DNA of 64,000 nt. Origin: Eledone cirrhosa (lineage: Eukaryota). Position 1 is the first letter of the stretch. Every line of letters begins with the position of its first letter. The translations under genes and the position numbers were made by a program. Below, piece by piece: positions 1 through 64,000 of this stretch. The notes beneath the pieces were generated by a model. It was not told the origin of the DNA. It was given only the letters and a program-made list of their open reading frames with translations, and ran no database searches. The stretch spans positions 1,302,001 to 1,366,000 of the forward strand of contig OZ024755.1 in NCBI GenBank assembly GCA_964016885.1, given 5' to 3'.

Positions 1-102
1 TGATGATATAGCAGAAATATGCCAGTTAAATTTATACTTTTTAAAATAAATGAAAAATGACAAAAAAAATATAATTATCATACAAAATTTTATTAGATCC
101 AA

Positions 103-213
103 CTAATTAGGGACATGAAGCTGACTTTTGGCGTTGTAAGCAAAATACCAGACAAGAATGGCGACCACAGCAGCCACAAATTCACTCTGAATGTAGGCAC
201 CTTTCCAAACACC
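103..213 (-). CDS. SSR4: SSR4 exon 6 (TM helix and stop)
   Basis: GVWKGAYIQSEFVAAVVAILVWYFAYNAKSQLHVPN*; poly-T tract plus CAG acceptor; TAG at 105-103. Confidence 0.95.
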   Translation of the reverse strand, partial: GVWKGAYIQSEFVAAVVAILVWYFAYNAKSQLHVPN

Positions 214-3200
214 CTGAAAAAAAAAAAGGTAAATATATATTATAGTAATTGTACAGCATTTTTTGTCACACAAACATTATAATTGGTCTTTAATGAACAA
301 TTTATAGTAATTGTTTCATTAGTCTACCTCAGTGGTCCCCAACCTGTCCCACCACCTCAACATCTCAAAAATTATGACCTGGGACAGTTTCAGACGGGCT
401 TTTTTAATATCAAAAAGGTTAAGAAATAAAAACTGGTATTTTTGTAATAGAAAACTTTTAGACAAATAAAACTATGGTAGAAGACACCAAATTCCCGCGT
501 AAATATAACCAAGGGAAATAACTCATATATCAAGCGATAGATATTCTCATACTCGGGTCCCAAATAAGTGGGAGGAAGGACAGTAATTTATTTTAAAACC
601 AGAATTAGTCGTTTAGTTTACATATTGAAACCCGAACCTATCTTATTTATTTCATAACATGTGGGATTTCTAGTAATGTAAAACTAGAATATCTGGTTTG
701 GCCATGTAACAGATGGTGATATGGCCATCATCATTTTACATCCGCTTATCCCTGCTTGGATACCATACTTCCCCAACTACATGGTCCTATAACTTCTGAG
801 GGAGTTGTAAGGGCACATTATTAACATACAGCGCTTCTGGGGCATCTTTTAAAAACCTGGCAGAGCCCATCTCCTCTCCACGTCTGAATACAACAGACTT
901 CTTCCAGAGAAGAATAGAGAGAGAGATATAGAGGAAGAATCAACCCCAGTACTAGACTGGTACTTTTTTATCAACTTCGAATAGATTAAAGTTGATCTCG
1001 GTGAGATTTGAACCCAGAGATCAGAAAGTGGAAATTAATAGCACAAATCTGCCAATTCACCACCTACTTCCTCATTAACTAATTATTCCATAAATCCTAC
1101 TTACGCGATGGTCAATATCAATGGTGAAGATTGGTTTAATATTCTGGATATCTTCATTGTTTCTCTGAGCCTGTAGAAAGTGAAATATCAGACAAGATTT
1201 ACTCAAAATAAACTGAAATTGTTAAGATTTTATCTACAACTCAGAGCTGATACTTTGAATATAATTAAATTTATGTCAGATAAGAAAAAAAATCCAGCAA
1301 ACAATAAATAAAAAGTTTTACCTTTCTGAGAGCAGAATAACCTTCTTCGTCGTAGAATTTAGCTACATATGTCCCAGCTGGAAGCTGGCTATGACTGTCA
1401 CTAAATGTCACCTAGAAAGAGAGAATAAGGAATTAGTTTACTTTGGATTTTCTCTTAATGCCTCCAATACCAAAATACCTTAAACCCCCCAGGTTCTATG
1501 ATACAGAACTGTTTGTTTTAAAGTGTTTACATCTATCAATAACAAACCTTACTTCATAATTCTATGTAAGAACATTTGCTATGTTCCAAACACCAGTTTA
1601 ATAATGAGAAAATTATATTACTAAATCCCCAGAAATTTTTAATAATTTTCATTTTAACTCCGAGTCTGAGCCAGACTTCAGCCTTTTTTAGTCTTGCTGC
1701 TGTTAAAAGTTAAATATCACAACATAAACCCCACATTGAATGAATGCAATAATAACTACCTGATATTGGTTAGCCAAAGTTGTCTTGGTAGCTGGAACTG
1801 GTTTACCATTTATGTCAGCATACAGGTTAATGTTCTAAAATAATAAAAACAACAAATAATTTTATTACATTATTTCAGTTTTAACAACAGTACTTGGAGT
1901 TCAAAGTGAGGATATATCAGATCTTAGTGAGAATAACAATTTCTAAATATGGCAAAAAAACACCCAGTCCATCCTGTAAAGTGGTCATGTTGGTGATACA
2001 AAAAAAAAAAAAACACCCAATCCAATCCAACCTGTCAGTTAGTTGTTCTGGTGTCACGATAAAAAACATCCAAGCCAGAAACAGTTCTGTATGAGTAAGA
2101 TATACCTGATCTGACTTGTCCCTCCATGGAACAACTTGTCTAACCCATGCTAGTGTAGAAAATGGACGTTAAATGGGGTGAGACAGTCCCATCTAGTCTC
2201 GGACCATGATAACTTGTCCAATCCATGCCAGTATAAAGGACAAATATAAAATGATGACAATAATTGATAGAAACATTCAAAATGAAACTTACATTCAAGT
2301 CATTTTTACAAGACAATGAGAACTGGACAATGAAAATAGTTTCTGAAGATGTTGTTGCTTCAGGAGTTGTGTACACTTGAGGGGTGACTGTTGGTCCAAG
2401 ACATGTGTCACCTAAAAAGACAAAGACAATTTCATAGGATGCAACCAATATGAAGAATAAATGGAAAATTATTTTGAAGGTTTTAATTTACATAAAACCC
2501 ATTTAAGGGTTTAACCCTTTAGCATTTAAATTGGCCATATCCGGCCAGAATTTTCTCACCCCTTTCTATTCAAACTGGCCATAACCAGCCACTTATACAT
2601 ATGTTAAGGTATTGTTTTCAAAATAAATAATATTAAAATCTCATAGTTTTGATATTATGTGAGGTAAAGTGTTTACCATGAAAATACAATAGTATATATA
2701 GAGTAATGTAAATGTTATGTGAGGTAAAGTGTTTACCATGAAAATACAATAGTATATATAGAGTAATGTAAAATATTATGTGAGGTAAAGTGTTTACCAT
2801 GAAAATACAATAGTATATATAGAGTAATGTAAAATATTATGTGAGGTAAAGTGTTTACCATGAAAATACAATAGTATATATAGAGTAATGTAAAATATTA
2901 TGTGAGGTAAAGTGTTTACCATGAAAATACAATAGTATATATAGAGTAATGTAAATGTTATGTGAGATATTATGTGAGGTAAAGTGTTTACCATGAAAAT
3001 ACAATAGGATATATAGAGTAATGTAAATGTTATGTGAGATATTATGTGAGGTAAAGTGTTTACCATGAAAATACAATAGTATATATAGAGTAATGTAAAT
3101 GTTATGTGAGATATTATGTGAGGTAAAGTGTTTACCATGAAAATACAATAGGATATATAGAGTAATGTAAATGTTATGTGAGATATTATGTGAGGTAAAG

Positions 3201-4808
3201 TGTTTACCATGAAAATACAATAGTATATATAGAGTAATGTAAATATTATGTGAGGTAAAGTGTTTACCGTGGAAATATAGAGTAATGTAAAGGGTTAAGG
3301 GTTGGGTGCATCCAGCTGTAGAAACCATGCCCAAAATATAATGTATGAGTGTGATGCCATCAGCTGGCATATGGTGTTTCTAGGGTATTTTAAAACCTGG
3401 TGGAGCCCATCTCCTCTCCAGGTGTGAATACAACAGGTTTCTTCCAGGGAGGGGGGGGGGCGTGAGAAAGAGATATAGAGGAAGAATCGACCCAGTACTT
3501 GGCTGATAAATAAATAAATAACCCAAAGAAATGCTGTTGACAGTTAACCTCGGGTTAACCCCGATCGAGCAGAACTATGATCGAAGACATTCCAGCTGTG
3601 ACCATCCACTCTTGGAGGTGCATGTCATCCCAAATGGTTACAGTGGGAGACTAAGCAGATGTTACTGTACGAACAATGTTTCTTTAATAATATAGAATTA
3701 TTTTTATTTAAGGTACTGAGTAGAGGAGTGAACTGCTTTCTGTTACTGATGTTGTTTTGATCATGGTTGACCTGGGGCTAAAGCCTTCCAGCCATGACCA
3801 TTCCGTTTTGTTTTCAGGCATAGTGTATTTAGGACTATATTATCTAAATATATATACATATATGTGTGTGTAGATATATAGAGAGATGTAATTAGAATAT
3901 ATATGGAGAGAGAGAGATATGTAATTAGAATATATACATATATAGAGAGAGAGATATGTAATTAGAATATATATATAGAGAGAGAGATATGTAATTAGAA
4001 TATATACATATATAGAGAGAGAGATATGTAATTAGAATATATATATAGAGAGAGATATGTAATTAGAATATATATAGAGAGAGAGATATGTAATTAGAAT
4101 ATATATGGAGAGAGAGAGATATGTAATTAGAATATATATATATAGAGAGAGATATGTAATTAGAATATATACATATATATAGAGAGATATGTAATTAGAA
4201 TATATACATAACATTTACATGGCGCTGTTAGTGAAATATATTATCCTGCGGTACAAACCGGACTAATTAGATATTACCAAGAAATCGATCAAGTTATAAA
4301 ATAAGAAATTCCAATAGTTAACAACAGATCAATATGTTTATTCACATCCTTTCCCTAATTTTAAATCTGTTCTAATTACATTCCGTTATTTTTATATATT
4401 TGTGGGCGTCATGTGTTAAAATCAATGGTTAAAGTTATTAAAATATTTATATTAAAACATCGTTAAATCTCAGAAATATATATGAAAGTTGTGATTTATT
4501 CCTGTGGGATGTTTAAAAGTAGAAGAAAGAAGCCAGCAAATATAAAATATTATCTGGCTGATGTTTAGCTAAACGCCACGTCAACATTTATCGTCTGATC
4601 AAAGAAATGTCCATTTCAAAGTAAATATATTGCTATAATCTGAGGTGTAATAAGATGATTATTGTATTTTATATAGACAGATATGTATATATACATGTAA
4701 ATATAGATATATAGCAGTTAAATTAAACAAACCTGAAGCAAATAAAGGTAGAATCAGGATGAAGGAGAAGAGAGAGACGATCATCGTTGATGAAGTACTT
4801 GACGCCAT
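103..4808 (-). CDS. SSR4: Translocon-associated protein subunit delta (TRAP-delta), complete 6-exon gene, 178 aa
   Basis: Exons 4733-4808, 2293-2411, 1760-1834, 1322-1411, 1105-1170 and 103-213 all have GT-AG ends and consistent phases (537 nt). Product: MASSTSSTMIVSLFSFILILPLFASGDTCLGPTVTPQVYTTPEATTSSETIFIVQFSLSCKNDLNNINLYADINGKPVPATKTTLANQYQVTFSDSHSQLPAGTYVAKFYDEEGYSALRKAQRNNEDIQNIKPIFTIDIDHRGVWKGAYIQSEFVAAVVAILVWYFAYNAKSQLHVPN. It has a signal peptide, the two conserved Cys, the FYDEEGYSALRKAQRNNED motif and a C-terminal TM helix, as in human SSR4. Confidence 0.96.
1105..1170 (-). CDS. SSR4: SSR4 exon 5
   Basis: AQRNNEDIQNIKPIFTIDIDHR; CAG acceptor, GTAAGT donor. Confidence 0.95.
1322..1411 (-). 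CDS. SSR4: SSR4 exon 4
   Basis: VTFSDSHSQLPAGTYVAKFYDEEGYSALRK; AG/GT flanks. Confidence 0.95.
1760..1834 (-). CDS. SSR4: SSR4 exon 3
   Basis: NINLYADINGKPVPATKTTLANQYQ; AG/GT flanks. Confidence 0.95.
2293..2411 (-). CDS. SSR4: SSR4 exon 2
   Basis: GDTCLGPTVTPQVYTTPEATTSSETIFIVQFSLSCKNDLN; TTTTTAG acceptor, GTAAGT donor. Confidence 0.95.
2511..3298 (+). mobile_element. piggyBac-like MITE (family A) with internal tandem expansion, in SSR4 intron 1
   Basis: TTAA-CCCTTTAGCATTTA at the left end and AAAGGG-TTAA at the right end; an internal segment is tandemly amplified at about 2650-3290. Confidence 0.8.
3880..4205. repeat. Compound minisatellite of about 33 bp
   Basis: (GA)n-TATGTAATTAGAA-(TA)n units. 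Confidence 0.9.
4733..4808 (-). CDS. SSR4: SSR4 exon 1 (signal peptide)
   Basis: ATG at 4808-4806; MASSTSSTMIVSLFSFILILPLFAS; donor CAG|GTTTGT, phase 1. Confidence 0.9.
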
Positions 4809-5021
4809 TTTGTTACGAAAGGAAGGGGAAGTAAATATATTTTTAACTTCTATACATAAATTATGGAAGATTCAAGGTAGATAACTGTGGAATTATAAGG
4901 TTGTCTGCTCATAGATTTAAAACCTGAGAAAAAAATTCTCAGTACACTCGACCTGCTAGAAATAACAACCAAATCCCCCCAAAGATTGTTAGCCTTGTGC
5001 CTAAATCAGAAACTGCCAATT

Positions 5022-5190
5022 GGTGGATTGGCAGAAATCGCTAGAGCGCCGGACAACATGCTGTGTGATGTATAGAGTTACGTTCCTTTACGTTCTGTGT
5101 TCAAATCCTGCCGAAGTTAGCTTTGCTTTTCACCTTTACGGAGTCGATAAAATAAAGCACCAGTAACATACTGGGTCGATTGAACCATTA
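5022..5190 (+). mobile_element. tRNA-headed SINE family 1 (representative copy)
   Basis: GGTGGATTGGCAG...GTTCAAATCC (B-box)...CTTTGCCTTTCATCCTTACGGGGTCGATAAAATAAAGTACCAGT; more than 12 copies, e.g. about 7840-8005(-), 28515-28735, 29480-29640, 33380-33590, 33855-34075, 37910-38110 and 62290-62470. Confidence 0.8.
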
Positions 5191-6725
5191 TATTGACCAT
5201 TACGTAAAGGCTGACTCGTGGCCAGAGTTAACAGAAATACAGATGAACATGGCTATAAAACCTATCAAATAATTCGAGATCGAAGACAATAAATCAGGCC
5301 GACATATAATTAAATATAGGATTTACAAATGTTTTGTTTCGGTTCGGTAAACTTGAATGTATCTAATAGAGAGTGGAAGCCATCCAATGGAACGACACAT
5401 GTTCAGAACAGCATATAGTCCTTCCATAATGTCTGATCCGGTAAGAATCGATCAATTTGAACTGCTGCTGGGTCTGATTATTAATAACTGTAGTATAGAT
5501 ACAGGACTAAACTAGAAACTAGAAACTTATAGGGACGGGACTATGGCAGTTATTATTAGTCAACATCAAGGGTGGTGGATTGGTGGTAATAGGTAGACTA
5601 GAGGGTCGAGAAACATGTTTTGTGGCATAGAGTTACGTCTCTTTACCTCCTGTTCACTGCCCGAAACATCCAGAACCTCGATCTGCTCCTTTCTTCTACC
5701 AGTTGTTCTCTGTCTAAAACATCCAGCCCAATAACAAAGTCATCTAAGTTCCTCCTAGTCATCATATCTCCTTGTCTGCCTCCAAATGTGATTGTTGTCC
5801 TGAGAATCAATGGAGAGGGGGGGGGGGGCTTGCTGGAAAAATTGTAAGAGTGTGAAAGAGAGGAAGATGTAAAAGAGAGAGAGATAACGAATGAGCTTGA
5901 GAGAGAGGGAGAGTGTGTATAGAGAGAGAGTGTATGTGTGTGGAGGGTGTGTGTGTGGAGAGAGAGTGTCTGTGCGTGTGTGAAGAGAGAGAATGTGTGT
6001 GGAGAGAGGGTGTGTGTGTGTGTGTTCTTTCAGGTGCAAGCTTACCCCTCTTTCTATCTGGCCCTTGCTAACGTATTTCTCTCATCACCCAACATCTAAC
6101 AAAAGACAATTTATCCTAATCCCTCTGGAATAAACTCCTTGTCCACATTTTTCCTTTCATGCGTCGATCTGAAGAACTTCAAAGTGAGAATCGATCGTCT
6201 GCTGGGCCAGACTTTCCCCTGCTGAGACCCTAAGCTATATGAAATCTGATGCCCTTCTCTAAAAATATATTATTTGTCTGCAAGGCCGGACTTTCAACTG
6301 CTGAGGCCCTAAACTATATGAGATTTAAGGCCACATATTGACATGTGGTGTTTCTGGGGTATTTCTTTTACAACTGACCTGAATACAGCAGATTTATTTC
6401 AGAGAAGAATAGAAAGTGAGATTTATAGAGGGAGAATCGATCTCAGGACTAAACTGGTACTTTTTTATCGACCTCGAATGGAGGCAAAGTTGTCCTCACC
6501 ACCAGCGAAATACTTAAGAAAAATTGAAGTTTACGAAAAGCCGAGGGTAGCGAAAGATAAACAAACTCAGTTTACTGTTTCTAAATGTTTTAAATAGCTG
6601 AACACATCACCACAGTTACTTAGTTTCTATATCTTCACTATATTGACGAAATAAGACAGAAAATCGTCTGCTTCTTAAGCTCACCTATAAGGTCCTATAA
6701 GGTTATCTGATTAGGAATCGTATTT

Positions 6726-6738
6726 GTTTCCTAGCAAC
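6726..6738. promoter_or_regulatory. RFX X-box motif; candidate promoter element of the plus-strand giant gene
   Basis: GTTTCCTAGCAAC matches the RFX X-box consensus. It lies in non-repetitive sequence 1.9 kb upstream of the SSR4 ATG and is followed by a possible donor GTG|GTAAGG at 6857/6858. Confidence 0.45.
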
Positions 6739-7156
6739 GATATATAAATATTATTAGTAACATCAACAGCATTCATCTAACGTCACCTAACAGGATTTGA
6801 ATTAAATAACAAAATCTCTTTGCTTCCTGACTACTGTTTATAGTTACGGTTAATGTGGTAAGGGTGGATTTCGCTGGAGGGCGGGGGTTCCTCCAACTTT
6901 TCAGTTTCTTGTGGAGAAGGAGTTAGAGCAGTCGTGGGTAACCAGCGGCCCGCTTTCTGAATGGCACACCTAATTTTAAAATTGTATTGAATGTTTTTTG
7001 TAGTGCAACCCACCTTACAACGAACCACATCCAGGGCTGGACTTACCTATAAGCTAAATAAACCAGTTTAGGTTACACACCCCCGGGGGCCTCATTTTAA
7101 AAAATATATTTTGTTATTTTATCATTAGTTTTTATTCTTTTATTCTTTAACAGTAA

Positions 7157-7195
<39 letters not shown>

Positions 7196-8394
7196 CAAAA
7201 TGTTAATAAATGAAAAATATTCTCATAATCAAAATATATATTTTATTATACATATTTCAAAGGTACAATGATGTTTAAGTACGTTTTCATCAGACAAAAT
7301 ATATTTGAACTCAGACCGTTCAAATCCCGTCTACGATGTTTGTTCTGCTGCTTTACATTCTGTGTTCAAATCCTGAAACTGTCAATTTTTACCCTTTTTC
7401 CGGGGTCGATAAAAGCAAGGACCAGTCATTGATGAATTCATTGAACCTTGTTAAACTTTTAATTGTGTGTGTGTGTGTCACTTTTTAATGAACTGCCTAA
7501 ATCAACTCTATTTAGTGTTTCACTATCCAGTGTGACAATATTTCCAGCTTCTTGGTTTAGTGACATCTACTACGATTTGCAGGACATTGCTGGAGAAGTA
7601 AGTAGGAAGTTAGACACAAGCTACTATTATTATTTCTACTTTGGGCTATTTTCCTCCTCTGCTGACCATAACTTATCACAGATTTATTGAAGACATCCAA
7701 TAACTTATCACAGATTTATTTAATGATAATTGTTTCTACTTTGGGCACAAGGCCAGCAATTGAAAAAACAAAACAACAGCAATAACAACAACAACAACAA
7801 CAACAACGATAACAATAGAAATAATAATTATTTCTACTTTTGGCACAAAGCCAGCAAATAACCAGTACATTACTGGTACTTTATTTTATCAACCCCGTAA
7901 GGATGAAAGGCAAAGTTAACCTCGGCGGGATTTGAACTCAGATCGTAAAGGGACGTAACTCTATGCTGCAAAACATGGCGTCCGACCCTTTACCAATACT
8001 GCTGCTGTGGGAACCAATCACGGGAGACACAGTAGAGGAAGACCTGTTCGAATTTTCATTGATCAACTCTCAGACGATATAAACCTCAGTAGGAAGGAGT
8101 TGCCAGGAGTGATGGAAAATTGTGAATTGTGGAGAGACTTTGTCAGGTTCGACTGTGGTCGCAATGTTGGTGATTTAAAATATGGTAGGAATTTTATTAA
8201 TTCTACAAAGTCATGGAACGAATTATTTGATTTCATGTCTCTAGATGAGAAATGTCTTGCTAACTAACACCCAACCTGGCTATCGTTCGGGAATTATGTG
8301 TCACAAACTACAGTCACAGCATAGTTGTAAAACTGAGGAAATGGCTGCAAAACTTCTTAAATTTACTGCAGAACCTGAAGCAATCTAAAGAATC

Positions 8395-8705
8395 ATCAAC
8401 AAGATGAGCTACAGGGAGGAGCGGAAAGAATTAAAACTATACTACTCCTTGGAATGAAGAAAGGGAGAGATACGGAAAGATCATGGAAAGGTTAGCACCA
8501 AACTTTTGGCGGGACCAACAGGACATCATCACTGTATAATGTCAAAGGTTGTGTCCTACACATCTAGCGTAAGGATCAGATACTGCAATAGTTACAAGGG
8601 ACCCAAGTTTTTTAATATGCTGCCAAAACACATGAGAGACCTACATGAGGTTCATCTAGAGATTTTCAAGAAGAATTTCAATATTCTGCTACTTAAGGTC
8701 GCAGA
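8395..8705 (+). mobile_element. Decayed CR1/L2-type LINE 3' fragment
   Basis: MSYRERRKELKLYSLE*RR and GPKFFNMLPKHMRDL...FKK motifs. Confidence 0.6.
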
Positions 8706-9766
8706 TATTTTTAAAATATTCTGTACACTACATTTTATGAAATTGATCTTACATATCTCTCTCTCTCTCTTTCTCTCCACACACATACACACATATGCAC
8801 ATGTACAGGCACACACACACATATACATACACACACATACATATACACACGTACAGGTACACACTCACCATGTCAAATCAGCTGTCAGTAAACGGCTTTA
8901 TGTTGTAACCATAGTTATTTGGCAAAAACTATTCCAATATTTTTACTTGTTTTGCTATTAAGCGACAGCAGAACGAACAAATATAATATATATATATAAT
9001 ATATATATATATAAAATATATATATCACGACACGCACAAAGCGATCAGGGAAACATGTATTGTTCAATCATATGCCAATGTGTTGAGACTCGAAACCAAA
9101 GTGATTAAGTTAATTTTTTTTAATTTATTTTGAAACTTTTTCTTATTTGCTAAACCTTGATTATATATATATATATATATATGTCTGTCCACCAACCACG
9201 TAATTATGTATATTATACTATGTTCAATATTTTATATTGAAGTTTTATATCATTCCACTCTTTGTAAACGTACTACTGATCTTTATTACTTACCGATTAT
9301 TAAATGTACCATTATGTTATGTTAAATTTTGTAAATTCTGTAATATGTTTATATTTTTATAATTTTTGTAATGTTTGAATAATATTTATTTACACCAATT
9401 GTATAGAAATTTGACCTCCATCTGTTTTCTTGCAATGGTTTTGATATTTTTCCAACATAATTTTTCCAACATAATTTAGTTCTGTACAATATTTTTTCTC
9501 ACCCGGTCTGTAACTCTATATGATTTGTTATATTATATTATATTATATTATATATAGTACAATAATTCCCGCTCTATATCACCACCTTTGTTTAGCTTTA
9601 GTTTTTGCATTGGACTATATTTGTAATATGGTTCAAAATGTTATTCACTTCCTTAGCAATTTTTACTTGATAATTTTTACCCGATAATTTTCCTATGCTT
9701 TAATCTATGTACACTCCATATTCTTCTGAGTTTTCGGGTTGTATTGGCCGATAGTGCTTCTTATAG

Positions 9767-9820
9767 CTTTAATTGCCCTGATGAGTCCTTAATAGGACGA
9801 AACATTGTTGGCTAATAAAG
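9767..9820 (+). ncRNA. Type I hammerhead ribozyme motif (probably from a Penelope-like element)
   Basis: CTTTAATTGCC-CTGATGA-GTCCT-TAAT-AGGAC-GAAAC-ATT-GTT-GGCTAATAAAG: intact core, 5-bp stem II, stem I with 2 mismatches, minimal stem III, GUU triplet. Confidence 0.75.
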
Positions 9821-9893
9821 ACTTTTCTATAATACGAAGAGGGTGTTTAACTCCAACACACTCTAGTATTTTAATTCTTATATATATATATAT

Positions 9894-10069
9894 AACAAAG
9901 GAATTGTGGTAAGGAACCAAATGGACCATAACGCACCAGAGTACTCAATACTTAGGGTAGTAGAGTGGGAAATAGGAAAAAGTATGACCCCGACGGCAAA
10001 GCTCAAGCCGTTTCGAAATAGCCGTCGAAACGGCTTGATCTCTGCCGTCGGGGTCATAGTTTTTCCTAT
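9894..10069 (+). repeat. (TA)n-embedded interspersed element with a terminal hairpin of about 100 nt
   Basis: Inverted repeat at 9972-10069; diverged second copy in opposite orientation at 22624-22817. Confidence 0.8.
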
Positions 10070-10216
10070 ATATATATATATATATATATAGTAAAAGGAC
10101 GAATTGTTATTATGCATTCATTATTTTTATTGAGTAGTGACGTGCGTTCCGCTATTGATCAGTTCATGGTTCGATTTGTATCGATTCTGGAATATATCTC
10201 CCTATATATATATATT

Positions 10217-10247
<31 letters not shown>

Positions 10248-10491
10248 TGACTTAGTTGGTGTCCAGTTTCTTGGAAAATAATAATTGCAACTCTTCATTT
10301 ATATTCAGTGTTTACACACACACATACATATAAACACACACACACACACACACCTTACGAGTCGTATTAAACTAGATATGAAGTGAAATAGGTTTATATT
10401 GTTGTTATGTCTCCATAGTTACCTGGCAAATAACTGTGTCATTATCTACAGGTGTTTTCTTAAGTGACAGCAGAGACCACAAATACAAATA

Positions 10492-10526
<35 letters not shown>

Positions 10527-10689
10527 CGTATTCCACCTGGTTGGGGTGGGGCTGATAACCCTGTTATAACCACTAACGTGCTAATCGATACATCGATTTT
10601 CCATGATTAATTGACCCTCTGAAACGATCGTAAAACAATGAAATAACTAACTACATACGTCTAACTTCTGTCTTTTTCCATTGTTCTAT

Positions 10690-11695
10690 GCACAAACACA
10701 CACACAAAATATATATATACTCACACAAACACACACACAAAATATATATATACTCACACAAACACACACACAATATATATATATACTCACACAAACACAC
10801 ACACAATATATATATATACTCACACAAACACACACACAAAATATATATATACTCACACAAACACACACACAAAATATATATATACTCACACAAACACACA
10901 CACAAAATATATATATACTCACACAAACACACACACAATATATATATATACTCACACAAACACACACACAAAATATATATATACTCACACAAACACACAC
11001 ACAAAATATATATATACTCACACAAACACACACACAATATATATATATACTCACACAAACACACACACAAAATATATATATACTCACACAAACACACACA
11101 CAATATATATATATACTCACACAAACACACACACAATATATATATATACTCACACAAACACACACACAAAATATATATATACTCACACAAACACACACAC
11201 AAAATATATATATACTCACACAAACACACACACAATATATATATATACTCACACAAACACACACACAAAATATATATATACTCACATAAACACACACACA
11301 ATATATATATATACTCACACAAACACACACACAAAATATATATATACTCACACAAACACACACACAATATATATATATACTCACACAAACACACACACAA
11401 TATATATATATACTCACACAAACACACACACAATATATATATATACTCACACAAACACACACACAATATATATATATACTCACACAAACACACACACAAA
11501 ATATATATATACTCACACAAACACACACACAAAATATATATATACTCACACAAACACACACACAAAATATATATATACTCACACAAACACACACACAATA
11601 TATATATATACTCACACAAACACACACACAATATATATATATACTCACACAAACACACACACAATATATATATATACTCACACAAACACACACAA
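10690..11695. repeat. CA/TA compound minisatellite (33-bp unit)
   Basis: CACAAACACACACACAA(A/T)ATATATATATACTCA tandem. Confidence 0.95.
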
Positions 11696-11770
11696 ATTTA
11701 AACGATATACAAAACCATTTTTTTTCATATATCAAGTTGAACTTATATATATATATATATAAGTTCAACT

Positions 11771-11805
<35 letters not shown>

Positions 11806-11812
11806 TTCAACT

Positions 11813-11849
<37 letters not shown>

Positions 11850-11856
11850 TTCAACT

Positions 11857-11896
<40 letters not shown>

Positions 11897-12539
11897 CGCC
11901 AAATAATAGATGTACTCACTTAAAGAAAGAATCAAGCCAACATTGCATGAAGGTATATCGTTTAAATTTGTATAATTGATGCTCTGGGCTTAATGTCCAT
12001 TGAGCTTTCTTTGTTGAGTAACATAATCAATATTCAATATATATTGATTATTATATATTGATATATATATATATACTGGCGATAGTATTCTACTGTATCT
12101 ACATGACTGACTCTTCTTTCGGTCGCCATTGGTTACTGCCACACATACAAACATCCCAGAAAAAAACGAAATTCCTTGGATGTGGCTGTCTTTGTGACAT
12201 CTTTATTTAGGGAACTCCACCTTATTTCCTTTCTCACTCCCCCTTATATATATTGTTTCTAATCTCAGACCCCTCACATTAACTACGCCCAATGTTTCAT
12301 GTTTGGAATGTTTCCCTGTATGTCTTCCCTTCATAATCCAACTTGTAAGTTTGCATTCAACACCAACTGTATCAGTTACATTAAACTAGGGCTCGGGTTG
12401 TGACTGAGAAGACCAGCAAAGGTTAGCGGCACGGCCCTTTCCTCCGGACCTAGCAAGAAAAATTAAAATGGCACGAAAATCTCTTTTCGTGAACTGTAGA
12501 TGGAAGCTGTTGCGAGTGATTGTTCCTGATTTGTGGAAT

Positions 12540-14930
12540 CAATTAATTAGATATATTGGTAATCGATGGAAGACCTCCCCATCACCACCATCTATTGTAT
12601 GTCTATAGACTACTGCAAACGTATGGATTGGGATTTTAGTACCAGTTATATTTGACGATGTGAAAGCCAGAACATGAGTTGTAAGCCCTAATATTATAAT
12701 TTGACAGCTTTATCTGTAGTTTACACAGTTCTTTAACCTCACTTGGTCAATACAGAATTGGTGGCGGTCGCAGCTGTCCATTTCACTTGGTCAATACAGA
12801 ATTGGTGGCAGTCGCAGCTGTCCATTTCACTTGGTCAATACAGAATTGGTGGCGGTCGCAGCTGTCCATTTCACTTGGTCAATACAGAATTGGTGGCAGT
12901 CGCAGCTGTCCATTTCACTTGGTCAATACAGAATTGGTGGCAGTCGCAGCTGTCCATTTCACTTGGTCAATACAGAATTGGTGGCGGTCGCAGCTGTCCA
13001 TTTCACTTGGTCAATACAGAATTGTTGGCAGTCGCAGCTGTCCATTTCACTTGGTCAATACAGAATTGGTGGCAGTCGCAGCTGTCCATTTCACTTGGTC
13101 AATACAGAATTGGTGGCGGTCGCAGCTGTCCATTTCACTTGGTCAATACAGAATTGGTGGCAGTCGCAGCTGTCCATTTCACTTGGACAATACAGAATTG
13201 GTGGCGGTCGCAGCTGTCCATTTCACTTGGTCAATACAGAATTGGTGGCAGTCGCAGCTGTCCATTTCACTTGGTCAATACAGAATTGGTGGCAGTCGCA
13301 GCTGTCCATTTCACTTGGTCAATACAGAATTGGTGGCGGTCGCAGCTGTCCATTTCACTTGGTCAATACAGAATTGGTGGCAGTCGCAGCTGTCCATTTC
13401 ACTTGGTCAATACAGAATTGTTGGCAGTCGCAGCTGTCCATTTCACTTGGTCAATACAGAATTGGTGGCGGTCGCAGCTGTCCATTTCACTTGGTCAATA
13501 CAGAATTGTTGGCAGTCGCAGCTGTCCATTTCACTTGGTCAATACAGAATTGTTGGCAGTCGCAGCTGTCCATTTCACTTGGTCAATACAGAATTGGTGG
13601 CAGTCGCAGCTGTCCATTTCACTTGGTCAATACAGAATTGGTGGCAGTCGCAGCTGTCCATTTCACTTGGTCAATACAGAATTGGTGGCAGTCGCAGCTG
13701 TCCATTTCACTTGGTCAATACAGAATTGGTGGCAGTCGCAGCTGTCCATTTCACTTGGTCAATACAGAATTGGTGGCAGTCGCAGCTGTCCATTTCACTT
13801 GGTCAATACAGAATTGGTGGCAGTCGCAGCTGTCCATTTCACTTGGTCAATACAGAATTGGTGGCAGTCGCAGCTGTCCATTTCACTTGGTCAATACAGA
13901 ATTTGTGGCGGTCGCAGCTGTCCATTTCACTTGGTCAATACAGAATTGTTGGCAGTCGCAGCTGTCCATTTCACTTGGTCAATACAGAATTGGTGGCGGT
14001 CGCAGCTGTCCATTTCACTTGGTCAATACAGAATTGTTGGCAGTCGCAGCTGTCCATTTCACTTGGTCAATACAGAATTGTTGGCAGTCGCAGCTGTCCA
14101 TTTCACTTGGTCAATACAGAATTGTTGGCAGTCGCAGCTGTCCATTTCACTTGGTCAATACAGAATTGTTGGCAGTCGCAGCTGTCCATTTCACTTGGTC
14201 AATACAGAATTGGTGGCGGTCGCAGCTGTCCATTTCACTTGGTCAATACAGAATTGTTGGCAGTCGCAGCTGTCCATTTCACTTGGTCAATACAGAATTG
14301 TTGGCAGTCGCAGCTGTCCATTTCACTTGGTCAATACAGAATTGTTGGCAGTCGCAGCTGTCCATTTCACTTGGTCAATACAGAATTGTTGGCAGTCGCA
14401 GCTGTCCATTTCACTTGGTCAATACAGAATTGGTGGCGGTCGCAGCTGTCCATTTCACTTGGTCAATACAGAATTGTTGGCAGTCGCAGCTGTCCATTTC
14501 ACTTGGTCAATACAGAATTGTTGGCAGTCGCAGCTGTCCATTTCACTTGGTCAATACAGAATTGTTGGCAGTCGCAGCTGTCCATTTCACTTGGTCAATA
14601 CAGAATTGGTGGCAGTCGCAGCTGTCCATTTCACTTGGACAATACAGAATTGGTGGCGGTCGCAGCTGTCCATTTCACTTGGTCAATACAGAATTGGTGG
14701 CAGTCGCAGCTGTCCATTTCACTTGGTCAATACAGAATTGTTGGCAGTCGCAGCTGTCCATTTCACTTGGTCAATACAGAATTGGTGGCAGTCGCAGCTG
14801 TCCATTTCACTTGTCAATACAGAATTGGTGGCAGTCGCAGCTGTCCACTACCACAACAGAAATTTAAGAAATGATTGTGGGAACTCTTGAAGAACGTCTC
14901 CTTTACCCTTCACCCCATTTTCCCCACGTA
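12540..14930 (-). mobile_element. Decayed Helitron Rep fragment interrupted by a 44-bp minisatellite (boundaries approximate)
   Basis: Collapsing the array, the minus strand reads FCCGSGQLRLPPILY*PSEVKEL...NIRAYNS/(frameshift)VLAFTS...GEVFHR, matching the Helitron motifs CCxxGxVxLP, NIRxYNSxxAFTS and GQVYHR. Confidence 0.7.
12739..14847. repeat. 44-bp minisatellite, about 48 copies
   Basis: TCACTTGGTCAATACAGAATTG(G/T)TGGC(A/G)GTCGCAGCTGTCCATT, head to tail with no spacers. Confidence 0.97.
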
Positions 14931-15516
14931 GTTTATTTCAAATCCATCGTTTTTTTGACAACCGTCATATGTCTGATGTTTTGGAAGTATCTGGACGACC
15001 TTGTTTAGTATATTTGAATCAAATGTTGGTCTTTTCCTCTTGAAAGATACTTTCTTTCTGTCTCTCGACAGTGTGTTGTTGTGTCAGTATCTTCACGTCT
15101 TCTTGTAGAACATGCCCTGTTCTTTCATTATGATGTATTTGTAATCCTTTTCTCGGTCGTGGGGAGAGGGGAACACTCATTTCATTTAATATATTATGGG
15201 AATAACGTGGTGTTGCGCTTGTGCAGAGGTTTTGGTGGGCTGGAGCCCAGTTTCGAGAAGTTTCCGTATATCATTGCACATGCATTAAGGTAAGTCACAA
15301 CAGAATTGTATTTTTACAAATATATAGGGTAGATATATATAACATATAGATAGATAGATAGATATACACGTACACACACACACACACTCACTCACTCACT
15401 CACTCACTCACTCACTCACTCACACACACACACCATTATTTATTCAAAGCTTATCTTGCATGTTTCTCTCCTTAATGTTTCTCATTTCCGGGACCTGTCA
15501 CTCACTCACTCACTCC

Positions 15517-15605
<89 letters not shown>

Positions 15606-16539
15606 AACGTCGGAATGTCTTTTTCTCTCACCTTTACGTGCCAAGTATTTCGTCAGTTCATTTCAATATATATCAGACGATTGGTCAACTACGAAATATG
15701 ACAACCAAATCACTTAATGATATCAATCACTGCTCACTCATTATAGGAGTTCAATAACAATTAGTGTAATAACTGACCACTATAAAAGCCACCACCACCC
15801 CAAAAGAATAAACAAACAAACAAAAAGACAAAAGCCGGTTTATCAATATATTAATAATAATAATAATAATAATAATACTTTGTGGTTTGTCGAATTGAAT
15901 TGTGGGTGAGTGAACAAGGATAGAGAAGCTTATTTAATCAACTGGCGTCGTTAGTAACAGGTAACTATTGTGTTTTTTATAGCTTTCGTTTTACTGTCAT
16001 CAACTCTGTGTAGCAATGGATGACATTTATGTGTGTTTGTGTGAGGGTTTGTCGGGCTTTGTGTTTGTGTGAGGGTTTGTCGGGCTTTCTCTGTATGTGT
16101 GTGTGTTTTTGTGGGCTTTGTCTGTCTGTTTGTGAGGGTTTGTAGGGCTTTGTGTGTGTGTGAGGGTTTGTCGGGCTTTCTCTGTATGTGTGTGTGTGTG
16201 TGTTTTTGTGGGCTTTGTCTGTCTGTTTGTGAGGGTTTGTAGGGCTTTCTCTGTGTCTGTACACCTGTGCGTGTGCACCTGTATCTGTGTACCTATGATC
16301 ATCTTTTTATTTATGTTTACGTTTGTCTTGTACGTGTTTGTGTTTGTGTTTCTCTGTGTGTGTATGTTTCTCTCTTCCTCTTCTCCCCCCCCCCTCTCTG
16401 TTTACGTATTTCTGAGTTTATTTTTGTTACCGATTTTTTGTTTTGTTTTTAATATATAACCCCAAGTAAGTCCTTGTCCACCAGACCTATCACCAAAAAC
16501 GTTCTAACCGTGAACATCTCGTTTACTTTATTATATGTA

Positions 16540-16588
<49 letters not shown>

Positions 16589-16664
16589 ACTACCTGTATC
16601 ACTTCCTTTCTTATATTGTAAGGTGTGATGTTGACGGAGATTTCACTGTGATTTTTGTACATTT

Positions 16665-17566
16665 TTATTATTACCTCACCTGTATTGTTATCTCACCTGT
16701 ATTATTACCTCACCTGTATTATTACCTCACCTGTATTATTACCCCACCTGTATTATTACCTCACCTGTATTATTGCCTTACCTGTATTATTGCCTTACCT
16801 GTATTATTGCTTCACCTGTATTGTTACCTCACCTGTATTGTTATCTCACCTGTATTGTTATCTCACCTGTATTATTGCCTCACCTGTATTATTACCTCAC
16901 CTGTATTATTACCTCACCTGTATTATTACCTCACCTGTATTATTACCTCACCTGTATTATTGCCTTACCTGTATTATTGCCTTACCTGTATTATTGCTTC
17001 ACCTGTATTGTTATCTCACCTGTATTATTGCCTCACCTGTATTATTACCTCACCTGTATTATTACCTCACCTGTATTATTACCTCACCTGTATTATTACC
17101 TTACCTGTATTATTACCTCACCTGTATTATTACCTCACCTGTATTATTGTCTCACCTGTATTATTGCCTCACCTGTATTATTACCTCACCTGTATTATTA
17201 CCTCACCTGTATTATTACCTTACCTGTATTATTACCTTACCTGTATTATTACCTCACCTGTATTATTACCTCACCTGTATTATTGTCTCACCTGTATTAT
17301 TGTCTCACCTGTATTATTGTCTCACCTGTATTATTGCTTCACCTGTATTGTTATCTCACCTGTATTATTACCTCACCTGTATTATTACCTCATCTGTATT
17401 ATTACCTCACCTGTATTATTGCCTCACCTGTATTATTACCTCACCTGTATTATTACCTCACCTGTATTATTGTCTCACCTGTATTGTTACCTCACCTGTA
17501 TTGTTACCTCACCTGTATTGTTACCTCACCTGTATTATTGCCTTACATGTATTGTTATCTCACCTG
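16665..17566. repeat. 19-bp minisatellite
   Basis: TTATTACCTCACCTGTA-type units with point variants. Confidence 0.95.
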
Positions 17567-17913
17567 AAATCATACTTTAGTGTCTTAAATAAGGAAGGAC
17601 ATATTGGGCATTTTAAGCCTGATAGCCCCTATCCTTCTCCATTTCTGAATACATCTGATATCTTCCCAAGAAGGATAGAAAGTGAGAGAGTGTAAGTGGG
17701 AAAGTGATATGGAAGAAGAATCAAACCTCAGTATTTAACTGGTACTTGTTTTATCAACCTCAAAAGTATAAAAGGCAAAGGTGACCCCAGCAGGATTTTA
17801 ACCCCAGAACAAATACGGCAACGCCCTGTGTCCAACGTTCTAATGACAACTCTGTCAATTCACCACCTTATAAGGATGTAAGATTATCTTAAATTGAAAT
17901 AATATATTCAAGA

Positions 17914-19543
17914 ATGTTATATAGAAAGTGTGATTTGATCCTTGGTTATTATAAGGTTCAACATTTGATGTGTTATATAGAAAGTGTGATTTGATCCTTG
18001 GTTATTATAAGGTTCAACATTTGATGTGTTATATAGAAAGTGTGATTTGATCCTTGGTTATTATAAGGTTCAACATTTGATGTGTTATATAGAAAGTGTG
18101 ATTTGATCCTTGGTTATTATAAGGTTCAACATTTGATGTGTTATATAGAAAGTGTGATTTGATCCTTGGTTATTATAAGGTTCAACATTTGATGTGTTAT
18201 ATAGAAAGTGTGATTTGATCCTTGGTTATTATAAGGTTCAACATTTGAGGTGTTATATAGAAAGTGTGATTTGATCCTTGGTTATTATAAGGTTCAATAT
18301 TTGATGTTATATAGAAAGTGTGATTTGATCCTTGGTTATTATAAGGTTCAACATTTGATGTTATATAGAAAGTGTGATTTGATCCTTGGTTATTATAAGG
18401 TTCAATATTTGATGTTATATAGAAAGTGTGATTTGATCCTTGGTTATTATAAGGTTCAACATTTGATGTTATATAGAAAGTGTGATTTGATCCTTGGTTA
18501 TTATAAGGTTCAATATTTGATGTGTTATATAGAAAGTGTGATTTGATCCTTGGTTATTATAAGGTTCAACATTTGATGTTATATAGAAAGTGTGATTTGA
18601 TCCTTGGTTATTATAAGGTTCAATATTTGAGGTGTTATATAGAAAGTGTGATTTGATCCTTGGTTATTATAAGGTTCAACATTTGATGTTATATAGAAAG
18701 TGTGATTTGATCCTTGGTTATTATAAGGTTCAATATTTGATGTTATATAGAAAGTGTGATTTGATCCTTGGTTATTATAAGGTTCAACATTTGATGTTAT
18801 ATAGAAAGTGTGATTTGATCCTTGGTTATTATAAGGTTCAATATTTGATGTTATATAGAAAGTGTGATTTGATCCTTGGTTATTATAAGGTTCAACATTT
18901 GATGTTATATAGAAAGTGTGATTTGATCCTTGGTTATTATAAGGTTCAATATTTGATGTTATATAGAAAGTGTGATTTGATCCTTGGTTATTATAAGGTT
19001 CAATATTTGATGTTATATAGAAAGTGTGATTTGATCCTTGGTTATTATAAGGTTCAATATTTGATGTTATATAGAAAGTGTGATTTGATCCTTGGTTATT
19101 ATAAGGTTCAACATTTGATGTGTTATATAGAAAGTGTGATTTGATCCTTGGTTATTATAAGGTTCAACATTTGATGTGTTATATAGAAAGTGTGATTTGA
19201 TCCTTGGTTATTATAAGGTTCAACATTTGATGTTATATAGAAAGTGTGATTTGATCCTTGGTTATTATAAGGTTCAATATTTGATGTGTTATATAGAAAG
19301 TGTGATTTGATCCTTGGTTATTATAAGGTTCAATATTTGATGTGTTATATAGAAAGTGTGATTTGATCCTTGGTTATTATAAGGTTCAATATTTGAGGTG
19401 TTATATAGAAAGTGTGATTTGATCCTTGGTTATTATAAGGTTCAACATTTGATGTGTTATATAGAAAGTGTGATTTGATCCTTGGTTATTATAAGGTTCA
19501 ACATTTGAGGTGTTATATAGAAAGTGTGATCCTTGGTTATAAG
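17914..19543. repeat. 54/56-bp minisatellite, about 30 copies
   Basis: GTTATATAGAAAGTGTGATTTGATCCTTGGTTATTATAAGGTTCAA(C/T)ATTTGAT(GT). Confidence 0.96.
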
Positions 19544-19627
19544 GGGGGGGGGGGCTGGTTTAGTTGATGACCATACATATGGTTTAATAACTCACATCAT
19601 ACATGCATACTTACATACTTACACACA

Positions 19628-19670
<43 letters not shown>

Positions 19671-19806
19671 CATGCTAGCGTGGAAGATAGACGTTAAACA
19701 ATATACATATATACATACATACATACTTACGCACATACATATATATACATACTTACACACATACATATATATATAAATATATATATACATACATATATAT
19801 ATATAC

Positions 19807-20247
19807 TTGCCAAGATGACTTGGGATGAGGTGATAAAAGCCGACCTTACCCAACTACACCTCTCAAAGTCAATGACACACGACCGTGACTTCTGGCGTCA
19901 CGCAGTAATACAGGGTACCCGACCTCCCATGGGTACATGCTGAAGCATATAAACAATATGCCCCCCCCCCCCCCACCGCAAGGTGGTCGTGGATGTGCCA
20001 CGGCAAAAAAGCACCCAGCCCACACTGTAAAGTGGACGTGTAGGCGCCACGAAAAAGCACCCAGCACTCACTGTAAATGAGGTTGGTGTTAGGAAGGGCA
20101 TCCAGCTGTAGAAATCAAGCCAGATCAGTTCCTGTATGAGCAAGGCATGGTCAGCCGACCAGACACTGCCCACAACAGGACAACCCGTCTAACCCATGCT
20201 AGCGTGGAAGAACGGACGTAAAACGGTGATGATGATGATGATGATGA
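19807..20247 (+). mobile_element. RTE 3'-UTR copy or RTE-dependent SINE
   Basis: Shares GGAAGGGCATCCAGCTGTAGAAA and AACCCATGCTAGCGTGGAAGAACGGACGTAAAACGGT(GAT)n with the RTE at 22838; further copies at about 1960-2175, 25165-25272, 28958-29010 and 52008-52218. Confidence 0.8.
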
Positions 20248-20265
20248 CTTGCATTACGCATACAC

Positions 20266-20296
<31 letters not shown>

Positions 20297-20539
20297 TATA
20301 CATATATATATACACACACATACATATATATATATGTACACACATATACATACATACACACACAAACACATCATTAGAATTGATTAACAAGTATCCAAGC
20401 GTGTCTGTGTGTTTCATAATTAATGAAGCACCTAATAAAATAGATCATTACCGCTAGGAAACTTCGTAACTATAGTAACATACCTATTGGAAGATGTTGT
20501 TGGCATGAGAACCAATAAATAAATAAAACAAAATGGGTA

Positions 20540-20950
20540 ATGACCGAAAGAATACGATCTCGAATACAAGCGGCCAAAATGGGGTTCCTCTGAAGCGTCT
20601 CTGGAGTAATATTACTTGATAGAGTTCAGAGATGAGAGAGTCACTCCAGGTAGAGTCGCCACTTCTCCACAGTGAGAGGTCACAGCTCTGATACTGTGGA
20701 CATGTGGTTAGAATGTCTCAGGTAAGAATCATTGGACAGATTTTACAGGCAAAACCAACTGACAAGAGAGCCAGGGGTAGACCCCAGAGTAAGATGGTTG
20801 GATAACATCCCTGAGCTTGGTTGGATCCAGCCGGATCAGCTGGAGACAGTTGCTTCTGACAGGACCCACTGGAGGCAATGTTTGAGGATTCTGGCCTCCA
20901 CGACCCTCTCAGGAATAAGTGGGAGGAGGACAAGAAGGAAGAGAAGTGTA
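20540..20950 (+). mobile_element. Decayed RTE-clade LINE fragment (second copy at about 50695-51090)
   Basis: RSRIQAAKMGFL...CGHVVRMS...RGRP with stops and frameshifts. Confidence 0.75.
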
Positions 20951-22135
20951 TAAATAAATATCTAAATAAATAAATAAATATCTAAAACCAAATAAAGTAA
21001 AAAGATCAATCTAGTTTAAGCTGTAACATGTCAAGACTTGGGGAAGATAAATAGAAAGAAACTATTATTGGAAGATTTCTATGACAACATTTCGTTTGAT
21101 ATCATAGCAGCTATTTTAAATAACAATGGCGGACAGTTGAGGTTAAAAACAATCTGTTGTCACAAAGATACTCCGATAAGAAGTAGAAGAGTTTTATTTT
21201 GGGTGAGAGTTCTTTTTATGGTCAGCTGTGAGCTATTATTGCTTAGGAGAGGTCAATATGGATTGTTAGGAGTCGGACCTGAGAACAGCGATGGGAATGG
21301 TTCGATTTTGTTGTAAATTGAAAATTTATTTCTTTATATACATAGTCAATCTCTGAACTCTTATTCCAGTATATATGTATATATATATGTATAATGGAAA
21401 CAATCGACTTTTCGTTAAATCGGACCGAGGAAACAATGTTTCCATTGGTCTTTCCAATTGCTAATACTATCTATCGGTCGCAACTCCAGATAGAAGGAGC
21501 AACGCGAAATAAAGTGTCTTGCTTAAGGACATAACGCATCGCCTGGTCCGGGAATTGAACTCACAACCTCACGATTGCAAATCCAATTCTCTAACCACTC
21601 GGCCACACGCCTTCACTATATATATGTATATGTATATATATATGTATATATAAAGGTATAGTACTAGTAAAAATAAACGACTAGGCATGAAGTAGGGGTT
21701 AGAGGAGAAAGATTTATTTGCAGTCTGTTATTTAACATATGTTTCAATACAACATTTGACTATGAGTGCTGATTGCAAATTAATATATTCATTACATAAA
21801 AAATTTTGACTTTACATATCTTGTATATATATATCATCATCATCATTTTACGTCCGCTTTTCCCTGCTTGCAAGGGTGGGACAGGAACTGATTCTGGCTT
21901 TATATACAGTGAGTGCTGAGTGCTTTTTTGCTGTGGCACCTCTATGACCACTTTGCATTGCAGTGGAATGATAGGAACCCCAGTCCCTATCATCTCATTT
22001 CTACAGCTGAGTAAACTGGAGCAATGTGAAATAAAGTGTCTTGCTCAAGGAAACAACACATCACCCGGTCTGGGAATTGAACTCACAACCTTTCGATTGG
22101 AAGGCCAATGCTCTAACCACTAAGCCATGTGCCTC

Positions 22136-22184
<49 letters not shown>

Positions 22185-22360
22185 TCACACACACACATAA
22201 GGTGAATAGAGGAATGGCCCCTGTTTGGAGAGGGTCCCTCTGTTTCATGAGGGAAAGGGGGGGGGGGGGCATTTGGCCCTGCAGACACACTCACACATAT
22301 ACACAAAGTAAGAAGATGGTTTTATTAAAAAGAAACTTAATTTTATTCCTCTTTCTTCAG

Positions 22361-22440
22361 ATGGTGGCAGAATGACACAAAATGTTAAAATTGGTCAGGA
22401 AGGATTCCATCCTCAAAATGTTTCCCTTGAAGAGGGTCAG
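22361..22440 (+). CDS. Giant gene exon 1 (first visible; ATG at 22372)
   Basis: [23 protein letters not shown]; TTCTTCAG acceptor, CAG|GTAAGT donor. Confidence 0.85.
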
Positions 22441-25400
22441 GTAAGTTCTGAAACTTCATTATCTCCTCTTGTAATGGAGGCTGGTTTTGAAAGTAAACAG
22501 ACACTGTTTGCTATATATATATATATACATATATATAAAAATAACAGATTAAAGTTTAAGCAAAGAATCGCTGCTTTCACCCTTAACGGGATCTTCAAAT
22601 TTATTATTACTATATATATATATATAGGAAAAGAGTCAGGACCCCGACGGCTGAGCTCTGGCTGTTTTGACAGTTAGATCCGAATCTAGCTGTCGAAACG
22701 GCCGCAACTCACCCGTCGGGGTCCTGACTCTTTTCCTGTTATCCACTCTACTATCCAAAGTATCGAGTACTCTGGTGTGTTATGGTCCACCTGGTTTTTT
22801 GCTACACTTTCTTTGTTATATATATATTTTTATATATGTAGTGGGATCACAGGTAAGCTAACTAAGGACATAGATTTTACATGTGGCCGGTGCTCTGGTG
22901 CAATAAGTAGCAGCAAGTGCCCACAAAATACTAGCTCTTTCAACTGCGCAGAGGGTTCTATAGAAATAGTGGACAGCTTCCGTTACCTGGGGGAGGGTGC
23001 TCTGAAAGTACAGTAGCTGGAGTCAGAACTGGATGGAAAAAGTTCAGAGAGCTTATACCACTATTAGCCGCTAAAGGGTTCTCCCTAAAAATGAAAGGCA
23101 GGTTATACGATGCCTGCATACGAACAGCAATGCTGCATGGCAGTGAGACTTGGGCATTGTGTGCAGAGGATATACGCAGACTAGAGAGGAACGAAGCTTG
23201 CATGCTCCGCTGGATGTGTAATAGTAATATACGTGAACGGCAAAGCATAATCGAACTAAGGGAAAAATTAGAAATAAGAGGGATCAGATGTTGTTTACTT
23301 GAGAGAAGGCTACGTTGGTATGGTCACGTGATGCGCATGAAAGACGACAGCTGTATAAAAAAGTGCAGGGCAATAAAGATAGACGGTAGCCACGGAGTAG
23401 GCAGACCCAGAAAAACCTGGGACGACCTGATAAATTCCGACCTCACACACTTACACCTCTCCAAGACAATGTCACTGGACCGAGATCTTTGGCGGTACTC
23501 AGTAATAGAGAAGACCCGCGTTGCCTAAATACAAAGTAAACCTACTACAGTCAGTAGGCATCTCTAACAAAATATGCCCCCGTCACACCACCCCACCCCA
23601 TCCACTCCGCCCCTTTCAATGTAAAGTTATGTTGGTGCCACAACATCAAGGCCGAAACAAATGAGATCGTGTAGGTGTCACGACAAAAAAACACACAGTC
23701 CACGCTGTAATGTGGCCGTGTAGGCAACACGGTAAAAACCTCCCAGCCCCACACTGTAAATGTGGTTGGTGTTAGGAAGGGCATCCAGCTGTAGAAAACC
23801 CGCCAGACAGTCCTATGCGAGCAAGACAACCACTCTTGCCTCAAGGGGAAAACTCCCGTCCAAACCCATGCAAGCGTGGAACATGGACGTTAAACGATGA
23901 TGATGATGATGATGATGATGATGATATATATATATATATATATGTATGTAATATAATATATATGTTTGTTTTGCAAGGTTTTTGATATGAAATCGTGACA
24001 AAACAAATATTGTTATACTTGGCGAGGGTAATATTGTTGTAATAATATTACCAGAAATAATAACAGATGATGTTGCAGATGTGCAACGAAAGAACTTTGA
24101 TAGACTGTATATATTTATATCTATATTTTTAACCATTGGTCAATCAAGGATAAACATTGATTGCCAAATAAATTAACTATGGAGGTATAAAAGATACAGA
24201 AGCGAAAACCAACCAAACAGTGAGTGTGTTCTGTTATTATTTCTAGCAATATTATTACAACAATTTGACCCTCCCCAAGTATAACAATATATAAATATAA
24301 CTGAATGTTTTCATGATTTGTCTTTGAAATGATGTTTGTTTCTTTCCAGAGTGTTCTCTTTGAATGTAATGAGGAAACATGCCATGACATAACCCAGGTA
24401 TGATAAATATGTATTTATATTGTCCAAACATTGATTTCTACTTCTTCTCCTTCTGTGAGGTATGTGACTCATGTAATTTACAGCTCATACCTGTGCAGAT
24501 TTAGCTACCCTCCTGTCAGGTTCAATCATATTGAAGGTTTCTCAGGTGTTTTAATGATAGGGTCCTCAGTCCTATCATTTTGTTACAGTTGACCTTCTAT
24601 GAGGTCCCATTTTATAAGAGGTTTCTCAGGTATTTTAGTCCTATCATAAAAAGCAACATGAAACGAAGCATCTTACCGTTGACAGACGTCCAGAAATATC
24701 TAATGTCTTTTTTTAAATCTAACCTCATTAATTTGACAGGAAAATTGACTGAGTTATATTCTGAATAATGTATATTGATATAAAGTGTGTATGTGTGAGT
24801 GTTTGTATGTATGTGTAAGTGCGTATAAGTATGTGTGTGTACAGTAGTGGTGGTAGTAGTAGTAGTAGTAGTTAACAAGACTGTAGAATTACCATATCTC
24901 CAACAAGTCTTAACTCGAGTCACTTGAGTTTCTTGAAATGACAGACAAAATTCCCTGGAGCAACCCTAGATAGATTCTTCCTGAAATCCTTCGTTCTCAG
25001 TCTTTCTCATTTCATGGCACATTGGAGATCAAATAAAAACCTGATTGGTGCACCTCCAGGGCTGGACCTTCACCTGATCAGGCCCTAACATGTATGACAT
25101 ATGAGGGCTTTCTCTAAAAGAATATAATTATTTTTTATATTGATAATGATAGAGAATAAACAACGCATGAGCAAGACATGGTCAGCCGACCGGCTACTGC
25201 CCACAACAGGATAACCCGTCTAACCCACGCTAGCGTGGAAGAACGGACGTAAAACGGTGATGATGATGATGATATATATATATAAACTATATATGTATAT
25301 ATATATGTGTGTGTGTATGCATGGTCGATATAAAAAGTACCAGTTAAGTACTGGAGTTGATTGTTCCTCTATATCTCTCTCTCACTTTCTCTCGATCCTT

Positions 25401-28400
25401 CCCTAGAAGAAATCTGCTGTATTCAGACCTGGAGAGGAGATGAGTTCTGCCAGGTTTAAAAATGCCCTAGAAATGACGTATGTTAACACAGCGCTTTTAC
25501 GGCTCCTTCAGGTGTTACGGGATCATGCATGTCTATATATGGTCATCATTTTATTAGCTAATTCATAGCATTTCCATGCATGAGCAAACCACTGTTTATA
25601 TTATTTAGATAATTTTCAATTTAATTCCAGATCATTCATGATGGGAAAACATTTGTACCAGTCATTGGCGGTTATGACCTACAGATACCTCTTAGTGGGT
25701 CATTAGTCTTTCCTTTTAATTTGGAAGGAGAATACATCTTTATCTTGTAAGTATATTATTTCAAATTCCATTGTCTTAATCTTTAAAATATTTATCGTCT
25801 AAGAAGATATTTTTCTCTGAAAGAAATCTGCTGTACTCAGGCCTGGAGAGGAGATGGGTTCTGCTAGGTTTTAAAATGCCCAAGAACCGCTCTATGTCAA
25901 TATAGCGCCCTTATGACTCCATCAGGAGTTACAGGACCATACCATCATACCAAACCTACTCTGTAACACTCAGTTCTGTTTATTATTATCTATATTGTGA
26001 AATATCTCTAATCAAAATATATCTATTATCACCTCAATTACTATTGGTATCTATACTGTGTTATACTCTAATCAATATATATCTATAAACACATCAATTA
26101 CTATTGGTATCTATACTGTGTTATACTCTGTTCCATATATATCTATAAACACCTCAGTTATTATTGTTTTCTCTCTGTTTCGTCCTAAGGAATAATTCTA
26201 TAAATCAAATATTGACTGTCACAGTGCACCCAAAACAGGATCTCATTGTCGAGGTAACTAATGATGGTTTTGAACCAGACGTTATCAGAATCAACAAAGG
26301 AACCTCTATCAAATGGCACTGGCACCAATGTGCTGTTCGACACACAGTTCAAGAAGTTCTGTACTGTGTGAGACATTCAAAGTTTTATACAAAATCTCAG
26401 ATGTAAGTATTCTTATATTCTAAATTGTAGCTTTCCTTTTCATGTTTGGTAATTCAACAAAAGAGTTTTTCAAGTTGTAGTTATCTGGGATTTGATCTGA
26501 GACTGTGTGCCAAAACTAAACCATTTACATCACTGAACAGTCATTTTAGCCTTTCAAAAATACACAAAAACTGTTAAATTCACTTTAAATTTTTTTCTTG
26601 CCATCTAAATATTTATCAAACTCGTGACTAGGCCATTGACAAATTTTCATATCCTATTTCTTTTTCACATTCTTACTAATCAATAAAATTGGGTATTATA
26701 TATATATATATATATAATATATATATATATATATTACATACATACATACATACACACATACACGGTGTCCCAAAAAATGTATACACACTTTGATTACTTG
26801 TACGGGCAATATTTATTAGAATGCTGTTAAAGAGTGTATATACTTTTGGGGGACACCCTGTATATACATAGATCATCATCATCATCGTTTTTACGTCTGC
26901 TTTTCCATGTTTACATAAGTTATTTGCCTCTAATAATCTGTTATTGATCTTTTACAGGCCCCACATGGGAACACTATCAGGGAGTCACCGACAACAATTC
27001 AAGTAAATATGATTAACTTTCTGAGTAGTACTGGACTTCCTTATAAGTTATAGCTTAGAGTCATACAGCCTTGGGGACTTCAGTGTAGCCAGAGCTGGAC
27101 TTACTTTTAGGTTATAGTTTAGAGTCACACACCCTTGGGGACTTCAGTGTAGCCAGGGCTGGACTTACCTGTAAGCTAAATAAACTATAACTTAGGGCTA
27201 CATACCCTCGGGAGCCTCACTTTTTAAACAATATCTATTTGGCAAATAAAATAAATCAATTTGTAAGTAATTAAATTTTGTGATCATTAATGAATAATAA
27301 TCATGTATAATTATTTTTAATTTTTTTACCTGAATATTTTTAGAGAAGGGCCTCAAATTTCATATATCTTAGGTCCTCAAATTTCATATATCTTAGGTCC
27401 TCAAATTCCATATAGTTTAGGGCCTCAGCAGGTGAAAGTTCAGCTCTTATTCTGAAGACCTTCTATATCAATATACAAGGAAACTGAGGTGGTCAGTGAA
27501 TCAGTTGTCATTAAAATGTTGGATATGTTGGAGTTAGTTTCTGAGTAGATTTAATCAGAGAATATTTATAAGAACTGAATCTAAACTAATAATTCTGTTT
27601 ATTGAAAACTAACCAATAGTTAAAAGCTTCATCGTATGTATTTTATTACAATAAATAATCTAACAAATTTGTTATAAAAGGCCCTGGGTGGGAAAAAAGT
27701 TGACATTGTCGTACGTGGGATGATGTCAACTTTTTCCCATCCAGGGACCATTTATGCCGACTTTAAACAAATATAGTAAAAGATACACAGGCATTCAAGC
27801 TTCCACTCTTGCTCAGTTTTCAATAAATACATATTCTCTCAGATAGATAATTTTATATATTAATGAGATTTTTATGTATTTTTTTTGTTTTATTTTTTAT
27901 TATTGTTTTTTTTTGTTTTGTTTTTTTCCAGAAAACCTGGTATATATTACTTTCGTACAGAAAGTTCTGATGTCAACAAACTTCATTATTGTGCAGTGGT
28001 TGTCAGTGAAGTAAATTGGTAAGATTCTACTTTATTATAATCTTATTATAAACCAAATGTTTGAAGTTTTTATATAAATTTATTAACCCTTTAGCATTTA
28101 CATTACTCTATATTTACTATTATATTTTCATGGTAAAGGTTTGACCTCATAACTATCTCGCATAATATCAAATCTGTGAGATTTTGATATTATTTATTTT
28201 GAGAACAATACCTTAATGTCTGGATGAGTGACCAGTTATAGTCAGTTTGAACAGAAAGTGGTGAGAGAATTCTGGCCGGATATGGCCGGTTTAAATGCTA
28301 AAGGGTTAAGTAGAATAAAATTTTCTTCTAAAACTTTTTTAGCTAGAATATGACTAAAGTCTGACTCGAGTCCAGAGACACATCAGGCTGGTGTTTATCT

Positions 28401-28917
28401 TGGTGTTAAGTGACTGAGAGTACAAAACTTCCCCTGGGCAGGCCGGCAGTCCATTGCAGGGTTAAAGTCTGTCTCGGAGTACTAGACTCCCCCCTGGAAA
28501 GAAACAAGTGGTACTTTATGTTCTGAGTTCAAATCCCAACAAGGTCAACTTTGCCTTTCATCCTTACAAGGCTGATAAAATAAAATACCAGTAATGCACT
28601 AGGGTTGATTTAATTAACTTTGCCTTTAATCTTTGCAAGGCTGATAAACATACCAGTAATGCACTGGGATCAGTATAATTGATTGTCCCCTTTATCTCCA
28701 AAATTGCTGGCCTTGTGCCAAAATTAGAAACCATTTTAAGTTAACTTATTTTCCTTTAGAAATCCATTATCTGATTGACATTTTGTTTATTTCCAGTGAA
28801 TACAGAATCAATGTGTTGGACAATATGTTTCAGCCATCAATTCTTGTGATAGAAGAAGGAGAAACTGTCTGGTGGCACTGGAACCATGATCTGGTCTGTA
28901 TATCTACTACATATACA

Positions 28918-28959
<42 letters not shown>

Positions 28960-30836
28960 CGTCTAACCCATGCTAGCGTGGAAGAACGGACGTAAAACGG
29001 TGATGATGATATATATATATATTTATACATACATACATATAATTTAATGTAGAAATGGTTTCTACAGGATGAGAACTGCTATATTAAATAATGATGTTCA
29101 CACTCTACTAATGTATTGAGTACCTTATTTACTGTGGTTAGCCCCAATTTAACTCAGGATCTACATATACATGTATATATATATATATATGTGTGTGTGT
29201 GTGCGTGTGTGTGTTATATTTGGCAATACTGGCAATATGACCATCACAAAATATAACAAATATGTAAATAAATATATTGTGTTATTAAACACACATTCAT
29301 GTCACTGAAAAGTTACTCTAATAATTGATTCCTCTTGTCTTTTTATTGTCAGTGTGAAAATACCCACGCTATTTTCCAAATGAAACCTCCTGGACTAAAC
29401 TCGTATGTATACGAACCATTTCAGGTAAATTTCTTTATTTTCTTTTGAACCTTAGTTTAAATTATCATTAATTGTGTTGTTGGAGGATTGGCAGTAGAAT
29501 CGGTAGAGCGTCAGTCAACATGCTTTGTGGCATAGAGTTACAGCCTTTTATATTCTGGGATCAAATGCTGCTTAGCTTAGCTTTGTTTTTCATCTTTATG
29601 TGGTCGATAAAATAAAGTACCAGTAATGCACTGGAGTCAGAAATTTGTTATCTACTCACTTCTGTATTGATCTGCAGTGATGAAATCAGTTTTATAGAAT
29701 AGCAATTGTAAATCAATAGAATTGAGACAAGAATATATAATATATATGTTCAATATTTCTATATTAAATACTGATGTTTACACTCTAGAATATATAATAT
29801 ACTTGAATTTAATTGAAACAGTTCAATTTTCTACACTTATAGATTTATTGATTCAATATGTTTTATTTCCTTTGTTATTGACAGCCAGTAGAAGATGGAT
29901 TTATGTGGATGGACCCAAGGTGACTATATTAAATATTATACCAAACCCACATATGTACATCTGGTAGGGTTTTATTAACCCACTTATCCCATATGTACAT
30001 CTGGTAGGGTTTTATTAACCCACTTATCCCATATGTACATCTGGTAGGGTTTCATTAACCTACTTACCCCATATGTACATCTGGAAGGGTTTTATTAACC
30101 CACTTATCCCATATGTACATCTGGAGGGATTTCATTAACCTACTTACCCAATATATACATCTGGAAGGGTTTCATTAACCTACTTACCCCATATGTACAT
30201 CTGGAAGGGTTTCATTAACCTACTTACCCCATATGTACATCTGGAAGGGTTTTATTAACCCACTTATCCCATATGTACATCTGGAGGGGTTTCATTAACC
30301 TACTTACCCAATATATACATCTGGAAGGGTTTCATTAACCTACTTACCCCATATGTACATCTGGAAGGGTTTCATTAACCTACTTACCCCATATGTACAT
30401 CTGGAAGGGTTTCATTAACCTACTTACCCCATATGTACATCTGGAAGGGTTTCATTAACCTACTTACCCCATATGTACATCTGGAAGGGTTTCATTAACC
30501 TACTTACCCCATATGTACATCTGGAAGGGTTTTATTAACCTACTTACCCCATATGTACATCTGGTAGGGTTTTATTAACCCACTTACCCCATATGTACAT
30601 CTGGTAGGGGTCACAAACTATTCTTCTTTTATCTTTAGTTCCCAAGGTTTAATGGCCCAGATGTTTACAAAGTCAGGAGTGTATTACTATTCTGACCAAA
30701 ACGACCAATTCTCGGCCGACATCATCGGAACTATAATTGTCAAATCCAAACCAAAAGACTATCATGTGAATGTCAATGCTCAAATTGGTTTCGTTTGTGG
30801 TAAGTGGAAATATTCAGCTTTATATGATATATATAT

Positions 30837-30869
<33 letters not shown>

Positions 30870-30887
30870 CTATATATACACACACAG

Positions 30888-30948
<61 letters not shown>

Positions 30949-33900
30949 CACTTTGGTTGTAAGTTTTGTGAATCATGGCTGGCTAGGATGCTAAACAACA
31001 ACAACAATAACAGACTTATAAAATTGCAATAATCTGATGATTTTCTTTTTAACTTATTTTACAGATTTAATGCGGTTAGAAACCAATGACCGAGTCTGGT
31101 GGAACTGGACAGACAAAGAGAAAAAACACAGCAAAATAAACAGCTTCAATGAATTAGATAGATATATAAACCCTGTTGTAAAACAGCCATTACAATGTTG
31201 CTTAGGTAAGTCTTATATCACCACTAATGACCATAATACAATGTTGCTTAGGTAAGACATATCACCACTAATGACCATAATACAATGTTGCCTAGGGAAA
31301 CCTTATATCACCACTAATGACCATAATACAATGTTGCCTAGGGAAACCTTATATCACCACTAATGACCATAATTCAAGTTATTCTATAAAACTCTGTGAA
31401 ACATTGAAGCTTGGTTACCATTCCTGTTTTGTCAATTACAATAGATTGGCAGAATCTTGAGAACATCAGACAAAAATAACTATTTTCTTTTTTTTTTTTT
31501 TCATTTCCAGACAAAAATGAAACTCCTGACGAAGAAAGCAAAAAGATTTTAAACAAAGTTGGATTGATTTGTGTGTGTATAACAACAATTGGAGTATATA
31601 CATACTCTGTGGCCTGCATAAAAGATACTATTAGCACCTGTACTATAATTGCTAAGCCTGCTCCAAAGGTAAGATATTGGCACTACTGTTCTTCTTAAAC
31701 ACCTGTCTCAAAGGTAAAGTATTTACACTATTATTGTTAAACACCTGTCAAAAGACATTCAAGGTAATATTAACACCTGCCCCAATGGTAAAACATTCAA
31801 AATATTGAGAATACTTCGCTGAGGTTAACTTTGTCTTTCATCCTTACAGGGTCGATAAAATAAAGTACCAGTAATGAATTGGGGTTGATTTAATTGACTT
31901 TCTCCTCCCAAAAAATTGATGGCCTTGTGCCTAAATGAGAAACCATTAATTAATCTAATGAGATTTGACTAATTATTGTTGTTCTATTTTTAGAATCATA
32001 CAATCCACATTAGCGAGGAAGGTTATGAGAAGCATGCCATCACTATACGCCCTAATGACTTTGTTTGGTGGGTGTGGCAGAATGAAAAACTCCCTCACAA
32101 TATTGCACAGGTAAATACAATTTTCTGAACACAAGATGTATAGTTAGTAGAGGTAAGCCAAAGTAGACTTGGGCAGAAGTGGTGTGAGTGTGTGTGTGTG
32201 GTGGAGGGGTCTTGTGATGCTGAACTACACAAAGGAGATTACGAAAAGAATTAGGCAAGTAGTAAAACGCTGTACTGAAGAGGACTCATCTAACCAATAC
32301 AAACACAGAGGAAAAAAGAAGCATAAACATGAGATGGCTGGGTCATGTGTGGAGGGAAGATGTGATTGGGTGAGAGGAATGATGGAAATGAATGTGAAAG
32401 GAAGTAGGGGAAGAAGAAAACTAACACAGACATAACTAGAGATGATTGAGGGGGAAAGATCGGGCAAAATGGATAAAACTTGTTATGAGACCCATAAAGC
32501 CCATTTTCTCAGTTTTAGGGGGAAAACGGGACGTAAAATATTTATTGGTGTTTTTCCAGTTAAATATTTGGTTATAATGCCAATATTTTTTTTAATTGAT
32601 TTTTTTTTCAATTTCCAACATTTTTAGGTTACTTATTCCTCTGAGTTAGTTCCAGGAGGATTCAACAGTGGAGCAGTAAGAGAATCTCCTTCTGCCTTCA
32701 TGTACCAATTCCATGCTCCAGGGACATATTATTATCAAAGGTATGAACAGTTTCAAACTTTCTGTTGTCTCATATTGAAGAAACTAAGTTTTACTCAATG
32801 GTTTATGTTTAAAATGTTTATCATTATGTTAAATATATTACAAATTAAATTTTCACTTCAAAATTAATATTATTAAAAAAAATATAACTGAAATTAAAAT
32901 TATTTTTTTTCAGTTTCCCACTTAAAAAGATAGGGGTCATTCAAGTCACAACCCAAACACAGGTAAAATTATAAATTAGCCTTTTTTTTTTACAATACCA
33001 AAAGAAAATAACTGATTTAATTTCTTAAAATATTTAAAATCTTGTGTATCCAAGCCATTTCTTTTGTTCAGTAATCTATATTTGATAGACCCCTAAAGAA
33101 TATAACAATATAAGGTACTATAACTCCTATTTTTTCAGTTAACTATATTTGACAGCTCCCTAAAAATATAACAATGTGAGGCACCATAGCTCCCTGTTGT
33201 ACTTGTCCCCATCGAGACCTCTGGTGTCCTTGGTCCCCATCAAAACCTCTGGTGTGTGTCCCCCCCCCTCCTCCTGCACTGCTGATTTCCTTTTTGTTCT
33301 GTTAAATATTGTCTTTAATCTTGTTCTTATAAGACATCAGTCAACACTCCGTTACCTCAATTCTTCAACCATTATCTAGAGTGGATGGCTGTAATCGATA
33401 GAGCATCGGAAAACATGCTTTGTGGCATAGTTACATCCCTTTAGGTTATGGGTTCAAATCCTGCCGAGGTTAACTTTGCCTTTCATCCTTACAGGGTTGG
33501 GTTGATAAAATAAAGTACCAGTAATGTACTGGAATCAATTTAATTGACTGTCCCCTCCCCAAAACTGTTGGCCTTGAGTCTAAATCAGAAAAATTTATAT
33601 TTTACCAAAAATAATAAATAAAATGAAGTGAAAATGAAATGTTTTTTTGTTCAGATCCAAGAAATCTCGGTGGACATTAACAACATCCAACCAGACCCAG
33701 TTGTAATTAACGTTAACGATGTTGTTTGTTGGATATTTAAAGTCCCAAAACCTTTTGATCTTCAGGAAGTCAATTATTTAAACAGAATTATATCACCCGA
33801 GACACTACATGACGAATTCATCAAACGGTACAATTATTATTATTATTATTATTGGTAGTATCAGTAGAGCATCAGACAACATGCTGTATGGCATAGGGTT

Positions 33901-36900
33901 ACGGCCCTTTACATTCTAATTTCAAATCCTGCCAAGATTAGTTTTGCCTTTCATCATTATGGAGTGGATAAAATAAAGTAGCAGTAATGCACTGGGGTCG
34001 ATAGAAATGACCACCACTGCCACAAAAAAAAAAAAAAAAAAAAAAAAATTGATGACCTTGTGCATAAATTAGAAATGATTATTTACATAATTTATTCACA
34101 CTGAATCATTTTCGTAAATAATATACAAATAGATTTATTACACCATATAACAGAAACTATTTTATATTTACATCATGTAAGAGTCCTTTATACCAGTTAT
34201 ATCTTGGTGTCAACATTCCTGTCACTATTAGTGACCTGGTTGTTGATATAACTCCGCTGTAATGATAATTGGAAAAGGAATTTAACAATTTTTTTCTGCA
34301 TTTTATTTTTTCTTATTTTTTAAATTTATTTAAATTATCTTTTTCAGGATTTGCATAGCAAAAGTCTTTGAAGAGTCTGGCCTGTTTCATTTCACCTCTA
34401 AATCTTTCCTGAAACAGAAGGTAAAACTTCAAAGATTAATTCCATTTGTTGAATTTAAATACCACTTCTGGATTTCTCTGGACTTATTCTATATACTCAA
34501 ATATAAGACCATATGAATATAAGCTGACCCCAATAATTCTATATACTCAAATATAAGACCATCTGAATATAAGCTGACCCCAATAATTCTATATACTCGA
34601 ATATAAGACCATATGAATATAAGCTGACCCCAATATTTTAAGTTGTGAAATGGGGAAAAATCCTTATTTATGTAATCTATAAATATGTTCAATTTCTTTA
34701 TAAATGATATTTTAGTTTGTGATTAAAGTTATAGGTGATCAATATAGTTTGTTTGTTTTTTACAGGGGAACAATGAAACCCCAGCAAGATTGAGTACAGT
34801 GATTGTAGACCCTGTTAATGACAGCACTGTAGTGTATGTGGATAATATGGGATTCCATCCTCAAAGTGTTGTTTTAGAAAGAGTAAGTAGGAAATTATTT
34901 ATCTAAGATATGAACATTAAATTTTTCATCCTGCAGAGGTTAACTTTGCCTTTCATCCTTACAGGATCAATAAAATAAAGTACCAGTAATACACTGGGGT
35001 AATTGCAGGCCTTGTGCCAAAAGTAAAAACAATTAAATTTCTCAATTTTCAGTAGATTTTTATGATATATTTTTTCAAATACACACAAGAAAAACAAACA
35101 AAAAATTATAACAAGAAAACTGCACACCCTCAGTTGAACAGAATATCTCAGCAATGACCCACAGCATACATGGTCCCGTAACTCTTGGTGGAGTCATAGG
35201 GGCACCGTATTGACATACACTGTTTCTTGGGCATTTTAAGCCTGATGGAGCCCATCCCTCTCCAGGGCTGAATACAGCAAATTTCTTCCAGAGAAAGATA
35301 GAAAGAAAGACACATAGAGGAAGAATCGACTCTGGTACTAGATAGGATGTTAAAAGCATTGAAATGAAGAACAACCAGTGACATCCACTACATCAGCCAT
35401 TCCCCCCTTCCTCAGAAGGAATCCCTTCACTCTGATTTGATGGAGATTTTTAACTTTAAAGAAACATAAAATGCCTGGAAAGATCAACAAAAAATAAAAT
35501 TAAATTCCCACCTTTTTTGTTTGTTCCCTAAACATAAATATGTAATATGAAACACTTATATATTTCTTAGAAAATCCTAAGCATGACTCTATTGTCATTT
35601 TTTCAGGGTCAGCAAGTTCTATGGAAATGGAAGGAACCTCACAACATCGTACATGTCACCTATTCTTCAGAAGCTGTAAGTCGACATTTCATATACTAAA
35701 GTAATTTTTTTTTTTTTTCGAAAATGTATTTTCATCATCATCATCACAGCACCTTGTAGGGATCGCACCTGCAGGCAGCCAACCCCACTCCGACAGAAAT
35801 GAGTAAGGATGTGGTCTAGGAGCCAAGAACACCAGAAGTCTCCATTGCTACGGGCTCTACCACAAACCTATCAGAGAGCAGCTGATATTTTAACAGTTTA
35901 AACCACCCCTATATAATATTCTAGGCTAATCAACTATGTTCTTCCTTCTTTTCTTTCTTTTCTTTCTTTTCTTTCTTTTCTTTCTTTTCCTTTCTTCCTT
36001 TTTATCTTTTATATCTTAATTCTATTTTCTTGGTTGATTCTTCAGGAAACTTCTGGAATCATCAATGGGAAATATTCCTTCAACAGCGGTAAAGCTGTCG
36101 CTAACAGTCAATTCTGTCATAATTTTTATGATCTTGGTGAACATTCTGTGATATCAGAAAAGGCTCTGGATTATTATGGCAGTGTTACAGTTATTGAAAA
36201 TGGTAAATACTTTCTTGGAATTGTTGACTTATTAAAACTTTCATCATCATCACTGTTTAATGTCCATTTTCCATGTTACCATGGGTTACGTGAGTTGTCC
36301 TAACGTTGTTAGACAAGTCGGATCAGGTGACCATGTCTTGCTCATACAGAACTGTTTCTGGCTTGGTTTCTACAGCTGAATGTCTTCCTGACACCAACAA
36401 CATATACTGGGTATACTGGGTGATTTTTATTGTGGCACCAAAATGACCAACTGACAGGTTGGACTGAGTGCTTTTTGTCGTGCTAATAATACAACCATGT
36501 TACAGGTTAGACAGGGTACTTTTTGTTGTGTTACCAACATGATTATCTTACAGGGTGGACTGGATGTCTTACAAAATGGCAAAGAGACTACTGCAGTTAA
36601 TGTAAATATTTCTAATGTAAAGCTATTCAAGAAAATATAACAAATAAATGTTTTAGTCTTCCTTTTATTTTATAAATCTTTGAATTTTATCTTGGTTTTT
36701 GTTTTTATTATTAAAAGCTCCAAAACTAGAAATGGTGTGTTTTATGGAAGACTACACTGGCAAAGAAATATGTTCAGGAGATACAATTAAACTATTTCAT
36801 CCTTTAAGTAAAAACACTGATATTAATTTAAAGCTATTATACACACTTGATGGCACTTTTCCTCATCCATACAATGAAAGTACAATGGTGAGTATTGTTT

Positions 36901-38546
36901 GGGGTTCATCACTTAATTTAAAAGCCCTAGTTATATTTATTAGATTCTTTGACCCCTTTTCTTACCCTATTTCTTATGGAATATCTCTGCCTATAATTTT
37001 TAATTAATTTTGAAAATCAAGTATTTGGAGGGATTTAGTAATATGTATAACTAACTTTCTCATTATTAAGCTCATGTTTGGAACATAAAGGTTCTTACAT
37101 ATTGTTATAACATATGAGGTCCCCAGTGTGTGTGTGGGGGGGGGGGGGGGGCTAAGTTATAGCTTATTTACCTTAAAAGTAAGTCCTGAACTGGCTACAC
37201 TGAGGCCCTCAAGTGTGTGAGACCCTAAGCTATAACTTACAGGTAAGTCCAGCACTGATTACACTGAGGTCCCTGAGGGGTGTGTGACCCTAAGCTATAA
37301 CTTATTTAACTGATAGGTAAGTCTTTCATTGATGTTAACCTGTCTTTGTAGGTTTACAATGAAACCAGTGGTATTGAATTTCTCCAGGGAGGAATCCATG
37401 TGATACGTGTTTTAGCAAGATGTAAGGGGTACTGCGACAGTGATGTCTTATACTCAAAGTAAGGAATAGCAAATACTACTACTGCTATTACTACTACTAC
37501 TATTGCTATTACTACTACTGCTACTACTATTGCTATTACTACTACTACTATTGCTATTACTACTACTATTGCTATTACTACTACTACTACTATTGCTATT
37601 ACTACTACTACTATTGCTATTACTACTACTATTATTACTACTATTGCTATTACTACTACTATTATTACTACTATTGCTACTACTATTGCTACTGCTACTA
37701 CTATTGCTATTACTACTACTACAACTACTGCTTTCTTTTCTCTTTTCTTTTTTCCATTCTTCTTGTCTTCTATTTTTTTACTATTTTTTTTTTTCCATTT
37801 ATCATTTTACTTTATCTTTTCCCCTCTTTTTTTGTCTTTTCATTTTATTTTTTTCTTATCTTTTCTTCAAAAACTGGGATTTGGTCTAATTCTCTAAACT
37901 CCCCATGTTAGAAACAGAATCGTTAGAGCATCAGACAGCAAGCTTTGCAGCATAGTTACGGCCTTTTATGTTCTGAGTTCAAATCCTGCCGAGGTTAACT
38001 TTGCTTTTCATCCTTACGGGGTCGATAAAATAAAGTACCAGTCACACACTGGAGCTGACTTAATCGACTTTCCCCTCCCCCCAGATTACCGGGCTTGTGC
38101 CTATATAAGAAATTATTATTATTACAGTTGCATTTATCTTGCTTTATGTTCATACGAGTTATCACCAAGTCACAACCAGTGACCTCAAGAGACAAGGTCC
38201 GCCATGTTCAAGAAAGAACATACATACACACACACGCATCTTTAGGTGTTTAGACTTGTGATGTACTTATATTGACAGAATCTTCCTTAGTATATGGGCA
38301 GTTCCCATTAGTACTATCTTTTGTATTTCTCCTATACGCGGGTTTCCTGGGATTTGCGATAAGTAATCATTAGACCCCTTAGGTATCATTCCTAGAGCAC
38401 CTACAACCACTGGTATTGTTTTAGTTCTCAATTTCCACATTTTTCCAATTTCTATCTCCAGGTCCTTATACTTGCTCAATTTTTCAAATGTTTTTATAGA
38501 TACATTCTTGTCTATTGGAACGGACATATCAATTAGCAGGCATACC

Positions 38547-38588
<42 letters not shown>

Positions 38589-38746
38589 ACGATTATATTT
38601 TTCTGCTTCAACCAATTCTGATGCAAAACTGATTGTTCCCAGTCTAAGATTAATAGATGATGTCCCAGAACATGGACCAACAGTAAGTACAGGGATATCA
38701 TCATCATTTCATTTTACGTCCACTTTTCCCTGCTTGCAAGGGTGGG

Positions 38747-38785
<39 letters not shown>

Positions 38786-41700
38786 ATGTATGTATGTATA
38801 TTTATGTATGTATGTATATTTATATATATTTAGTTTAGAGAATATAAACATGTCTATTCTTCATCAATATTATCCTCATCACCACCACCACTCCCATCAT
38901 TTTTCTCCACTGAACCCCTATAAATCAGATAGTGAAGGCAGATAAGTGAAGGCTTAGTGGTTAGAGCATTGGGCTTGCAATCGAAAGAGTGTGAGTTCAA
39001 TTCTCGGACCGGGTGATGTGTTGTTTCCTTGAGCAAGATACTTTATTTCACGTTGCTCCAGTTTACTCAGCTGTAGAAATGAGATGATAGGACTGGGGTC
39101 CCTATCATTAAATCACCCAAGACACCTCCAACGAGATATACCTTGGAGGAGGCCAGCTAAACCTGCATAGGTGTGATCTATCACACAGACACACAAGTTC
39201 AGCTATAATATATTCATAATGACAAACAAAACGAAGGTTTAGTTGACATTATATATTTTCTACCAACAGGAGACGATGTGGAAATGGTGGTCTTGTGAAC
39301 CATGTATACATTTAAAACAATTGGAACCAGGAAAGATTCTTCTCACTTGGAACAAACTAAGTAAACAATATATTGAACTGGTCAGTGGATATAAAGTAAG
39401 TATTATAGAGGACAGGTAAATAACAAATTAAAGTATGTATTATACAGGACAGGTAAATAACAAGTTAAAGTAAGTATTATAGAGGACAGGTAAATAACAA
39501 GTTAAAGTAAGTATTATACAGGACAGGTAAATAACAAGTTAAAGTAAGTATTATACAGGACAGGTAAATAACAGGAAACACACTAACATCTTTGTTGCCT
39601 TCCGTCCATTTCGTATTGTCGCCTTCATATAACAAACCTCTTTAACCCTTTAGCATTTACATTACTCTATAAATACAGTTGTATTTTCATGGAAAACACT
39701 TTATTTCACACAATTATCTCACATAATATCGAATCTGCTATTTCTTAATATTATTTATTTTAAGAACAATACTTTAACATAAGCATGAGCAGCCAGTTAT
39801 AGCTGGTTTGAACAGAAAGAGGTGAGAGAATTCTGGCTGGATATGGCCTGTTTAAACGCTAAAGGGTTAAGTATTGTAACTTTGTGTCTTTTATTTATTT
39901 CTTTAGGAATTATTGTATATATTTGTGTGTAAGTCACACTAGTAAATAGGTCACTTCTATTATATGTAGGTGTATATATTAGTATGTAAGTCACACTAGT
40001 AAATAGGTCACTTCTATTATATGTAGGTGTATATATTAGTATGTAAGTCACACTAGTAGATAAGTCACTTCTATTATATGTAGGTGTATATATTAGTATG
40101 TAAGTCACACTAGTAAAGTCACTTCTATTATATGTAGGTGTATATATTAGTATGTAAGTCACACTAGTAGATAAGTCACTTCTATTATATGTAGGTGTAT
40201 ATATTAGTATGTAAGTCACACTAGTAGATAAGTCACTTCTATTATATGTAGGTGTATATATTAGTATGTAAGTCACACTAGTAGATAAGTCACTTCTATT
40301 ATATGTAGGTGTATATATTAGTATGTAAGTCACACTAGTAAATCTCGCTTCTATTTTACGTACAACAAGGAGTTGTGGAGTGAAGATGATAAGACAAAAT
40401 GGAGACGATTTATCATTGGACCCACAAGACTAACTCTTGTTTCGGCAGAAGGAAAATAGTCTTAAATGTTTGTTGTTTAATCTGGGAATGAAACATTTCA
40501 ATAAAAACGATTATATAGAATCACAAAATATAATGTATTAGTTTGTTAGAGAGAACAATTTAAATATGGTGTAGTGGAAGTGAAGTCTCTAGCAGGTTTC
40601 AACATGTTAAATGTTATAAACATGAGCTGCTTTGCTGGATTTTGACAGAACTTTAAACTATGTTATCAACAAACACTAGACTATATAATAAATCTATGAG
40701 AGTTGGCTGAAAAGTTCTTAGACTGACCAAGATACTCTCATGGAATGACTAAATGAGGTTTATTTTTCAGTATAGTTCCTAGAAGAAAAGAATGCAGTTA
40801 TTAATAAGAGTAGAAAGTGATATATGTAAGGAGGCTAAAACAATAAATGGCCGATAAGAAGAAGGTAACGGAAAAATTAGTTTCATGGTAATCTTTTTTT
40901 TTTTTCATCCTAATATTTCGGGTCTTAAAATTCCCATCGTCAGAGTATAAGGAATTCTCAGTGCAAAACATTCCGGTCTATTCACTTTGAAATTAGATTT
41001 AAATTTAATCTAATTTATATTTTTATCTAAAGACATTTTTTCCAATTCCAACCCGCCCGTCCCCTCAATCTATCTTATTTCTCATTCTTTCTTCTGATGA
41101 AGGACTAGCGTCCGAAACGTTAAGACCCTCTTCCTGCTATATCAAGCGTTAACTGTACCAATTGTGTTGTTATTTCTGTTTACCTTTTATATATATATAC
41201 ACACACATATATATATATATATATAATTAAAAATTGTAGAAATTGTTGGATATTAATTTTCCAAATATTTCTTATTTGCAATAATAATCTGAATGTTTTA
41301 ATTAATATTTCCAGTTAATTATCAACAATGTGAACTATAGCAACACTATTTCAACCAACACCTATTCTTTACAAGTGAAAGGTTTGGCTGCGGGACAACA
41401 ATATTCCATCCATTTAAAGGTTATTCCAAACTGTTTTGACGCCAAACCAATCCAGTCAAACACTATAGTAGGTTTTAATTCTTATTTTTCTTCCTTTCCT
41501 TGTCCTCTTCTTTCTACCACCGCTGTTACTGGTTCTTTAGTTTTGCTGGGGACATGACAGTCTCTCTAGTGCCGGTGCTGAGATATAACTAGAGTATGGT
41601 AGGTGCCATAGGCTTCACTTGAAGGGATATTAGGGTGCCTCTTGAACTAGGAACACTTTCTTTTAAAGTATGATAAGCTATATTGTCGGAGAGTGGAAAA

Positions 41701-44700
41701 AGAAAGAAACTTCTTCAGATGTATGATATGTCTTTGATTACCATGGGGTCCCCTATAATTTGATATCTTTCTCATTACCAGATATACAATTGTCCATCTT
41801 CTACATCTGATAAAGGGCCATTAATCTCACTGGAGCTCAGTAACACTGACAACAGCCTAGCTATTCGATGGGCCCCAATCAAAGACCAAGAAATTGCATA
41901 TTATCACGTTTATCAGAATAATGTGGGATGTGTATCAAAGGTAAGGTTCATAATATTGATAATTCATACATAAACCCTTCACCATGTGTGTGGTCCCTAA
42001 ACTTTACATCTAAACCCTTGCCATATGTGTGGTCCCTAAACTTTACATCTAAACCCTTTGCCATGTGTGTGGTCCCTAAACTTTACACCTAAACCCCTTG
42101 CCATATGTGTGGTCCCTAAACTTTACTCACATGATGATGATATTTAAGTAATAATCTTCTGTTTCTAGATCCCCCATATAAATGACAATAAACCATTGAC
42201 TGTAGTTCTGAAACAAAGTGAATCCAATGTCCTCTCCAGTATTTATGTTGAAGCTATTCCGAAAAGTAAGTTGAATAAAAAACAAAGACCTTCATTTTAT
42301 TTTTCTTATAACCTTCTAAATAAAATGTCTCTATATATTTATTGCAGAATACTTCAGTATAATATTGTGTAAGGCAGTAAATTGTCAGAGTTGTTAGAAC
42401 ATCAGATAAAATACTTTGTGGTATTTGTTCAAGTTCTCTGATCTCTGAGTTCAAATCTTGCCACGGTCAACTTTGTTTTTCATCCATTTGAGGTTCATAA
42501 AAAGGTATCAGTTTAGTATTGGAGTCGATTCTTCCTCTATATCTCTTTCTCACTCTTTATCCTTCTCTTGAAGACTTCTGCTGTATTAAAACCTGGGGAG
42601 GTGATGGATTCCACCAGGTTTAAAAGTTGCCCTAAAATACCCTATGCCACTATGGTGCCTCTACAACTCCCTCAGGAGTGACAGGACAATACCATAATAC
42701 TGTGTACCCACTCTGGCTTCACTTCAGCAACAGTTAATGATGATTGATTAATGGTGATTGATGATAGATGATGATTGATATAATTTATATAACTAAGACC
42801 ATATAGTGAAGACACATGGCTTACTGGTTAGAAAATTGGATTCACAATTGTGAGGTTGCGAGTTTGATTCCCAGACCAGGCAATGTGTTATGTCCTTGAG
42901 CAAGACATTTTATTTCACGTTGCTCTTTCTGCCAAGAGTTATGACCAGTAGATAGTATTAGCAATTGGAGAGACCAACGGAAGTATTGTTTCCTTGGTCT
43001 GATGCAACTAATTCTCACAGAAATCCTTAACAAACCCTTCCATCTATATAGCTAATTCTCATTGGACTCCTTAACAAACCCTTCCATCTATATAGCTGAT
43101 TCTCACAGAACCCCTTAACAAACCCTTTCATCTATACAACTGATTCTCATTAAACCTATTATTGTTGCTATTTCCAGTAAGACAGTGTGGAGATTTAGGT
43201 AAGTGGTTGGCACCGTAGACAATTGCACTAACAATAGATATTTTCTTCTTACTTTATTTTAATATCTTTTTTATGGATAAAAAAATATTTTTCTGGTTTC
43301 CATTAACTCTTGTGTAACCATATTCCTAATGAAAATCACTGTCTATGATTTTTAAATCATTTTGAAAATAATCGAGAATTTGGAGGGATTTAATAATATA
43401 ACTACCCACAAAATAGATTGTTTCAAATACCTTGGTATATACACTAACTAGTCCTTGGTATATACACTAACTAGTCCTTGATATATACACTAACTAGTCC
43501 TTGGTATATACACTAACTAGTCCTTGATATATACACTAACTGGTCCTTGGTATATACAGTAACTGGTCCTTGGTATATACACTAACTAGTCCTTGGTATA
43601 TACACTAACTGGTTATTGGTATATACACTAACTGGTCAAATGATGTAATCAACAAGATAGCACAAACATGGTCTGTCGTGATCTCATTAGATAAAGTTTG
43701 GAGAGATTCTTCAAAGGTAGAGTGGAATCAATCTTACTGTATTCCTGTGAATCATGGTCTGTGATAATACCTATCAGCAAAGTTTTAGATGGCTGCTACA
43801 CATAAATGCTAAGAAGGATAAAAAAAAACCTTCAACCCTCTACATCAACCTCCCACCCATTAGCCATACCATATGTGTCAGGTATCTACAATTGGTTTAG
43901 TATCAAAAGGGTTAAAAGCTTATTTCTCTACTAACTACAAATTCTATTGGGAATTAACATTATCAAGGTTGATATTGTCAATTAATACAAATTGTGGTTT
44001 TCTGGTTCAATGTACATTAACCGATGCTTACCAAATATTAGATTTAATACTAATCCATGGACTAATACCTTCTTCTTACTGCATGAATAATTCCAATTTT
44101 AACTAACTCATCTTTCAAAGTTTTCACTCTGACCTGCTTTTAGCATTTTTAAGCATTGCATAAATATTTTGCTTTCTTCATTTCAGGGAAAATCTTGATT
44201 TATTTTAAACATTTGCTCACTACTTTAACTCTTTTGTTACGATATTTCTAATGAAAATACACTGCCTGGGATTTTGAAATTATTTTAATAGTAGTTAAGA
44301 ATTTTGTGGGATTTAGTAATATTACTAACTTTCTCATTATTAACTTGATGTCTGGAACATAACTTAAGGAAGGTTCTTACATAAAATTATGATGGAAGAT
44401 TTTTAGATGAGGACTCTCTGTTGTGTCAAAGATATGACAACCTCTCCTGTGCACTTGGTGGAACATGAGACCCTACATAAGCAAAGCAGATCCCTGGCCT
44501 GTCTGGAAGGTCGTCGGTAGACCCACTTCAGTCTGACTTGGTCTATGTAGACCCATCCAACCCTTGCTAGCAGAGAAAATAAATATTAAAACGATGATAA
44601 GTATATTAGTATAAACAGTCTTATATCATAGAATTAGGGTAGTTTCAAATGGTTTGGTATCGCAATGGGTAAGTATGTTAGCACTGATTTAATTAGTATA

Positions 44701-45577
44701 TAATAGTTTAGTATAATATATAGTATCTAAGGTGTATGGCTTAGTGGTTAGAGCATCAGATTCACAATTGTAAGGTTGTGAGTTCAATTCTCAGGCAATG
44801 TGTTGTGTCCTTGAGCAAGACACTTTATCTCATGCTGCTCCAATTCTCTCAGCTGTATCAGCCTTTGTCTTAATATTGGTGGCATACAGAGGGGAGACAG
44901 GTAGACATGGGTGACTGCTGGTCTTCTACAAACACACCTTGTCCATTGAACAACATCGGTGACCAAGCCCTCATCAACTTCTTCAAAAACCTTGCCTTTG
45001 AGAGTATTTCATCATCATCATCGTCGTCACTATCATATTACCACCACCATCATATTACCACCACCACTACCACCACCACACTACCACCACCACACTACAC
45101 CACCACCACCATCACCACTACCACCACCATCACCACTACCACCACCACACTACACCACCACCACCACCACCATCACCACTACCACCACCACCCTACACCA
45201 CCACTACCACCACCACCCTACACCACCACCACTACCACTACCACCACACTACACCACTACCACCTACACCACCACTACCACCACCACACTACACCACCAC
45301 CACCACCTTTATGTCAACACATCTTTTTATTCATCTCCAGATGAATCTGTCCTCCCAATCCAGTCCAATGTCCTTGATATCAAGATGTCCGATGTATTAC
45401 AATATTTAGAAAATCTCTCGACATTACAAAAGCTGTCTTCATGGGAGCCATTCCTCGAATATATTACTGTCAGAGAGAATTCCATCAGAAGTAATTCTTC
45501 TCAGTCTTCAGGTCAGTTTCTACATTATTACTACTTGTTGTGCCTTAATCAGACCAGTTTATGTGAGTGTATATATG

Positions 45578-45610
<33 letters not shown>

Positions 45611-48600
45611 ATATGTGTGTATGTATGTGTGTGTGTGTGTGTGTGTGTGTGAGTGTGTATATGTATGTGTGTGTGTGTATGCATATGCGTGTGTATGTAT
45701 GTATTTGTAAGACTTCGCCAAGTGCTGCTATTAAGTTAGACATCGCCTGGGCCAATACTGGCCGAAACCTATCAAAGTTATGTGTGTGTGTATATATACA
45801 TGTATTTGTGTATATATATATATATATGTGTATATATAAATGTATATATATATATGTGTGTATATATAAGTGTATGTATGTATATATATATATGTGTGTG
45901 TGTGTATCTAGCATGGAAAAATGGACATTAAATGACGTTGATGTTGATACATGTGTATCCAGTTTATTCATATTTATATGTCTAACCCATGCTACCGTGC
46001 AAGATGGACGTTAAACGATGATGTGTAGATATTACTATTTAGTTTATAAATCTTCTCATTTGCCTTTAAAAACCAAATAACTCACATTGTGTCACTGATA
46101 TCACATTGTTTTTAATAATTGTTTCTACAGTGCATTACTGGTACTTTATTTTATCGACCCCGTAAGGATGAAAGGGAAAGTCAACCTCGGAATAATGTCT
46201 TTATAACACATTGTGTGTGTGTGTGTGTGACAGCTCACACCTATGTGTGTGTGTGTGTGTGTGTGACAGCTCACACCTATGTGTGTGTGTGTGTGTGTGA
46301 CAGCTCACACCTATGTGTGTGTGTGTGTGTGTGTGTGACAGCTCACACCTATGTGTGTGTGTGTGTGTGTGACAGCTCACACCTATGTGTGTGTGTGTGT
46401 GTGTGACAGCTCACACCTATGTGTGTGTGTGTGTGTGACAGCTCACACCTATGTGTGTGTGTGTGTGTGTGACAGCTCACACCTATGTGTGTGTGTGTGT
46501 GTGTGACAGCTCACACCTATGTGTGTGTGTGTGTGTGACAGCTCACACCTATGTGTGTGTGTGTGTGTGTGACAGCTCACACCTATGTGTGTGTGTGTGT
46601 GTGTGACAGCTCACACCTATGTGTGTGTGTGTGTGTGTGTGTGACAGCTCACACCTATGTGTGTGTCTGTGTGTGTGTGTGACAGCTCACACCTATGTGT
46701 GTGTGTGACAGCTCACACCTATGTGTGTGTGTGTGTGTGTGACAGCTCACACCTATGTGTGTGTGTGACAGCTCACACCTATGTATGTGTGTGTGTGTGA
46801 CAGCTCACACCTATGCAGGTTTAGCTGGCCTCCTCCAAGGTATATCTCGTTGGAGGTGTCTTGGGTGATTTAATGATAGGGACAGGTGTAGAAAAATAAC
46901 ACATTGTTTACTATTAAATCAATAAATCAACCTCATCAATGCCTTATTAATACATTGTTTACTTCAATATTTATTTTTAAATCAACAGTATCAACATCAT
47001 CATCATCATCTTCAGATAATGAAGGTGACACTCTGTCAACATCTGAAACTGAAAGTACTGATTCCTTTGATCAACTTTCAAATGATGTCATTTCTAACGA
47101 ACGGCTTCAACTTGACTTTGATCTAACTCAACACACACCTGAAACAACAAAGAATTTACTTGAACATGTACGTGTTCCTCAAGAAAGTACTCGGAGTGAA
47201 CTTGAAACCATAACATATGTAAAGGTATTGTTTCTTTAAACCACCTGATATTAGTCTAAGTTGTATATTTTGAAGTATTTATATTTATTGAAAATAAAAA
47301 CTTGATAAATGATGTTGATAGATGTTGATGCTACTACTAATATTACTTCTATTTTTTACTTTTCTTTTTTAAATGCTTCATCTATGAAGGGGGCTTCATC
47401 TGATACAGAGGCTTCCGCAGTTAAACAGACTTCTGCAGTTAAACAGACTTCTGCAGTTAAACAGACTTCTGCAGTTAAACAGACTTCTGCAGTTAAACAG
47501 ACTTCTGCAGTTCAACAGACTTCCGCAGTTAAACAGACTTCTGCAGTTAAACAGACTTCTGCAGTTCAACAGACTTCCGCAGTTAAACAGACTTCAGCTG
47601 TTAAAGAGGCTTCAGCTGTTAAAGAGGCTTCAGCTGTTAAAGAGGCTTCAGCTGTTAAAGAGGCTTCTGCAGTTAGAGAGATTTCCGCAGTTACAGAGGC
47701 TTCCACAGTTAAAGAGACTTCAGTTATTCAACAGAGTTCAGTTGTTCAACAGAGTTCAGTTGTTCAACAGAGTTCAGTTGTTCAACAGAGTTCAGTTGTT
47801 AAACAGACTTCAACTAAAGACGGCTCATCTGTCAAGATCTCAACTGTTAAAGAGAACTCAACTGTTGAAGACAGCTCAAATGATAAAGACAGCTCAACTG
47901 TTAAGATCTCAACAGATAAAGACAGCTCAACTGTTAAAGACAGCTCAAATGATAAAGACAGCTCAACTGTTAAGATCTCAACTGTTAAAGACAGCTCATC
48001 TGTTAAGATCTCAACTGTTAAAGACAGCTCAGCTGTTAAAGACAGCTCAAATGATAAAGACAGCTCAACTGTTCAGATCTCAACTGTTAAGATCTCAACT
48101 GATAAAGACAGCTCAGCTGTTAAAGACAGCTCAGCTGTTAAAGACAGCTCAACTGTTAAGATCTCAACTAATAAAGACAGCTCAACTGTTAAGATCTCAA
48201 CTGTTAAAGACAGCTCATCTGTTAAAGACAGCTCATCTGTTAAAGACAGCTCATCTGTTAAGGAGATCTCAACTGTTAAAGACAGCTCAACTGTTAAAGA
48301 GATCTCAACTATCGAATTACTGCTCCAAATTGATGATCACTACCAAGATAATGCAGTGGTGTTAAGGTGGGAAGAATCAACACCTCTTCAGTCCAAATAC
48401 CAACCAAAGATATTTACTGTCACAGTTTCAGGAACCAGTTTTCAAACAGACATTAACAGTAATTTGAGGTATTCTTAATTCTTCTTAATCACAACATATT
48501 GTTTTAACTTGTTTGTTTTTTAGCACTACCACTTTACAGAGTGTACTGGGTGTATTTTATTGTGTCACCAGCACTACCACTTTACAGAGTGTACTGGCAT

Positions 48601-51600
48601 AAAATACACCCAGTACACTCTGTAAAGTGTTAGGGCTGGTGCTACAATAATTGGAGTAAATATATCTTTAAACCAGGAACTGGAATGTGTATAAGTGAGT
48701 ACGTAGTTGAGCCAGGGATTAGTGTGTTAGTCAGTATGTCTGTGACCCAGGGGACGGACTAAACATGTCTTTGAGCCAGAGGTTAGTCTGTTAATGAGTA
48801 AGCATGTTAGGCAGGGTCAGAAGTGTGTTGGTAAACAATATTTTGTGTAACTTAATATTCTCAGTAAAAAAAAGGCAGACATTTTGAATCTATCTGCAAG
48901 ACAAGCCGAGACCACAAGGAAGACTTACCCTTAAGTTTTATTTATAGTTGTGACATGGAGAATAATTTACTTAACCCTTTAGCATTTACATTACCTTGGA
49001 TTTACTATTGTATTTTCATGGTAAAGGTTTTATCTCATATAATCTAAAATCTACCAGATTTCGATGATTTTATTCTTTATTTTGAGAATATCTTAATGCT
49101 GGTATGAGTGGCTGGTTATGGCCAGTTATAGTCAGTTATAGCCAGTTATAGGCAGTTATAGCCAGTTATAGCCAGTTACGGCCAGTTATAGCCAGTTACG
49201 GCCAGTTATAGCCAGTTATAGCCAGTTATAGTCAGTTATAGCCAGTTATAGCCAGTTAGGGCCAGTTATGACCAGTTTGAATAGAAAAAAGGGGGAGAGA
49301 ATTTTGGCCGGATATGACTGGTTTAAATGTTAAAGGGTTAAACTTACGTTAAACAAAACAAAAAAGATAACCTAATAACTGTTGTCAATATTAATCTTTA
49401 CTGAAATATTTTTCTGTTCCAGTTATGAATGTAATATAACTAGAGATGATACAACTATAAGAGGTACCCTCCATTGCTGGGATGTTACTAAAGAGAAAGC
49501 TTGCAGAATCACTGGATTGCATCCGGGATTAACTTATAAGTATGTTATACAATATTTCTTACATTTCCTAGATTTGATTTTTGATGATTTTTGTGGAGGA
49601 TGGGGTGGGGGTCTGGTTAATCATCATCATCATCATTTTTACATCAACTTTTCCATGCTTGCATGGGTTGGACAGGTCCTTCTCAGCACAGCATCTCTCC
49701 ACAAATCATGATCCTTTGTCATCACCTGTGTGGGTTTTAGTGATTTGAGATAGCCTTAACTAGAAATCAATATTTCGTTATATCCAACCCATACAAGCAT
49801 GGAACAACAGACGTAAAATTATGAAGATGATCTCAAATTCTGCTGAGGTCACTTTTGTCTTTCAGCTTTCTGAGGTTGACAAAATGAAGTACCATTGGGA
49901 AGGAGGCAACAAGATCTTGTCCATGTTATAAATCTATTTATTTCTTTATCTCACTGTTCAGTTTTTCAGTGAATGGAACATACACATGTGAGGATGAAAA
50001 TCTCAGTATAAAGTCTTCTGAGAAGGTCTACACCCTAAAAGGGCAACCAGGACCTCCTACTTTAACTTCCTTCAAGGTGTATTTATATAAGGTAATACTT
50101 TGTCAGTTGACACACTCGGTATACATTTTCATCTTATTTGTATAATACCCTGCAAGGTATAACTTGTCCTGTCTTTATCTCTTCCTCTTTTATTATGTCC
50201 CAATGTTCTCTGGTAAGAATAGTATCAACCTTAATTTACTGAAACTGTAGTGATTTCCAGAGGTTGACTGAAGAGATGAGACTGTTTGTCCTGTCTTTAT
50301 CTCTACCTGTTTTGTTATATAAACATTTTCCTCTTCATTCTTACCTCTTATGTCCCTCTTCTTTCTTGTCTCCCTAACACTGTTTCTTTTAAATCTTCAT
50401 CTCCTGTAGAAGATAAGATGAGAGAAAGGATGAAAGTTAATTTTGTTATTTACTGACGTACATTTCTATTTCTACTTCTCTAATTTGTTTGTGTTCTAGG
50501 TTTCATTCTGCCTTAAAGAACCAAAAGACCTTCACCCAGATCTAAAACTGTCTGGCTACAAAGTCTTTTATAATTCTCGCTGGAATGAAGAACTAATTGA
50601 TCCTGCTGCTAGAATTGAAAAGGAACTGAAACCAGGTATGATATCATTTATTTGGCAAAAGAGGAATTTTATCTTTTTACCTAACTCTGAAATAATGCGA
50701 TCTTGAATACCAGAGGCTGAAATGGGATTCCTCCAAAGGGTCTTTGGAGTAATGTTACTCAATAGGGAGTGTAGCTCAGAGATCAGAGTATCACTCCAGG
50801 TAGAGTCGCTACTTCTCTGAATTGAGAGATCACAGGTCAGATACGATGGTCATGTGGTTAGAATGTCTCAGGAAAGAATCTCTGCACAGATTTTACAGGC
50901 AAAACCAACCGGCAAGAGACCCAGGGGTAGACCACAAGCAAGATAGTCGGATAATATCCATGAGCTTGGATGATCTCGCTTGGGGATCCAGCCTGATCAG
51001 ATGGAGAAGATTGCTTCTGACAGGATCCACTGGAGGCAATGTTTGAGGACTCTGCCCCAAAGACCCTCTCTGGAATAAGTGGGTGAAGAAGAACCTTACT
51101 CCACTTCATTTTTAGAATCTTATATTTTTACAATGGTTGGCTGAAAAATTCATAGGCGACTATGGAGTGATGCTAGAGCTGTGAAATCTTGCATGCATTA
51201 ATTTCAACTCTTCTTACTAATAATTACATTGTTTCTCTCCAGGGACTATGTTGAAAAATAAACCTCATTTGGTCATTCCATGAGAGTATCTTGGTCAGCC
51301 TATGAACTTCTCAGCCGACTTCCATAATCATTTTCTATTTACTATATTTTGCTTGATTTAAGGTTCCACGATGACAATAACAGTCGTAGCGGTGCCAGAA
51401 CAAAATATTGAAGAAAGTAAACAGTGTCCCCCAGTTTATGTCTCATGTCCCGATTCTCCATTGGCACCAACTATAGAAGAACAGACATCCTTCAAGAAAG
51501 GTGTTACAGTTGGGTGGAGTAAACCACCTACATCCTCTGGTCAAGACATTTCAATGTACAGGTAAATATTCTTTAAATCACCTACATCATCAGATCAAGG

Positions 51601-52214
51601 TATTTACAGGTAAGTAATCTCTAGCTTTTCTATAATTTTGACAAACTAAAATTTTACCTGTATTAAATTTTTTTTTTTTTTTTTTTTTTTCATCAGATAT
51701 TCTGATATTATTTATTGTTATAAATCTCTGCAAATTCTTCGCTGAGTTCAGTGTATTTCATTAGAAATACAATCCTAAATATATTCTATTGCAATTTCTC
51801 ACCTGTTAAAACCAATTTAAATTCTGTTTCTCTATAGAATCTATTTAAATGACAAATTAAATGGAGAAATCCAAGCTAACAGCTATAGTGATAAGAATGG
51901 CTACCAATTTACTTTGACGGAACTGTCCACCTATGAAACCTACAAAATATATGTCAAGGTAACTTCAAATTAAGATTTATTTACTTTATAAATACATATA
52001 TATATAAGTGGAGGTGCCACGGCAAAAAAGCACCCAGCCCACACTGTAAAGTGGATGTTGGTGTTAGGAAGGGCATCCAGCTGTAGAAATCAAGTCAGAA
52101 TCAATTCCCGTATGAGCAGGACAAGGTCAGCCGACCGGACACTGCCCACAACAGGACAACCCGTCTAACCAATGCCACTGTGGAAGAACAGACGTAAAAC
52201 GGTGATGATGATGA

Positions 52215-52249
<35 letters not shown>

Positions 52250-55200
52250 AAAAAAGTGCCTAGTCGCCCCTGTAAAGTGGTCGTGCCAGTGACATAACAA
52301 AAAAACAGCCAGTCTACCCTGTAAGGTGGTTGTGTTGGTGACGTGACAAAAAAAACATAGTCTACCCTATTAGGTGGTCATTTTGGTTCCTTAATAAAAA
52401 GCACCCGGTCCACACTGTAACATGGTTGGTGTTATGAAAGGCATCCAGCTGTAGAAACCAAGCCAAAATACACATCTGTATGAGCAAGATATAGGCTTTT
52501 AATATTAGATAAAGAATTACTTTGGCAACACTTTACAGGTAATATATGAATATGTCTTTGTATCTATTGCAGTCTGTATGTGGTCGAAGTCATATTGAAC
52601 CAGGAAACAACCATATTTCTGTGTTAAGTGACAGCTCTCCTTCCAACACCTTAACTATTTGTACATCGAAAAATGCTGATTCACCAAAACTCTATCTTGA
52701 AAGTATGACTCCTGATGGAATTGATGTAGCTTGGGAAATACCAGAACAGAAGAATGTTGTCATAACGGTAAATTTATATTTTTTTAAGAATATAGAAAAT
52801 GATACATTTTAAAAGTGGGTGACATGTTCTATGATGTCAGATAGAATGGTTTGTGGTACTTGTTTCAGCTCTCTGTTCTCTGTTTTCTAAAGGGTTACCA
52901 GATGTTTTAAAACCATCTCTGTTCTCTGTTTTCTAAAGGGTTACCAGATGTTTTAAAACCATCTCTGTTCTCTGTTTTCTAAAGGGTTACCAGATGTTTT
53001 AAAACCATCTCTGTTTTCTAAAGGGTTACCAGATGTTTTAAAACCATCTCTGTTCTCTGTTTTCTAAAGGGTTACCAGATGTTTTAAAACCATCTCTGTT
53101 CTCTGTTTTCTAAAGGGTTACCAGATGTTTAAAAATCATCTTTTGTATGGTTCTGTGATTCCACCTGAAATAAATACCTTACGGATTAGGGACCTAACTC
53201 TTGGAGATGAAATTACCCTTCAGTTGGTTGCCTTGACAAAACCTCCTCCAGGTGAAAACATCAATGGACAGAATACAGATGAAGATACATCAAAGAAAAA
53301 TGGTAATTTTACAAATTTCTCTGCCATTAATAATGCTTCAGTACTGAATTGGCCTATGTAGACCTGTCCAACCCATGCTAGTACCCCTTCAGTACTGAAT
53401 TGGCCTATGTAGAACTGTCTAACCCATGCTAGTACCACTTCAGTACTGAATTGGCCTATGTAGACCTGTCTAACCCATGCTAGTACCCCTTCAGTACTGA
53501 ATTGGCCTATGTAGACCTGTCCAACCCATGCTAGTACCCCTTCAGTACTGAATTGGCCTATGTAGACCTGTCTAACCCATGTTAGTACCCCTTCAGTACT
53601 GAATTGGCCTATGTAGACCAGTCCAACCCATGCTAGTACCTCTTCAGTACTGAATTGGCCTATGTAGACCTGTCCAACCCATGCTAGTACCCCTTCAGTA
53701 CTGAATTGGTCTATGTAGACCTGTCCAACCCATGCTAGTACCCCTTCAGTACTGAATTGGCCTATGTAGACCTGTCCAACCCATGCTAGTACCACTTCAG
53801 TACTGAATTGGTCTATGTAGACCTGTCTAACCCATGCTAGTACCCCTTCAGTACTGAATTGGCCTATGTAGACCTGTCCAACCCATGCTAGTACCCCTTC
53901 AGTACTGAATTGGCCTATGTAGACCTGTCTAACCCATGTTAGTACCCCTTCAGTACTGAATTGGCCTATGTAGACCAGTCCAACCCATGCTAGTACCTCT
54001 TCAGTACTGAATTGGCCTATGTAGACCTGTCCAACCCATGCTAGTACCCCTTCAGTACTGAATTGGTCTATGTAGACCTGTCCAACCCATGCTAGTACCC
54101 CTTCAGTACTGAATTGGCCTATGTAGACCTGTCCAACCCATGCTAGTACCACTTCAGTACTGAATTGGTCTATGTAGACCTGTCCAACCCATGCTAGCAC
54201 CCCTTCAGTACTGAATTGGCCTATGTAGACCTGTCCAACCCATGCTAGTACCCCTTCAGTACTGAATTGGTCTATGTAGACCTGTCCAACCCATGCTAGT
54301 ACCCCTTCAGTACTGAATTGGCCTATGTAGACCTGTCCAACCCATGTTAGTACCACTTCAGTACTGAATTGGCCTATGTAGACCTGTCCAACCCATGCTA
54401 GTACCACTTCAGTACTGAATTGGCCTATGTAGACCTGTCCAACCCATGCTAGTACCACTTCAGTACTGAATTGGCCTATGTAGACCTGTCCAACCCATGC
54501 TAGTACCCCTTCAGTACTGAATTGGCCTATGTAGACCTGTCCAACCCATGCTAGTACCCCTTCAGTACTGAATTGGCCTATGTAGACCTGTCCAACCCAT
54601 GCTAGCACCCCTTCAGTACTGAATTGGCCTATGTAGACCTGTCCAACCCATGCTAGTACCCCTTCAGTACTGTCTTGGCCTATGTAGACCTGTCCAACCC
54701 ATGCTAGTACCCCTTCAGTACTGAATTGGCCTATGTAGACCTGTCCAACCCATGCTAGTACCCCTTCAGTACTGAATTGGCCTATGTAGACCTGTCCAAC
54801 CCATGCTAGTACCCCTTCAGTACTGAATTGGCCTATGTAGACCTGTCCAACCCATGCTAGCACCCCTTCAGTACTGAATTGGCCTATGTAGACCTGTCCA
54901 ACCCATGCTAGTACCCCTTCAGTACTGTCTTGGCCTATGTAGACCTGTCCAACCCATGCTAGTACCCCTTCAGTACTGAATTGGCCTATGTAGACCTGTC
55001 CAACCCATGCTAGTACCCCTTCAGTACTGAATTGGCCTATGTAGACCTGTCCAACCCATGCTAGTACCCCTTCAGTACTGAATTGGCCTATGTAGACCTG
55101 TCCAACCCATGCTAGTAAGAAAAGTGGATGTGAAATCAATGATAATGAGTGGTTTTGGAAATGTCCAATGTTCAATTTCTAGTAGAACAAATAAAATATA

Positions 55201-58200
55201 CATCATTTTTTTGTTTCTATATTTTAGAGAGTACAAAACATTCGAGTTACTCTAGCTGTGAACCTGGTCAATCATTAAACCTTCATTATAGTGGATTGGT
55301 CCAATGTCCAAGTAAAGTCTGGTGTGAGAAAGTTACAGGACATTCCGCTCTTATTGTTTGGAACAAAGGTAAGGTTTGGATTATTCCTCTCCATCCCACC
55401 ACCCACCCCTTGTTTATACATTTTAAACTTTGATGTTTTGCCAAGAATCAGATTAGTCATTTTATTACTGTCTAATGAAAACCAAACATTACTTGACAGA
55501 GTACATAGCTCAGAGATCAGAGAGTTATTAATACTTTCATTACTGTCTAATGTATTCCCAACACTATTTCTTTCAACCCAACATTATCTGTTTAACCCAA
55601 CATTATCAGTTCAGTTCACTCTATATTCCCAACATTATCTGTTCAGTCCAACACTATATTCCCAACATTATCTGTTCAGTTCAACTCTATATTCCCAACA
55701 TTATCTGTTCAGTCCAACACTATATTCCCAACATTATCTGTTCAGTCCAACTCTATATTCCCAACATTATCTGTTCAGTTCAACTCTATATTCCCAACAT
55801 TATCTGTTCAGTCCAACACTATATTCCCAACATTATCTGTTCAGTCCAACTCTATATTCCCAACATTATCAGTTCAGTCCACTCTATATTCCCAACATTA
55901 TCTGTTCAGTCCAACTCTATATTCCCAACATTATCTGTTCAGTCCAACACTATATTCCCAACATTATCTGTTCAGTCCAACTCTATATTCCCAACATTAT
56001 CTGTTCAGTCCAACACTATATTCCCAACATTATCTGTTCAGTCCAACACTATATTCCCAACATTATCTGTTCAGTCCAACTCTATATTCCCAACATTATC
56101 TGTTCAGTCCAACACTATATTCCCAACATTATCTGTTCAGTCCAACACTATATTCCCAACATTATCTGTTCAGTCCAACACTATATTCCCAACATTATCA
56201 GTTCAGTCCAACACTATTTGTTCAATTCACCTCCTTTAATAATGATAATGTATAATTTACTGTATACTCAGGTGAAAAGCTGAAACCTCATTATGTCCAA
56301 CCAGAGAAATATCAGTTAACTTGGTGGCCTGGAGAAAATGCTGAGAAAGGAATTGGTACCGATTGTACTGACGGTAACAGAATAGTTTTAGTTTAATTTA
56401 TAATGAGATGATGATGATGGTGATGTGTTATGTACATGTGTGTGTGTGTTACTTGCATTATTTAACTTTGCCTTTCATCCTTACGGGGTCGATAAAATAA
56501 AGTACCAGTAATGTACTGGGTAATTGCTGGCCTTGTGCCTAAAGTAGAACAATTATGTATATGTTTGAGTGCTGTGTGTGTATGTGCATGTATGTGTGTC
56601 TTTCAAATATTTTACAAACTAATCAATTATTTTGTTATATTCTCTAAATTATCATTGATTTAATTGATCTAATTGATCTTATTGATTGATTTGTTAACAG
56701 ACGATCTCTTTGTTCTGCCAAACCTTCAATCAAGCAGCCATTACACAGTTGTTGTTGAAGCAAGATTAATGAAGAAGTTGACAGATGGAAATACAGGTTT
56801 GTCTTTTAGGGGTCTTTTAGGGTTGTTGTTTCTTGTGTTAGAATTGATTACAGGCTGAAACAAAAGTCAGAAACTGTACATAGTACACATAGTACACACA
56901 CACTCACAACACAGTATACACACACACAACACAACAGACATACACACACACACACACAGTACACACACACACAACACGACATACACACACACACACACAA
57001 CAGACATACACACACAACACAAAATAATTATTAGTTATTAGATTCATTTGGTAAGTTAACACTTTAAAACCACTCTAAGATCACACAAAAAAATCTATAC
57101 ACTTTTTATCATGTCACCAACACGATTACTTTACAGGGTGGACTGGGTGCTTTTTGTTGTATCACCAACATGATCACCTTACATGGTGACACAACAAAAA
57201 GTACCCTGTCTACCCTGTAAAGGTGTCCACAAACACACGTTCAATACAATTGATTTCACCTGAAACCAACAGATAAACAGTTATATAATTCACTTCATAA
57301 TTAAACCACAATACTAAATATTGTAAACTTTACATTGAATATTTTTTCTTCAGATGATGGAGAAGAAAGAACTTTTATCTTTTCAACAAAATCTGAGCAG
57401 ATTAAATTTAAAACAGCCAGCCCTCCAGACCCTCCATCAAATATTGGAGTTGTGTCCTCAACTTGTAACAGTGTCAAGTTGGCCTGGAGCTCACCAAAAG
57501 AACATGGAGTGGAAATTACAGGTATCAAAATTTCTGAGGATTTTATAAGATTTAAGTTTTTCGTTTATAAACCAAAACATTTGCAGAAGAAAGGAAAAAT
57601 AACTTCTCCCCTATAGCCACCCAATAGCCAATACTAACTGCTCCCTGTGGTCAATATATATATATATATATATATAATATATATGAAAAACAAGGGGAGA
57701 AGAATACTGCATGGTTGCACATGGATTACATATTATAAAATTAGTCCCTCATCAGTGATTTGCCAACCATCATTGGTATTTCATTGCATTAAAAATCAGA
57801 TACCTCAGGTTGGTGCGAGCAATAACTAAAATAAGCTATTGGGACAAGTGAAACGCGTAAAGCGAGTGAGACAAGTAAACAACAGAAGGAAAAGCAGGGA
57901 GCAGTTATTATTGGCTAGCTATAGCCACCTTGTAGAGCTGATATACTGACCACAGGGAGCAGTTATTATTGGCTTGCTTGAAAACATTTGATTTTGACAG
58001 GACTTAAACTCAGAATGTAAAGAGATGTAACTAAATACCACAAAGTAGTTGATATTAATATAAGTGTAAAGACAATTATCACTAGATACAGTCGGTAGTT
58101 TTGACAACATTATATCACAGTACCTAGAGTAGACATTACAGGGTAAATATAGAGATACATTTAGAAGTTACATGTGGGCCTTTTAACGTGGTATTAGTGT

Positions 58201-61200
58201 GAAGACCCTCCTTCAGCCCCTGCCAGTACATTGTCCACACCCCCACCCTTGTCATTTAAAGATTGTCATATTTATTTAAGGTCTACACAACTTATGCTGT
58301 ACATTTCTGTTATTATCCAGGCCTCTACATAGAACTGACCTCAATAACCAATAACACAGACAACAATAGCGAACAAGAACAACAAACTCTACAACTCAGG
58401 CCTGATTCCAAAGAAGTCATCTTTGAAAATCTCTCTGAAAAGAGAGAATATCTTGTTCGTATCTACGCAGTAAATGACGAGTATTTTGACTTGCTTCCCA
58501 GAAACAACCGTCTGAAGAAACTTCGGTATATTCCGGAAGGAACAAGTATGAACTTAATAGAATCCATGTGGCTTCCATTTTCTAGTTTTGTCTTCAGAAC
58601 TTCTGGCACAGATCCTGCAACTAATGTCACGGTTTCCCAATATGCAACTACAACAATAACCATTAGATGGACAAATGCAGTTGTTTATGGAAGTAATGAA
58701 GTTCAAGCAATTATTGTTCGGTGGATTGAAGTTAAAGAAAGAACTTGTAATAAGAAAGAATTGTCAATTGGTCACAATGCCAAACTTCCAAAAGATGCTA
58801 ATTTCCTGGTAATCAAAGATTTATCCCCTGGCTGTCAGTATTGTATAACTGTAGACACCATTGTTAATATGAAGACATGTTTAGAAGTTGACAACATTGA
58901 CAAGAAATGGAGGACAGTTTCTGTTAGTTCTGAACTTCTGATGGCTTTAACTCAAGTCTCGATTCCAACACCAAAGGTAAGACTAAATTAAAATTCTAAT
59001 TTTATTATGGTTAATTAGCATTAAATTAAGTTCTTTGGTGTTTGTACCAACCTATGAACTTTTCAGCCTACCCTTGTAGTTACATACGTTATTTTTTTAC
59101 TCTTTTACCTGTTCCAGCTGAGGCCATGCTGGGGCATCACCCTTGGGGAATTACTTTATTTTGATTTAATAAAATGTTGTTATCTTCTATATTTTAATTT
59201 AGATTTATGTCTCGAGTTACAAAGGATCCGTGGTGAATATTTGCTGGGAAACTCCAAGAATGACATCAATTGTGGGGAAAGATAAGAATGGTAAAGAATT
59301 ATACCAGAAATGTTATTTACTTGGTTATCAACTTATAATCAATGATTTACTTCAGGCAACTCTCAGACCTGAAGACAACCATTGTACTTTACAGAAAATC
59401 AAACCTGATAAAAATTATTCTGTAATTCTGGTTGTAATATCCAGCTGCCAACGAGATAGCAAAGTCAGAAAATGGAAGGTAAGTTAAACTGAATCTTGTT
59501 TCGTTGGTTATTTTTATTGATTTCTTCAATAATGTTTATATTTAACAACATTCCAGTTATATACATACCATATTTTACGGCATCAAAGACGCTACTTTTT
59601 TCCTAAAATAAGTCTAAATAATCCCCCATGCATCCTGGAGGCTGAAGGTTGTTTATTATTTTTTTCAAATTTAGGGCATTAGGGCGGTGGATTGGCAGTA
59701 TTGGTCGAGAGTCAGACGCCATGCTTTGCAGCAAAGATTTACGGCCCTTTATGGTCCGAGTTCAAATCCCGCCAAGGTTAACTTTGCTTTTCATCCTTAC
59801 AGGTTCGATAAAATAAAGTACCAGTAATACACTGGGATAATTGCTGGCCTTGTGCCAAAAGTAGAAACAATTATTTTTTTTCAAATTTTTGGTTGTCAAA
59901 ATTCGGGTGTGTCCTCGAGGACGAAGTGTCTTCGGGCCGGGAAATACGGTAGTCATGGCAATGTTACAGAATAAATGACATTAACTTTAGATAATTGGAT
60001 TATGTCTTCACAGGCAATTATTTATTTATTTGATAGCCTCACCCTAAGAATCTACCAAACAGACGTTGGCCACTTGTCACATCTGAAAATACTGGTATTG
60101 ACTACACTCCATCTGAGACCCTTAACATCAAACTTCCACCAAAATCAAATGGTTTGTATTTATTTATTTATTTATTTTCAGAATTCCTTATATTCAATCA
60201 TTCCATATTATCATCATCATCATTTTACATCTGCTTTTCCCTGCTTGCAAAGGTGGGACGGGTCCTATTCAGCACAGCATCTCTCCACTTGTCACAGTCC
60301 TTTGTCATCTCTTCCATGAGCTTCAGTAATCTGAGGTCTGCTCTCACCACCTCCGCCCATAATTGGTTTGATTTTTGTTTTCTATATATATATAAAACGG
60401 TGATGATGATGATATATCTTTGTATTGTTTTGTTTTTATTCCCTATTTGAAGCCTCAATAACTTCTGTTAGAACTAAATTCCGGGACAGCGAAGAAATGA
60501 ATTCAATGGGACACTTTTTAATTGAATGGTCAGTTAGTTCCAGAGAAACTGTTAAAGAGTTTTCAATAAATTGGTTTACACTCGATGATAAAATGACTAT
60601 TATCAAATCTCTCATTGTCAACAAACTACATTGTTGTATCCCAGTAAATAAACTCAAGTAAGTTGTTTGGGGTTTTTTGTTCATTCTCTTTATATATGGA
60701 TTGATAGATTTTCCACTCAATCTTGTGGAAAGCAAATATATCACTTTGTATATTAATTAATAAATTTTCCACATTAACCCTTTAGCATTTAAACCAGCCG
60801 TATCCAGCCAGAATTCTATCACCTCTTTCTCTTCAAACCCATCATAACCTGCTACTCATACTTATGTTAAGGTATTGTTCTCAAAATAAGGAACATCAAA
60901 ATCTCATAGATTCGATATTATGTGGGATAAAGCGTTTACCATAACAATACAACAGTATATATAGAGTAATGTAAATGCTAAAGGGTTAAGATATTCTATA
61001 TTCATTGTAATATATAAAGCCTGAAAAATAAAGTCTGAAGTCTGTCTTGAGCCTGGAGACTCATCAGGTCAGTGCTTCTCCTGATTTCCATGGCATGAAG
61101 TGACTGAGAGTACAAGACTTTCTCCCACCTGGACAGGACACCAGTCCATTGCAGGGTTAAGCCCCCATCTGTTACTGGTATTCATTTTCAGCTGAATATA

Positions 61201-63864
61201 CTGGAGAAACGTGAAATGAAGTGTTTTGCTCAAGAACACAACACACAACACACAACCGAGTCCAGGAATCAAACCCACGATATTATAATAAGTGAAACAC
61301 CCTTACCACTAGGCCATGTGCCGTCACATATTTACCTACAATAATAATGTCTAATTGTTTTGCAGATCAGTTTATGAAATCACAATAGAAAGTTGCCCGA
61401 TAGAGGAAGAATGTGAAACGTTATCTCAAGCTGTTCATGTGATAAGTCCTGGAGAACCTGATCCACCTTTATTAATATTGGAATCTGCCAGTTCCTCAGT
61501 AATCTGTCTCTATTGGCAACAGCCTAGAACATTTGCTTCTGTTACAATTAAAGCTTACCAAGTAAGAACAACAAAAATGGTTTCTAAATATGCACTTGTT
61601 CTTCTGTTCTACATTATATACCATTAAAATAAGTTATATACCATTAAAATAAGTTATATACCATTAAAATAAGTTATACACCATTAAAACAAGTTATATA
61701 CCATTAAAATAAGTTATAAACCGTTAAAATAAGTTATAAACCATTAAAATAAGTTATATACCATTAAAATAAGTTATATACCATTAAAATAAGTTATATA
61801 CCATTAAAATAAGTTATAAACTATTAAAATAAGTTATATACCATTAAAACAAGTTATACACCATTAAAATAAGTTATATACCATTAAAATAAGTTATAAA
61901 CTATTAAAATAAGTTATATACCATTAAAACAAGTTATATACCATTAAAACAAGTTATATACCATTAAAATAAGTTATATACCATTAAAATAAGTTATATA
62001 CCATTAAAATAAGTTATAAACTATTAAAATAAGTTATAAACTATTAAAATAAGTTATAAACCAGTTACTAGGAGTGTAAAAAAGTCTAAAGTCTGTCTTG
62101 AATCCAGAGGTTCATCAATCCGGTGCTTATCCTAGTTTCTATGACAGGAAGTGAGTGAGAATACATGACTCCCACCTGGATAAGATGCTAGTCCATCACA
62201 AGATTAAACTCCAGCTATTGCTGCTGGTACTCATTTCTAATAAAGTTATATACAAAAACATTGTTTACATTATTATTATTATTGCCATTGGCGATGGATT
62301 GGCTGAATCAGTAGAGGGTCGGACGCCATGTTTTCCAGCAGAGTTACGTCCCTTTACGATCTGAGTTCAAATCCCGCCGAGGTTGACTTTGCCTTTCATC
62401 CTTACGGGGTCGATAAAATAAAGTACCAGTAATGTACTGGGTAATTGCTGGCCTTGTGCCTAAAGTAGAAACAATTATTATTATTGCCATTGTTATTATT
62501 GTTGTTGTTGTTATTATTATTATTTTCCAGCTCTATGTTAACGACACTCCAACGGCGGAGCTGGGGTCAGACATTTCTACTTACAACTTCTCCTGTTTAG
62601 CAGAAAAGTAAGTAAACTACATTCACATTGATAAACTGGGAAATGTTGTGGGTGGGTGGGGGAGTGTATAGGGGGAGGGGACCTCTGTTGTGGGTGGTTG
62701 GGGGAGTGTATAGGGGGAGGGGACCTCTGTTGTGGGTGGGTGGGGGAGTGTATAGGGGGAGGGGACCTCTGTTGTGGGTGGTTGGGGGAGTGTATAGGGG
62801 GAGGGGACCTCTGTTGTGGGTGGGTGGGGGAGTGTATAGGGGGAGGGGACCTCTGTTGTGGGTGGTTGGGGGAGTGTATAGGGGGAGGGGACCTCTGTTG
62901 TGGGTGGGTGGGGAAGTATGTAGGGGGAGGGGACCTCTGTTGTGGGTGGTTGAGGGAGTGTATAGGGGGAGGGGACCTCTGTTGTGGGTGGGTGGGGGAG
63001 TGTATAGGGGGAGGGGACCTCTGTTGTGGGTGGGTGGGGGAGTGTATAGGGGGAGGGGACCTCTGTTGTGGGTGGGTGGGGAAGTATGTAGGGGGAGGGG
63101 ACCTCTGTTGTGGGTGGTTGGGGGAGTGTATAGGGGGAGGGGACCTCAGAGAGAAACCTGACAAATGTTGAGGGTGGGTGGGGGAGTATGTAGGGGGGGG
63201 GGGCTCTGTTGTGGGTGGTTGGGGGAGTGTATAGGGGGAGGGGACCTCAGAGAGAAACCTGACAAATGTTGAGGGTGGGTGGGGGAGTATGTAGGGGGGG
63301 GGCTCTGTTGTGGGTGGTTGGGGGAGTGTATAGGGGGAGGGGACCTCAGAGAGAAACCTGACAAATGTTGAGGGTGGGTGGGGAAGTATGTAGGGGGAGG
63401 GACTTCTGTTGTGGGTGGGTGGGGAAGTATGTAGGGGGAGGGACCTCTGTTGTGGGTGGGTGGGGAAGTATGTAGGGGGAGGGACCTCAGAGAGAAACCT
63501 GAGAAATGTGGTGAGTGGCTGTTGTTCAATTTATTACAAATATGGTCGCAAAAGAGTTAATTTATTCTTGTTTTTCTTTCTCTTTAGAGTTTACAAATTT
63601 AATTTAGTGGCTTTATCCAACAATTGCCAATATGGAGATTCTGCTAAATCAAATACATTGGTTGTCACGACAACAGCATCTGCAAATGAACAACAGAACG
63701 GTAATCATCGGTTGATGTTTCCTGGAGATTGTCAAAATATTGCCAACTATTTGAAAACATCAAAGGTAACCGACACAAAGATCTACTTAGAATGGAACTC
63801 CTATGTTGCACCTGAAGGGCTGGAGTCCTACAAGATTCAGTGGAGCAGTGTTGCTCAGCCAGAG
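22372..63864 (+). CDS. Uncharacterised giant protein: 7 cupredoxin-like repeats, Fn3-associated domain, about 13 FN3-like repeats and an S/T/K/D repeat linker; 3' end lies outside the window
   Basis: 48 exons joined by hand, all GT-AG, with matching phases and no internal stop (7896 nt, 2632 codons from ATG 22372). The start is uncertain because the first exon has an acceptor at 22360 and is open upstream of the ATG. Confidence 0.88.
22624..22817 (-). repeat. Second copy of the hairpin element
   Basis: Hairpin at 22626-22737 plus the shared GGACCATAAC-CACCAGAGTACTC segment. Confidence 0.8.
22838..23925 (+). mobile_element. 5'-truncated RTE-clade LINE with (GAT)n tail
   Basis: [20 protein letters not shown]...[12 protein letters not shown]...GRPRKTW C-terminus; 3' UTR ending AACCCATGCAAGCGTGGAACATGGACGTTAAAC(GAT)n; (TA)n on both sides. 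Confidence 0.9.
24350..24397 (+). CDS. Giant gene exon 2
   Basis: [16 protein letters not shown]; phase 0/0. Confidence 0.8.
25631..25746 (+). CDS. Giant gene exon 3
   Basis: [38 protein letters not shown]; phase 0/2. Confidence 0.85.
26190..26402 (+). CDS. Giant gene exon 4
   Basis: [56 protein letters not shown]...; phase 2/2. Confidence 0.88.
26761..26860. mobile_element. 100-bp Tc1/mariner-type MITE
   Basis: TA-flanked imperfect TIRs CACGGTGTCCCAAAAAATGTATACAC / GTGTATATACTTTTGGGGGACACCCTG. Confidence 0.75.
26958..27002 (+). CDS. Giant gene exon 5
   Basis: [14 protein letters not shown]; phase 2/2. Confidence 0.8.
27595..27832. repeat. Fold-back (palindromic) element
   Basis: TGTTTATTGAAAACT...CCCTGGGTGGGAAAAAAGTTGACAT / ATGTCAACTTTTTCCCATCCAGGG...AGTTTTCAATAAATACA. 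Confidence 0.75.
27932..28018 (+). CDS. Giant gene exon 6
   Basis: [28 protein letters not shown]; phase 2/2. Confidence 0.85.
28083..28309 (-). mobile_element. piggyBac-like MITE family A
   Basis: TIR CCCTTTAGCATTTA / TAAATGCTAAAGGG with TTAA TSD. Confidence 0.85.
28797..28893 (+). CDS. Giant gene exon 7
   Basis: [32 protein letters not shown]; phase 2/0. Confidence 0.88.
29353..29424 (+). CDS. Giant gene exon 8
   Basis: [24 protein letters not shown]; phase 0/0. Confidence 0.82.
29885..29919 (+). CDS. Giant gene exon 9
   Basis: [11 protein letters not shown]; 35 nt, phase 0/2. Confidence 0.78.
29948..30608. repeat. 40-bp minisatellite filling most of intron 9
   Basis: ATATGTACATCTGGAAGGGTTTCATTAACCTACTTACCCC x about 16. 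Confidence 0.95.
30639..30799 (+). CDS. Giant gene exon 10
   Basis: [53 protein letters not shown]; phase 2/1. Confidence 0.88.
31065..31205 (+). CDS. Giant gene exon 11
   Basis: [46 protein letters not shown]; phase 1/1. Confidence 0.87.
31511..31668 (+). CDS. Giant gene exon 12
   Basis: [52 protein letters not shown]; phase 1/0. Confidence 0.85.
31994..32110 (+). CDS. Giant gene exon 13
   Basis: [39 protein letters not shown]; phase 0/0. Confidence 0.88.
32628..32740 (+). CDS. Giant gene exon 14
   Basis: [37 protein letters not shown]; phase 0/2. Confidence 0.88.
32914..32962 (+). CDS. Giant gene exon 15
   Basis: [16 protein letters not shown]; phase 2/0. Confidence 0.83.
33655..33827 (+). 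CDS. Giant gene exon 16
   Basis: [39 protein letters not shown]...; phase 0/2. Confidence 0.86.
34348..34420 (+). CDS. Giant gene exon 17
   Basis: [24 protein letters not shown]; phase 2/0. Confidence 0.84.
34766..34882 (+). CDS. Giant gene exon 18
   Basis: [39 protein letters not shown]; phase 0/0. Confidence 0.87.
35607..35675 (+). CDS. Giant gene exon 19
   Basis: [23 protein letters not shown]; phase 0/0. Confidence 0.87.
36046..36202 (+). CDS. Giant gene exon 20
   Basis: [52 protein letters not shown]; phase 0/1. Confidence 0.87.
36718..36887 (+). CDS. Giant gene exon 21 (Fn3-associated/CHB_HEX_C-like domain, first half)
   Basis: ...[37 protein letters not shown]; phase 1/0. Confidence 0.87.
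37352..37458 (+). CDS. Giant gene exon 22
   Basis: [35 protein letters not shown]; phase 0/2. Confidence 0.86.
37475..37730. repeat. (CTA)/(CTATTG) microsatellite
   Basis: Produces the spurious poly-Leu ORF. Confidence 0.95.
38124..38549 (-). mobile_element. 5'-truncated Dong/R4-clade non-LTR retrotransposon
   Basis: Restriction-like endonuclease C-terminus LLIDMSVP...EKLSKYKDL...IPVVVGALG...GTAHILRK; (TAA)n on both sides. Confidence 0.85.
38589..38682 (+). CDS. Giant gene exon 23
   Basis: [31 protein letters not shown]; phase 2/0; acceptor preceded by (ATT)12. Confidence 0.8.
38945..39190 (+). mobile_element. tRNA-headed SINE family 2 with CORE-like segment (representative copy)
   Basis: A-box GGCTTAGTGG, B-box GTTCAATTC, then CCTTGAGCAAGATACTTTATTTCAC; copies at about 21490-21610(-), 21960-22130(-), 42815-42925, 44738-44850 and 61130-61320(-). 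Confidence 0.8.
39270..39395 (+). CDS. Giant gene exon 24 (FN3-like)
   Basis: [42 protein letters not shown]; phase 0/0. Confidence 0.86.
39391..39575. repeat. 37-bp tandem repeat containing the exon 24 donor
   Basis: TAAAGTAAGTATTATA(G/C)AGGACAGGTAAATAACAAGT x5. Confidence 0.92.
39642..39870 (-). mobile_element. piggyBac-like MITE family A
   Basis: Same TIRs and TTAA flanks. Confidence 0.85.
39925..40345. repeat. 57-bp minisatellite
   Basis: GTAAGTCACACTAGTAGATAAGTCACTTCTATTATATGTAGGTGTATATATTAGTAT x about 7. Confidence 0.93.
41090..41125 (+). ncRNA. Minimal type I hammerhead ribozyme motif in intron 24
   Basis: TCTT-CTGATGA-A-GGAC-TAGC-GTCC-GAAACGTT-AAGA: core, stem II, palindromic AACGTT stem III typical of dimeric PLE hammerheads, 4-bp stem I. 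Confidence 0.7.
41315..41467 (+). CDS. Giant gene exon 25
   Basis: [51 protein letters not shown]; FN3 L-x-x-G-x-x-Y motif. Confidence 0.88.
41782..41940 (+). CDS. Giant gene exon 26
   Basis: [53 protein letters not shown]. Confidence 0.87.
42169..42265 (+). CDS. Giant gene exon 27
   Basis: [32 protein letters not shown]; phase 0/1. Confidence 0.84.
43178..43198 (+). CDS. Candidate 21-nt cassette microexon of the giant gene
   Basis: TTTCCAG|TAAGACAGTGTGGAGATTTAG|GTAAGT; phase 1/1, stop-free in frame (IRQCGDL). Confidence 0.4.
43303..43915 (+). mobile_element. Second TTAA-flanked MITE-like family with internal 23-bp array
   Basis: Begins TTAACTCTTGTGTAACC and ends TATCAAAAGGGTTAA; related left ends at about 36950 and 44225; (CCTTGGTATATACACTAACTAGT)n at 43430-43635. 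Confidence 0.55.
45005..45308. repeat. (CAT)/(CAC)/(CTA) microsatellite
   Basis: Degenerate trinucleotide tract. Confidence 0.9.
45341..45511 (+). CDS. Giant gene exon 28
   Basis: [56 protein letters not shown]; phase 1/1. Confidence 0.83.
46212..46815. repeat. (TG)n-ACAGCTCACACCTA tandem array
   Basis: Constant 14-mer separated by variable (TG)n; contiguous with a SINE tail. Confidence 0.93.
46989..47224 (+). CDS. Giant gene exon 29 (acidic Ser/Thr-rich linker)
   Basis: [28 protein letters not shown]...ELETITYVK; phase 1/0. Confidence 0.8.
47390..48468 (+). CDS. Giant gene exon 30 (coding 18-bp minisatellite linker and start of an FN3)
   Basis: Stop-free; hexapeptide repeats [24 protein letters not shown] and TVKIS, then [19 protein letters not shown]; phase 0/2. 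The 5' boundary is less certain. Confidence 0.75.
48971..49341 (-). mobile_element. piggyBac-like MITE family A with internal 10-bp array
   Basis: Same TIRs and TTAA; internal (GCCAGTTATA)n at about 49120-49280. Confidence 0.85.
49423..49539 (+). CDS. Giant gene exon 31
   Basis: [38 protein letters not shown]; phase 2/2. Confidence 0.88.
49962..50091 (+). CDS. Giant gene exon 32
   Basis: [43 protein letters not shown]; phase 2/0. Confidence 0.83.
50500..50635 (+). CDS. Giant gene exon 33
   Basis: [45 protein letters not shown]; phase 0/1. Confidence 0.85.
50695..51090 (+). mobile_element. Decayed RTE-clade LINE fragment
   Basis: Colinear with 20540-20950. Confidence 0.75.
51130..51323. 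mobile_element. mariner-like MITE (partial copy at about 40697-40780)
   Basis: GGTTGGCTGAAAAATTCATAGGC ... GCCTATGAACTTCTCAGCCGAC inverted ends. Confidence 0.6.
51363..51561 (+). CDS. Giant gene exon 34
   Basis: [13 protein letters not shown]...[38 protein letters not shown]; phase 1/2. Confidence 0.87.
51838..51958 (+). CDS. Giant gene exon 35
   Basis: [40 protein letters not shown]; phase 2/0. Confidence 0.87.
52573..52767 (+). CDS. Giant gene exon 36
   Basis: [13 protein letters not shown]...[29 protein letters not shown]; phase 0/0. Confidence 0.87.
52871..53140. repeat. 46-bp tandem repeat containing the exon 37 acceptor
   Basis: CTCTGTTCTCTGTTTTCTAAAG|GGTTACCAGATGTTTTAAAACCAT x6 (one 39-bp copy). 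Confidence 0.95.
53116..53302 (+). CDS. Giant gene exon 37
   Basis: [45 protein letters not shown]...; phase 0/1. Confidence 0.86.
53336..55117. repeat. 51-bp minisatellite, about 35 copies, SINE-derived
   Basis: CTTCAGTACTGAATTGGCCTATGTAGACCTGTCCAACCCATGCTAGTACCC. Confidence 0.96.
55228..55368 (+). CDS. Giant gene exon 38
   Basis: [46 protein letters not shown]; phase 1/1. Confidence 0.87.
55550..56225. repeat. 33-bp minisatellite
   Basis: CTATATTCCCAACATTATCTGTTCAGTCCAACA/T. Confidence 0.94.
56272..56373 (+). CDS. Giant gene exon 39
   Basis: [33 protein letters not shown]; phase 1/1. Confidence 0.84.
56701..56796 (+). CDS. Giant gene exon 40
   Basis: [31 protein letters not shown]; phase 1/1. 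Confidence 0.86.
57354..57521 (+). CDS. Giant gene exon 41
   Basis: ...[38 protein letters not shown]; canonical FN3 start. Confidence 0.9.
58321..58976 (+). CDS. Giant gene exon 42
   Basis: LYIELTS...[18 protein letters not shown]...[20 protein letters not shown]...[14 protein letters not shown]...IPTPK; phase 1/0. Confidence 0.9.
59203..59478 (+). CDS. Giant gene exon 43
   Basis: [18 protein letters not shown]...GYQLIIND...[16 protein letters not shown]...RKWK; phase 0/0. Confidence 0.89.
59568..59949. mobile_element. pogo/Tc2-like MITE with a nested SINE (about 59682-59870)
   Basis: TA-CCATATTTTACGGC ... GCCGGGAAATACGG-TA termini. Confidence 0.6.
60037..60151 (+). CDS. Giant gene exon 44
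   Basis: [38 protein letters not shown]; phase 0/1. Confidence 0.75.
60453..60657 (+). CDS. Giant gene exon 45
   Basis: [42 protein letters not shown]...CCIPVNKL; phase 1/2. Confidence 0.85.
60774..60989 (+). mobile_element. piggyBac-like MITE family A
   Basis: Same TIRs and TTAA flanks. Confidence 0.85.
61366..61561 (+). CDS. Giant gene exon 46
   Basis: SVYEITIES...[38 protein letters not shown]; phase 2/0. Confidence 0.89.
61615..62062. repeat. 20-bp AT-rich minisatellite
   Basis: CCATTAAAATAAGTTATATA x about 22. Confidence 0.95.
62531..62607 (+). CDS. Giant gene exon 47
   Basis: [25 protein letters not shown]; phase 0/2. Confidence 0.86.
62644..63505. repeat. G-rich minisatellite of about 42 bp
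   Basis: TGTTGTGGGTGGGTGGGGGAGTGTATAGGGGGAGGGGACCTC units. Confidence 0.94.
63588..63864 (+). CDS. Giant gene exon 48 (last in window; gene continues)
   Basis: [26 protein letters not shown]...[38 protein letters not shown]; ends at a donor with no stop. Confidence 0.87.
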
Positions 63865-64000
63865 GTAAAATATGGACTCCCTTCCTTCTTACTGGTCTCA
63901 TCCATGGTAACTTAGTCATCATCATCATTATAATCCTAACCAACATCATTACCACTATTACTGCTACATGATACTAAAGTGTGTGTGTGTGTGCATCTGT

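Follow-up and report, generated by a model that had tools for sequence, protein, structure and literature searches.

What does a gene do with an exon whose acceptor splice site is preceded by five further acceptors of nearly the same sequence, each of them leading directly into a stop codon? The question arises in Eledone cirrhosa, in a 64,000-nucleotide stretch of the genome assembly (GCA_964016885.1, contig OZ024755.1, positions 1,302,001 to 1,366,000 of the forward strand) that is here called the window. The acceptors belong to a minisatellite at exon 28 of the 38 exons modelled by hand in its host gene (25631 to 63864). Three phase breaks in this model imply that some exons are missing from it. 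The host gene is intact on both sides of the array, and the exon chains 1-10, 11-20, 22-34 and 35-38 contain no stops.

The encoded protein falls into an uncharacterised family of 3,200-4,000 amino acids with members in molluscs, an annelid, a brachiopod, hemichordates and echinoderms. Its cupredoxin-like N-terminal part is a weak Pfam match (E 0.01), and FN3 repeats were also found. Among the matches listed, the nearest named homologues are molluscan, and no protein labelled as cephalopod appears among them. Protein searches with single exons as the query gave no match, and metagenome scans for a related locus found none. Elsewhere in the window, a 197-codon open frame at 22935-23525 looks like the end of a reverse transcriptase, which we take to be of the LINE type.

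Structure of the array and its authentic junction

Six acceptors end at 52892, 52938, 52984, 53023, 53069 and 53115, exactly as the initial annotation had proposed, and the 46-bp unit that it described was recovered as well (Table 1). The exon share of that unit is 23 nt next to 23 nt of intron rather than the 24 nt first claimed, a discrepancy within ambiguity because a 3-nt stretch is shared at the unit junction. AAG is kept in all six copies, and an exon-derived CAG lies nine bases downstream of the AG in every unit. The unit ending at 53023 lacks one heptamer of the pyrimidine tract; this 39-bp unit is a trace of past slippage. Units carry both shared and private variants. All copies agree over the first 15 exon bases and diverge only at +16 and +21. 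There the five spares have two substitutions in common relative to the authentic exon: +16 A>T, which creates the stop, and +21 T>C.

Table 1. Coordinates in the window of the host gene, the acceptor array with its copies, and neighbouring or comparable repeats
Feature	Position	Strand	Description	Basis
Host gene	25631..63864	+	38 or more exons, coding for a cupredoxin-like N-terminal part and many FN3 repeats	Hand-made exon model, homologues
46-bp array across donor 31206	31191-31377		First spare keeps GT, following two without GT	
Older two-copy donor duplicate	31664-31749		Spare donor in same phase (+45 nt), behind a stop	
37-bp array	39392-39573		Four exon bases per unit; donor 39396 repeated five times; layout as in human F7 intron 7	
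Older two-copy donor duplicate	51520-51613		Donors 51561/51609; spare in same phase (+48 nt), behind a stop	
Upstream exon	52573..52767	+	First half of an FN3-like repeat in 65 codons, ending on a whole codon	Open frame, splice signals; aligns to snail homologue P0002 1834-1908
Intron	52768..53115	+	348 nt (125 nt minus five added units), GT..AG	Sequence; relative X8 contig omits exactly 348 nt
Degenerate piece of dispersed SINE-like repeat	52833..52890	+	Runs on into copy 1's pyrimidine tract	80% over 54 nt to 42402-42455, E 1.7e-8; profile E 0.018
Minisatellite across intron-exon boundary	52870..53141	+	Period 46 bp, 6.1 copies, 93% matches, one 39-bp unit	Tandem Repeats Finder; depth ratio
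Copy 1	52870..52915	+	Acceptor AG 52892; original intron context, without YTNAY/YTRA at -45..-15; stop after 5 codons	
Copy 2	52916..52961	+	Acceptor AG 52938; stop after 5 codons	
Copy 3	52962..53007	+	Acceptor AG 52984; stop after 5 codons	
Copy 4	53008..53046	+	Acceptor AG 53023; unit of 39 bp with a short pyrimidine tract; stop after 5 codons	
Copy 5	53047..53092	+	Acceptor AG 53069; exon-derived YTRA, candidate branch A 53087 (-29 to the real acceptor)	Motif prediction
Pyrimidine tract and AAG of authentic acceptor	53093..53115	+	AG 53115	Sequence, relative's joint, homologues
Authentic exon	53116..53302	+	Second half of the FN3-like repeat, 187 nt	Open frame; 54% identical to snail homologue P0002 1899-1954

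The five upstream copies do read GYQMF followed by a stop, and acceptor 53115 alone gives a frame that remains open as far as the next donor, at 53303. At the residue that corresponds to the spares' TAA codon, 20 of 25 homologues have Lys, three have Arg and two have Val, both of the latter being weak matches. The donor GT at 52768 follows a whole codon. The spacing from a conserved Trp to the junction is 13 residues in all 25 homologues and 12 in the window, so the junction carries no insertion relative to the homologues.

Contigs from four of the 15 runs listed (X1, X4, X5 and X8) were aligned to the stretch. X8 comes from a relative (about 90% identical), and one of its contigs, 9,323 nt long, joins 52767 to 53116 across a GT..AG intron; this is the only joint listed, found in one of the four runs. 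Judged by the homologues' Lys and the X8 joint, the last copy is the ancestral one. This joint fixes the ancestral junction and not the choice of site in E. cirrhosa. X5, from the same organism and another sample, contributes a 151-nt contig (depth 2.1) that matches 53206-53302 and exits at the donor as spliced RNA would; it stops short of the 52767/53116 junction. Differences from the relatives are silent at four of the six listed in the upstream exon and at seven of 12 in the downstream exon, the latter being 12 of the 17 in that piece.

Two further features of this junction were recorded. Nine bases into the exon, at 53124, lies an alternative CAG that is in frame; it scores 4.08 against 5.0, and its use would lose three conserved residues. 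Stripped of the array, the intron at 52768-53115 measures 125 nt, and the other 36 modelled introns are at least 226 nt long.

Splice-site choice and its rival explanations

The array is a real, well-formed acceptor-side mirage, a kind of repeat already described in amphioxus and humans. Probably, the mirage is tolerated: the spliceosome uses only the last acceptor, and the five upstream copies are removed as intron. The first duplication would have occurred between short, similar pyrimidine-rich stretches, followed by two substitutions in the spare copy and then by expansion through slippage or unequal crossing-over. The shared TAA is most simply explained as one mutation in the first spare that was spread by this expansion. 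Exon definition would settle the choice of site, and a small leak to the spares would meet a premature stop and probably be removed by nonsense-mediated decay (NMD).

Acceptor strength does not separate the copies. In a weight matrix built from the other 37 acceptors of the host gene, five copies score 5.0 and the short copy 4.68. Predicted unpaired probabilities are also alike at all six sites, and shielding of the spares by RNA structure was accordingly rejected. Since site scores are equal and accessibility is alike, the choice should rest on downstream context. Each spare is followed by 15 identical exon bases, and the last copy by a 187-nt exon with its donor. Use of a spare would create an exon of 233-410 nt; 35 of the 38 modelled exons are no longer than 213 nt. 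Some observations count against use of the last acceptor only. The authentic acceptor is weak for its gene (11th percentile of the other 37, with AAG at five of 38 acceptors) and faces five equal rivals that are transcribed earlier, and the single junction seen comes from a relative that is about 90% identical and may not share the array. A folding z-score of -2.24 is not meaningful, as shuffling destroys the repeat.

Mirages, tandem repeats that span exon-intron boundaries and keep the splice signals, were named in amphioxus, where examples are Adh3, the globins BflGb6 and BflGb9, troponin C and PGBD5 (PMC3087553, PMC3902484). There they vary among haplotypes, have homogenised inner copies and leave splicing undisturbed (PMC3087553, PMC3902484). 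Four structural features of mirages were found in the E. cirrhosa array. Intron end and exon start are repeated in tandem as one boundary-spanning unit, splice signals are intact, the unit (46 bp, once 39 bp) lies within the reported 10-160 bp, and the inner copies are homogenised next to a distinct boundary copy, as the two substitutions common to all five spares illustrate. Donor and acceptor sides are both affected, within one genome in amphioxus and within the host gene here. Unlike those mirages, the array belongs to another animal group, and haplotype length variation and correct splicing are data from amphioxus only.

Human genes offer close parallels. In CBS, c.844_845ins68 is a duplication of 52 nt of intron end plus 16 nt of exon start in which a few bases diverge; splicing favours the distal site, and the mRNA is normal (PMC7490669, PMC2630376). 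The sites are termed "donor" in one paper (PMC2630376) and 3' splice site in the other (PMC7490669). The E. cirrhosa array likewise duplicates an intron end and an exon start with few divergent bases. It differs in having six copies rather than two and 23 nt of intron rather than 52, and in CBS the splicing was shown experimentally. F7 intron 7 carries a polymorphic 37-bp VNTR that repeats a splice site and of which the exon-proximal site is used, and further donor-spanning VNTRs occur in CBS intron 13, LAMIN B2 and PDGF (PMC1557585). Both the F7 VNTR and the acceptor array are minisatellites repeating a splice site, and the 37-bp donor array at 39392 in the window shares the F7 layout. In F7, however, the real donor is transcribed first, whereas the real acceptor here is transcribed last.

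That order of transcription bears on the strongest rival, in which a sizeable share of transcripts uses the upstream copies and is lost to NMD, so that more copies mean less protein and the array acts as a leaky rheostat or a hypomorphic allele. All five spares keep a pyrimidine tract and an AG, score equal to the real site and are transcribed first. By the usual rule, a stop more than 50 nt before a junction marks a likely NMD target. Use of an upstream acceptor would place the stop 215-392 nt before the next junction, and the earlier claim that such use would yield truncation or a likely NMD target is therefore sound.

The stops themselves carry less weight. They had been presented as a notable design, a view that found no support: with authentic exon letters placed in every unit, all five spares still run into a stop, at codon 20-33, and a stop within 20 codons also follows 1174 of the 1661 intronic AGs in the host gene. 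Stops thus arise by default without the TAA change, which speaks against a rheostat, and a stop selected as a safeguard was rejected because the spares reach a stop even with the ancestral exon letters.

Experiments with duplicated sites point both ways. Minigenes in which a 3' splice site is duplicated reportedly go back to an original study by Reed and Maniatis in 1986. In one report, a beta-globin substrate whose upstream acceptor has 14 nt of exon behind it is spliced to the distal site at 25:1, falling to 6:1 if transcription is coupled; coupling thus raised upstream-site use five-fold in vitro, up to 1 in 7 (PMC1450099). Similar duplicated-acceptor substrates use the distal site exclusively, though inefficiently, in another (PMC5389562). 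These minigenes (wt14, 3'D-14/55/205) resemble the array in the short piece of exon behind their upstream acceptor, 14 nt against 15 identical nt here (PMC1450099, PMC5389562). They are artificial, carry two copies and were assayed in human extracts. Use of the two nearest spare sites as well is seen in two donor arrays of human genes, including that of CBS intron 13, yet F7 donor-array minigenes with 1 to 12 copies leave site choice unchanged (PMC1557585). In amphioxus, mirages give no aberrant mRNAs (PMC3087553, PMC3902484), and boundary arrays in the host gene are neither depleted nor enriched. Taken together, a rheostat or hypomorph is unlikely, though not negligibly so.

A second alternative is compatible with a tolerated mirage. 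Here the first extra copy would have been useful, its exon sequence having supplied the real acceptor with a missing branch point, and later copies would be neutral. Only 23 intron nt are duplicated, and 223 nt now separate the real acceptor from any original branch point. Copy 1 has no YTNAY/YTRA motif at -45..-15, copies 2-6 have a YTRA from the exon-derived part, and 30 of the 37 other introns have one of these motifs; on this motif prediction, copy 5 may be what provides the real acceptor with a branch point. The absence from copy 1 means little, however, because 62% of random intron windows have the motif and seven of 37 true introns are without it. In addition, the intron end is similar to a dispersed repeat, putatively a SINE, and many contigs align at 52833..52890 in all four runs; against this, the profile match is weak (E 0.018). 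Compensation of this kind is rather unlikely.

Beside this repeat, two observations were made. The copy at 42402 has an AG where the tract at 52833-52890 has none. An 11-bp word across the acceptor (52887-52897) recurs at 2512, 28084, 28298, 39643, 39859, 48972, 60775 and 60978 and is identical to the terminus of a dispersed element; this element has inverted ends, spans about 200 bp and is represented by three pairs in the window. The match was treated as probable chance, since it does not extend further and the intron contains no partner end.

Both ideas can be combined. The array would then be a working part of the splice site, in which an exon-derived branch point rescues a weak, repeat-derived intron end and the extra copies leak into NMD according to their number, forming a heritable dosage dial on the acceptor side. 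This combined proposal is improbable.

Recursive splicing or the formation of a new intron, with the spares as stepping stones that regenerate a donor, is hardly credible. Ratchet sites are defined by an AG followed directly by GT. In every unit a GT does occur two bases past the AG, but all six copies read GGT after it, and with GG rather than GT behind the AG, a second splicing step would retain one base too many and change the reading frame. The context of this GT is far from that of the host gene's donors, and no such joint is among those listed in the four runs. Tandem AG/GT copies are a proposed route of intron gain (PMC3087553), and in the Rogers model introns arise by tandem genomic duplication around AG/GT sites (PMC2812944, PMC3087553). 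As in that model, a site containing AG/GT has been duplicated in tandem and redundant copies would be spliced out. Unlike in it, no new intron appears and one that was already there grows by 223 nt: the X8 contig has the same intron position with no added exon or intron, and the 25 homologues indicate no insertion.

Read support for the copy number

Short tandem arrays can be mis-assembled, and none of the contigs listed from the four runs spans the whole array. Even so, a genome with one acceptor and an array produced by assembly error is an exceedingly remote prospect. In run X1 the repeat is collapsed into a 76-nt contig that contains the unit junction, matches with zero differences and has a depth of 64.3; the left-flank contig, also with zero differences, has a depth of 14.6. 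The resulting ratio of 4.40 compares with predictions of 4.54 for the assembled array and 0.17 for a single acceptor (for perfect arrays, 4.17 with five acceptors and 5.17 with six). In this one sample, depth therefore agrees with the assembled copy count. The shared and private variants among units also argue against an artefact. That reading, which had been named as a possible refutation, is already largely refuted, and the array stands as genuine as far as tested. The ratio checks the assembly rather than other individuals or a second allele, because X1 may be the window's source sample.

Coverage elsewhere is patchy. X1 has no cover at 53123-53335, perhaps owing to loss during contig cleaning; a 265-nt single-copy stretch lies there between two arrays. 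The alignment of X4 is confined to 52676-52815. The second of these arrays, 51 bp x 35 at 53336-55117, begins 33 nt past donor 53303 and thus leaves the 187-nt exon between two arrays.

Boundary-spanning repeats in the host gene and their meaning

Tandem repeats make up 27% of the host gene span. Four of its 23 minisatellites lie across an exon boundary, against 2.3 expected by random placement (P(>=4) 0.19), in a test with little power, on small numbers and a hand-made exon model. These are the acceptor array at 52870 and three donor arrays, at 31191, 31664 and 39392. A probe test with 14+14 nt found 2 of 76 boundaries; it misses units with few exon bases and was not used for the count. Boundary-spanning arrays are thus neither rare nor clearly selected in the host gene, and on these small numbers are as common as random placement predicts. 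In the older duplicate at 51520, the spare donor at 51610 is a better consensus match than its partner.

Identity of the first 15 exon bases in all copies means that RNA reads with short overhangs could be attributed to an acceptor that was not used. Were the branch-point or the dosage reading true, a minisatellite would have gained a direct role in splicing. If the array is a tolerated mirage, it extends a known type of repeat to another invertebrate lineage, and it would provide a clean natural test of exon definition, with six equal acceptors of which the real one is transcribed last and with mirror images on the donor side elsewhere in that gene.
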